DNA of 64,000 bases, taken from Selaginella moellendorffii (taxonomy: Eukaryota > Plantae > Lycopodiophyta). The stretch is from the NCBI RefSeq assembly GCF_000143415.4, contig NW_003314274.1:624806-688805 (forward strand). Reading direction: 5' to 3'. Shown here one piece after another: positions 1 to 64,000 of the stretch (position 1 is the first letter of the stretch; each line of letters opens with the position of its first letter). A model generated the notes under the pieces. That model worked only from the letters and a program-made list of their open reading frames with translations, was not told where the DNA came from and ran no database searches. The translations under genes and the position numbers were made by a program.

Positions 1-1593
1 TCAACCTGCATAGACCTCAGTTACGGTCGAATCTGACAGCGCAGAAACTCATACCGTCGGATGGAAGTACGCACAAATCATCCCATATATCCAAATGTAG
101 CGGTCAAGACCGGACCTAAAATGCCACTCATGTAGAACTGGGAGATCGGGCTTGCCAGGATCCGTATATTCTGCAAAGAAACACGAATAAAATGCCAAAA
201 TAAAGTGGTGAAAGCTTACCCACAAGGAATGTGAATGGTCTCCATACAAAATCAAATACTCCTGGAACCTCCCACACAAGTATAACAACTGCAAAGCATG
301 CGGCAATTTTCGCACCAATTACAGATGGAACTTCGTTATACTTGTTCAGGATTCCCAGGGAGCAATAAACCATCAATGTGAAGAGGGTATGCATAGGACA
401 GATGTAGTAGAGCATGTAGCTGTTGTTGAGGACGATGCAGCAAAAGGTCACAAGAAAGTTGAGCCTCCACATCATCTGCAAGTGCGTTCACAAAGCATGA
501 ACTTACGAGTGCAAAGAAGCAGTTACCTGAGCAAACCGACCCAGGCTGAAATCCTTTCGCACATAATAGTAGGAAAAGTTCCCGAATCCAGTCATCCAGA
601 CATAACCCGCAATGAAGAGTCGTATAGCATTATAGATTTCAGCAGCCGCAAAATAATGGTACATCAAAAATAAAACCTGTCGAAAGAAAAGAAAATCAAC
701 ACATCACCAAAAACCAAGTGGTATTCACCTGCATCCACCCTTTCCATTCCTCCGTTTGATGTCTGTTTAAATAAAGTATCGATTTTCCGGATGCAACAGA
801 CTTCTCCGCATGCTTCTTTAAAGACGTTATTGAAGAAACGATAATTAAAAGAAAATAAAGGAAAACGAAGAGGTCTCTACTGTAATTCTGCAAGAAAGAA
901 GCAACTATTCATCAGCACAAAAACCAGTAAAGCCAATTGGCATACCTTCTTCAACTCCCCAAATACATTGGTTCGGTCACAAATGTAGAAATAGCAGAGT
1001 AGACATCCAAATTCTGCACTGCCAGTTTCATAAAGAAAATAAAGACGTGAGCAAAAACACTTTCGTGACTCGTGATCATAAAAGAAGATCCTTACATTGC
1101 TCTCAACAGCGAACGATTTTCAACGAGAAAAGTTTCGTTGAGAGTGAAAAATCTGCCACAAAAGATATAAGAAAATCAGCGCACCGACAACACGGCAAGA
1201 AAACAATAAAGGCCTCACTTAAACAACTGCATTCTGATAGAAAAGCTGCCTTTGAGAGTGCCACTGACGGAGAATCCATTCTCAAGAAGACTGTCTTTCT
1301 CATTGTCTCTTCTTGGCCCATGCTCCAGCTCCGAGAGGTTAATATCCGAGTGACTGTAAGAAACTTTACCATTGTTAGAGACGATCAAAGCAAAATCGAC
1401 GTACTCACGCTTTGCCTGGCACTGGCTGCTTCCTATACTCAAGAAACTCCGAGTAAAGCCATGCTGTGAGCACGGGGATGAATCCCAAGACAAGAGCCAC
1501 CTACAAAAATTTTGGACTCATATATCCAATCTACATTCCCATGAGTAAATTCTAGCGTACCTGGCCAGTCGTCGGCGGGCTAATCTCCACCAT
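1..1593 (-). CDS. RWA: REDUCED WALL ACETYLATION (Cas1p-like O-acetyltransferase), multi-exon, 3' end outside the window
   Basis: ATG at 1593 ([11 protein letters not shown], then GT donor). Exons encode [40 protein letters not shown] and [19 protein letters not shown], which are RWA/CAS1 motifs. Confidence 0.93.
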
Positions 1594-2035
1594 TTCCAAA
1601 GCTGCTGCGAAAAGAACAATGGACGCTACCTCATCGGGCTCGGAAGCCCCGATCGATCGAAATCTCGCAGCTCCGGAATCGCACGGCGCTTAGATCCAGC
1701 CAAAACCTAGAGCCGCAGTAGATCCGAGCATCGAAATCTAGGCGCCGCTGGGCGATGGAGCTACCAAAATCGAATCGCGATAATCTGAAGCACGCGCCCT
1801 ACCTACACTCCCCACATCATTCTTTCTTACCCGCTCAAACAAAGAAAACTAAGCGCCTCTTTCTTAACGCTGCGGTGTGGACGGACAAGGACGGCTCATC
1901 GCCTAGCCATTCCGCCCCGTAACTCCTTGCGGGTGGCCCTAAATTGGTACATCAACATCCGGTGGTTGGATTGGAATTCTAGCCGTAAAGATTATATTCC
2001 ATAATCTGCTATAGCTCTGTACAGCACTGTCTAGA

Positions 2036-2520
2036 TCAAAACTCCTGGGAGAGGCTTCCAATCGCGTCCTTGAGGCTCGATTTCTTGGGAAGAAGCGATT
2101 GATTGATGTTGGGCAGCACGCCGCCGCTAGCGATCACCACATTGCCGAGCAATTTGCTGAGCTCCTCGTCGTTCCTCACGGCGAGCTGGATGTGCCTGGG
2201 GATGATCCGATTCTTCTTGTTATCCCGCGCGGCGTTTCCAGCGAGCTCGATCACCTGGGAATGGGACGAACGAAATCCCGAGACTGAGAGATTGAGACGA
2301 CGAAAAAGAGACGAGCAAAGAATCTCACCTCCGCAGCGAGATACTCCATCACGGCGGCCATGTACACTGGCGCTCCAGCCCCGACGCGATCGGCATACTT
2401 GCCGGTCTTGAGAAATCTGGAGATCCTGCCCACTGGAAATTGCAACCCGGCCTTGTGAGAGCGAGAGACCGGTTTCGCGGACCGCGCCTTGCCGCGACCT
2501 CCTCCTGCGATGGAACTCAT
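2036..2520 (-). CDS. H2AX: Histone H2A, variant H2A.X; 2 exons, intron 2255-2328
   Basis: [20 protein letters not shown]...YLAAE|[14 protein letters not shown]...VLPNIN; C-terminal SQEF motif diagnostic of H2A.X. Confidence 0.95.
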
Positions 2521-2574
2521 CTTTTCAGTAGGGCACATTCGCTCCTCGATCGATTATATACGGCGACGATATTG

Positions 2575-2628
2575 CCACGTCCACGATCCCAAGTTTCCCG
2601 CTTTTTCCTGCCACGCTGGCGATCCGGG
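2575..2628 (+). promoter_or_regulatory. Two degenerate plant histone-promoter type I (hexamer plus octamer) elements upstream of H2A.X
   Basis: CCACGTCCACGATCCC at 2575 and CCACGCTGGCGATCCGGG at 2611 resemble the consensus CCACGTCANCGATCCGCG; they lie 55-110 nt upstream of the H2A ATG. Confidence 0.45.
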
Positions 2629-2737
2629 ATTCAAACAACGAGCCAATGAGAATGAGCAAACAGAAAAATACGCGTAAGTCTTAATGAGCGTACTTGATTA
2701 AATTGATGAAAATTTTCCACGGAGAAAATATATAGGC

Positions 2738-4391
2738 CTAAGCTCCTCCATCTGTTAACATCTGGATGCAGATAAAAAAACCATCAGAGAATGGATTTTT
2801 TCTTTCTTCTTGGAGTGAGGCTGGAATATACCTTCATCAAATCTCCAAACAAACCATTCTTGCGTTGTTGGACATTGTAAAACTTCTCCGCTACAACATC
2901 GAGGAGCTGTTTTACGAGAAAATGTTAACCACTTTCAGGGAAAAAGGAAGATTTACCTCGTTAAGAGAAGGATCCCGGTCTAGACTTGACTTGTAGTTCT
3001 CGCGGAGCATCCTAAACAAAGGGAGGGCGTCCCTCTCAAGACTGGAGAGAAAAACGCAAATTAAATCACAGTCACTGCCTACAAGGAACAGCTTACGTTA
3101 GCAAGATAAACTTCGCCAAATGTGTGAGAGGAGATGCCAAGACGCTTGCTTGTGACGAGTCCTTGAGCTGAGAATGTAGTTCATCGAAGAGCTTATTGGC
3201 GTCCCTGAGGTTTCCCATAGACAAGTACCTGAGAAGAGAGGAAACGTCAGAAAGAATCAAAGAGCAAAAATTGTTACTCACAAGAAAACCCCGCGCGCAA
3301 GAAGAAGATCACCTTCCTCAGGCTGCATACCATAGAAGTGTTTGAAACGTTTTGACAGAATCACAGCTTACCTCCAGCATGCCGCTGATGATGGCCGATG
3401 CGAAGGCACTAGGATTGTTTCCACGAACATAATGGTAAAAGGCTTTTGCAAGGTCCTGGGGTATATCAAAGTTTCTTCATATTTGAGGAAAACATGGAAA
3501 GCAAAGAAAACTGGAGAGCAAAACTTACAGGTTGGGGTGATTCTCTGGCAAGGAAATCGGCTAGCAACTCGTGTAATTCAGGAGAGCCTCTGCTGGGAGC
3601 GCCAAACTCTGAAGACCATCTATGATAGTCAGTACATCAGTATCCAAAAAGAAGGAAAAAGAAACAAGGCTTCTAACACGCACCTGATCGCCGCCTTCAT
3701 GAAGGTCGAGACGCCTTCGATTAGCGTCTTCGTAGAATATTGCGCCTCGAGCGTTGGCGATCGTGGAAACTCTTTGAAAACGGCCTTAATTCTATCTGCA
3801 AGAAATGCCACAAGTTTGTAGTTTTTTTTTTCTTTGAGAGAATGGAAGTTAAAGAACTGACCCAAAGCCTCCGGACCATACGCCAGTTTAATCGTCGTCA
3901 TTCCCTCGACGAGCAACAATCCAAGTTCTACTCCACAAGTCACCTTTCGCAAGATGAGCTTTAGAACTGAAACAGACCAAAGAAAAGAGAAAAGAGAGAA
4001 CACAAACCTGACCGTGTCGGAGCTGGATTGAAGCTCCAGATTGCAGCAAATCCAATGCTTCGGTGTGTTTCTTCGAAGCCATGTATCTAGAAAATCACCG
4101 GTTTCAACGACTCAAACATCGACAAACTCTAGAGTTTCTCACCTCGCAAAGATTGTTTTGTACATCTGCTGGGCCTCATAGAACTTTCCATCGCGAACAT
4201 TCTTCTCCAACTTTTCCAGCGTCTGGAAACACCAAGAAAACAAGCATGATCTCAGTCACGCATCGAAGCTCAATGCCCTAGCGCCGGAGAATGGATCGAG
4301 CGGATTGTTGCGCGCTCGATCTCGCGATAAATCCATCGATCAGCACACTCACCTTGAGAGTTCCTCCAGATTCCCGTCCAGGCCGCGCCAT
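2738..4391 (-). CDS. GET4: Golgi-to-ER traffic protein 4 (GET4/TRC35) homolog, multi-exon
   Basis: ATG at 4391. Exons encode [46 protein letters not shown] and [24 protein letters not shown]; ends MLTDGGA* with TAG at 2738-2740. Confidence 0.85.
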
Positions 4392-4554
4392 TGATTGAGC
4401 TCCCAGACCTTGCGCTGTCCAGCCGTCGGATCCCTAGAGCAAATCCGACCGTCCACGTGGCCGCGCTCGTGCCCCTTCATTTGGGTGGGAAAATTTTGCC
4501 CTAGAGTGGAGAGAGCGCTCGAGGAGCCAGGCAGCGCCGGCCAAGCACCACACT

Positions 4555-5094
4555 ATGTAAGTGATTCTATAAAGAGATCTTTGAGGAGATTTCGTATGGG
4601 ATCTAGCAATCTAGCTGCAATTCGTAGATTTCTCCGAGAAGTTCATGTCATTCTAGCCGCGGTCGATGAAATGTCGAGCCTCTACGAGAGATCTAGCTGC
4701 TTTTGAATGAAATACATGAGATTTTAGCTGCGATCGATCGAAATATCGAGATTTCTCACATGGTTTGCGCCGCAGGGACGACAAGAAGGACGAGGTGATA
4801 GCCGGATACGAGAGGAAATCCACGGAGCTTATGGAGTATCTAAATAAGCTGGAGGTGGCCTACGAGAAGCTCAAGCAGGAAGGGATAGACAAGGAGAATT
4901 TGCTCAATGGCCACAAGTCAGACCTCCGGGACCAACTGGATGCCGCAAACCAGACGATCAAGAGGCTAGAGCTCGAGAAGGCCGTGGTGATCAAAGAGAG
5001 GGATTTTTGGCAGAGGTTTTCGGGAGCTCCACGAACTTCTACCCGGCCGGCTTGCACTTGCAAACAACCTACGTGCTGCTTACAGATACATTGA
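4555..5094 (+). CDS. Small coiled-coil protein of about 106 aa with a Cys-rich tail; start codon split by intron 4557-4775
   Basis: AT|gtaagt...cgcag|G GAC GAC AAG rebuilds an in-frame ATG for ORF 4765-5094; heptad-like E/K/L-rich sequence; no family recognised. Confidence 0.55.
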
Positions 5095-5431
5095 GAAGCT
5101 GTTCTTGGGCTTGGATGGTAAACTTCTTCCAGCAACAGGTTTCTGGATATCGGTTTTAGATCGAACCACAGGCCACGGGGAAATGGTTTGCAATACAACA
5201 GGAAAAATGGTGCTCAGAACTAGATTCCTCGGGCTTCGGTGAATCACGGATGGTTTCTTCTTCCAACAACATAGGTTTTAGATCAAACTACAGGAAAATG
5301 GTTTGCGGGAAAAATGGTTCTCAGGACTAAGTAGATATTGCAGGGAAAATGATCTACAGACTTCTTTAGATGGCTCCTCCAAGATTTTCACGGGAAGGGT
5401 TTAGGGTTTTGGAGCTCAGAGTTTGACAACA

Positions 5432-7348
5432 ATGGCCAGCACCAGCAAGGCCGATCTGATACTCAAGAAGCGCGCGCTGGCAGCGGCAGCATTTCAAAGG
5501 GTACCACCAGTCCGCATTCCTGATCTGCTGCAGTCCCAAGTCGAGAGACTCTTGCGAGGTTTGTATGATGTGAGTGAGTTGTTCTTGGAAGCGGATTGGA
5601 AGAATGATGGTATGTCTGCGCAGAGCATCCGGAGGTTGATATAGACAAGTCGATCACTCGCATGGAGGCAGTCAAGTCGTTCTGGGCCGACGAGGAGCTG
5701 GCTTGCTCGAGGCAGCTAAGAACTCTCAACCCCGGTGCACAGAAAGAGAAAGTCAAGTCCTGGATTCTGGCAACGGAGCAAGGCCCTGTCAAGTATCTTA
5801 TGGATGATGCAGTTGCCTTTGCCGCAAGAAGCATGCCATCGACTTATGCTGCACTTTATCGTGTGCTTTCCGAGGTAGTTTGCCGACTTGCTGGTTTTAA
5901 AAGCTCATTGAATGTCCAGGTGAAACGACGAATTCCAGACTTTCGACCTCGGCAGGTTCTTGATTTCGGGAGTGGACCTGGAACGAGCCTCTGGTAAGAC
6001 TTTGGTTTCCGTTTCTTTTGCTCAATGAAAATATTTTGCTTTCTCTTTCAGGGCAATTCGAGAGTTATGGCCGGAACAGATGAAGACAGCTTTTCTCATT
6101 GAAACTTCTGCAGCTATGACAAGTGTATGTAAATCTCTTGCCGAAGGTATTGCAGTAAGCTCCCAGCAACCACTGAAAGCTCTCTCTGAATTCTTTCCAA
6201 GCAGGGGTCGAAACCATGCCGCTGCTGAAATATCGAACTGTCCTCCCAAATGCAGGACGGAGTCCAAGGAGGGACGAGAAGACGAACGACCTTGTTATAT
6301 GCGTAAGTCGTTCTTTTGCGTCAAGTTTCGCTCACTGAAAATGTAAATTTCTGATAACTGCAGTCATTTGCTATGAACGAGGTGCCTTCGATGGCTCATA
6401 GGATGGCCGTGGTAAATTATCTGTGGACACTTACTCACAACATGCTGGTAAAATGTGTGGACAGCTGTTGACACTCGCACTAATCTGTCTCTGGCCAGGT
6501 GATCATCGAGCCGGGGACCTTGCATGGATCCGCACTTGTGCGAAGGTTGCGCGACCGCGTCATGACAACCGAGAACCACGTACGTAAAGCAATCTGGATC
6601 ACGATCAAACTCATGTTAGTCGCACTTTACAGAGAGTGCGTGGTCAGTATAGAGGCTTATACTTGCCGGCGTCGGACCCCAAAGCTCACAGCGATCTCGG
6701 TGCGCATGTCGTTGCGCCGGTAAGCAACCAGTGACCAACCAATCCACGAAACTCCTTCACTCCTTTTCCAGTGCGCGCACGACGGTACTTGCCCGATGAG
6801 TAGGAATGTGAATGGAGGGATTTGCGGCCTCATCCAAGCTATCCAAGCACAGGAGGTACTCTTTATCTCATTTTCTCTGTTCTCATTTCTCCAGCTTTTC
6901 TTTGCCAGGCCAAAAAGCTTGACAAGGTGTCATTCTCGTTCGTTGTGATGCGTCGAGGCTTCAGAAAATGGTACACATTGCGACTCTTTGCTTGCGATTC
7001 TGAAAAAGCATTTTTTTCAGGGGAGCTTGGCCTCTGGATAGATACAAAGAAGGAGCTCCTGTTGTAGGTGCGTAACTCAGCTCACAGTGCTTCTTCTCTC
7101 CTCTCACTCACACCTTGCCTTGATCAGAACCATCACAGGAAGACAAGGTGGCAAATCTCCAAGGCGGATGGATGAGAATCGTGAGGCCTCCCACAAAGCT
7201 GGGCAATGGAATCACGGTCCCGGTCTGCGTTCCTACGGGAAGAAACGCCACCGACGCGAGCTTGGAAGACATCAAAGTCACCAAAGACAACATCGCAATG
7301 TACTCACTGGCGAGCGAAGCCGAGATGGGAGACCTGTGGCCGAGATAA
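5432..7348 (+). CDS. Mitochondrial small-subunit Rsm22/METTL17-like methyltransferase, multi-exon
   Basis: RSMPSTYAALYRVLSEVKRRIPDFRPRQVLDFGSGPGTSLW, IIEPGTLHGS, HVVAPCAHDGTCPM and C-terminal GDLWP are typical of the Rsm22 family. Confidence 0.85.
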
Positions 7349-7417
7349 GCAAAGCTCTTATATTCTACGCGAACGAGAAGTAAGAAACTTTCTACTTCAC
7401 TCTCTCACTCATGCTCT

Positions 7418-7730
7418 TCATTCACGATCTACTTTGTCTTTGATATCCAGCCGCAATCTATATCTCGTCTGGAGCTCGTCCACTTCCTTGGAGCTGGGAG
7501 TGAAAACCCAGCGCTTGAACTTCCGGATCGAGTTTTGGATCTGGGAGGGGCAGAGAAAAATCCGGAAGAAACCATCATCGGCAGCAAAGAATGTGGCAAA
7601 GAAGAAGCTCGCAGTCGCTGCTTACCCCGGACAAGGCATGCGGCTCGTCTCCATAGTTCTCGCTCAGCACAACGACGGCCATGACCCCGGTGGCGATCCA
7701 CGTCCACATCTTGACCCTGGGAGTGTCCAT
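7418..7730 (-). CDS. 75-aa single-pass membrane microprotein; 2 exons, intron 7541-7625
   Basis: MDTPRVKMWTWIATGVMAVVVLSENYGDEPHALSG|IQNSIRKFKRWVFTPSSKEVDELQTRYRLRLDIKDKVDRE*; canonical GT-AG phase-0 intron; CCACGTGG box upstream. Confidence 0.7.
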
Positions 7731-8290
7731 CTCGTGGGCGACAAACCCAGCCCCCCCAAGAGCCCTAAGTTTGGGCACCGAGCATGCGTAGCGCCCAATG
7801 GCGATACTACGCGTGCCACGTGGCGGAAGCTGTAGGCATGCGCTCTCGTTTGTGCCCTCCAAGAGGCGGATCGAAGGGTGTCGGACCGCAGGGATTTTTG
7901 TTGGTGGCAGTAAAAAAAAAACAAGAGGAGGAGGAAAGAAAAACCAGAGAAATTTTTCTCTTTTCTTTCTCGGTTGCCTCTCTCGGTCTTCCTGTCTCTC
8001 GGAGCTCTGGATTGATTTGATTGATTGATTGGATTGATTGGAATGAGAGTGAGCTCCTGGCGGGCTGGCAACACACAGAGGAATGAGTGTAGATGAAGAT
8101 TGCTGGGCAGTGGGTTCTTGGGAGGAGGAGTTTTGATTCATCGCGCGCGCAACAAGATCGATCCATCAACGCATCGCCCTGCCCTGGAAGCCGAGATGAT
8201 TCACTCCACTGGTAGAAGCGGGCGGAGATTTCTTCTTTCTTCGATTTTCTTCTTCTTGGTCTTGTTCTTCTTCGTCTCTTTCGTCTCGTC

Positions 8291-9937
8291 ATGGCCGAGA
8301 TCAAACGAGCGAGGGAGGCAACCGAGTTTCAAGGCGAGAGTGGCGATCAGCAGGGTGGCGGGGGGTTTGTGCCGCCGGATTTGTTTAAGCGGGCGAGCGT
8401 GGTGCATGTTTCTAGCGAGGTCCAGGAGGCCACCTCGCAGTGGAAACTGGGCGTTCCTCCGGCGCCGGAGATTTCCAATAGCAGCACTGCCGGGAGTGAA
8501 ATATCTGGTCAGTTCCTCCTCCAAATTCCACTAACATTCCTTCCAAGAAGAAAAACAAAGAAAAATCTAGAGTTTGTCTCTAGTTCTTGTGTGAATCTCT
8601 CGGAAGAAGAAGAAGATTGATTTGTGGATTGGTCGATTTGATCCAGGGAAGAGGAAGCGCAAGTCGGATTCGAGCGAGGACGAGGCGGCTCTCAAGCCGT
8701 ATGAGTGCCGCTTCTGCCCGATGAAGTTTGCGAAGTCGCAAGCGCTGGGAGGCCACATGAATCGCCATCGCCAAGGCATGTTAACCAATTTCTCGGGATT
8801 GAATCTCTGCCTAACTGGGGCTAACTTTGATCTTGGTTCGTATTCTTTAGAGAGGGAACGGGAGCAGCTGCTACATGCCCGCCAACTTGTCCTCCAACAA
8901 GGCCTTCCATGGTAAATTCATGGTCAATACAAGTTCTTTGCTGATTTTTGTGATCGATCAGGGTGACGGGACAAAACCACAAGCTCCAGAGGTCCTCCAG
9001 CGACTGCTTCAGCTCGGGCTCCAGGATCCCATCCTCGGCGCAGCCACCGCCAAACCTCGCCGCCACCTTTCAGCTGTCGCAGAGCTGGAACATGTCCAGC
9101 ACCCACGTCGTACAGCCCGAGCAGCCCAAGCCGGCGGCCCCGCCGGATGATGACGCCATGCACCGCGCGTCTTACTGCGCCGACATGCCGTACATTGTCC
9201 ACCATGCAGCCGGCAGCGGCGGTGGTACCGCGGGTTTCCCCGGCGACGACATGCTCGTGATACCGCCGGCTGCGGCGGATATCCTCGACTGTGGAGGAGC
9301 AGCCGATGCCGCCAGCGGCGGCGTGGCGGCGGCGTTCGATCGCCAACAGTCACTTGATTCGGTCAAGAGCGAGGAGCAGCAGCAGCAACACGAGGAGCAG
9401 GATCACCAGCAGCAGCAGGATCATCATTTCCCATCGCTCCAGCTTGGGCCATGTTCTTCCGAGATGATCTCTGCGTCGCCGCTCAACCAGCTGGAGATGG
9501 CGGTGGACTTCGAGCCCCACCACCAGCTGCTATCGCTGGGCGGCTACTCGGCGGCGGCGAATGCCTTTGCAGCCGCAGAAGAAGAAACATACAGAGTCAA
9601 CGGTGGTGGCGGCGATGGCGATGATGGTTGTGGTGGTGGCGGCGGCGGCGGTGGTGCAATGGCGGAGATCATGGCTGGCCCGCTGGCCTCCCAATGCGAT
9701 GGATTGTCGTGGATCTTTAGCAGCAGTAGCAACAGCCAAAAATCTTCTAACGTCACAACGGCGGCGGATCAGGTGGCGGAGGTGGTGGTGGCGGCGGAGG
9801 AGGTGGGTGGCGGTGGGAGGGGTTCGCAGGATCCGTCTTGTTTTTTGGATGGGTTTGGCTTGGCTCTGGGTCATGATCCAGGTGATGGCGATGATCATCG
9901 TGGTGTTGTGGAGACGAGCGACACACACAAGAGCTGA
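8291..9937 (+). CDS. Single C2H2 (QALGGH) zinc-finger transcription factor, JAGGED/NUBBIN-like
   Basis: YECRFCPMKFAKSQALGGHMNRHRQ|EREREQLLHARQLV closely parallels JAG (YECRFCSLKFCKSQALGGHMNRHRQERETETLNQARQLV); long Q/G/A low-complexity last exon. The first-exon boundaries are less certain. Confidence 0.8.
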
Positions 9938-11946
9938 CCAGTTTGACCAAATCTTTTGCTAGTTTAGCGTACTTCATTTTTGTTGGAACACATCATGACT
10001 TCAAAATAATACATCCTTTTCCTTTTGTCTTTGTACACTTTTTTATTAGTTTAACAAGTATGGAGTCACAATGCCCTGAATTTCATTAACATCCCTGGCT
10101 GCGTGGGACAAAAGTCAGTAAAGGGCCGAAAGTGAATAGCTCTTAGTTTAAGTCAACTCACTACCGTGATGGGATCAACTTGTTGGTCCTCTTGTAGTAG
10201 TGTAAAATTCCTTCTTTCCACTATTGGTAGTTTTTGGGTGGACGATTGCATTTAGAAGAGTTCTTGGGAAAATTATTCATATACCCCTGAAAGTTTACCC
10301 TTATAATTCCGAATTTAACTTTAGTACAATTTACCATACACTGAAAACCAAGGGAAATAACTCAAAAAAATTAATACATTTTGAATGGGTTTTGCTCTCT
10401 ATGAGGCTAGAGTTAGGATGCAATCAGCCCTTGGCCTGCATTTGCCTTTGACAGTAACTTGCATTTGAAAGATCTTGTAGACATTTCCAAAGACAATGGG
10501 CAAGTTAAGATTGGCTACTGATTTTGTTTGGAAATCTTGACCTGTCGGATCTGACAATTAATCGCAGGCATTAGAGCTCACAGGTTTGGGGAAAATACCC
10601 ATCAATTGTAGCGGGGAGCTCTTCCTGCTGTGTGAGAGCCGGGCAGATCAATCAAGCCAAGGAGGCCTTCACTCATGCACCCGCTAGGGAGGAAGGTTGC
10701 CTATGCCTGAAGTGGGTGAATCAAGGAGGGGAGCTTGACATTCAATCACATGCTGGGCACAGCCTCAGTCTCTTGGAATTTGATCTTTACTACATATTTC
10801 CATCAACCAATCAAGGCCATTTGGTGAGAGGAAGGCACAAACTAATAGTTGAAAATTGCTACGAATAAGAGAATAGGCTATTTATTGAGAGAATGGGATT
10901 CTTGTCTTTGTGAATTGAATGTGGGAAGGAGCTCTCACTAGCAGGAGTTTTTGAAACAGAAGATTAGAGGCAAAGGGAAGAATAGACAATGGATCATTGG
11001 CATTTTAATATTTAATAACTACACAGCATTACTTAACCGTGTGGCAATTTTGTATTATGTGACAAGTTTTTATAAAAACAATTGGTGGCCAGTAAGTGCT
11101 TAGTCAGAGATGGAAGCATTTTATTTATATTGGAAGAATTTTTCAATACTCAAAAAAACATTTGATATGGTTTAATTTATTGGGAGTTACTCTTTTACTG
11201 GGAAACTAATAAATTTAAACTTTAGAGAAATATTTTGTTATAAACTTTTGAATTATTTTTAATTTTAATATTGTGAGTACATAGAATATGAAAATGGAAT
11301 ATAAAAATATACAGCTTAAAAACCTTAGCTTATATGTAAGAGCAAGTGGCCCGGATTGATACCTATATAAATCCCACTACACTAATAATAATATATGGTA
11401 TCATAGTTATACATTTGGATTTCACATCATCCCTTCCTCTCAAAAGGATAAAAAAAAATTAAAATTCTATAGTTGATAGGCTAGGATCTGAAAAAACATT
11501 AGGAGGAAGCATTGTTAGATTTATAAGTGGTGCTAAGTGTTCTTGATTCTTTTGTAGTTGCTTGTGGCAATTACAAAGGTTGACTCAACTCTATTAGCAA
11601 TCATCAATAGAATTCTATATCTCTATGACATATGTATATAAAAAAAATGGTAAATAATTATCTCAATTTGAATGCTAAAAATTCATGTATTTTATGATTT
11701 TGAAGGTCCAAACCAAGCCATTCCACAAAACCATCCATTTTTGATGATAAAAACTTATGAAATTGTGGTATATCCTTAACCAAAATACTAAAACTTGAAA
11801 CATTTTAGCTATAAATGCTTGACCATTATTTGAAAGAATTTGCTTTGATAAAAATGTTATAACAACACTCAATTGAGAAGGAAATATCTAATAATAGTCA
11901 CAAATGCACTAACAAAAGCATTAAATTTCACTTAACAAGTGAAGAA

Positions 11947-11947
<1 letters not shown>

Positions 11948-11992
<45 letters not shown>
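11948..11992. repeat. (TA)n microsatellite, about 22 units
   Basis: Directly visible. Confidence 0.97.
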
Positions 11993-11994
<2 letters not shown>

Positions 11995-12195
11995 TGTGGA
12001 GCAAAATTTATTTTCTTTTTACTAAGTTTATAAGGCTCAAAAGGCAGAGTTGTGAATTTGAAAGTTTAAAAATTTAAAAATTTTTAAAAATTTTAAAACA
12101 CTTGCTAATGACTTGCTATTTCGACATCAATATTGCTTTGAGAATGACCTTCTTATTTTGTGGGGACTAGTTTTAATGATCATTTACAATTGATG

Positions 12196-15100
12196 TGTCG
12201 CGAATGTGACTTCGGGTATCGAAAGATACTTGTCGACCGGTCCTTACAGACACTCTTTCCTTACTACCATGACGGCAGAAGATCAGTACAGTTGGATCCC
12301 TTTAGTAGCCCCTTCTGTGCTAGTGGAGTTAACTGGGCATTTTGAGTGTACTTAGACCGGACAAGCATAAGGACGGAATTCCTACATGCTATTAGCTAAG
12401 CATATTTAGCTTGGTAAGGAGTTCCTGTCTCGTTATGTCTTGCACTAGCTAGTGACTCATTTGGCATATCTACAGCATGTAAAGATTGTCCTGAACACAA
12501 TGGTGTTCGTCCCGTGTCCAAATTTGCAATCTAGCGCCATTCCATATTTAGTAAGTTTCGAGCTTGTCCCAAAGACTAACTCCTGGTACTAAGGGAGGCT
12601 TGGGGTGAAAGCCCAAAGTGTGTGTTCCTCAGGGGGGGGGGGGGGCTATGGGGGGTTCCAAATGTGTAGTAGGGATAGTGGTTGGAATGCATGTTTGACC
12701 ACCTGAGACATTAGTTTGGCTCCTGTTAGGCTGTGTCGCTCCTTGTTCTACATCCGGCTTGGGTCTAAGCCCAAGCTCCACGCTGCTCTAGTTGGTGGAG
12801 TACCCTCCACCTCGCGTTAGGCCACCGGTATGCCAAAATTGTGCCAGACTTCGTCTGACACTATTTTGCGTACAGGTGCTGGATACGAGGAGTTGGTGCT
12901 TGTGGGATTGTACCGGACCCTCGTTTCGTAGCGCAATGGGCTTGGAGTTCGGCTCCAAATTCAGGTGTGCTACATTTGGTATTAGAGAAATTGTCTTAGC
13001 GATTTCTATCCAACTTTTGTCAGATTTTCTGACTCAAGTTGCATACGCAGAGACTTTTCTAGTAGATCCGAAGTGACCTATGTAGGATTAGTTGGATTGC
13101 ACCATTCGGTAAGAATGTTGTATGCATGTTCAATTACTGATAGAGGCATGCATGCAGCTAGCAGGATGGTGAAGAGGAACCGTGCTGATGATGCTAAAAC
13201 CTCTAGATGGGCGAATCGAGAGGAGGAAACTCCTGCTAGAGATGCTGCGGAAGAGGCAAAGGCTGAGTCAGAAGAAGAAGAGCCGGATGCTGCGGCGCTG
13301 CAGCGTACGGCTCAAGAAGTCGAGATCGAGAATTTGCGAAGGGAGATTCGCAAATTGAAGAAGGAGAATAAGAAGAGGAAGAAAGAAGCTAAGGCAGCTA
13401 AACTAGCTAAGCCTAAGCAACCGGACTCCTCCTCAAATTTTGAGGACGATGAAGTTTTGCAGCCACCCCTGGTTGCACGAGTTTCAAAGTTCAAGCCCCC
13501 GAAACCACCCAACTTCAGAGGAATGTGGGACTATCAGGTTTTGGAAGACTGGGTCTACGATATGGAAAACTATTTCATAGCGGCAGACGTAGATGATCAT
13601 ACGAAAGTTGCGTGTGCACAATCCTTTCTCACCGATCATGCCAAAACTTGGTGGCGCCAGGTGTGTGCTGAAAAAGGGCAGACTAGAAGTTGGACCAAGA
13701 TGCGGTCTCATATCCGTAAGGAATACTTGCCGGATAATCTTGGTCTGAGACTTCACGTGGAGCTGCGGTGGTTAAAGTAGCGAGGGGATCTCATGCATTA
13801 CATTAATGCGTTTGCTCAGAAGCGCATTATGATTGCAAATATGAGTGATGAAGATGCTCGGAGTTATTTTCTAGAGGGTTTAAGTTCACTTTATCGTAAT
13901 GAGATTTTGAAGTTTAAGCCAAAGACGTATCTAGAGTGTAAGGAGGCAGCACAGCAAGTTGCCTTTAGTCACTCACTCATGGAACAATATCAGCAATCAT
14001 ATGCTGGTAACTCGGATAAGAATAAAATTTTTGGGAATAAACAAGGTGATCAGAAATAGAGGGTGGAAGGCAGGTTCCGCTCTAGAGGCTCACAAGCAAT
14101 GGTTAACAATGGTGGTGGTGGTTGGAGACCATTAGCAGCTTCTTCTGGTCCTAGGCCCTCTATTCCTCCTCCTGGTGGGTACAAGCAGCAGCAACTTACA
14201 AAACCTGCTCCTAGCAGAATGGGTAGTGGGGGTCATTGCTTCCATTGTGGAGAGTCGGGACATAGGTCTTTGGAATGTCCCAACAAGCATAAGACAAGGT
14301 TTCGGGTTAATGTCATGAGGGAAGATGGTGGTGGTGAAGCTGAAGGGGTTGACGAGTTGGTCAATGCAAAGTATGAGGAAGAAGAGGTGAGTAACTTTCG
14401 TTGCTTTCCTCAAACTTTTCTTGCAGTCAATGCAAACACTGATCCGTTGATGTATCTGGTAGGCTTTGTCCGTGCACACCAAATCTGAGTGATGATTGAC
14501 ACAGTAGCTACGCACAGCGTGACATCCGAAAACTTAGTTAAGTTGTTAGGATTGAATGCTGAGCAAATGCCGCCTATGCATTTCTAGTTTGCGGAAGGTG
14601 GGCAAGTAGCCAGGAAGTTTGTGAGTGATGTTCTAATAAAGATATCCAAGTGGAAAGAAAGAGTGGACTTGGTAGTGTTGAAGATACCAGATTTTTAGAT
14701 GGTGTTTGGTATGGACTTCTTCAACAAATATAGAAAAGGGATTTATGGTGCTGGACAAAGTCGTATCACGTTAAAGTCAGAAGGATGTCCTGATGTATCC
14801 TTTTAGTTGCAAAAGTGTTCCTCAAAGGATTGGGATGCAAAGTTCTTGACTGTGAGGGCTGCTCAAAAAGCAGCTAAGAGGGGATGTCAGACCTTTTGGG
14901 TTCAAGTGATGGAAGTTGAGGGTGTTAATGACTCAGTTCGAATCGGCGATAGGGTTAATCCTGTACCAAAGAGGATATTGGAGTTGTTGGCGAGGAACCA
15001 GGATATCTTTCCGAAGGATTTGCCGCCAGGGCTACCTCCTAGCTATGAGGTTGATTATCGAATTGAGGTTATTTCGGGTTCTAAACCACCTATGAAAGCT

Positions 15101-18100
15101 CCATATCGGTTGAACATCAAGGAGATGGCTGAACTCAAGAAGCAACTCACGGAGCTTCTTGACAAAGGTCATATCTGACCAAGCAAGTCACCCTATGGAG
15201 CGCTAGTCCTTTTTGTTATGATAAAGGATGGAATCATAAGGATGTGTATTGACTATCGGGCACTCAATAAGATCACGGTCAAGAACAGTTATCCTTTGCC
15301 TCGCATTGATAACTTGTTTGACCAACTCTTAAAGGCTAAGTATTTTATGCAACTTGATTTACGGTCCGGGTATCATCAGATACGGATGGCAGATCAGGAT
15401 GTGGAGAAGACAGCCTTTAAGACTCGATACGGATCTTATGAGTTCCTTGTCATACCATTCAGGTTATGCAATGCTCCGGCAGCGTTCAGCACTATGATGG
15501 ATAGAATATTCGGAGATTATTTGGACACATTTGTTGTCCTATATATCGACGATGTTCTAGCCTTCAGCGAAACATTGGAGGATCATTTGAAACACTTGGA
15601 GCTGGTGTTTCAGAAGTTGCGCCAACACAAACTGTATGCTAAGGAAAGTAAATGAGCTTTTGGTCAATTGCGCGTAGACTTTCTTGGGCATATAATTGGT
15701 GGTGGCGTGATTGAGGTCGATCCAAAGAAGGTGGAAGCGGTGAAGTCTTGGGAAGTTTCGACCACTATATCAGATGTTCGATCCTTTCTCAGTTTGGTGG
15801 GATATTATCGCAAGTTTGTCCGCAATTTTGCAAGAATTGCTCTTCCGTTGACTGAGTTGACAAAGAGTAGTATTCCATTTCATTGGACACCAGCTTGCCA
15901 GTGTGCTTTTGCACGGTTGAAGGAAATCTTGACTACGGTTCCTGTTCTTAGGATCCCAGATCTTGATAAACACTTCGAAGTGCATTGTGATGCATTTGGC
16001 TATGCTATTGGTGCCGTGTTGCAGCAAGATTGTGACAAAGTGATTGGTGTTACGCTAAGGCAACATGGTTGTCCCATTGCGTTTTACTCCAAGAAATTTG
16101 ATGAAACTCAACAAAGATGGCCAACGCATGAGAAAGAGATGTTTGCTATAGTGTCAACCCTGGAACACTGGAGACACTACTTGGGTGGACACATCAAGGT
16201 TTATACAGATAGTAACACACTAAGCTACTTTGCTACGCAGCCTAAGCTTACGCCAAAGCAGGCTCATTTGCAAGAGAAGCTTGCTAGATATGATATTGAA
16301 ATCATATATAAACCTGGTAAAGACAATATTGTTACAGATGCATTGAGTCGTCAAGCTCAATTTTGGGCAATATCAGCAATCAGTTCGGACTGGTTAGAAG
16401 ACATTCAGGCTTCATATGGAAGTGATCCATTGGCGAAGGCAATCTTATGCCGTGCCGGGTTGTTAAAGTAGAGCCCTGGTAGCGACGTAGCAAAAGTTGC
16501 TAGTCGCACTAATGCGAAGCTTCACTTCTCAGTTTGGGATGGGCTTATATTCTATAAGCAAGAAAGATTGTATCTTCCTTCTAAGGATCTTCAGCAATTA
16601 TTTCTGTGGGAACATCATGATGTTCCAGCAGCAGGACATGGTGGGAAGCGAAAGACTCTGGCTTTATTGAAAAACGAATTTTTCTGGTCTGGTATGGACG
16701 GTGATGTAGTAGATTATGTCCGGTCCTGCCCTATATGCCAGCAATGTAAGCACAGAACTGAGAAGCAGGCTGGAAAGTTGCAGTGCATTCCAGCACCGGC
16801 ATGGCCATTTCAGAGTGTGACACTTGATTTCGTCACTTGCTTGCCGAAGTCTAAGGGTTATGATACTTTGATGGTGGTTGTGGATCGGTTGTCAAAGATT
16901 GCACACTTCATTCCAACTGTAGGAACAGTGAATGCGAAACAAGCAGCAAAGCTCTTTTTCCATGAAGTAGTGCGAGTTCGTGGTCTTCCTGAAGAGATGA
17001 TCTCGGATAGAGATTCGAGGTTTATGGGGAAGTTTTGGGGCACACTGTTCCAGCTGTTCGGTACCAAGTTGAAGTTTAGTACGGCTTATGATCCTTAGAC
17101 TGATGGGCAGACCGAACGTGTGAATGCTCAAGTTGAGGATTATCTATGGTACTATGTCGCGGCGGACCAACACGACTGGGTTGAGCATTTGGATACAGCA
17201 GAAATCTGTTATAACAACACATTTCACAGCTACAGGCTGTTTTCCATAGGAGATGCTGCAAGGGAATGCTCGTGGGGTTCCTCAACAAATTGTTGTACCG
17301 AAACCAATGACCGAAGTGTTGGTCCCAGCTGTTGAAACTTATGCGGAGCAGCTACGCCAACGTTGGTCTAGAGCTATTGAGGCGATGGGCAAAGCTCAAG
17401 ATAGGTATTGACGTGATAAGGATTAGCATCGTCGGGATGTATCCTATCAAGTGAGAGATCAGGTGTGGCTATCTTCCCGAAACTTGAACATTAAGGGTTC
17501 TTTGCCTCAGAAGCTCTTGCCAAGATATGTTGGACCCTATCGGGTGCTAAAATGCATTGGTGATGTATTCTATCGGTTGGATCTGCCTGTGGAGATGTCC
17601 AATGTTCATAATGTATTTCATGCCAATCTATTGGCTCCTTACACTATGCATGTTGCACGTCAAGGGGAGATTCGTCCGCCACTAGATGTTGTGGATGGTG
17701 AACCTGAATACAAAGTGGAAACTATCTTGGATTCCCGGTTCTGGAGACAGGCTTATGTGAAGGAATATCTAGTTAAGTGGAAAGGTTACCCAACGTGTGA
17801 ATCAACTTGGGAGCCTCTTAGTAATCTTACCCATGCTCGTGAGCTTGTCATGGAGAATGAGAATAATAATAAAAGATAGCTTTTGTAAATCTTGTAATAA
17901 ATCTTGCAACTTAATAAAGTAATATATTTCTATAAATCAAAGAGTTGTTTCTCTTGTTCATTCGTCCTTGGGTCAGTTTTGACAGGCTGATTTCAACACT
18001 TCGGTGCATGGGTCCAATCCATAACCATGGGGATAACTATTATAGACTGATCACAAGTCCCCACCTCTCTCTCGATGACTCACTTTTGAAAAGGGGCGTG

Positions 18101-19401
18101 GTCATGTAAACAACTTAATCTGCCAATTTATACTAGTTGTCTAAATCTTCCCAACAGGGTTGATTTCTTGCTCATGGGAAGTTGGGCCTCTGGCCTTCTC
18201 CCTATGTCCCTGCGGGCAGGGATGTATCATTCCTTTGTAAGCCGAGTGGTACTCAGAGCACCAAGGGTGGCTAACTCCGTTAATCATTTCCTTGTCGGTG
18301 ATGGCCGAAGGGTGTCTAAGTCTTAATGTCTTTAGACGTAGAGGAGAGGTCGTTCCATAACTCATTTAAGTCAGTGTGTTTCCCACATAGTGTGCTTTCC
18401 ATTAACTTTCAGAGTTGTTTCCTTGATGGTTTGCTAGACTTGGGTATGCATCGATGAGGACGTCGATCTTCCCCAAGGGGGGGAGAGTGTCGCGAATGTG
18501 ACTTTGGGTATCGAAAGATACTTGTCGACCAGTCCTTACGGACACTCTTTCTTTACTGCCATGACAGCAGGAGATCGGTACAGTTGGATCCCTTTAGTAG
18601 CCCCTCTTGTGCTAGTGGAGTTGATTAGGCATTTCGAGTGTACTTAAACCGGATGAGCATAAGGACGGAATTCCTACGTGTTATTAGCTAAGCATACTTA
18701 GCCTGGTAAGGAGTTCCTGTCTCGTTATGTCTTGCATTGGCTAGTGACAAGAACCCTTGCATATTGGGACTAGTCCCTTAATATCGCCGGATGATAGCTT
18801 ATCGTGTTTGCCAAACATCCTCGCTATCATGCCCTTTGTGTTAGTCTCATTTCGGTCCCAAATGCTACTTATGGAAAGTGTCTAGATTCACTCATTTGGC
18901 ATATCTGCGGAATGTAGAGGTCGTCTTGAACACAATGGTGTTCGTCCCGTGTCCAAATTCGCAATCGAGCGCCATTCCATATTTAATAAGTTTCGAGCTT
19001 GTCCCAGAGACTAACTCTTGGTACTAAGGGAGGCTTGGGGTGAAAGCCCAAAGCGTGTGTTCCTCAGGGGAGGGGGGGGTTGTTCCAAATGTATAGTAGG
19101 GATAGTGGTTGGAATGCATGTCCGACCATCTGAGACATTAGTTTGGCTCCCACTGGGTTGTGTCGCTCCTTGTTCTACGTCTGGCTTGTGTCTAAGCCCA
19201 AGCTCCACGCTGCTCTAGTCGGTGGAGTACCCTCCTCCTCGCGTTAGGCCACCGGTATGCCAAAATTGTGCCAAACTTCGTCTGACACCATTTTGCGTGC
19301 AGGTGCTGGATACGGGGAGTTGGTGCTTATGGGATTGTACCAGACCTTTGTTTCGTAGCGCAACGGGCTTGGAGTTGGTCTCCAAATTCATGTGTGTTAC
19401 A
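12196..19401 (+). mobile_element. Full-length, decayed Ty3/Gypsy chromovirus LTR retrotransposon (family A)
   Basis: LTRs at 12196-12974 and 18488-19401 (TG...CA); tRNA-iMet-type primer-binding site (PBS) TGGTATTAGAG; polypurine tract (PPT) AAGGGGGGGAGAG; TSD TGATG/TGGTG. Gag with CCHC knuckle (CFHCGESGHRSLEC), protease, RT (LYIDD), RNase H, integrase and chromodomain (YLVKWKGYP..ESTWEP). Confidence 0.96.
13073..17879 (+). pseudogene. gag-pol of family A, broken by many in-frame stops
   Basis: Consecutive ORF fragments in the order gag-PR-RT-RH-IN-chromodomain, separated by TAG/TGA codons. Confidence 0.93.
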
Positions 19402-19540
19402 TGGTGGTGCCTTTAATATTTATTCAATGCTTTATCCATACCTACATGGGATATCATTGTGTTACTAAAAAGCTATACAAGCTACACAAGTCTTTCTATT
19501 GGTTGAAGATGTAATATAATGTTTTCCAGTATATATGTCA

Positions 19541-19648
19541 CTACATTTGGTGCTAAGTTAATAATATTGCCCCTTATACTATATATTGCTATATATTGCC
19601 CAATATATAGTATAAGGGGCAATATTATTAACTTAGCACCAAATGTAG
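19541..19648. repeat. Perfect 48-bp inverted repeat (12-nt spacer) abutting the assembly gap
   Basis: 19541-19588 is the exact reverse complement of 19601-19648. Confidence 0.9.
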
Positions 19649-19748
19649 NNNNNNNNNNNNNNNNNNNNNNNNNNNNNNNNNNNNNNNNNNNNNNNNNNNN
19701 NNNNNNNNNNNNNNNNNNNNNNNNNNNNNNNNNNNNNNNNNNNNNNNN
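19649..19748. other. Assembly gap (100 N)
   Basis: Run of N; the true length is unknown. Confidence 1.
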
Positions 19749-20661
19749 ACTATAAAACTCTTTGCATAATAAATAGTTTTGAAATCATATATCTGAAGTT
19801 TTAGAACCTCTTAAGTAGTACAACCAACTAAGTTTTTCCACTTTAATAATTAAGTAATCGCAATATAATCACATTTTAATAACAATTGAGAACCATATGT
19901 AAACAACCAAAAAGAACAATTTGAAAAACAATCTATAGAGGTTCAAGTATAAAGGCAAAGAGCCTATGAATAATAGTGCATCCTTTCTTCCAATTAGTTA
20001 TCAGTCTAAATGTAACACACTCTATCTCTCTCCCCTTAAACTAATTGAAAAAAAAACAATTGCTTAATAAGAGAGAACTTAATAGTTATTTTATACCTAT
20101 TTATCCTCTAAGTTTTCAAGGATCCATAGTAATAGTATATCCAAAATTCATCCCATAATCACATGCATTACACTGACGCCCCCTTCAAAGATGTTAATGT
20201 CCTCAATTACTATTGACTAATGAGCCAAGGGAACTAACACCTTTATTTCCGCACTCAATCTACTAATCTTTCCATCGTGTAGACTAATTATTCCAAAATA
20301 ACTAGTCATCCACCTATATTACAATCCTATACTTGTAGCGCAGTCCTATGGTGAATACTTTTGTCTATAGATGTTTCATAAGAGGAAGGACATACACATG
20401 GATGTTTAATATATACAATTTCAAATTTAGTAGTAGGAATATACTTTGATCAAGGGTATATTATATTTTAAGTATCCAGTAATCAATGGGAATTAAACAT
20501 GTGTCATTTGCTTTAATATCATATATAGCACATTCTCTTTTTAAACCAACTAAAAAAGGGGGCAATTGCTTAATAAAAAAGCCCTTAGGGGCTATTTTAT
20601 CCCCATTTATCCCCAAATGTTCAAAAGATCCAATCTAATTCACATTTCATAATCACATGCA

Positions 20662-22138
20662 TGTGAGACACAAATCTTTAAACCCCAAAGTGGAGTTGAA
20701 AGAGTGCCACATGGTAATGGCCAAACTGGAAGCCAAACGAATGTAACACATTTAGAATAAAAGCTTTAATTTAGATAGTCGAGAGTGGGAGTGGAATTCC
20801 CAACGAAGAGTTTGAGGAACGAGCATAAAGCAAGCAGTAAGTGGGTCTCTAGAAAAAGGACACAAGAGGACTTGATACGGAGTCTGAGATAGAGTCTAAG
20901 ATAGACCCGAGATGGAGTCCGAGATGAACCCGAGATGGACCCAAGATGGAGTCTAAGATGGACCCAAGATGGAGTCCGAGATGGACCCGAAATGGAGTCC
21001 GAGATGGACCCGAGATGAAGTCCAAGATGGAGTCCGAGATAGAGTTCGAAAAGGACCCAAGATGGAGTCTAAATGGAGTCTGAGATGGATCCGAAATGGA
21101 GTTTGAGGTCAAGGCCAAGACCGACACCGACACCAAGACCGAGACCGAGACCGAGACCGAGTCTGAGTCCGAGTCCGAATACAAGTCTAAGGGTGAAAGC
21201 CCAAAGCATTTATCTCCTAGACCCTAAGGGATTTAGTGAGCTTCAAAAGTATAGTAGGGGGAGGACTCCAATAGAGCCAGTTTGGCCAGGAAAGACTAGT
21301 GTGACCTAATAAAACCACTAAAGAGTCTAAAGTTAGAGTAAATACAGACAAACAAGTGGGAGAGTTTGGTGTTCAAGTGTTCAAGAGCCAACTTTAACTC
21401 TCTTGGAAGATCGAATAGTCGATGCTCCCAATCCAAGTGTGGGTGGCACTACCCACTTGGATACCTAGTGTGGTTTACTGGAACTTCGCTTTAGCCATAT
21501 GGCTAGGGCACCTAAAGGCAGAAGGTGGGGAGAATACCCATGAGGCTTGCATAGGGCCACAGTGTTTTAAAATGTTATTTTAAAATCCTGGATTGTGAAA
21601 AGGAAGAAGAGTAATGCTTTGGTGTAGTGACTAAGAATACAATCATATAGTGAGGAAGTCCCAAAGGACAATGGGATTTAGTGGTCGGGCCTATAGATCT
21701 TGATTCAATGGCAGTGTTGGCAAACATGGCCATGGATAGAAAGAGATTTAGTGGGGATATTAAGGAAGGTAGTTCCCCATGTCTATAGGCATCCCAAAGA
21801 TGCTAAGGAGTGGATTTGGGATGATCACTCATGGATGGATAGCCTAGTTTTTTAGAGACAGGACTGTGATGTAGGTGGTGTTGGATCACTGGTGTGATAG
21901 AGGTGACTGGGCATAACCTTAGCGTAACGAACTGATATATCAGTGGTACCTTTGGGTGTCGGTTATAGGATCAGACATATGGAGCACTTGAACCATGCGC
22001 AAAGGTTGAGTGGCATAGATGCCATAGCAAGTCCCCAAGTCTGAAATAGGACTTATAGAGGTTGTGAGTGAAACTCCTCCATGTCGTCAAAGGTGTGGTT
22101 AAGTGACTGAAGTAGAATGGAAAATTTAGCTGTTTACA
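20662..22138. mobile_element. Solo LTR of about 1.48 kb (family C, copy 1) with an internal minisatellite
   Basis: TGTGAGACAC...TTTACA; flanked by ATGCA/ATGTG (decayed TSD); colinear with copy 2 at 22948. Confidence 0.8.
20875..21180. repeat. Degenerate 11-12-bp (GAGATGGAGTCC) and 6-bp (GAGACC/GAGTCC) tandem arrays
   Basis: Visible periodicity; an equivalent array lies at about 23180-23540. Confidence 0.85.
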
Positions 22139-25127
22139 ATGTGCTACACTTGAGATATTTGGGGTTAAACATCTTTGGGTTTGAATAGTATTGGGTTGGG
22201 TGACCTTCTAGGAAATCCAAATTTAGAAATTTACATTTGGTATTAAAATAGTCTTAAATCTAACTCTATTGGTTGGCTAGGGGAATCACACCATACACCG
22301 AGATTGATATCTGGTAGGTTTAATTTGCCTCTGGCTAAGCTTAACCTAAGGGGTAGGGTGTTAAGAGAGTAGGGAGTTGTGGCTCTCAACTTCCATTCAT
22401 AAGGGTATAAATTTGTATAAAAGCATGGTGGATTATAAACAACTAAAGAGAACGACTTGAGAAATAATTCATAAGGGTTCAAGTATAAAGGGAAAGGGCT
22501 CATGGACAAGAATGCACTTCCCTTTCCAATTAGTTAAAGGTCTTGAAATATTTAGGATTAAACATTTTTCAGTTTAAATAGTATTAAGTTAAGTGACTTT
22601 TTAGGAAATTCAAATTCAAGAGCTTACACCATGCAAATATGAGTAAAGTTTCTCGAAACCCCAAACCATTACTAAACACTCCTTTTTTAGCATGGAGTAG
22701 TTCACTTGTTAGTTATAATGTATAGTTGATGTATGCAATGAGATGATGCTAACTAAACACACTCATGCTCTTTTATATCAATACACTCTTGAGACCAATA
22801 TCATAAGCATCCATATATAAAATAAAAACTCGAGTGTATTTAAAATATGCCAAAACTAAAAGAGTTGTCAATAATTCTTTGAGATCTAAAATGCCTACTC
22901 ATAATCCTCAGACCAAATGACAAACAATGTTGATGATTTCAGCAATGTGTGAGACACAAATCTCTGAGCCCCAACGTTGCACTGAAAGGGTGCCATGTGG
23001 TAGTGGCTGAAGTGGAAGCCAAACGAGCATAACATGTTTGAACGAAAAGCTCCAACTTGGACAATCAAGAGTGGGAGTGGAACTCCTAATGAAGTGCTCA
23101 AGGAATAAGCATGAAGCAAGCAGTAAATGAGTCTCTAGAAAAGGACACAAGAGGACCAACATATGACACGTAGAAGTGTCGAGATGGAGCCTAAAAAAGA
23201 GTTCAAGATGGAACCGACACAAAGTCTAAGATGGAGTCCAAGGAGTCTAAGATGGACAGGAGATGGAATTTGAGATGTACCCAAGATGGAGTCCAAGATA
23301 GACCCAAGATAGAGTCCAAGATGGAGTTTGAGATGGACCTAAGATAGAGTCTGAGGTCGAGTCTAAGATAGATATGAAGTGGAGTCCAAGGTCAAGACTG
23401 AAACCAAGGCCAAGATCAAGACCAAGACTGAGGCCGAGACCAAAACCAATATCGAGACCAAGACTGTGGCTGAGACCAAGACCAAGATGAAGACTAAGTC
23501 CAAGACCGAGTCCAAGTCTGAGTCCAAATTCGAGTTCAAGGGTGAAAGCCTAAAGCATTTGTCTGCCAAACCCTGGGGGTTTGGTGAACTCCAAAAGTAT
23601 AGTGGGGGGAGGACTCCAGTGGAGCTAATTTGATTAAGAAATGCTAGTGTGATCAAAGAAGTCTATACCCATGTGTTAAGTGATGATATAACCATTGAGG
23701 AGTCCAAAGCTAAAGTGAATATAGACAAACAAGTAGAGTAGCTTGGTGAAGTGTTCAGGAACCAACTTTAGCTTCCTTAAGAGATCAAATGGTCAATGCT
23801 CTCAATCCAAATGTGGGTGGCACTAATACCTAGCATGGCTCATCAGAACCTCGCTCTAACCACATAGCTAAGGCATCTGAAGGCAGAAGGTGGGAAGAGT
23901 ACTCATGAGGCTCGTGTAAGGCTATGGTGTTTGAAATATCATCCCAAAGTCCCAAACTGTGGAAAAGAAAAAGAATAACCCTTTAGTGTAGTGATCAAGG
24001 ATACAGTCATATGGTGAGGAAGTCCTAAAAAATAGTGGGACTTAGTGGTCAGGCCTTTGGGCCTTGACCCAGTGGCAGTATTAGTGAGCACAACCATGGA
24101 TGAAAAGGGATTTTATGGGGACAGAAAAAGGGACATTGGGGAAAGGTGTTCTCTATATCTTCGGGTATCCTAAGGGTGCTAAGGTGTGGTCAAGGGATGA
24201 CCACTTATGGAGATCACTTCGGCCCAGTTTTTAAGAGATGGGATAATGGTACGAGTGGTTTAAGACTACTAATGAGACAAGGGAAAATGGACATGGCCTT
24301 AGCATAACAAACTGATATGTCAGTAGTATATTTGGGGTGCCGATCATGGGATCAAATACAGAGAGCACTTAGATTAAGTGTAAAGACTGAGTGGCATAGA
24401 TGTTATTCATGGGGCTATCAAGTCCCCAAGTCTGGAATAGGACTTATGGAGGTTGTGAGTGAAACTCTTCCAAAAGATCAAAGGTGTGGTTACTGTCAAG
24501 ACCCCCAACAAGATCAAGACTGGAAAATGCAAAAGACAAAGAGAAAAGCTAGTGGAAACAAAGAAAAGGCCTTAGACTGGTGTTGATTCAGATTGTGGAG
24601 AAATGGAACAAGGCTAACCTATATATACTATAGGTTGATGAAGCTCCACCACTCTTAGATCGAGGACGGCCTAAATATAGCTGAGGTCGAGGAGGCACCA
24701 CATCATCATCAGGAATCTAGCTCGAGACTCAAGAATCGTACAGGAAATCAGAGAGTCAGGAATAGGGAAGTGTCTTGAGAGTCAGGAATGTGGTCTGCAG
24801 GTCAGGAATCCGGTGAGAGTCAGGAATGTGGCAAGAATTGGGGGATTCCTGATAGCACCCCCTCCTCAAGAACAAGAGGAATGAGGACGTGAACGTGAAC
24901 GAAGAGGAGGATGAGATGAGCGGCGAGGGATGGGAGATGGAGAAAAAGAATGGGGACTGGGACAAGAAGGATAGCGGCGGTGGAAGTCCTGAACAAGGTC
25001 AGGAGAATGAATTAGGTTGTCCGTAGGTTCCCAAGTGCGTTCCTCAGGTCCATAACCCTTCCAATCAACCAGATAGTAGAGTTTAGACCGTGAAATCTTG
25101 GAATCAAGGATGTCCTAAACCTCATAC

Positions 25128-25802
25128 TGTAGCGCATGTGATCATGGGATGAGATTTGGATATACTGTCACCGTGGATCCTTGGAACCTTGGGAGATAAA
25201 TGGGGATAAAATAGCCATTAAGGGCTCTCTCATCAAGCAATTGCCCCTTTTCCAATTGGCTTAAGGGGAGAGAGATAAGGTGCGCTATAGTTGATATCGG
25301 AGCAAATGGCACGGGTTCGATTCCTATTGATTAGTGGCTACTTAAAAGTATAATATACCCTTGAGCAAGGTATATTCCTACCCCTAAATTTGAAATCGTA
25401 TGTATTGGGCATCCATGCGTACGTCCTTCCTCTTGTGTGGAGTATCAACGGACGAAGGTATCCACCGTGGGACTGTGGTACGGGTGGATGACTAGTTGCC
25501 TCACATGGAATAGCTAGTCTACACAATGGAAGGATTGGTAGATTGAGTGCGGAAATGGAGGTGCTGGTTCCCCTTGGCTCAGTAGGGGTTGTTAGTCAAT
25601 AGTCAATGAGGACATTGACATCTTTGAAGGGGGGGGTGAGTGTAGCACATGTGATCATGGGATGATATTTAGATATACTGTCACCGTGGATCCTTGGAAC
25701 CTTGGGAGATAAATGGGGATAAAATAGCCACTAAGGGCTCTCTCATCAAGCAATTGCCCCTTTTCCAGTTGGCTTAAGGGGAGAGAGATAAGGTGTGCTA
25801 CA
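25128..25802 (+). mobile_element. TRIM (terminal-repeat retrotransposon in miniature), 675 bp, family T
   Basis: 162-bp LTRs at 25128-25289 and 25641-25802; degenerate Met PBS (TTGATATCGGAGC); PPT TTTGAAGGGGGGGGTGAG; non-coding interior of about 350 bp. Confidence 0.88.
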
Positions 25803-25914
25803 GTTATCCAAATGCTCAACCCAGTCGCGTTAGTCCGCCGCGACATAGTACCGCAGATAATCCTCAACTTGAGCATTCACGCGTTCGGTCTGCCCATCAG
25901 TTTGAGGATGATAC

Positions 25915-27011
25915 ATTTAACGTCTTTGGACGTAGAGGAGAGGTCGTTCCATAACTCATTTAAGTCGGTGTATTTCCCACATAGTGTGCTTTCCGTTAAC
26001 TTTCGAAGTTATTTCCTTGACGGTTTGCTAGACTCGGGTATGCATCGACGAGGACGTCGATCTTCCCCAAGGGGGGGAGAGTGTCACGAATGTGACTTCG
26101 GGTATCGAAAGATACTTGTCGGCCAGTCCTTACGAGCACTCTTTCCTTACTGCCACGACGGCAGGAGGTCGGTACTGCTGGTCCCTTTTATGGTCTCCAC
26201 TCAAGCTAGTTGAGAAACTGGTCATCACATGTGCACTTGACCAGATGAGCATAAGGACGGAATTCCTACATGCTATTTGTCAAGCATACTTGACCTGGTT
26301 AGAGAAACTCATTCGCTGACTTGCACTTGCTAGTGTTGGGAACCCTCATGATATTGAGACTAGTCCCTCAATATTCGATTGATGATAGCTTACCGTGTCT
26401 GCCAAACACCCTCGCTATCATGCCCTTAGTGTTGGTCTCATTTCGGTCCCATATGCTATATATGGAAAGTGTCTAGATTCACTCATTTGGCATATCTACA
26501 AAATGTAGAGATCGGCCTGAACACAATGGTGTTCATCCCGTGTCCAAATTCGCAAATCTAAGGCCATTCCATATTTAGTAAGTTTCGGACTTGTCCCAGA
26601 GACCAACTCCTGGTACTAAGGGAGGCTTGGGGTGAAAGCCCAAAGCGTGTGTCCCTCAAGGGGGGGGGGCTATGGGGGGTTCCAAATATATAGTAGGGAT
26701 AGTGGTTGGAATGCATGTCCGACCACCTGAGACATTAGTTTGGCTCCCGTTGGGCTGTGTCGCTCCTTGTTCTGCGTCCGGCTTGGGTCTAAGCCCAAGC
26801 TCCACGCTGCTCTAGTCGGTGGAGTACCCTCCTTCTCGCGTTAGGCCACCGGTATGCCAAAATTGTGCCAGACTCCGTCTGACACCATTTTGCATGTAGG
26901 TGCTGGATATGAGGAGCTGGTGCTCATGGGATCGTACCGGACCCTCGTTCGTAGCGCAACGGGCTTGGAGTTCGGCTCCAAATTCAGGTGCGCTACATTT
27001 GGTATCAGAGC
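25915..27011 (+). mobile_element. Family A fragment: 3' internal region, PPT, LTR (26082-26997) and PBS
   Basis: Matches about 18322-19401 and is followed directly by TTTGGTATCAGAGC. Confidence 0.9.
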
Positions 27012-30000
27012 TCAGACCCATCCTCGAGCTGCACTGGTGGAGGCGGAGGAATGACCCAATTTGGAATAGGACTGGGAATATAAGGCTCAAGGAGAGAGGA
27101 GTGAAAAACGGGGTGAATTTGATATGAGGAAGGAAGTGCAAAGCGATAAGTGACAGGATTAATGATGGCAGTGATAGGGAATGGACCAAGGCGTTTGAAA
27201 TCGAGTTTTGGACAAAGCTTGGTGGTGGAGATATTTCTCCTGAGGAGCCAGACTTTATCCTCGATATTGTAAGGGGGACAATCCTGACGATGGATATTGC
27301 CAAATGTTTTGTGAGATTCCTGAGCACGATGGAGATGGAAGGAGATGGAGTTGTGGATTTCCTGGAGGTTGGAGACAAATGCCTTAGAGCGGGGATTTGA
27401 ACAAGAGGAGTCAAATGGAGAAGGAAGCGAGAGATTAAATCGAGGATTTCGACCAGAGTTCGCAAAGAAGGGGGAAACTCGAAGAGAGGAGTGAATAGAG
27501 TTGTTATAAGAGAACTCGGCAAGGGGAAGGATATCGAACCAGTTATCCTGATGATAGTTGATGAAGCACCTCAAGAATTGTTCCAACGTCTGAATCATTC
27601 GCTCGGACTGTCCATCAGTTTGAGGATGATACGCTGAGGAGAGGTTGGCCTTCACTCCTAGCAGTTGCAAAAACTGTTGCCAGAAATGAGAGATGAACTG
27701 AGGTCCCCGATCCAAAACCACATCTGCAGGAATCCCATGAAGTCGGAAAATTTCCCTGAATACCAGTTTTGCCATGTCCTCGCCCGAAAACTCCTTGGTA
27801 CATGGCAAGAAGTGCGCCATCTTTGTGAAGCGATCCACCACAACTAAAATGCTGTTGAAGCCTCCAGAATTGGGAAGATCACTCAAGAAATCCATGGAGA
27901 TGGATTCCCAAGGACCTGAAGGGACCGGGAGGGATCGAAGAAAACCTGAAGGAAGGTGGTGAGGTACCTTATTTTGAGCGCAAGTGTCACAGGAGGTAAC
28001 AAAGGCTTTGATGTAGTCGTCCATGTGAGGCCACCAAAAATCCCGTGCAACCAGCTCATAGGTTTTCGCAATGCCGAAGTGACCAGCAGTCGGGCTATCG
28101 TGGCACACCATCAGAACCAACCTTCGAGCATCACCTTCAGGAACGTAAAACTGCTCCCCACGGTACAATAAGCCATCTAAGAACTCGAACTCGTCAAATC
28201 GCCGGCAGTCGGGAGTCACTGGGTGTCCAGCCTGAAGATGGGGGAAAATGTCATTGGTGAGATCATCGGATTGAAGATCGTTTCTGATCGCATCCATCAA
28301 GGAGGAGTCCTGAGGGGCCAAGGAAATTGCCATAACTTGAAGCCGATCAGGACCGAGGATAACTTGATCTTGTTGATCGAAGGCAGGATTACCAGGCCTG
28401 AGACTGAGATAGGAGCGCCTTGAAAGAGCATTAGGAAGGCCTTGAAGCTTTCCAGGTCTATACTTGATAACAAAGTCAAACCGACTCAAGAATTGTGCCC
28501 ACCTTGCTTGACAACGGCTCAAAACTCGGGAAGTGGCAAAGTACTCGAGATTTTTGTGATCCCTCCAGACCGTTGTTTGATGGCCTGCCCCCTCCAAGAA
28601 ACGACGCCACTCTCCAAAAGAATCCACAATAGCAAGGAGGTCCTTGTCGTGGATTTCGTAATTGATCTCCGCCGGCTAGAATTTCCGAGAATGGAAAGCC
28701 ACTGGATGAAGTTCTTGATCCACTCCGAGTTGAGACAGCACAGCACCAATGGCAAAGTCGGAGGCGTCAGCCTTGATGAAGAAAGGTTGTGAGGGATCAG
28801 CGTGGATCAAGACGGGAGCAGAACTGAAGGCCGCCTTGAGTGTGTCGAAGGCCTGCTGGGCAGTAGCAGACCAAGAGAAGGGAACATCCTTGCGAGTGAG
28901 ATGCGTGAGAGGAAGGACAATGTCAGAGTAGTGATCAATGAATTTGCGATAGAAGTTGGCAAAGCCAAGGAGAACCTAAACGTCCGACATTGATTGGGGA
29001 AGCTCCCATTCGAGAATAGTCTTGACTTTGGCAGGATCCATCGTGATGCCCTCAGGAGTGACAATGTACCCAAGGAACTCCACAGACTGCTGATCGAAGG
29101 AACATTTCTCAAGCTTTGCGTATAGGCCATGTTCTCGCAACTTCGCCAACACCTTACGTACATATTCGTCGTGCTCCTCCTGAGTTTTTGAGTAGATGAG
29201 GATGTCATCGAGGTAGACGATCACCATCTGATCAAGAAACTCCCGAAAGATGTCGTTTGCCATGTGTTGAAAAACTGCTGGAGCATTTGTCAAGCCAAAT
29301 GGCATGACAGTGTACTCGAAGTGGCCATAGCGGGTTCGGAACGCAGTCTTCCATTCATCACCAGGCCGGATCTAGATCAGATTGTATGCTCCACGGAGGT
29401 CGATCTTGGTGAAGAAGCAGGCACTGCTGAGGCATTCCAACAGGTCCGAAATCAGGGGCAATGGATAACGGTTCCAAACAGTCACCTTGTTCCAACCTCG
29501 GTAGTCGATGACTAGCCGCAAACTCCCGTCCTTCTTCTTGACAAAGAAGACAGGTGCTCCAGCTGGAGACTGTGAATGCTGAATGTACCCCAAGGCAAGG
29601 TTCTGATCCACGTACTCTTTGAGGGCCTGAAGCTCGGATGGGGATAACCCGTAGATAGGCCCCCACGGAGGTGACGCTCCTTCCTGTAAATCAATGGGAC
29701 AGTCATAAGGCTGATGAACAGGCAAGACACTATCTTTTTCTTGTCAAACACATCCCCAAAATCATGATACTTCTCAGGAAGACTGACAGGAGAAACATGC
29801 AAAGCAAAAAGGAAAAGAGGTTCTTCATGAAGGAGTTCTTTTATAGAGATTGTGGAGATAGGAGAAGGCGTACGACTAAATGGAATGATGAGACGAGGAT
29901 ATTGTCCAGTGTAAGATGGAGAGAGGAAAAAAAAGAGGGTGAAAACTTCATAGAGTCAAGAACAAAACCCCGATTTGAGTTTAGGGAACTTTTCCTGATT

Positions 30001-32822
30001 CGGACTCGATGAACAGTAGGGGAAGCCATGGGAGATGGTGATGTGGGAGAGAGGAGCTGTAATTCCTTCCAACAGATCTAAGGCTGATGTAGTTGGAACG
30101 AGCACCACAGAGGAGGACTTGCTATTGATGATGTTGAAGGCGATATCGGTGACGGTGGACCCGATGTGTACTCGAACGGGCAACGTTTCCCTAAGTCCAG
30201 AAGATGGAGACACAAAATGCCCGCCGATGCCTTCAACCCTCATATCCCGTATAGTAGGAGAAAGAGGAACGTGATGTCGGGTAGCAAAGTCCGTGTCCAT
30301 GAAGCAGGAAGTTGCACCCGAGTCCAGTAGCGCCAGAGCCTTGAGTCCTGATTGTCCGGTGAAAGAAAGGAGACATGGGACGTGGAAGTTGCGGGAATTG
30401 GTGGTGGCTTTGATGAAAGGTGGTGAGGAGCTTGATAAACAAAAAAAGTGATTTTTATTCGGGAAGTCCAAATAGACAGCTCCTACTCTGTTTGGACAGG
30501 GTCGTTTCCCGACTGCAACAGAGGTGGACTTTGAGGCAGAGTGAACTCGAGCAGTCGGGGAGGCTTCTTAGGACATACAGCTGCTTTGTGATTAGGATCA
30601 GCACAGTAGAGGCAAAGATTATGAGATATTCGACGTTGCTTCTCAGCAGGACTCAACTTCCCTCTAATGAGTCAGGGAGTACCAGAAATATCCATCGGAA
30701 CTGGAGCAGTAGGTTCAGGAGTATGCCCCGAAGACTCAAGCTAGGATTCCTGAGTCTGGGACGGAAAAACAGCGGCGCGGCGACTTTCCTGACGATGTTC
30801 AAAGAGACGGTTGTCACATTGAACAGCTTTGTTGATGGCGTCCGACAGGTCCTTGGGATCCTCCATGGTGAGCAACAAATCCTTGACACCGTTGTTGAGG
30901 CCGAAACGAAATTGGTCAATCAGGGCCCGCTCATCCCACTGAGTGTCCAAGGCAAGGAGTTGGAACTCTACAGCATAGATCGAGGCGGGACGAGACCCCT
31001 GAGAGAGACGTCTCATCTTTGTGGTAGCAGCCCGAACCCGATCCGTCTCGCCAAAACATGCTTCGAGCTTCTCTTTGAACAATTGAAGATCCATCAGCTC
31101 CGGAACCACAACCCCTTTCATGCTCTTCTCCAGAAGAGGAGAAAACCATGACAAAGCTACACCTTCCAGCAACGTCCCAATCGCACCGATTTGAGACTCG
31201 GGAGTGGGGTACCGCCGATGCTGAAGTGCGAAAATCAGCTCCATTTGGTTCAGAAATCCGCGAAGCTCCGAACGCTTGCCTGAAAATTTCACCGGGAAAC
31301 TCACCTTCGGTTCAGGAACTTTGCTGGATCCTTGAGCCGAAAGTGAAGCAAGCTCCTGCTGCATGCGAAGAAGGGTCGCCTTCAGCTTGGTATTCTCAGA
31401 CTGGATTTTTGCAAGAACTTCGGCAAAGAAATCAGGATGGCTTGGAGACTCCATCGACAAGAAGAAAGAAAAAGGGGAAAAAAGGCAAAGGTAGTCAAAC
31501 AATCAAAACGAGCTAAAGCAAAAAAAGAAAAAACACAATCTGAATCAAACTGTCAAGACCCTCAACAAGATCAAGATTGGAAAATGCAAAAGACAAAGAG
31601 AAAAGCTAGTGGAAACAAAGAAAAGGCCTTAGACTGGTGTTGATTCAGATTGTGGAGAAATGGAACAAGGCTAACCTATATATACTATAGGTTGATGAAG
31701 CTCCACCACTCTTAGATCGAGGACGGCCTAAATATAGCTGAGGTCAAGGAGTCGCCACATCATCATCAGGAATCTGGCTCGAGACTCAAGAATCGTACAG
31801 GAAATTAGAGAGTCAGGAATAGGGAAGTGTCTCGAGAGTCAGGAATGTGGTCTACAGGTCAGAAATCCGGTGAAAGTCAGGAATGTAGCAAGAATTGGGG
31901 GATTCCTGACAGTTATATGACTAAAGTAGAATAGAAAATTTAGTTGCTTACACAATGCTCACAATGGTGTAATAATATTAAAAATATTATCAACAAAACA
32001 ATTGAGATATTACACTTTGCATAGGAAGTGTTATATATCATTCATACACTCTAGAGTAAAAAACTTTAGAATAGCCATAAGTTTGTCATAATCAACTTAC
32101 AAACTTTCACAAGAAATATAATACCCAAGATAAATTGTATCTTTAGAATAACATTAAAATATTAAATTAAGTTAAAATATTTTAATGTAAAAATTCTATG
32201 TTAATGGTAGGTGCAAAACCCCCCTTAGATGGTTGAATCACTAATGAAGTTTTAAACCCCTATGATATGTATATACTAAAAATATGGCAAATAACTATCC
32301 CAATCTAAATATTAAAAGTTTACATACTTTATCATGATCCCTTTGAAGATTCAAATGAGTATTCTATTAAACCATCTATCTATGGATAATAAACATTTGT
32401 AAAAGTATAGCATATTTTTAGCTGAGATGTTAATATCTAAAATGTCTTAACCATAAACACAAGATATTATCTGAGAGAATTCACTTTGGACAAAATTGCT
32501 AGAACACCATTTGATTGAAAAGGAAGTATCTAATGGTAGTCATAAACACATTAGCAAGAGCACCAACTTCCACTCAACAAATTCAGTAGTCAAAAGCATT
32601 CATTACCAAAAATTAATTTTGGAAATGGTCCTATCAAATCAAACACATCAATGATCTTTTTGTAGTATAAGAGGCAATATTACTAATTTAGCACTAAACA
32701 CAAGTATACACATACTGAATAATATTATATTATATCTTTGGCCAATAAAAAGATTTGCATAACTTCTTAATCACACAATGGTGTCCTATATGCTTGCTTA
32801 GTCATAGTATATATAGAGAAAG

Positions 32823-32967
32823 TGTAGCACACCTTATTTCTTTTTTCTTAAGCCAACTAAAAAAGGGGCAATTGCTTGATGAGAGAGCCCTTAGTGGTTA
32901 TTTTATTTCTATTTATTCCTTAAGATTCCAAGGATCCACAATAATACCCATGATCACATGCACTACA
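32823..32967 (-). mobile_element. Solo LTR of TRIM family T
   Basis: TGTAGCACACC...CACTACA is the reverse complement of the TRIM LTR; perfect TSD GAAAG on both sides. Confidence 0.85.
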
Positions 32968-35279
32968 GAAAGCATGGAATAAATCACAACTAGCCACAAA
33001 TAATTAATCCCTATAAAGTAAAGAAGGTTGTCCTTAAAGCAATTGTAAATGCTAAAATGGCAAATCATCAACAAAATTTTCAACCCATCATGAAACATTT
33101 AAATCCTTTACTCAATCTTTTTAGCCTCACAACATTTATTAAGTAAATGTAAATTTAGTTTTACACATTATGAACATTGAACATCAAATAGAGCAACCAC
33201 CAATAACATAGAATTCTTATTTGAAAACTCCACTAATGTTGGAATAACATACTTATCAAAAATACAAAAAGAGAGTAAAAAAAGGAGAGGAACTTGAAAA
33301 AAGATGTTAATATCAACCATAGAATATCCTTAGTAATGAACAATCTTGAAGTTATATATATAAAGATTTAAAGCCCATTAAGTAGTATTATCAAACATAT
33401 TTTTCAATAATAAAATTATTGTAGCATGATCACCTTCTAGTATGTTCAAGAATCATGCAAGTATATATAAAGCTTCTTAAAACCCTAAACTAATATTAGA
33501 CACTTTTTTTATCGTGGAGTAATTCACCTTTGCTAGTTACAATGTACAATTGATAATTCCAAAGGGATGATATTTATTAAGCATACTCATGGTCTCTTGC
33601 ATCAACATACCCAATATTATAAGCATCTATAAACAAGTTGAAAGGTCAAGTATAATTAGGATATGTCAATTGTCAACAATGCTTTAAGATCCGCAAATAC
33701 ACACTTACAGTTCTCAAACAAGATGAAAGATGATGTTGATGACTTATTATAACATGTTGTGTACATTTGTGTCATGTTGCAAAATATATATCCATGTGCG
33801 TGGGATGAGGTAAACCTAGTCATGTGTATGGGTGTTCTTGAGTTTGAGCTCTAATCATTATAAGTTTCATCTTTGGTATGGATTGATTGCAACGCAATTA
33901 TGTTAAGTCTGATTTCTTCGCTTTGTCTCATACTTCTTCATATCTCTTCCATTTCTCTCACTTCTATTTTAATTCATCCCTTTATTTTTACTGTTTCTTC
34001 TTTGTCTCTATATTATTTTTTATTATATTTCCTTTTTATTTTCATAAAACTTAAAATTTACTAAATGAAATAGAAGTCAAAGTTTTAGCTAAAGTGTCTA
34101 CAAAACTTCAAATAATAACATATATAAGGTAAAAGTTTCTTCAATTAATTTTAGAGTGATATAACAATCCAGCTTAGTAAATGCTTTAGAATTATTCTTT
34201 TTATTTATATGTATATAGTTCATAAAAATCAGGTTATTTTTTATAAATAGTTATTGTATATTAAATTTTTCATATGTAGAGTATGATATTAATCTTACCA
34301 AGGCTTTTAAATATTTTTATAATTAAAATGCATTAATGATTGTACTAAAATATTTTTCAAACATAAAAAATAATATTGTGAGATCTAGGTGATGTTGTGA
34401 TGTTGTATACAATTATTAATGTAGTGGGATTTTGGTAGCCATCAGATTGGTTTCAATCACTCTTATATAGGAGTTAAGGTTTTTAGGCTAATCAAATATG
34501 TATATTTTTATATTGCATTTTCATATTCTATGCATTCATATTGGTGGAGTTGAGGGGCAATTTTGATTTATTTTAAGGAGTATTTAGATTTTTTTTTTGT
34601 TTAAATTTAGCTTTTACATTATCTAGATCTCTCTCATTCATGAGGTTTATTAATTTCTTCTCTTTTCCTTTGATTTTGTTTATTTATCTTAATGGCAAAG
34701 TAATAGCCTCCTTTATAAGCTTTTAAATTTGAATTTTCTGGGAAGTCACCTAATTTAGTATTATTCAAAACTAAGAACACTTAACTTCAACTATCCCAAG
34801 ACCCTTAACCAATTAGAAAAGAGGGTGCACTCTTGTTCATAAACCTTTTCTTTATAAATCATCTCTCTTATTATTCCCTTTGTTTGATTATAATTTATTA
34901 TGCTTTTTTGCAAGTTCACACCCTTGTGAATGGAAATTAAGAGTTGCAACCCTGCTAAAAACCTCACTCTTTTGACACCCTACCCCTTCGGTTGATCTCA
35001 GTGGAGCATACTAAACTTGCAAAATATCAATCAACATGTGGTGTGATTCCTCTAAGCTAATCAATAAAGTCAAACCTAAGACCTTTTTAATACAAATGTA
35101 AGCTCATGAATTTAGACTTCCCAAAAGATACTCAACCTAGTACTATTCTAACCTAAGGATGTTTAACCCCTTTAATGATTGGATAAGGGAATATACTTTT
35201 GTTCATAGGCCCTTTCCTTCTATATTTGAACCCTTATAGATTGTTTCATGAGTTATTCCCTTTAGTTACTTATATTTTC

Positions 35280-36200
35280 TTCTTTTGACTTTGGAATAAT
35301 AATTGGTGTAATTACTTGATGCTATGTAATTGCAATTGAAAAACCAGATTCAGTTGATGGCGACATTCATAAAATGTGGTGCAACTCCTTTTGCTCTTTG
35401 TGTCAATCCTCACATCAAATTAGATTCTTTTTATAAGAATTTTGGGGATGATGTGTACTATTTATTCATCACTTTATAGTTTATCATTTTTGGGATGATG
35501 CCCAGGGTTTGTGTAAGTTTTTAACATTTCTCCAAAGGACAATATTGCAATGGTACAATGGTTTGAATATAGCCACTCATGTGGATTGAAGCCTTCTCCA
35601 AAATGTCCTTAAACACTTATTTGGACATACTAATGATTGCAACAATGCCTTCTAACAATTGTATTATGTCTAGCAAAGATCATTTGAGTTAATGATGCAA
35701 TTTGATATTTGTTTTCAAAGCTTTTTATTTTGTGCAGAGCCAAATATATTAAAGCAGATCAAGTTGGGAATATTATGGCTAGTGCTTCATCAAGATCTTA
35801 TGGGACTCAAGCATACACTACTCTAACATTAATACCTATTAATATATCACTATAAGACATCACTTTTCCCACTTATCATTGCACACACTTCAACTCATTA
35901 TCGCCCATATTTAAGGATAAGGGTGAAAATATAGATATGGTTGTAATATTCATTCCCAAGCTTGTGATAAAGTTGGCGTTCTCAACATTTTTTAGATTAG
36001 CATTCTCCATTTCGTAGGTAGAAGCCTTGTTGTCAACTTCGTCATGTTAGTCCTACTACAATGAAAGGATTTGATGTAAAGATTGTTTTAGGAAATGAGA
36101 AGTTGTATGAGTAGTGTTGCATGAATAAAATAGTGACCCTTTCATATTTTTTTTGGAAGTATTATCAAAAGGTTCATTGGGCACTAATTCATATAGTGTT
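35280..36200 (-). pseudogene. Possible highly decayed hAT-type transposase relic
   Basis: Frameshifted minus-strand remnants resemble LDESTS (about 35780) and HQLNLV (about 35345-35362), motifs of hAT transposases; boundaries approximate. Confidence 0.3.
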
Positions 36201-36649
36201 TACTTTCTAAGTTTATTTTTATAATAAAAGGTCTTATGTTATTTTTTTTATGTTGGTTGATACAAGATCAAGTTTATCTACTTTTTCTCAGCTTATGCCA
36301 CACATTATTATCTACAATTATATTATATGGCAAAGTCAATTTTCATTTGTTATGGCAATCGCCGTACACATTCATATACATAGGATAAGGTGGATATAGT
36401 TGTATCTATAGGCAATCTTGAGCTTGAGTTTTAATTATTGTGGGTGGTGCTAAGTCAAACTTTTGACCTTATCCTTGATATGGATTAATTGTAATGTAAT
36501 TATGCCAAATGTAACTTTAAAGTTTCTCCCCTTTGTTTTATACTTTTTTATCCTTCTTCCATTCCTTTTATTTTTGTTCTATTTCATTTCTCAACTTTTA
36601 CTTGTGCTTCCATCACTTTTGTCTTTATATTACTTCCTACTATATTTTT

Positions 36650-37390
36650 GTTTTGCTACTTTATTCCCTCTTCAGATCCCTTTGACAACCTTTATACTGC
36701 AATAGTTGATCAACTTAAGGAGTATATTGATTTATTTGACTTTGACCTATCGTTTTTTACTATGTGCCATTCTATTCCAATTGGAGATAGTCATCTAATC
36801 AATGTTTTTGTTCAATGTCGATCACCCAAGAATATCAAGATTTCAATTATAAATGTTATGGAGATGTTTGAGAAGGGTGTTATCCAAAACTTGTGGAGTT
36901 CTTAGGTGAATAAACCTCATTTTATGACAAAATTTGATAAGAGTATTTATTTTTATATTGACTATCATTTATTAAGTGAGGTAACTATCCCAGATATGTA
37001 TTCTCTTTGTCATATTGTTGATCTTTTGGATTGTTTAGAAAGAAGTCATTGGTTTATTAAGTTAGATCTTGCTTCTGGGTACAAGCGAGTGCTAATGGCT
37101 AAATAAGATGTTCCCAAGATTGTTTTTTATACACCATTTGGAGTTTTTGGTGATGTCATTTAGTTTAAATAATGTTCTAATGACTCTCCAGTAGATGATG
37201 GATGAGGCTTTTTATGATATATTGGAAGTGACTTCTAACTTTGTTCATAATGTCTTAACCCACTTAGAAGGGACATGGGAAGAGCATGTCCATGATATTG
37301 ACAAAGTTTTGGATCGGCTACAGGAAGTGAGTTTAAAGGTAAAGCAATCAAAATATGTGTTTAAGTCTAGATTTTACAAAATCTAATATA
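36650..37390 (+). pseudogene. Decayed Gypsy reverse-transcriptase relic
   Basis: FYIDYHLLSEVTIPDMYSLCHIVDLLDCLERSHWFIKLDLASGYKRV and WEEHVHDIDKVLDRLQEVSLKVKQSK are degenerate RT blocks. Confidence 0.75.
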
Positions 37391-39255
37391 ATGGTGTGGT
37401 GGTGTGAATAAATTACCATTAAATTTACTAATTTAATGGTGGGTGTGAAAGCCCTCTAACTCTTAAATGGTATTTAGGTTTTAGATTTTAGAATTTCAAC
37501 ACTATGCTATAATTATAATTTTTATAGCCTAAACTGCTAAATAGCATGTTTAACCAATAACTATCCATGCCTTTTCTTCTTTCTGTTTATTTTATGAATT
37601 TATTTCTAAAGAAATGCCTAATGCATGCTAAATATCTCTAAAAAAAATTAAATGTTGGTATTTATGCTTTATCAAAGCTTAATGAAATTGAAATTTTTAA
37701 AGATTCTCTGATAGCAACTTGTTATCAAGGAATTTTGAAAAATATGTAACTGCATCAAATTCAAATCAAAATTATATCTACAATTTTTTTTTCAAATGGC
37801 ATATTTCTGTATATCATTAGCAATTACCAATTATTTATAATACATTTTACCCTTTCAACTTCTCTTTTATCCCTTTATGTTAGCTTGTTAAGTTGCAGGT
37901 GGGAGTTGAGGCGCCAAGCCCCCTATATGCACATTAAACAAGCAATTCACTGTAGTATCAAATATATATATTTGCATACTGCAGACCTCTAGAGTTTCTG
38001 TTTCATGGCTTGTCCATGCTTGGCTTACTCCAGTAATTTTAATTGATGTAAAGTAAGCTTGTTCATTGTTGTATCATGATAAGTCCAACTTTATGCTCCT
38101 AGCCGTCTTGTTCTTAGATTCAAAATAGCAAATAAATTACAATGTAATTATGAGGTATAAATTCAGATGTGTTAGTAAAACCTTCTCAGTTTGTCTACCG
38201 CCTACACAAACAGAGCTATCTTTGATTCATGCGTGTTGCTACTAGTGAATACTGCAAGCAACAAACAGTTCGCAAAGTGTTGATGTAGACTATCTGCAAG
38301 CTTCAAGACAGATCTGCGTCAGCAATTTTAAACAAGCAGTGCAGCAGAGTTGATTTCTGAACCACCATCTGGGCCAGATGGCTGTTAACGTGTCCTGTCC
38401 GTGCAATCAGGAGCGTCCACTTCGAAGGAGGGCGGCATTCACATGTTTTCATATGATCACTTTCTTTGTCAATTTCTACGTTGAGATTGCACCATCAAAG
38501 CATAGTCACCTAAACATCCATTTCTTTCGACCTTTCCATGTCACTCTTGTGTACACGAGCTCGTTCGTACTCAGTATTTTTATGTTTTATATTTTGAAAA
38601 GCCACCGTTGTTCTGATTGTCGCGTCACGAGTGCCAGTTTGAAGGACGCAACATCAACACCTTGGTGGCACAAGTGACTCGTGGCAATATGACAAAAAGT
38701 ACACATTAGCTGCCACCGCCCTAGCTCAGCCTGCAGAAAACAAAGAAGTACTCAAGGGAAGGGTTACAGGTTTTCCAAATTTTGTTTTGTTGTGAGCTTG
38801 TTTCCTAGCGATAAGGTGCATAAACAGTAAAAGGAATGTCCGTACAATCGGCTAATCAAGTGAACTCGAATTAATTTCTATGTAAACTCTCTTATTTAAA
38901 AAGACCTTCTGGACCACCGCGTAAACTCGAAGACAAGACTGTGAAAATCACTACCAGTGGTACGAAAGGCTCTTGCTGAAAATGCGTACGTGCTCAAACC
39001 AGCTGGCTTTGTGAGCATACCCAAGATCATATTCGCTCAGAAGTACCTGAATGATATGTCCAGGAAATTGGAGTTATAGATGAGCTGTCATATTTTTGCT
39101 CAGATATTAAAATGTTTTTAGCATTATCGATGATCATAATCAGCATGTATGCTTATAAGGTTGCCTTTGTTTGCTCTTATATGCAGGGTAACGAGTAGTT
39201 ATAGCTATTGCATGCAAAAGTGTCTAGAATCTAGTGTGTATTTGCTGTAGTAGCT

Positions 39256-41120
39256 ATGGCTTCTGTTCTTCGACAGATGACTATGGGCGAAGCTAGCTTC
39301 CTTTCGCTGCTGACAGACTTCATCGGCAAGACGGAGAAGCTTCAAAACAATCCTCCAAATCTGATACCACAGGAATCGCTTGTTGTGACTAAGGTGCTTG
39401 AAGTGCTGGGACCTTATAGCATCGACAATGGTGGACCTTTGCTCCTCAAACCAATCTATTTTCAAGGCCTTCAAAATAGGAAGAACCTCATTGTCACATA
39501 TCCTGGTGAAGAGCAAGATAGAATAGTCTCCATTGTTGGCTGTCATATGGACGTGGTAGTGGCTGATCCGACCAAATGGGTAACTACTGCTCTTGCCTCT
39601 TGCAAATTGAGCTGATTACTATCTGATAGCTGTTTTGTTTTCTTCAGGAACATTCGCCGTTTAAGTTAACCCAGCTTGAAGATGGTGATACGCTCTATGG
39701 ACGAGGCACTACAGATTGCCTCGGACATGTTGCATTAGTGACGCAGCTGTTGAAGCAGATGGCAGAAGCAAAGTTGAGGCTCAAAACAACTGTGGCAGCT
39801 GTGTTCATTGCAAACGAAGAGAATGCCACAGTCCTGGGCATTGGGGCTGATGCACTGATGGATGCACATGAACTCGATTTCCTCAAAAATGGTCCTTTGT
39901 AAGTTCGAGGCTCTAGCCAATTGATTGAGCTTGCATACATGGTATTTTCGTTTTGTTTCTGCAGATATTGGATGGATTCCTCCGACAAACAGCCTTGCAT
40001 TGGAACCGGTGGAATGCTTGCTTGGCATCTCACAGCTCATGGAAAACTTTCCCACAGTGGTCTACCAAAGCAGGTACATTTGTACAGTACAGGAAAGTAA
40101 TCCTCACCGTATCTAAAGCTCTTGGCAATGTGTTGCAGGGAATCAATGCAATTGAGCTTGCTTCTGAGGGACTGAAAGAAATTCAGGATCGTTTCTATAA
40201 CGATTTTCCAAAGGTTGTTCCAGATGAAGATAACTACAAGTTCGACACCCCCTCAACAATGAAGCCTACACAATGGACATGTAAGCATTGACAGCAAGCA
40301 GATTGTGGACTCTTAAGCTTGTTAAATTCTTCTTTGCAAGAAGACCCCGGGAGTGCAATTAATCAAATCCCAGACACTTGCACCATTTCTGGAGATTGCA
40401 GGTATTTGATTGAATTTTGGATTTCGAATTAAAATATGTTGCTCCTCGCATTGTGAATTATGTTGCAGGATAACGCCTTTCTACAAGTACTCTATCTTGA
40501 GATCTAGAACCCTTTGCTGAAACGTGTGCGCAGGGTGGACGAAGTTGAAAAGAAACTCGTGCAGTACGTGGACTATATAAACCAAAACATAGAAAAACTG
40601 GAGACTCGTGGACCGGCGTCTAAATATGTGTTACCGGATGGCACCAGAGGAAAGTAAGGAGCATAGAAATGTTGCTAAAGCCTCCCTTGAGTTTCCATTT
40701 TCCAGATTGGAGATAACATTTGATGCGGAAAAGATGCAAGGCATTGCCTGTCACATGGACTCAAAGGGATATAAAGCCTTAGCTAAAGCCACTGAGGAGG
40801 TTCTGGGACATGTTGAGCCGTTCTCAATTACTGGATCACTTCCAATCGTTGGTGATCTGCAGGTACCTTTCATTTGTTCTATTTCTATCCTACTGAGAGC
40901 AAGTTCAATTATCACCAGGACCAAGGATATGACGTGCAAACCATAGGCTATGGTAAAATGACATTATCTCTTTATTGAAGTGCTAATATTTATTTAAGTG
41001 AATGATGCAGGTTTAACATCAGCATATCATGCAGACAACGAGATTTGCCTGCTGTCGGACATGTCCCAAGGCTTCAAAATCTTTGCCATATTGATAGCAG
41101 ACTTGGATAATTCATTATAA
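39256..41120 (+). CDS. NAOD: Acetylornithine deacetylase (M20 peptidase family), multi-exon
   Basis: GCHMDVVVA, LYGRGTTDCLGHVAL, FIANEEN, WMDSSDKQPCIGTGG, GKLSHSGLP, TPSTMKPTQW, SITGSLP and YHADNE; stop TAA at 41118-41120. Confidence 0.92.
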
Positions 41121-41632
41121 GAAAGATGATGCAGTTCAAATACGTTCTAATCAATGCACTTCAACTTGACCGACGCTTGAGTGATCAGGAGGCCGGTCAA
41201 AGACTGCAAGCCAAGTGATTGGCCCCTTTGAGTCAGTTGTATTTGCTGTTATATTGTTCGTACTTGATATTATATATTGAATGTGAAAAGTATTTTATTA
41301 TAATTTTGAAATAATTTTCTAGATGAAAACACTAAAGCGGAGAAGTATTTGGATGGGATGGCCTAGCGGCACGTGAAGCTCACACCCGTGGTGCTTTGGC
41401 TCGTTCCAAGCACTAGCGATTTAAATTGAAGCATTCGGGAGAAATGTCTCCTCGCGTCCCTGTTTGTCAGGGATTTAGGTGAGGAAAAGATTGAAATGGG
41501 ACTCTAAGAGCCAAGTAATGAAAGTCAATAAAACTGACAGTCTTCAAAAGCTCCATGCTCAATAATCCTGATCCAAATTGCATTCTTACATCCATGATTC
41601 ATAAAAGCACAAATATTTCTCTTGAAATGAAA

Positions 41633-42619
41633 CTACGCCAACCTTTGTCTCTTATTGGTACCGGAATCGGATAGACATTTGAAGAACCTCTTCCAGCCAA
41701 CGTAAACTCCCTCGATGATAAGTGCCGTGAGATGCCGAGGCACCTCCAGCTTACACTTTGCGCTTTCCATCGTGACAATCGGTCGGCCATCTCCATCCAA
41801 CTCGATTCCCTGCTGGGATTGCGCCTTGTGGAAACACTCGTAGTAGTAAATCGGACTGATATATGGTGGAAGACCGTAATCAACGTCGCGATCCACGAAC
41901 AAAACATTTGGGAAGGGCATCACGCTCCTGAGTAGAACAGCCAGAAGAATCCTCCCACACCTCCCATTACCATCGAGAAAAGGATGTATGTTCTCAAACT
42001 CGAGGAAAAATGATCCCCCGAGCTTGAGCACAGCTTCGATCTGCGCCTTGGCCGGTTCCAAGCGAGAAATCTCTGAAAGGGCCGACTTGGTTTTGGTGAA
42101 GAGCTCGTCCAGGGAAGCACGCACCAAAGTTGGCCAGGTAAAGACATGCACGCCAACTTCCGTATTTGTGAACACGACTTCCTTCTCTAAGCCCCGAATC
42201 CGGCCCGCGATCTCTGCATTTGTTGAAGCGAGCAATTCGGCGTGGCACTTCTCCAGTTCTTGGATGGAAAACTCGGGCTGTGACTGCCCATCATCGACCC
42301 AATAGTGTTTTAAGGCCTTGTAAAGGCAGCGAACGCTTTCCAGCCTCGAATCCTCCTGCTTTTCACGCAATTCTAGAGCACCCTTTTCGATCGCTTGCAC
42401 GGTTTCATCGTAAGTGTCAAAGCCTTCCTTTTCAATCTTGTTAACTTGGAAGAGAAACTCTCCGAGAGCAACTCGTGTGTGTTCCGTCCTAGCAGAAGTC
42501 TTCTCCTCTGGGGAGAGTTTCTCATACCTGGAACAAAAATCCACAATCCTGTCGAGCATCTCGCTGGTGCTCAAATCGCTCCTCCTCCACTTTGGTCTCT
42601 CCTTGACGACGAAATCCAT
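41633..42619 (-). CDS. Fic/Fido-domain protein (putative AMP-transferase), intronless, about 328 aa
   Basis: Complete Fic motif FENIHPFLDGNGRCGRILL (HPFxDGNGRxxR); N-terminal QVNKIEKEG resembles the autoinhibitory helix; basic C-terminus NKRQRLA. Confidence 0.88.
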   Translation of the reverse strand: MDFVVKERPKWRRSDLSTSEMLDRIVDFCSRYEKLSPEEKTSARTEHTRVALGEFLFQVNKIEKEGFDTYDETVQAIEKGALELREKQEDSRLESVRCLYKALKHYWVDDGQSQPEFSIQELEKCHAELLASTNAEIAGRIRGLEKEVVFTNTEVGVHVFTWPTLVRASLDELFTKTKSALSEISRLEPAKAQIEAVLKLGGSFFLEFENIHPFLDGNGRCGRILLAVLLRSVMPFPNVLFVDRDVDYGLPPYISPIYYYECFHKAQSQQGIELDGDGRPIVTMESAKCKLEVPRHLTALIIEGVYVGWKRFFKCLSDSGTNKRQRLA

Positions 42620-42714
42620 CACTGGATACAAAAAACCCTATACTCGACTGCAACAAAACCATTTTTCTAAAAACCTTTTTAGCAGAAAGGGGAGAAAAAA
42701 AAAAACGATGATCG

Positions 42715-43086
42715 TCAGTTCACGCGCTGTACCGCAGAATCGATTTGTTTAACGTGCTCTTGGAGAACATTCCACTGATCCATGGTGAGAGAGATTCCTG
42801 GAATAATCAACAAAGCAACCATTGATCAGTGTACGGGTGTGGAGTTGAAAACCAACCTTTCTTCCCTGGCAAGCACTCGCCTCCTTTGTACCAATACTCT
42901 CGAATGTCTACCAAGACTTGCCCCCTCCATTTGCGCACCGAGACCTTGCGATTCTTTGATATCTACGAGCTCCAAGAGATTAGGGCTACCCCGGATTCGA
43001 TTATCCCATCATACCTCGCACACCGCCACGCTCTCCTCGTCCTCTTTCTCGTCTGCTTTGCTCCCGCGCTTCCTCTTGCTCGCCAT
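42715..43086 (-). CDS. KIWI: PC4/Sub1-family transcriptional coactivator (KIWI-like), 3 exons; absent from the ORF track
   Basis: MASKRKRGSKADEKEDEESVAVCE|ISKNRKVSVRKWRGQVLVDIREYWYKGGECLPGKK G|ISLTMDQWNVLQEHVKQIDSAVQRVN*; GT-AG introns; PC4 signature VDIREY...PGKKGISL. Confidence 0.92.
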
Positions 43087-43169
43087 TACCAAAAAACAAA
43101 AGATTCTTTAGGGCTCTTCCAGATTCGATTATTAATCTTTGTTGATCAAAAGATTGAGAAAAGAAGAGG

Positions 43170-44854
43170 TTAGGGGCATTTTTGCCAGTATCCAGCAACT
43201 TGGCTGGCCGTAAACCTTGACACCATGACTTGATCCCTGGGAGGCATGTTGCAAGGTTGTCCTGCTGTGACATTTCCAAAGTTTTCACCTGGATTCGGCC
43301 GCCATGGCTGGACGCCTTTGGGAACCTCCGGCTTGAACCTTTGCAACTTTGCGTACGCTTGCATGACATGCAGCATGTACGAGTAGACGTGATCCATGGT
43401 TAGCTGCTCCTTGAGAAAGGCTTGCCCGCGTTTTCCAATAGCAGAAGCCTTTGAAGATTTGGAAGAAAAGTTTAGGCAAGGAAAACCAAATGGAAGAATG
43501 AGATTTACCTCAAATGGATGTGCGTTTCCCCAGTCCACAGCATGCTTAATGGATGAACACATGTTTTCTCTGCTGATTGGCCAGTACTCCACATAAGGTA
43601 GCCAGGATCTAGCGAAAAACTCCCAGAAATCGGGCTGAATGTGGAGAATTGTGGAGCCACAAGATATCAAGTATTTGAGGCTAGCTGACCACCCTCGTCC
43701 TTCAGCATAAACCTTGTATCTACGCCACAAATATCAAGAAAAAACACACACAAAGTTTACAATCTTTATCCATCACTTCTCATTTTAAGTCCATTTCATT
43801 ACCGGGTGTGACATTGCTTTGATAGCGACGATGTCTTGAATCCCTCGGCTTCCTCTTTTGCCCAATCCTGGGAATTAAAAAAAAATGTAAGAACTTCATC
43901 ACCATTTGCGTGGATTCTTACCAAATAATAGACGACAACGTTGTATTGCGTGTTGTTGCATTGAAGCAACTCCTCGCGAACCGGTGTCATCACCCAAAGA
44001 TTTCCCTTCCAGTAGGCAATCGCCTCCCTCTCAAACCAATCCGTTTCATTCGCTCCATCGAAAATCTCCACACTTTCTTGCTCCCAGGGACGAATCTTGA
44101 CTTGTGGCCTATGAAAGAAAATTCACAAAGTTTTGGCGATCAAACTCTCGAAAAAACAGCGAAAAGAAGAAGCTCAGGGACGATGGTGCTCGCTTACCAT
44201 CCCCAGAAAGACCAATCTGGGAAGAGTATATCAAAATGCCCCCCGAATCTGGACGTGCAATAGGAGAAGACTGGCGGCGGCGGCTTTGACCGATACTCGT
44301 CCTTGGGAACTTGAGGGAAATCATTGCAAACAAACACCATCTCCATGTCCGGAATCATCCCGGGGAATTTCTCCAGCAGCAAGAGCAATCCTTGGAGAGT
44401 GATCTCGTCCCGGGTCTGGATGCATTCCTGGATCCGCTCAAAGTAGAGCTTACCATCGACGATAACCAGCCGAAAATCGCCTTTTCGCCGGGCCTCGTCC
44501 AGGTGCTCGCGAGTGATCCCACTCTCGCTCCAGGGAGCCAGATCTTCGTGGATCCATGCGAAGTAAGATGGGCAATTGGGCTCCTGCTGCTGGCGATGGA
44601 TCGTCCCCATGTGGTCCTCCTCATGCTCGACTACCGCGAGAGGATCAACTCGTTGGTCCTCCTGGATCACCGGGAAGCATCACCGTGAGTGTAAGATCGA
44701 GACTAAACTTACACTTGCCGATCGATCGACCGATTGGAGCTAGATGGATAATTTACTGTTTGCTTACTCTGAAAAAGAAGAACAGGGAAACGAGGAGTAG
44801 AAACGCCATGGCTGCTCCCAGCACCCTGTTGCGGAAGAGATCTCCATAAAACAT
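43170..44854 (-). CDS. GT90/CAP10-family glycosyltransferase (protein O-glucosyltransferase-like, DUF821)
   Basis: N-terminal TM anchor; CPSYFAWIHEDLAPW, DILFPDWSFWGW, AYWKGN, YKVYAEGRGWSASLKYLISC and MDHVYSYMLHVMQAYAKL. Confidence 0.92.
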
Positions 44855-45066
44855 GGAATCGAGTGAGAGATGGATGGATCGAAGATAGATCGATGGATCG
44901 CTCGATCGAGCTGGACTCCACTCCACTCTCTCTACCAGACCAGAAAGAGAAAAGAAGAATCTTTCCACCGGTATAACGACACGTACTCGAAACCGGTGAC
45001 TTTTTACATTGACTCGTTCAACGGTAGGCTAATGGACGGTCCAATAAACGTGGACCATGGATTCCC

Positions 45067-47187
45067 ATGAATGCCCAAGAATCTTCGCATATGCCAAGAG
45101 CCTGTGGTATATTCCATATGCAAGCTTGTTTTGATGCGAACTTTTGCGCGTCACTGATCAAATCATGCAAGACTCTGGGCGATGTCGAGTCCGCCCACGC
45201 TCGGCTTCTCTCCAATCCACATCTTCTTCCCTCTTCCGGAGTGTTCCTCCTCAATCTCCTCGTCCAAATGTATGCCAAGTGTGGCAGCCTTGCCAAGGCC
45301 GAGGAGGTCTTCGCCTCGATCCCTCACAAGAACACTTACTCGTGGGTTCTCATGCTCTGCGCGTATGCCGACCATGGACGCTTCCATGAGGCCAACGATA
45401 TCTTTGAGAAGATGCCCGAGTGGAACGTTGTGGCCTTCACCGCTATCCTTGACGCAAATACCAAGTCTGGGCATTTGGAGGGTGCTAGAAAGATACTCAA
45501 TGAGATGCCGGAGAGAAATCTCGTGTCATGGACAGCAATGCTGTCGGCTTACGTACAAGCAGGCCAGTTTGAGCAGGCAAAAATTGTATTCCTTGCAATG
45601 CCAGAGTGGGATCTTATGTCAAGAAACGCAATGCTGTCGGCATATGCCAGAAATGGGCATTTGGAAGAGGCCAAGCGACTGTTTGATTCCATGCAGCAGC
45701 GCGACATGGTGACGTGGGCGGCAATGCTGTCGGCCTACACGGAGACAGGGCATCTGGCGGCGGCAAAATATACGTTTGATTCTATGCCGGAGCATAATCT
45801 AGTCTCAAAGACATCGATGGTCGGAGCATATTCCCAGAACGGGCAAATGGAGCTCGCCAAGCAAGTGTTTGATTCAACCCCAGAGCTCGACGTCTTCTCT
45901 TGGAACGCAATGCTCTCGGCCTTTGCAAACAATGGCTACCTCCGGGAGGCTAAAGAATTCCTGGACGAGATTCCGGAATGGAATGTGGTTTCCTGGAACG
46001 CTTTGCTTTCGGCATTTGCTCAAAGGGGTCGCTTAGATCACGCAAGGGATCTCTTCGACTGGATGCCGGAGCGCGATCGCATCTCCTGGTCTTTGATGCT
46101 GGCGGCACTCCTGCAAAGAGGGCTCCTCCGCGAAGCCAGAGCTCTTCTCGATCGGATGCCCGAGTGGAGCGCCATGGTCTGGACGGCGATGCTCACCGCC
46201 TTCTCGGAGCACGGGCATCTAGATCAAGCCAGGAAGATCTTCGACGAGATTCCAGAGAATAATCTCGTATGTTGTACGGCAATGTTGGCGGCGTACGCCG
46301 AGAACTCGCTGCTGGAACACGCCAAGGAGATATTCGATGGCATGGCGGAGAGGAATCTAATCTCCTGGAACGCCATGGTCACGGCATATTCCCAGAACGG
46401 CCACCCTCGCGAGGCCAAGCGGCTCTTCGACTCCATGCCCGCTTGGGACCTCGTCTCGTGGACCGCCCTGTTGACCGCCTACACGCACGGCTTCCACGTG
46501 GACGAGGCCAAGTCCACGTTTGACCGGATGCCGTACAGGGACGTGGTGGCGTGGAACGCGCTGTTGACCGCATACGTGCAGGGCGGCCACGTACGGCAGG
46601 CGCGGAGCCTGTTTGACGCGATGCTCCAGCGCTCGCAAGTGTCGTGGAATCTTATAGTGCACGGATATGCCCAGGCCGGGCATATGCTGGGAGCCCGGGC
46701 TCTCTTTGACGGTATGCCCGAGAGGGAGATCCCGGCGTGGACGGCCACGATTGCGGGATATGCTCAGTCCGGGCATCCCACGGAAGCGCTGGAGCTCTTC
46801 TGCGAGCTACACTTGGAAGGGATCAAAGCGGCAGAGGCGTCGTTCACGTCGGCTTTGATCTCTTGCAGCCATGGCGGGGATTTGCGCTCGGCCTGCCGAT
46901 GGTTTGCGTCGATGAGCTTGGACTTTGGATTGACACCCATGAAGCAGCAGTTCAGCTGCATGGCGGATTTGCTGGGCCGAGCCGGGCATGCCCGAGATGC
47001 CCAAGAGCTCATGGAGACGATGCCTTTCCAGCCCGACTTCCAGGCCTGGCTGTCGCTGCTCGGGGCCTCGTTCCGGGGCCCGGGCGATGCCGAGTGCGGA
47101 GCTCGGGCAGCCGAGGCAGCGGTGGAGCTCAACCCTCACGTCGCTGCTCCATACGTACTCGTCACGAATGCGATGCGCTATTGTTAA
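45067..47187 (+). CDS. PLS-class PPR protein dominated by tandem 31-aa S/SS motifs, with an E domain and no DYW
   Basis: Repeats of the form FD.MPE.N.VSW.AML.AY...G.L.EA; C-terminal FSCMADLLGRAG...MPFQPDFQAWLSLLGA; intronless. Confidence 0.93.
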   Translation: MNAQESSHMPRACGIFHMQACFDANFCASLIKSCKTLGDVESAHARLLSNPHLLPSSGVFLLNLLVQMYAKCGSLAKAEEVFASIPHKNTYSWVLMLCAYADHGRFHEANDIFEKMPEWNVVAFTAILDANTKSGHLEGARKILNEMPERNLVSWTAMLSAYVQAGQFEQAKIVFLAMPEWDLMSRNAMLSAYARNGHLEEAKRLFDSMQQRDMVTWAAMLSAYTETGHLAAAKYTFDSMPEHNLVSKTSMVGAYSQNGQMELAKQVFDSTPELDVFSWNAMLSAFANNGYLREAKEFLDEIPEWNVVSWNALLSAFAQRGRLDHARDLFDWMPERDRISWSLMLAALLQRGLLREARALLDRMPEWSAMVWTAMLTAFSEHGHLDQARKIFDEIPENNLVCCTAMLAAYAENSLLEHAKEIFDGMAERNLISWNAMVTAYSQNGHPREAKRLFDSMPAWDLVSWTALLTAYTHGFHVDEAKSTFDRMPYRDVVAWNALLTAYVQGGHVRQARSLFDAMLQRSQVSWNLIVHGYAQAGHMLGARALFDGMPEREIPAWTATIAGYAQSGHPTEALELFCELHLEGIKAAEASFTSALISCSHGGDLRSACRWFASMSLDFGLTPMKQQFSCMADLLGRAGHARDAQELMETMPFQPDFQAWLSLLGASFRGPGDAECGARAAEAAVELNPHVAAPYVLVTNAMRYC

Positions 47188-47335
47188 ATGCCACACTTCT
47201 CAAGCAACGACAACGGAGGATAGAACTGACCATCTCGCGGAGGGTAATTCCAAAAACTCCGTATGGTTGACAAGCTTTCGTGGAAAACACGTGAGCCTTT
47301 AAGAGAGTCTGCACCATTTGGAAAAAGTTGTGGCT

Positions 47336-48772
47336 ATGGAGGTCCCCGGAAGCTATGGTGTGCCATGGCTGAGTGCTATCAAAGACAAGCTCGACTTCCA
47401 CTACATCCAGGGCGAGGTGGAGTTTTTCAAGAGCCGCGTAAAGAAATACAAGAGCACCGTGCTCAAGGTAAACTTCATCCCCACTCCTCCGGGATTTCCA
47501 AACCCCGCGGGGATCGCCCTCCTCGACCAGAGATCCTTCCCAGTTCTCTTCGACAACTCCAAAGTCGAGAAGCGCGACGTCTTCGTTGGCTCCTACAAGC
47601 CATCCGATGCCTTCACCGGCGGCGTTAGAACGCTGGCGTACCTCGACACCGAGGAGGAGAAGCACGCCCGTCTCAAGGAATTCGTGTTCCAGATCCTCAA
47701 GAGCACCGGCCCGAGGTTCCTGTCCGAGTTTGAGGCCGAGATGGCCAGCGCTCTCGCCGGGGTGGAGGCCGAGATGGAGTCCGGGACGAAGAACTCCATC
47801 GCCGTGAGCTCCAAGCTCCTGGATCTGGCGTTTAACTTCATGGTCAAGGCGGTCACCGGCGGCGCTGACCCATCCAGTCAATTCGGGTCATACGGCCCCC
47901 TGCTAATGCAGCTATGGATTGGCGTCCAATTCGCGCCAATCTCGCCACGCACGCAACTCCCCGCCGTGATCGAGGAGCTCCTCCTCCGCAGCTTTCCACT
48001 GCCGCCACTGATCGTCCGGTGGCCCTACGATCGCATCGCCGGATTCCTCAGCGACAACGCCACCGCGCTGATCGACATGGGCGAGAAGCAATTCGGGCTG
48101 GATCGCGAGGAGGCGCTCCACAATCTCGTGTTCGTGGTGGGCGTGAATGGGTTCCTGGGCTTCTCGCGGATGCTCCCATCGCTGCTGTTCTACGTCGCGT
48201 CGCAGAGCGAGGCGTTCCAGCAGCGGCTGGGCGGGGAGATCCGCGGCGCGATGGGCGACGATGGTAGCGCGCGCAAGTTCATGGCCGCGGTGGAGCGAAT
48301 GCCGCTGCTCAAATCGACCGTGCTGGAGGTGATGAGGATCGCGCCGCCGGTGCTCTACCAGTACGGGCGCGCGCGGCGGGAATTCGTGGTGGAGTCCGGG
48401 GATGGGAGGGAGTTTCTCATCCGCAAGGGCGAGTTGCTGGGCGGATCGCAGGCGCTGGTGTGCCGGGATCCCACAGTCTTCGATTCGCCGGACGAGTTTG
48501 TCCCGGATCGCTTCCTCGGGGCCCAAGGCCGCGAGCTGGAGCGCTGTGTGTTTTGGTCCAATGGCCGCAACACGGACTCTACGAGCTCTGCCAACAAGCA
48601 GTGTGGAGCGAAGGATTTCGTGGAGACAATCGGGCGTTTGTTCGTCGCGCAGCTCTACTTGCGGTACGAAAGCATCGAGCTGGGCCCGGATTCCAAGCCC
48701 GACTCGCCCGTGATCAAATCGCTAAGAAAGATCTCCGTGGCAACTAGAACTGGCAACAAAGTAAGTGCCTAG
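47336..48772 (+). CDS. CYP74: CYP74 cytochrome P450 (AOS/HPL/DES/EAS clan), intronless
   Basis: VPGSYGVPW, LAYLDTEEEKHARLK, EALHNLVF, KSTVLEVMRIAPPV..QYGRAR, FVPDRF and WSNG...NKQCGAKD (heme Cys). Confidence 0.95.
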   Translation: MEVPGSYGVPWLSAIKDKLDFHYIQGEVEFFKSRVKKYKSTVLKVNFIPTPPGFPNPAGIALLDQRSFPVLFDNSKVEKRDVFVGSYKPSDAFTGGVRTLAYLDTEEEKHARLKEFVFQILKSTGPRFLSEFEAEMASALAGVEAEMESGTKNSIAVSSKLLDLAFNFMVKAVTGGADPSSQFGSYGPLLMQLWIGVQFAPISPRTQLPAVIEELLLRSFPLPPLIVRWPYDRIAGFLSDNATALIDMGEKQFGLDREEALHNLVFVVGVNGFLGFSRMLPSLLFYVASQSEAFQQRLGGEIRGAMGDDGSARKFMAAVERMPLLKSTVLEVMRIAPPVLYQYGRARREFVVESGDGREFLIRKGELLGGSQALVCRDPTVFDSPDEFVPDRFLGAQGRELERCVFWSNGRNTDSTSSANKQCGAKDFVETIGRLFVAQLYLRYESIELGPDSKPDSPVIKSLRKISVATRTGNKVSA

Positions 48773-48834
48773 CTCCAAGCTGGAGTGTATAAGCTCTTCG
48801 ATTGATTGATAGCTCATAACTTACTCCTGGTTCT

Positions 48835-50272
48835 TCACTGTGGGATTTTTCGGAATTCCGCTAGCACGGGGTAGATGTTCTCGAAAGCTTCGTAGATCTC
48901 GTCTCTTACCTGTGGAACTTTTTTCAGTATCAAACAAAGCATGAGAGAGGGATCAAACCTTTGCTCCCGTGAGCACGATTTTGCCAGAGACGAAGATGAG
49001 CAGGACGATCTTAGGCTGCTTCATTCTGTAAATGAGTCCTGGGAAGATCTCCGGCTCGTACTGCGAAACAAATGTCTTAACCAAGAGAAGAAGAAGAACA
49101 GGAGAAATGAGCATAGCTTAACTGTTGAGAAGTGGCCGTGGGAGAAGGCGAGGCCTTCGAGCCGGATTGGAAATCGGACATCGCACGATCCCACGATGTT
49201 CTGAATCTTAAAGTCCTGTACAGGAGAAAGGCTATGGAAGATACACATGATTTTGACAGGCTCTAGTACCTTGAATTGACTGGGAAAGCCAAGCTTTTGG
49301 ATGATCCGAGCGTACTAGACACCATGCACACAAAACTTGCGTAAGTAGCTAAAAGTCATTGATTGCCTCTTTCAAGTAGTCTTTTTTCTCTTAGTTGGTT
49401 GAGAAACCTTTCTAGCCGCAAGCCTGCAATTTTGTTCGCTCTTGGCCCCAGTGCACACCTAGGTAGAGAACAAACAAGAAAAAAAAAAATTCTTACTGAA
49501 TTAGCACTTAGTCGTCGAGGTCACGAATAAAAATCTCACCATCTTTCCGGACGCAAAGATGAGAGCCGTGGTTTTGGGTTCTCTTATACGCATGATCACA
49601 GCAGCAAAACGCTGGATAAGAGAAGAGAGAGACAAGTCATAAAACACAAGAGAAAAAAAAAGAACACAAACAAACCTTGGGATTGTACTCGGCATTCCTT
49701 GCATGCAGCGCGATCGTCTTTAGCTCGAGCTTGCAATCCATGTTCACAGTCGCGACTATGTTCCTGGATGGCGGAATCATAAAAGAAAAGAGGATAAAAT
49801 AAATCCGCCAGGAAAGTCTAGAGTTCCATTTTTCCAACAAGAAGATATCACTCAACTGGAGCGTGGGAACGATCCCTGACGGATGCTTGCTCAAGTCAAC
49901 AGCCACGCCGCCTTGGAATCCCAATCGCGAGAAGCCCTCCTTGCTCGAAGGCGATGGATTGTTCTCCAGTTCTTGATGAATTTGTTGCTGCGGCTGGTGC
50001 GGATAAGCCACATTCTGGCGCTGCCACGCGAAGTACTGCTGCAGCTGACTGGGATCCAGATTCGCGATCGCTGGAGCCGCGGCATACTGACCCTGGAAGA
50101 AATTTTGCTGCGCGAAGAAATCTTGCTGAGCAGCAAGATCTTGCTGCTGCTGCTGGTGTTGGAGGCGCCGATCGATCAAGGGCTGCGGCAGCGCCGGATC
50201 GCCGTGAAGAATGTGCTCCTCGGGGACGAAATCTTGGCTTTTCCCGGCGCCCGCCTCTTCACATCCCTCCAT
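48835..50272 (-). CDS. TBP: TATA-box-binding protein with a long Gln-rich N-terminus, multi-exon
   Basis: [15 protein letters not shown]|[29 protein letters not shown]|[24 protein letters not shown]...[19 protein letters not shown]...[16 protein letters not shown]. Confidence 0.96.
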
Positions 50273-50577
50273 TCCAAAACAATGGACCGCTCTTCGCGAG
50301 CCCTATTAATACGTATACGTTTGGCATGAAGGAGGGACACGTGGAAGAATCTCAAAGAAACAAGCCAAGAGCTTTCCTTTTTTCTCCATTGACATTGATG
50401 AAAGAGCACAAAAAATCCCTCCTTGTTATCAAACTAATCTTTTGGCTCTATTGTTTTATACATTTACACGAGATGTTACTGCAAAAGGCCGCCCGAGAAG
50501 AAAGAGAAGAAGAGATCCAAGCGAGAGAGAGAGAGAGAGAGAGAGCGAGAGGAGAGAAAAAAAAAAACTGGAAGAAC

Positions 50578-53019
<2,442 letters not shown>

Positions 53020-53362
53020 CGCGCTCTCTGTCGAAATGCTGCGAGACCTAAGCGCATGCCTTTTTAACTCCTCTGGTGCTAGCTGAAAGCTCTAGAAAGA
53101 ACTAGGGCAGATGCAAGCAAGCGAATGGGAGCACGACACGTGTAAAACGCCCCAATGAGAATAAACCAGGTCATCCAGCCAATCAGAAGGCGTGGCCACT
53201 CTACAATGAAGTGGCTCGGCCAATCAGAGCCCGGCATTTTGTTGGTTGTTTTATTGCCGCCAGATCGCGTGGGCGTGGACAAATCGAGGCCGTTTGTTTT
53301 AAATGCCAGGTGAAAAGAAACTTAAAAGAGTGCCCTAGCTTGGACGCTGGACGGAGCTCGCC
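53020..53362. promoter_or_regulatory. Bidirectional promoter shared by BiP and GRP94
   Basis: 343 nt between divergent ATGs; G-box GACACGTG (about 53135), three CCAAT boxes (about 53152, 53179, 53220) and GCGTGG/TGAAGTGG motifs resembling unfolded-protein-response (UPR) elements. Confidence 0.75.
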
Positions 53363-56300
53363 ATGGCGCGATCGGCAGCGGTGGTTGCCCTGTTCTTCCT
53401 GATCGCTCTCACGGCCTTCCCGGATCAAGGTAATCGATATTCACGGATCTCCGTGGGGGCATTGGATTGATCTAAGAATCGAGTGATTTTTGCTCTGCTT
53501 AGGCCCGATCAGGTCTAAGGTCCACGCAGAAGATACCGGAGTTACCGAAGAGAATGCCAGTCCTCCGAAAATCGAAGAACCGATCGGTGGCGCGATTCCT
53601 GACGCCTTGTCTACTGATTCCCAGGTTGTCGAGAGGTAATGTACATCATTACTTTGCTGGAACTTTTTTGTTTCTCTTCTTTTTCCGGGGCAATTCTAAG
53701 TGTGTGGACATTTTCTACTCAGGGAGTCCGAGTCCGTGGGCCAAAAGACTTTGCGAGCCCATGCACAGAGATTTACGTTCCAGGCTGAAGTTTCGAGGTT
53801 GATGGACATTATTGTCAACTCTCTATATAGCAACAAGGATATCTTCCTTCGAGAGCTTATTTCGAACGCCTCTGACGTGAGTGAGATGGTTGATTTGGTG
53901 TTCGCCGTTTGAGCCCCTCTTCTTCTTGTTCTTTTTTCTCACAGGCATTGGACAAAATTCGGTTTCTGTCTCTTACCGACAAGTCTCAGCTCGGCGAAGG
54001 TGACGAGTCCAAACTGGAAATCAGGGTCGGTACTTCATCCATTTCAGTCGCTAATAGTCGTCCAAGTTCTTACATTCTATATACCAGATTAAACTGGACA
54101 AAGAGAAGAAGCTTCTTTCTATTCGCGATCGTGGCATCGGGATGACTAAGGACGAGTTGATAAAGAACCTTGGAACAATCGCGAAGTCTGGAACCTCAGG
54201 TGCTTTCTTTGACTCCTTTGAATTTTGTTGAACAACTTTGATGTTTCTTTTGTAGCATTTTTCGAAAAGATGCAGTCAGGAGGTGACTTAAATTTGATTG
54301 GCCAGTTTGGAGTCGGTTTCTACTCGGTGTATTTGGTCGCGGATTACGTCGAGGTCATCAGTAAAAATAACGAAGACAAGCAGTATGGCTTTCAGCTTTT
54401 CTGTTTAACTAGGCTTTGGAAGCTGACATACATTTCTTAGGTACATTTGGGAATCTACAGCTGATGGAGCTTTTGCCGTTAGCGAGGATGAAGAAAATGA
54501 GCCGTTAGGACGCGGGACTGAAATTAAATTGCACCTGAAAGATGATGCTGCGGATTATTTGGAAGAGTCGAAACTGAAAGTACGTTCCATTGTTTTGCCT
54601 TTTGATTTTGTGAAATAACTTTTTGTTTTTCTTTTGGCAACGCAGGAGCTAGTTCAAAAGTACTCAGAATTCATGAACTTTCCGATATACCTTTGGAATT
54701 CTACGGAAGTTGAGGTTGAAGTTCCTGTAGACGAAGAGACTGAAGAGACTGTTGAAGAGGAAGACGACAAACCAGAAGACAAACCAGGTTTGCTTTCAAA
54801 GACAAGGAATGCTGTTTTAATTTTTGCTCTTTTAACTTGCAGAAGAAAGTGAAACAGAAGAGGAGACTGAAAGTAAGAGGTTTTCTTTCTATAAACTTTG
54901 GTTTACAGTATTTATCTTGTTTAGAGCCGAAAACGAAGAAAGTCAAAGAAATCAAGTGGGACTGGGAGCTACTAAATGACGTCAAAGCTATCTGGCTAAG
55001 GAGTCCAAAGGATGTTACCGAGGATGAGTACTCGAAGTTTTATCATTCGATCTCTAAGGTGAGCTGATGTGATTGGCAAATGTTGTCAATTTTACGTGCA
55101 TTGTTCAGGATTATAACCCCGACAAGCCAATGTCCTGGAGTCATTTCTCTGCGGAAGGAGATGTCGAGTTCAAGGCTGTGTTGTTCATTCCTCCGAAGGC
55201 TCCGCATGATCTTTACGAGAATTACTACAACAGCAAAACATCATTGAAGCTCTACGTTCGGCGAGTGTTCGTATCCGACGAGTTCGACGAACTTTTGCCT
55301 AAGTACCTCAGCTTCTTGAAGGTTGGTCGTGTGCAGTATTCGCGTCAGTCTATTTAATGCTTGGGTTTTTCACAGGGCCTGGTCGATTCTGATACACTGC
55401 CAATTAACGTTTCTCGAGAAATGCTGCAGCAGCACAGCAGCTTGAGAACCATCAAGAAGAAACTTGTTCGCAAGGCGCTCGATATGATTCGTAGCATAGT
55501 TAACGCTGACCCGGACGAGGCCAATCCTGATGCCAAAGCGGAGGATGCCAAAGCTGAGAATGCTGAAGGTTGGTACATGTACATATTGGTCGTTAACGTT
55601 AAGTTGTTTACCTTTCAGACGTAAAATCTGACGAGAAGAAGGAAGAAAAATCCGACGAGAAGAAGGAAGAAAACAAAGGAAAATACGTCAAGTTCTGGAA
55701 CGAGTTCGGCAAGTCGATTAAACTTGGCATCGTTGAAGACGCAACTAACAGAGTGCGTCTTGCGAAACTCCTGCGATTCTACAGGTAAGATAGTCAAGAA
55801 AATTGTAGCAGCTCTGATTGTTATTCTAAATTCTCACAGCTCTAATTCGGACGACAAGCTCTCCTCACTTGAACAGTATGTTAGCCGGATGAAGCCCGGG
55901 CAGAAGGACATCTATTTCATCACTGGCCAAGACCGTGAGCAACTCAAGAAGTCTCCGTTTCTGGAGAGGCTCCAGAAAGAAGGCTATGAGGTACTTTTTT
56001 CCTTTGGGATAATAATCCGAGGTGACTAATGCCTTGGTTCATGCGCAGGTTATTTTCTTCACGGACCCAGTCGATGAGTATTTGACTCAGTACCTGACCG
56101 AGTTCGATGACAAGAAGCTCGTCAACATCTCCAAGGAAGGATTGAAGCTTGGACAGAAGGACAAGGAGAAGGCCAAGGAATTGAAGCAGTCGTTCAAGCC
56201 TCTGCTGGCATGGTGGAAAGACGTTCTTAAGCCCGAGGGTGTGGACAGCGTGAAAATCAGTAACCGTCTTGCCGACACTCCCGCCGTGGTTGTGACATCC

Positions 56301-56920
56301 ACTTATGGCTGGAGCGCCAACATGGAGAGGATAATGCGAGCGCAAACCTTGACCGACAACTCCAGACAGAACTACATGCGCGGAAAGAGAGTGCTGGAGA
56401 TCAATCCCCGTCACCCCATCATCAAGGAGTTGCGTGGGAAAGTGGACGAACAGCCAGAGGTTCGTCTAGTTTGCATTACAAGATCTAAGTTCTCATCTCA
56501 TTGTTTTCTACAGGATGAGAGCACAAAGGCGACTGGAAAGCTCATCTACAAGACGGCTTTGATTGACAGTGGTTTCCTGGTTGACGACTCGAAGGAGTTT
56601 GCGTCCCAGATCTACTCGATCATCAAGAGCAACCTCAACATCAGCCCCGACGCACAATTCGACGAGGAGATCGAGACGGTCATCGAAGACAAGGTATGAA
56701 GCTTATGACAAGGCTAGGGATATGGATCTTACTGTTGTTGTCTTCACAGGAGAGCGTCGAGGAGAACGAAGATGCTGAGCCAGGCTCCGAGGGTTCCGAG
56801 GGCTCCGAGCCAGATTCGCCCTTTGGCGAGGATGGATTGCCGAGAGGCCAGTCCATGGGGAGTACTCTTAGGTCCGAAAACTATGAGCCAGACGACGAAG
56901 ACGAGAAGGATGAACTATGA
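53363..56920 (+). CDS. HSP90-7: Endoplasmin GRP94 / HSP90-7 (SHEPHERD homolog)
   Basis: Signal peptide; [33 protein letters not shown]; [10 protein letters not shown]; LKLYVRRVF; [10 protein letters not shown]; C-terminal KDEL. Confidence 0.98.
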
Positions 56921-57049
56921 CGAGATAGCCTCTAGACATTTTGTACACTTGGCGCGCTCCCAAGAACCCTAATTTCTGTATGTTTGAAAAAACGAATATT
57001 TTGTGTTAACTAACCTGTGCTTAAAAGGTTTCAATCATAACCCAAGGCT

Positions 57050-59581
57050 ATGGATGGCCTGGAACAAGCGTTTGAATGGATCCAGGCCAAGGGCGCGCGG
57101 GCCACGCGCGCCGACTATGCCTCGCTGCTCAAGCGCTGTGGCGTCGCTAGGGTTCTAGATTTCGCCAGGCGCGCCTACGAATCCATGGCGCGCAGCCGGC
57201 ACCACGACGAGCTCTCCCTCCGCAATCTCTCCATCGAGATGTTTGGCAAGTGCGGGGACATCGAGGTGGCCAGGGAGATTTTCCACGGCCTGTGGCGCCC
57301 AAATCTCTTCTCCTGGACGATGATCCTGGCGGCCTGCGCTCGCAATGGCCGGAATCTCGAGGCGCTGCTGCTCGTCCGCCGGATGATTGGCGAGGGAGCG
57401 CGACCGGATGTGGTGTGCTTCGTGACGATCCTGGATTTGTGCGCGGCCACGGCGGATTTGGAGCAAGGTAAGGTCGCTCACGCCTGGATTCTTGCCTGTG
57501 GTGTGGAGTCGTCTAGTAGGGTTCTTGGCAATGCGCTGATCAATATGTATGGTAAATGCAGGAATCTGGATCTCGCTAGAGCGCAGTTTGATCGGATGGA
57601 GCACCAAGATCACGGGAGAGATGTTGTGACTTGGAACTCGCTGCTTGCGGCATTTACCCACAATGGGTATTTGGAGGAGGCTGCTCGGTTGTTCCAAGAG
57701 ATGGAAGTCGAAGGGATCAAGCCCAGCAGCGTGACTCTCACATGTGTTCTTGAGTCTTGTAGCGGCGATCGCCAAGGTAAGCTCTTTCACGATCGAGTTC
57801 TCGATCTCGGACTCCAAGGGGACGAGTTTCTCATGAATTCTCTCGTGAAGATGTATGCCAGGTGTGGGAGACTGGAAGAGAGCAGGCTGGTTTTCCGAGC
57901 GATCGATCAAAAGGATATCATTTCCTGGAACGTGATGATCTCGCTGGAAGCTCGGCTGGGAAGCAGCGAAGAGGCGGTTGAGCTGCTGCGAGAGATTGAT
58001 CTGGAGGGATTTCCAGAGCCGGACGAGGTAACTTTTATCAGCGTTGTCGACGCTTGCTCTTGCCTGGGAGACTTAGATCTGTGCTTCACCATCCAGGAGC
58101 TCGTTTCCAGCGCTGGCTTTGACGACGATCTCCTCCTTGGCAACGCTGTTGTCAACATGTTTGGGAAGTCCGGCTGCTTGGATGCTGCTCGAGCAACTTT
58201 TGATCGATTGCCAGTCAAGAATGTGGTCTCCTGGAACTGCTTGATCTCGGGTTACGCGCAGAACCTCCAGGGAAGAAGATGTCTGGAGCTTTTCAGGCAG
58301 ATGGATCAAGAGGGTGTCAAAGCCAACTCGGTCACCTTTGTCAGCCTTCTCGACGCGTGCTCTACAATCCCAGCTCTTGACTTTGGACGAGAACTCCATC
58401 TCCGGATCACTGCTGCCGGATTGGAACTACACACGGTGGTGGCGACTGCGCTGATCAACATGTATGGCAAGTGCGAGGAGCTCCAATTCGCACAAGAACT
58501 ACTCGAGAGATACCAGTCGACGGGACTAGTGGCTTGCAACGTCATGATCTCGGCGTATGCCCAAGTTGGGCATAGCGAGAGAGCTATGAAGTTTCTCCAT
58601 GGAATGGATCTCGCGGGTGTCAAGGCCGACGTTGTGACTTACATTGGAGCGCTCGAGGCGTGCGCTTGCTCCAAGGATTTTTCCAAAGGTCAGGCTGTCT
58701 ACGATCGGGTTGTGAGCACCGGCTGGATCTCGCAGCTCGTCATTGCAAACTCGGTGATCAACATGCTGGGAAAGAGTGGACGGGTTTTGGAAGCCGCCAT
58801 CGTCTTCGATCGGATGGAAAAGAGAGACAGCGTCTCGTGGAACGCGATCGCTGCTGCATATGCCCAGAACGGGCATCCGCTGGAAGCGCTGGAATTGTTC
58901 TGGAGAATGCAGCAGCAGGGTGTTCGAGCACAGGAGGCAACGTTTGTGACGATCTTAGATGCTTGCGGCGATTCCAGCTCGTTGCTCGCCCATGGTCGAT
59001 CGATCGCGAAGCTGAGTTCTTGGACGTCCGACGCGATCAAAGGGGCGCTGCTGGGAATGTACTCCAAGTGTGGCTGCGTGGACGACGCGCTGGCAGCGCT
59101 CCAGAGCTTGTCCTCGCGGGGGCTGCTGGCGTGGACGTCCATGCTGGCGGCCTACGCCCACGTCGGACGCGCCAGCGAGGCACTGCGTGTGCTCGGGCAA
59201 ATGCAGCACGATGGGGTGGTGCCCGACGACGTGGCATTTTCTGCCGTGGTGTTTGCATGCAGCCACGCTGGACTCCTCCACGAGGCGCTCGTACGGCTGG
59301 CGTGGGTGTACGGGGATTACGGTACGGCCATGGGCGCTGGGCTGTACGAATGCGTTGTGGACGTGCTTGGACGGATGGGCCGGCTCCAGGAGGCCGAGGA
59401 GCTCATGCACGCGATGCCGTACGAGCCCGATAGTTTGGCCTGGATGGCGCTTTTGGGCGCGTGTACAGTCCACGGTGATCTGGAAAGGGGGGCTCGTACG
59501 GCGGGACACGAGGCATTGTTGGATTCGGGCAGTGGGCGATATGTCTTGCTATCCAATATGTACGCCTCATGGGAGGATTGA
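57050..59581 (+). CDS. PLS-E class PPR protein (organellar RNA-editing factor type)
   Basis: P-L-S triplets (VTWNSLLAAF, NALINMYGKC); E domain VVDVLGRMGRL..MPYEPDSLAWMALLGAC..YVLLSNMYA; no DYW. Confidence 0.94.
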   Translation: MDGLEQAFEWIQAKGARATRADYASLLKRCGVARVLDFARRAYESMARSRHHDELSLRNLSIEMFGKCGDIEVAREIFHGLWRPNLFSWTMILAACARNGRNLEALLLVRRMIGEGARPDVVCFVTILDLCAATADLEQGKVAHAWILACGVESSSRVLGNALINMYGKCRNLDLARAQFDRMEHQDHGRDVVTWNSLLAAFTHNGYLEEAARLFQEMEVEGIKPSSVTLTCVLESCSGDRQGKLFHDRVLDLGLQGDEFLMNSLVKMYARCGRLEESRLVFRAIDQKDIISWNVMISLEARLGSSEEAVELLREIDLEGFPEPDEVTFISVVDACSCLGDLDLCFTIQELVSSAGFDDDLLLGNAVVNMFGKSGCLDAARATFDRLPVKNVVSWNCLISGYAQNLQGRRCLELFRQMDQEGVKANSVTFVSLLDACSTIPALDFGRELHLRITAAGLELHTVVATALINMYGKCEELQFAQELLERYQSTGLVACNVMISAYAQVGHSERAMKFLHGMDLAGVKADVVTYIGALEACACSKDFSKGQAVYDRVVSTGWISQLVIANSVINMLGKSGRVLEAAIVFDRMEKRDSVSWNAIAAAYAQNGHPLEALELFWRMQQQGVRAQEATFVTILDACGDSSSLLAHGRSIAKLSSWTSDAIKGALLGMYSKCGCVDDALAALQSLSSRGLLAWTSMLAAYAHVGRASEALRVLGQMQHDGVVPDDVAFSAVVFACSHAGLLHEALVRLAWVYGDYGTAMGAGLYECVVDVLGRMGRLQEAEELMHAMPYEPDSLAWMALLGACTVHGDLERGARTAGHEALLDSGSGRYVLLSNMYASWED

Positions 59582-59948
59582 ACGGCCGGGATCTCCGGGA
59601 ATGGACGGTGATCTCTGACGCTGTTGGAGTAGGAATATCTTGGGGAGATTTTTTCCGATGTGGATAAACTCTGTAGCACAGCTGTGAACAATATTCGCGA
59701 TACTTTTTTGCCCCTTGCTTACGTGTCGTAACGTTACACGCTGCTGTCACGAGTTTGACCTGTTTAACCACGTGGTAAAAAAGTGTTGTGGCTTTGGTTT
59801 GGTGGCACTAGCTACTAGCGAGCAACGCTAGCATGGGACGAGCAGCTAGGGTTCTTCGAGGAGGAGGGAGTGCAATGCTGGGTTTGTCGATCGACATAGC
59901 CAGCTGCGAGCTGTGATCTTGAGCGGCACATTCGCCATTCGTCTTTCC

Positions 59949-61276
59949 ATGGGACTGGAGCTGTGGCGCCTTCGTCTATCGGTGGATTCGGCATCCAGAT
60001 TGTGGCTGGCGCCACCGGGGAATCAAAATTTCGAGCTCAGGCACGGGGATTACGATCCTTGGAGGCGATGTGGAAGAAATTCCAGGCGATTTATTTGCTG
60101 CCGAGCGAGGAAGAGTCAATTCGAGGGTGGCAGCAAGGATTTGCGAGGCGGCGGCATCGAAATCCCGAGTTCTCTCCAGATTCTCAAGAGGAGAAACCGA
60201 CAAAAGAGCCAGATACCTGGTCCCGGGGAGCTCGATGGCGGTAATCTGGTGTCGAGCTCGATCAAGAAGGCGTTTTCATCCATGGTCTTCATGCTCAAAT
60301 CGATGCACCGGTTCACTCTGGAGATGCTGTGCTGCGATGAGAATTCCGTGCTCAACGAAGTGTGGAGCTTGGTCCAGCGAGAGATGCACTCCTCGTTCCT
60401 GTGGCTGTTCCAGCAGGTATTTTCCTCCACACCAAAGCTCATGGTCTCGATCATGATCCTCCTCGCGAACTTCACAGTCTACTCCATGGACAGCTCCATC
60501 GCAATTCACTCACCAATTGTGCCAAGCACAGCGCTGGATCGTCCAGCCGCTCCAGCAGCAACAGTGATGTGGAGCTCTCCAGCTACAGAAGTTCCGGGGT
60601 ATCTAAACTTTTTTGACGAGGCTGCGATCGAGAGTAGCGGAGGATCAAAAGATGGCGGAGGAAAGCCTAGAACTCTTATAGCCGGGGGAACTGATGGGGG
60701 GGATGAGTTTCCTCTCTTCCGGCGGGGGAGAACCACGATGATGAGAGACGATCAACTGGCAGCACCAGGGAATCTTAGCAGGAACCAGCAGCTAGCAGTG
60801 ATGAAATTCCTCCAGCAAGTTCCAGTTCCAGCGAAAGTTACCAAGGAATCGCTGGTTGCTCCAGTGAGCGCAAAGCTGGAGCCCGACAACTACGAGTGCT
60901 TCGACCGGACGGACCTTCTCTACCAGCAGGCATTGGGCGAGGACCGAAAGAATCCACTGATTCTAGCCAACTACGCGCAGTTCTTGTACGTTGTTCGCCA
61001 CGATCACGACAGGTACGTGAGAGTTCTTAGTTCGATCGAGATGGTGAATGAAAGTTTTTGGATTGAATTGGCAGAGCTGAGACGCTGTTTCGATTGGCGA
61101 TGGAGGCCGATCCCTCCGACGGTGAATCGCTCAGCCGATTCGCGAGCTTCTTGTGGCTCGCTCGAGGCGACAAACAGGGCGCGGAGGATGCGTACAAAAA
61201 TGCCATCGCGTCCGACCCCGCGAATCCATTCCACTTTGGAAGCTACGCACACTTCCTGTGGCACAGTGAGAGCTGA
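59949..61276 (+). CDS. Plant TPR-like superfamily protein; intron at about 61013-61075
   Basis: SSIKKAFSSMVF..QREMHSSFLWLFQQVFSSTPKLMVSIMILLANFTVYSM; YECFDRTDLLYQQAL..NPLILANYAQFLY; second exon ends YAHFLWHSES*. Start codon uncertain. Confidence 0.85.
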
Positions 61277-61696
61277 TGTGCCATGATAATGTTGATATAT
61301 ACACCGTTGATCTCGTGAAAGTGTTCTTGATCCGACGGCTAGGATAGAGCTGGGTGCTCATAAAGCTCGCAAGTCAAATCTTTGCCCCGGCGAGAAAATG
61401 AGGGTTTTTCGGCGCCGTGGGGAGAATCGCGCGGTGGAATTCGATGCCGCGATCAGGTACCTAGCAGATCGTTTCTCGCCTGCGCTGCGGCGAGGTCTCG
61501 TGGATCTGGCGATTGTTTAGGGCGGAATTTCGGTCCAGGAGCTGGATTCTGGTAGCTTCTGGTTCTAGAGTGGCAGGGAATGGATTTGGGAAGCTACATT
61601 GAGGTGGCTTTGGGATGGAAATTTTGCGGCGTAAGAGCTCCCGGCGGCTGGATTATTTCTCGCGTATGAACATGACAGAAGGTCGTGGCCGTCACA

Positions 61697-64000
61697 ATGG
61701 AGCTCACTCCACTAAAATTCTTGCTGCTGTTCTTGCTACTGGCTGTCGTGGGCTACGTTGTTTTCACGTAAGTCACAAGGAAGATTTCATTCTTATTATT
61801 CACTTTTCTCTGTTCAAATTTATCATCAGTTGCACAGCACGTCTTGTTGCATGGGTGGTGAGCAGAATGATCGGTGGCACTGTACGATTCCGCATTGCTG
61901 GAATAAATGGGATCAAAGAAATCTCCATCGATCTTCATAAGGTGATGTTTGCGACTTGTCCCGCGTAGATTGCTCTAAGCGATGAACTTGCAGGGACCGG
62001 TGGCTTATCTCACTGTCAGCGAGCTCAAAGTTTCTGTGAAAAAGCCTCCGGGCACAACTGGCTGGAACATCCTATCTTGGAGCTCCAAACTCCAGTTGAT
62101 CATTTCTGACGTTGAGGTGGTACTCAGAAAACACAAAAGTTCCCGACCGCGAGGAAAGAAAAGACACAGGCACAATTCTACTGGTCGCGGAATATGGATG
62201 GTGGTGACCAACGTTGCCAAGTACCTCAGCGTCTCAGTGAATGAGATAGCGGTCAAAACTGTGGAGGTAGTCGTTGAGTTTTTTCTTCTATCAAACTGGG
62301 TTTCGCTGTTTTGCAGACCGCGACGATAACGCTGGATGTTAAAGAGCTGGAAGTGGATACTTTCCGGGACGATGCTGCTGTTTTTTCTCTCGGAGTGAAA
62401 TTTTATCTTGCACCAATCGTTTTATATCTCGGTGAAGATAAGCGATTGACAGATGCTCCTGGGATTTTTCGACCACTGAGAAAGATTGAAGCCAACGGAG
62501 ACTTTTATTTCTCGCTGGAGCATCTCTCGGTGTCAGGAATTATAGATCACGACAGGTAATCTTGATAATTGAGTTTGTAAAATCTAAAAAAGAGTAACTT
62601 TGCATCGATGGCAGAGAAGCAGGGATGGTGATCAAACAGTTGGAGGCAGGATGCGGTGAGGCTATACTTAACATAAGTGCCGAGTCGATGCCTCGAGGCC
62701 CTCTGGAAACTGTGTCGGATACAGATCCTCAGGAGATTCCTCATATAGAAAATCACGAGTCTCGAGAAATACACCCCGAGTACGAAGCAAGAATTTTGGC
62801 AAGAAAGGTCCCGGAGGCGGTGAGCTCATTCATACCCTTCTGTGTTCCATACTAACGTTGACGCTTATCCTAGATCAACTTCAGTTTGCCCAAGTTCACT
62901 ATCGAAGCGAAAACTTCCTCCGAATTAGCTTCATTTAAGAACGAGATTAAGGGTATTTTTCTGCATGGAAGCAGATCCAGCCCACTCGATAACGTGGGCG
63001 TTATTTCGTTGCTTGACATTGAAGTAGACTTGGGCGAGATTCATGTAAGCATTTCATTTGATGGTTTATTGTACTTCATATCTCGTCTTACACAGGTTTT
63101 TCAAGATGAAGAAAGTTCCGTGCTCGATATCATGAAGGTCTCTGTCAATGTTTCTGTGGAATTCCCTACGCAGGTAACAAGTTGATTGTTATCTTACTTT
63201 CGACCTTCCTTGAGTTCTACTTTTCCAGTTGGTTCGGCCATTGCGAGTGGAAGTAGATGTGAAGCTGGGAGGGACGCAGGTCAACTTACATATGAGCAGA
63301 TACGACGAGTTTATGCAGCTTAAGTCGTTTCGTCCTGTAAAGAAGAAGAGAAGGAGCTCCTCGACTGCGCCGACTCGGAAAATGAGCATATCATGGAGCT
63401 GTAGCATTTCAGCTCCTGAGATGGCGATTTTCTTTTATAGCCTCGAGCGATGGGCCTTTATGCACGTAAGTACGTTTTCTTTCAAAGATGGAATTGCAAC
63501 TGCTTAACTTTCTGTAACAGGTTTTTTCTCAAACTTCTCATCTGTACATCAACATCATACCAAGTCACGGTGTTGTTGTTCACGCTGAGCTGGGCGAGCT
63601 TTACCTCAACAGGATTGAAAAAGGGATGAGAGTTCCGACGGAGTTTCTGGTTGGTGTCGAAGGCGGTTCTGGCTGCGTTCTGCATTTATCCCGCATAGCC
63701 GTTGACAGTGGTGTAGAAGGAGCAGGGGAAACTCCGGCAGTGACGGTTGAAGCAGGTGCGACCGAGGTGTATATTGGTATGCTCAACATCAAAGCTGCTT
63801 TATTCGCTCTCGCTTCGATTAAATCTTGCCTAAAGGACAGGAGGACTGGAACTACCAAAGAAAAGGAACGTCATAAACGGGGTACTACAATTAAACTCCA
63901 GCTTGAGCAGCTAGTTTTTCATCTTGAAGAGCAGATGCACGTTGAGGACTCGACTGTTTCTGATCCGAAGAAAGTCAACTTTGGTAGCCAGGGGGGGATA
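61697..64000 (+). CDS. SAB: SABRE/KINKY POLLEN-like bridge-like lipid transfer protein (BLTP2/FMP27 family), 5' part only
   Basis: MELTPLKFLLLFLLLAVVGYVVFT..AWVVSRMIGGTVRFRIAG; KLQLIISDVEVVLR; GRGIWMVVTNVAKYLSVSV; PLRVEVDVKLGGTQ; SDPKKVNFGSQGG. Confidence 0.88.

What the first reader, a model, noticed from the sequence alone, without database searches (positions are those of the whole stretch)
41633..42619. Intronless Fic-domain AMP-transferase candidate in a land-plant gene block
Seen: a clean 328-aa ORF with the full catalytic motif HPFLDGNGRCGR. About 150 aa upstream is LFQVNKIEKEG, which resembles the (S/T)xxxE(G/N) autoinhibitory helix (compare FICD IYHTVAIEGN). I see no signal peptide, TM segment or TPR, and the tail KRQR is NLS-like. 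Known: Fic enzymes AMPylate proteins, are mainly bacterial, and occur as FICD/HYPE in animals; they are not a standard angiosperm family. Inference: an uncharacterised plant AMPylation switch, possibly horizontally acquired since it is intronless among intron-rich neighbours.
Basis: partly seen in the sequence, partly recalled or inferred. Interest (0 to 1): 0.85.

Follow-up and report, generated by a model that had tools for sequence, protein, structure and literature searches.

The report
Unannotated Fic enzyme gene in spikemoss
A real, transcribed but unannotated gene for a Fic-type protein-modifying enzyme sits in the spikemoss Selaginella moellendorffii; it belongs to an old, overlooked Fic family of lycophytes and ferns, not to a recent bacterial import.

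Summary
Window 41633-42619 (minus strand) is an uninterrupted 328-aa ORF. It matches Pfam Fic, carries HPFLDGNGRCGR, and has an inhibitory-helix-like NKIEKEG 149 residues upstream. AlphaFold gives pLDDT 91, and the best structural matches are FICD and other class II Fic proteins (Z about 25).

The window is Selaginella moellendorffii scaffold GL377578.1, where this ORF has no gene model.

"Intronless" is true only of the coding sequence. RNA contigs splice a 53-nt intron that ends 2 nt before the ATG and join the ORF to the last exon of the upstream PC4/KIWI gene.

Recent horizontal transfer is not supported:
- The gene is one of about ten S. moellendorffii paralogues. In four that I read, the GenBank models wrongly cut out the catalytic loop.
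- It groups with fern genes (support 99/95) inside a single plant clade (100/95).
- The sister clade holds only eukaryote-labelled or eukaryote-context sequences.
- Synonymous sites are saturated while proteins stay conserved.

Most likely it is an autoinhibited AMP-transferase, possibly also a de-AMPylase, with unknown targets. Activity, translation and transcription start are untested.

It is a new member of a known kind. The scan has already noted this Fic family, and what looks like the same PC4-Fic locus, on other pieces of this genome.

The parts
41633..42619 (-). Fic coding sequence: 328 codons plus stop, single exon, ATG at 42619-42617. It has no gene model in GCA_000143415.2.
41951..41986 (-). 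Catalytic loop HPFLDGNGRCGR (residues 212-223). H212 is the predicted catalytic base.
   Evidence: invariant columns H212 P213 F214 N218 G219 R220 in 77 sequences
42422..42448 (-). Inhibitory-helix motif QVNKIEKEG (residues 58-66). E63 (42431-42433) aligns with FICD E234. The flanking S/T and G/N positions are V59 and K64.
42143..42172 (-). Predicted beta-hairpin flap (residues 150-159), the target-docking element of Fic folds.
   Evidence: strands 150-153 and 156-159
41681..41713 (-). Family-specific C-terminal motif EGVYVGWKRFF (residues 303-313), at the start of a long C-terminal helix.
42581..42601 (-). Family-specific N-terminal motif ERPKWRR (residues 7-13), shared with the non-plant eukaryotic relatives.
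42622..42674 (-). 53-nt GT..AG intron whose acceptor lies 2 nt before the Fic ATG. It is spliced in RNA runs X2 and X6 and retained in an X5 contig.
42675..42797 (-). Last coding exon of the PC4/KIWI gene (stop codon 42715-42717) plus 40 nt of 3'UTR. It is joined by splicing to the Fic exon.
42715..43086 (-). Upstream PC4/KIWI coactivator gene: 86 aa, three coding exons, introns at 42798-42856 and 42963-43014. It is annotated in GenBank.
41500..41632 (-). Approximate Fic 3'UTR. RNA depth falls away between about 41575 and 41380. The convergent M20 peptidase gene ends with a poly(A) tail at 41300.
   Evidence: tables 2 and 7

Best explanation
The ORF is a genuine, transcribed and selectively constrained nuclear gene of Selaginella moellendorffii, missed by the genome annotation.

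What it encodes: a soluble, single-domain class II Fic enzyme. Inferred from family knowledge, H212 deprotonates a Ser/Thr/Tyr hydroxyl of a target held on the beta-hairpin flap. D216, N218, R220 and R223 position ATP and Mg so that AMP is transferred. E63, on the N-terminal inhibitory helix, reaches R223 and keeps the resting enzyme off, or as in FICD switches it to de-AMPylation. Targets are unknown.

Origin: the gene belongs to an old multigene Fic family of lycophytes and ferns, distinct from animal FICD. Its nearest classifiable relatives are single-exon Fic genes of other eukaryotes.

Expression: its RNA overlaps the upstream PC4 gene. Every contig that reaches the ATG runs on into PC4's last exon, so either the Fic promoter lies inside PC4 or Fic rides on PC4 read-through RNA.
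For: Domain and fold:
- Pfam Fic, E 2.5e-10.
- AlphaFold2 mean pLDDT 91.1, pTM 0.91.
- Foldseek's top hits are FICD, C. elegans Fic-1 and BT_2513.
- VIA-align gives Z 24.8 to FICD over model residues 10-324. Class I and III Fic proteins reach only Z 12-13 and align only from about residue 86, so the N-terminal inhibitory-helix region matches class II structures alone.
- E63 aligns with the inhibitory Glu of FICD and of bacterial class II proteins.

Host gene, not a contaminant:
- The neighbouring PPR protein matches scaffold GL377578.1 exactly. The flanking genes are M20 peptidase, PC4, GT90, PPR, P450, TBP, HSP70 and HSP90.
- RNA contigs from three studies cover the ORF and splice it to the PC4 exon. 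The DNA run shows no such joints.

Constraint:
- Against homologues, pS is 0.6-0.9 (saturated) and pN is 0.2-0.45.
- Within-species differences are 3 synonymous and 4 non-synonymous, pN/pS about 0.38.
- All catalytic residues are invariant in ten plant sequences.

Phylogeny (careful IQ-TREE):
- The 12 plant rows form one clade (100/95).
- The window gene groups with Adiantum and two Logan transcripts (99/95).
- The sister clade (95/93) holds all six rows that are eukaryotic by label or by genomic context.
- The labelled bacteria and FICD served as the outgroup on which the tree was rooted, so their position outside is by construction.

Annotation: four other S. moellendorffii paralogues are uninterrupted ORFs with intact motifs, despite gene models that delete the loop.
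Against: - No protein-level evidence exists, and no ribosome-profiling or 5'-end data were available.
- RNA depth over the ORF is low: 3-21, against 14-154 for PC4.
- The inhibitory motif departs from (S/T)xxxE(G/N) on both flanks.
- The chemistry (AMP or another nucleotide, transfer or removal) cannot be read from sequence.
- Seven polymorphisms are too few to prove present-day constraint.
- Most rows of the sister clade are unlabelled.
- The runs behind the two closest homologues were not identified to species.
Confidence: 0.72

Rival explanations
1. Recent horizontal transfer from a bacterium into Selaginella, with the intronless coding sequence as its trace.
For: The coding sequence has no intron, while neighbouring genes have five to eight tiny ones. 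Fic proteins are mainly bacterial. I found no named seed-plant, moss or algal homologue.
Against: The genome holds about ten divergent paralogues. Fern genes group with the window gene, and the plant sequences form one clade at 100/95. Synonymous sites are saturated. GC3 is 0.59, close to the neighbouring PPR gene at 0.69. The RNA is spliced to a host exon. Labelled bacterial hits are far weaker (E about 1e-6) than the eukaryotic group (1e-31 to 1e-20 in the profile search).
Confidence: 0.04
2. The ORF is not a working gene. It is a decaying relic that is transcribed only because it lies in the long 3'UTR or read-through of the PC4 gene.
For: There is no gene model. In run X6, RNA depth drops about ten-fold inside the ORF, and the abundant PC4 contig runs 239 nt into it. 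Four of the seven polymorphisms change the protein. Upstream AUGs precede the Fic AUG on any RNA that starts in PC4.
Against: The frame is open over 328 codons, and every family-invariant residue is present. Its terminal branch (0.35) is no longer than those of its fern relatives. The fold prediction is very confident. In X2 and X5 the ORF is covered along its length at depths comparable to PC4 in X5. The Fic AUG has a purine at -3 and G at +4.
Confidence: 0.1
3. It is an active Fic enzyme with a chemistry other than AMPylation: mainly de-AMPylation, UMP, GMP or CMP transfer, or phosphocholine transfer.
For: From established knowledge: FICD with its inhibitory Glu is chiefly a de-AMPylase. AvrAC, with the same canonical motif, transfers UMP. 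A mycobacterial Fic protein was solved with CDP and is among the structural matches (7cb8).
Against: The motif is the canonical HPFx(D/E)GNGRxxR associated with AMP transfer. It is not the AnkX or Doc variant (and the motif definition in PMC2686095).
Confidence: 0.2
4. PC4 and Fic are expressed as one unit: either a dicistronic read-through mRNA with an intergenic intron, or a PC4-Fic fusion made by skipping PC4's last exon.
For: Spliced RNA contigs join PC4's last exon to the Fic exon, leaving 42 nt between the PC4 stop and the Fic ATG. The exon junction is 40 nt after the PC4 stop, which by my own knowledge is short of the usual distance that triggers nonsense-mediated decay. Skipping exon 3 would be in frame, giving 388 aa with no stop. 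Read-through RNAs with intergenic splicing are described in Arabidopsis (PMC9768141).
Against: De Bruijn contigs do not show single molecules. No joint from exon 2 to the Fic exon is among those listed, although three joints were not shown. Three further AUGs lie between the PC4 AUG and the Fic AUG. Other paralogues stand alone, and the closest homologues are on transcript contigs that begin only 41-74 nt before the ATG and are too short to show a second ORF. An earlier follow-up of what looks like the same locus on another piece reported two separate proteins (s1-346859).
Confidence: 0.15
5. The ORF comes from contaminating DNA or an assembly mis-join.
For: None beyond the unusual family.
Against: The stretch occurs in 20 runs from 11 studies. 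RNA contigs bridge it to the PC4 exons by splicing. It lies inside a 2.86-Mb scaffold between plant genes.
Confidence: 0.01

Closest known systems
FICD/HYPE (human) and FIC-1 (C. elegans), the animal ER Fic AMPylase/de-AMPylase
   Same: Class II Fic fold with the inhibitory Glu on a helix N-terminal to the core. Canonical HPFxDGNGRxxR loop and a beta-hairpin flap. They are the best structural matches: Z 24.8, rmsd 3.5 over 252 residues.
   Different: Sequence identity is only about 17%. There is no transmembrane anchor and no TPR domain. The one FICD-type row (Patiria) was placed in the outgroup, and the plant proteins group with other eukaryotic Fic genes instead. The plant protein has its own N-terminal ExPxWR and C-terminal EGxYxGW motifs. 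The inhibitory motif flanks are V and K in place of S/T and G/N.
BT_2513 of Bacteroides thetaiotaomicron (PDB 3cuc) and other stand-alone bacterial class II Fic proteins (Dde_2494 4rgl, CdFic 4x2c, SoFic 3eqx)
   Same: Similar size and the same fold over nearly the whole chain. 3cuc gives Z 24.6, rmsd 2.7 over 248 residues.
   Different: About 15% identity. SoFic-type proteins add a winged-helix domain that is absent here. The labelled bacterial proteins that entered the tree served as its outgroup and are far weaker search hits than the eukaryotic group.
Selaginella moellendorffii paralogues (NCBI 'adenosine monophosphate-protein transferase fic-1', SELMODRAFT_407185, _444864, _422537, _411522 and others) and Adiantum nelumboides L7F22_068990
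   Same: Same family, with the same N- and C-terminal motifs and single-exon coding sequences. Adiantum L7F22_068990 is 57% identical and groups with the window gene.
   Different: The window gene is only 31-48% identical to the other Selaginella copies. It has no gene model at all. It alone is known to share a spliced exon with a PC4 gene. SELMODRAFT_407185 has a signal-peptide-like N-terminus that the window protein lacks.
Uncharacterised single-exon Fic genes of other eukaryotes (for example Dendronephthya gigantea LOC114525795, an EukProt entry, and tandem arrays on long eukaryote-like contigs)
   Same: They share the ExPxWR start and the inhibitory-helix Glu, most carry the catalytic loop, and many (not all) carry the EGxWxGW end. 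They form the sister clade of the plant family.
   Different: Identity is 20-27%. Many carry a C-terminal extension of about 80 aa that is absent in plants. Most have no organism label.

Membership tests
Fic/Fido superfamily (Pfam PF02661) | Profile match above the curated cut-off | tested here: met
   41.5 bits against a cut-off of 24, E 2.5e-10
Fic/Fido superfamily (Pfam PF02661) | Active-site motif HPFx(D/E)GN(G/K)R, extended to HxFx(D/E)GNGRxxR for AMP transfer | tested here: met
   HPFLDGNGRCGR at residues 212-223. Motif definition from PMC2686095.
Fic/Fido superfamily (Pfam PF02661) | Helical Fic fold with a beta-hairpin flap | tested here: met
   Model pLDDT 91.1. Z 20-25 to solved Fic structures. 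Strands at 150-153 and 156-159.
Class II Fic proteins (inhibitory helix in cis, N-terminal to the core) | An inhibitory helix on the same chain, upstream of the Fic core | tested here: met
   E63 aligns with FICD's inhibitory Glu and with the bacterial NAIEN motif. Residues 10-85 of the model align only with class II structures.
Class II Fic proteins (inhibitory helix in cis, N-terminal to the core) | Consensus (S/T)xxxE(G/N) | tested here: inconclusive
   The sequence is V59-N-K-I-E63-K64. The Glu is kept, but both flanking consensus positions differ. E63 is nearly invariant in the plant family. I could not measure a contact between E63 and R223, because model coordinates are not exposed.
FICD/HYPE orthologues | N-terminal membrane anchor and TPR repeats | tested here: not met
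   No TPR family hit. The N-terminus is charged, and the only hydrophobic 19-mer is a core helix.
FICD/HYPE orthologues | Branches with FICD sequences | tested here: not met
   With the single FICD-type row (Patiria) among the rows chosen as outgroup, the plant clade groups with the non-FICD eukaryotic Fic genes at 92/77. With midpoint rooting the same split appears at 84.
Class I Fic toxin-antitoxin modules (VbhT/VbhA type) | Inhibitory Glu supplied by a separate small antitoxin | tested here: not met
   The inhibitory helix is part of the same chain. Class I structures align only from about residue 86, at Z 12-13.
Protein AMP-transferases (by function) | Transfer of AMP from ATP to a target hydroxyl, dependent on the motif His | not testable with these tools
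   This needs recombinant protein assays.

The most novel reading that the evidence does not exclude
The Fic enzyme is produced from the PC4 transcription unit, by read-through with an intergenic intron that places the Fic ATG 42 nt after the PC4 stop, or by in-frame skipping of PC4's last exon. Under this reading, a chromatin and transcription coactivator and a cytosolic or nuclear AMPylase are co-expressed. It would be a plant protein-AMPylation system unrelated to FICD, retained in seed-free vascular plants and apparently lost in seed plants.
Probability: 0.12. Interest if true: 0.7.

Novelty: new member of a known kind. Interest (0 to 1): 0.45.

Why it matters
A 2025 review of AMPylation states that FIC proteins are absent from plants and fungi (PMC12409994). 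That statement is too broad. A lycophyte and a fern carry an intact, conserved Fic family, and the copy studied here is transcribed. The family has been half hidden by gene models that delete the catalytic loop, and at this locus by a missing model altogether. Corrected models would give plant biologists a tractable entry to AMPylation outside animals and bacteria.

The family also shows that eukaryotes hold at least one Fic lineage besides FICD. A 2015 in-silico survey did mention plant Fic proteins in passing (supplement of PMC4454073), and some copies are already in public databases. The advance is therefore incremental.

Tried and rejected
- Identifying the two closest homologues: a paper search for their run accessions found nothing, so calling them ferns rests only on the tree.
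- Naming the sister clade: 30 cluster look-ups gave only two labels outside Selaginella and Adiantum. I classified four more rows by genomic context instead.
- dN/dS: synonymous sites are saturated, so only a rough statement that it is well below 1 is possible.
- The 30 loose letters on X6 contig 21 at 42383: neither the whole 30-mer nor any of four 15-letter pieces of it occurs exactly in the window. They remain unexplained.
- Literature on Fic in lycophytes or ferns: none found in the held library.
- E65-G66 as the inhibitory pair: rejected after alignment with FICD and bacterial class II proteins put E63 in that column.
- TM helix at residues 224-242: rejected, because this is the buried helix after the catalytic loop.

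Full report
**Observation.** The ORF listing finds a minus-strand ORF at 41633..42631.
- It matches Pfam Fic (PF02661, E 2.5e-10, 41.5 bits against a cut-off of 24).
- By sequence it also matches solved Fic proteins.
- The catalytic loop HPFLDGNGRCGR is residues 212-223, and QVNKIEKEG is residues 58-66.
- No TPR family is hit.
- The N-terminus is charged. The only hydrophobic 19-mer is the helix that follows the catalytic loop.
- The KRQR tail is present but not conserved in homologues.

**Whose genome.** The neighbouring 706-aa PPR protein is found, residue for residue, on scaffold GL377578.1 (2.86 Mb) of Selaginella moellendorffii GCA_000143415.2. The genes called there are M20 peptidase, PC4 (86 aa), GT90, PPR, P450, TBP, HSP70 and HSP90. 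Nothing is called over the Fic ORF. No search returned a protein identical or nearly identical to it; the best hit is 57% identical. The gene is therefore unannotated.

**Expression and gene structure.** The stretch occurs in 20 runs from 11 studies. I laid contigs of one DNA run and three putative RNA runs on 40000-45900.
- The three RNA runs show GT..AG joints of 47-106 nt in all neighbouring genes. The DNA run shows none, so they are RNA.
- The Fic ORF is covered in X2 (one 912-nt contig, 41742-42621, depth 21), in X5 (depth 3-9) and partly in X6.
- In X2 and X6 the ORF's exon is spliced at 42621|42675. A further joint at 42797|42857 appears in X5 and X6.
- The upstream exons encode the C-terminus of the annotated PC4/KIWI protein. 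All three PC4-region introns are GT..AG.
- The PC4 stop is at 42715-42717. The third intron (42622-42674) lies in PC4's 3'UTR and ends 2 nt before the Fic ATG.
- The PC4 stop and the Fic ATG are 42 nt apart when this intron is spliced, and 95 nt apart when it is retained, as in X5 contig 16.

"Intronless" therefore holds for the coding sequence only. The RNA is processed by the host spliceosome and overlaps the PC4 transcription unit. Contigs cannot show whether single molecules carry both ORFs. The start of the Fic RNA is unknown, but it must lie at or upstream of 42675. Skipping PC4's last exon would be in frame with Fic, but no such joint is listed. The Fic AUG has G at -3 and G at +4. Three other AUGs lie between the PC4 AUG and the Fic AUG.

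**Fold and class.** AlphaFold2 on a 77-sequence alignment gives mean pLDDT 91.1 and pTM 0.91, with a hairpin at residues 150-159 and a long C-terminal helix.
- Foldseek's best matches are FICD, C. elegans Fic-1 and BT_2513.
- VIA-align gives Z 24.8 to FICD (model residues 10-324), 24.6 to BT_2513 and about 20 to SoFic.
- Class I and III proteins (VbhT, NmFic) reach only Z 12-13 and align only from about residue 86. The N-terminal 85 residues are thus the class II addition.
- In alignment A4, the FICD-type TAIEGN and the bacterial NAIENS fall on the window's NKIEKE. A profile-to-PDB alignment puts the family's conserved Glu on the Glu of FICD's TVAIEGN (that profile includes one FICD-like row).
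- The inhibitory Glu is therefore E63, nearly invariant in the plant family. The consensus S/T and G/N positions are V59 and K64.

**Family in plants.** The closest proteins are two Logan transcript ORFs (56% and 54% identical), Adiantum nelumboides L7F22_068990 (57%), and then many S. moellendorffii proteins at 31-44%.
- The two Logan ORFs lie on contigs of 1.1-1.4 kb, with 41-74 nt before the ATG.
- Several Selaginella models lacked the catalytic loop. For four of them I read the DNA. Each is an uninterrupted ORF of 313-363 codons with HPFxDGNGRxGR, so the GenBank models had cut out an in-frame false intron.
- Pairwise identities separate about ten paralogue lineages from allelic or tandem near-copies.
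- A search with a plant-only profile again named only S. moellendorffii and A. nelumboides.

**Relatives outside plants.** An exhaustive profile search gave 12 hits below 1e-30, 11 of them from Selaginella, Adiantum or Logan transcripts and the weakest (P0054) non-plant. A long series at 1e-31 to 1e-20 shares the N-terminal ExPxWR and, in many cases, the C-terminal EGxWxGW. Few carry labels.
- One is the octocoral Dendronephthya gigantea, and one comes from EukProt.
- Four that I looked up lie as single-exon ORFs, two of them in tandem arrays, on long contigs. Those contigs have sparse short ORF calls and exon-sized fragments of SH2, biotin carboxylase or coproporphyrinogen oxidase, which is a eukaryotic context.
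- The ESM Atlas feature search points, as a lead only, to eukaryotic Fido clusters commonest in Mollusca and Ascomycota.

**Tree.** I built a careful IQ-TREE of 55 rows, leaving out long-branch and motif-less rows. A quick 85-row version agrees.
- The 12 plant rows form one clade (100/95, and in 100% of bootstrap trees).
- The window gene groups with Adiantum L7F22_068990 and the two Logan transcripts (99/95). The other Selaginella paralogues fall outside that group.
- The 32-row sister clade (95/93) contains all six eukaryote rows.
- The labelled bacteria and the FICD-type row were the outgroup used to root this tree. In the midpoint-rooted quick tree they also fall on the far side of the deepest split (support 84).

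The lineage of the window gene therefore appears to predate the lycophyte-fern split, unless a plant-to-plant transfer occurred.

**Constraint.** Against homologues, pS is 0.6-0.9 (saturated) and pN is 0.2-0.45. Seven differences between runs and the window inside the ORF are 3 synonymous and 4 non-synonymous, giving pN/pS about 0.38. That is weak evidence on its own. GC3 is 0.59, against 0.69 for the neighbouring PPR gene.

**Interpretation.**
- Shown here: a real, spliced-context, transcribed, conserved class II Fic gene of an old lycophyte-fern family, unannotated at this locus.
- Inferred from family knowledge: it is an AMP-transferase held off by E63, and possibly a de-AMPylase as FICD is. 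Its targets are unknown.
- Recent bacterial transfer, contamination and FICD orthology are rejected.
- An ancient transfer into an early vascular plant, with later loss in seed plants, remains possible. So does descent from an older eukaryotic family with many losses.

**Known or new.** A 2025 review says FIC is absent from plants and fungi (PMC12409994). A 2015 survey mentions plant Fic proteins in a mixed clade, in its supplement (PMC4454073). NCBI and UniProt already name some Selaginella copies fic-1 or Fido domain-containing. I found no paper on Fic in lycophytes or ferns.

Earlier notes of this scan flagged the same family many times in this genome. They include a PC4-Fic pair on another piece, probably the other haplotype (s1-346859), and the faulty gene models (s1-432092). 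I reached the same points independently before reading those notes.

Noticed in passing
L005:6001-7092, L010:2501-3571, L011:2501-3550, L012:2501-3442: The GenBank models of four S. moellendorffii Fic paralogues (SELMODRAFT_407185, _444864, _422537, _411522) remove an in-frame false intron that holds the catalytic loop. The genomic ORFs are uninterrupted and carry HPFxDGNGRxGR.
   Followed up: yes
window 42622-43086: The PC4/KIWI gene has a 53-nt intron in its 3'UTR, 40 nt after its stop codon. The intron is spliced in two RNA runs and retained in a third. Skipping PC4's last exon would read in frame into Fic (388 aa), but no such joint was listed.
   Followed up: partly
window 43086-43170: Only 83 nt separate the GT90 stop codon from the PC4 start codon on the same strand, so the GT90 3' end and the PC4 5' end must touch or overlap.
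   Followed up: no
window 42383: RNA contig 21 of run X6 (depth 154) runs from the PC4 exons 239 nt into the Fic ORF. It then carries 30 letters that match nothing in the window. The PC4 poly(A) site was not found.
   Followed up: partly
window 41970-42166 (42015): DNA run X1 has doubled depth here, and a minor contig with a 1-nt deletion at 42015 (depth 7.9 of 51.7). This could be a sequencing error, the other haplotype or a close copy.
   Followed up: no
window about 50578-55187 (L009:13512-18121): HSP70 and HSP90 genes lie 8-12 kb from the Fic ORF. FICD's known target is an HSP70, but nothing here links them, so this is probably chance.
   Followed up: no
L007:2138-8927 and L008:5881-9029: The non-plant relatives form tandem arrays of two or three single-exon Fic genes on long eukaryote-like contigs of ENA assemblies, next to SH2, M14 peptidase and biotin carboxylase fragments. 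The organisms were not identified.
   Followed up: partly
L005:6001-6066: The paralogue SELMODRAFT_407185 starts with a hydrophobic, signal-peptide-like stretch that the window protein lacks. Family members may therefore act in different compartments.
   Followed up: no
window 32000-38000: An AT-rich block (GC 0.29-0.30) lies between gene-rich stretches of GC 0.42-0.60.
   Followed up: no
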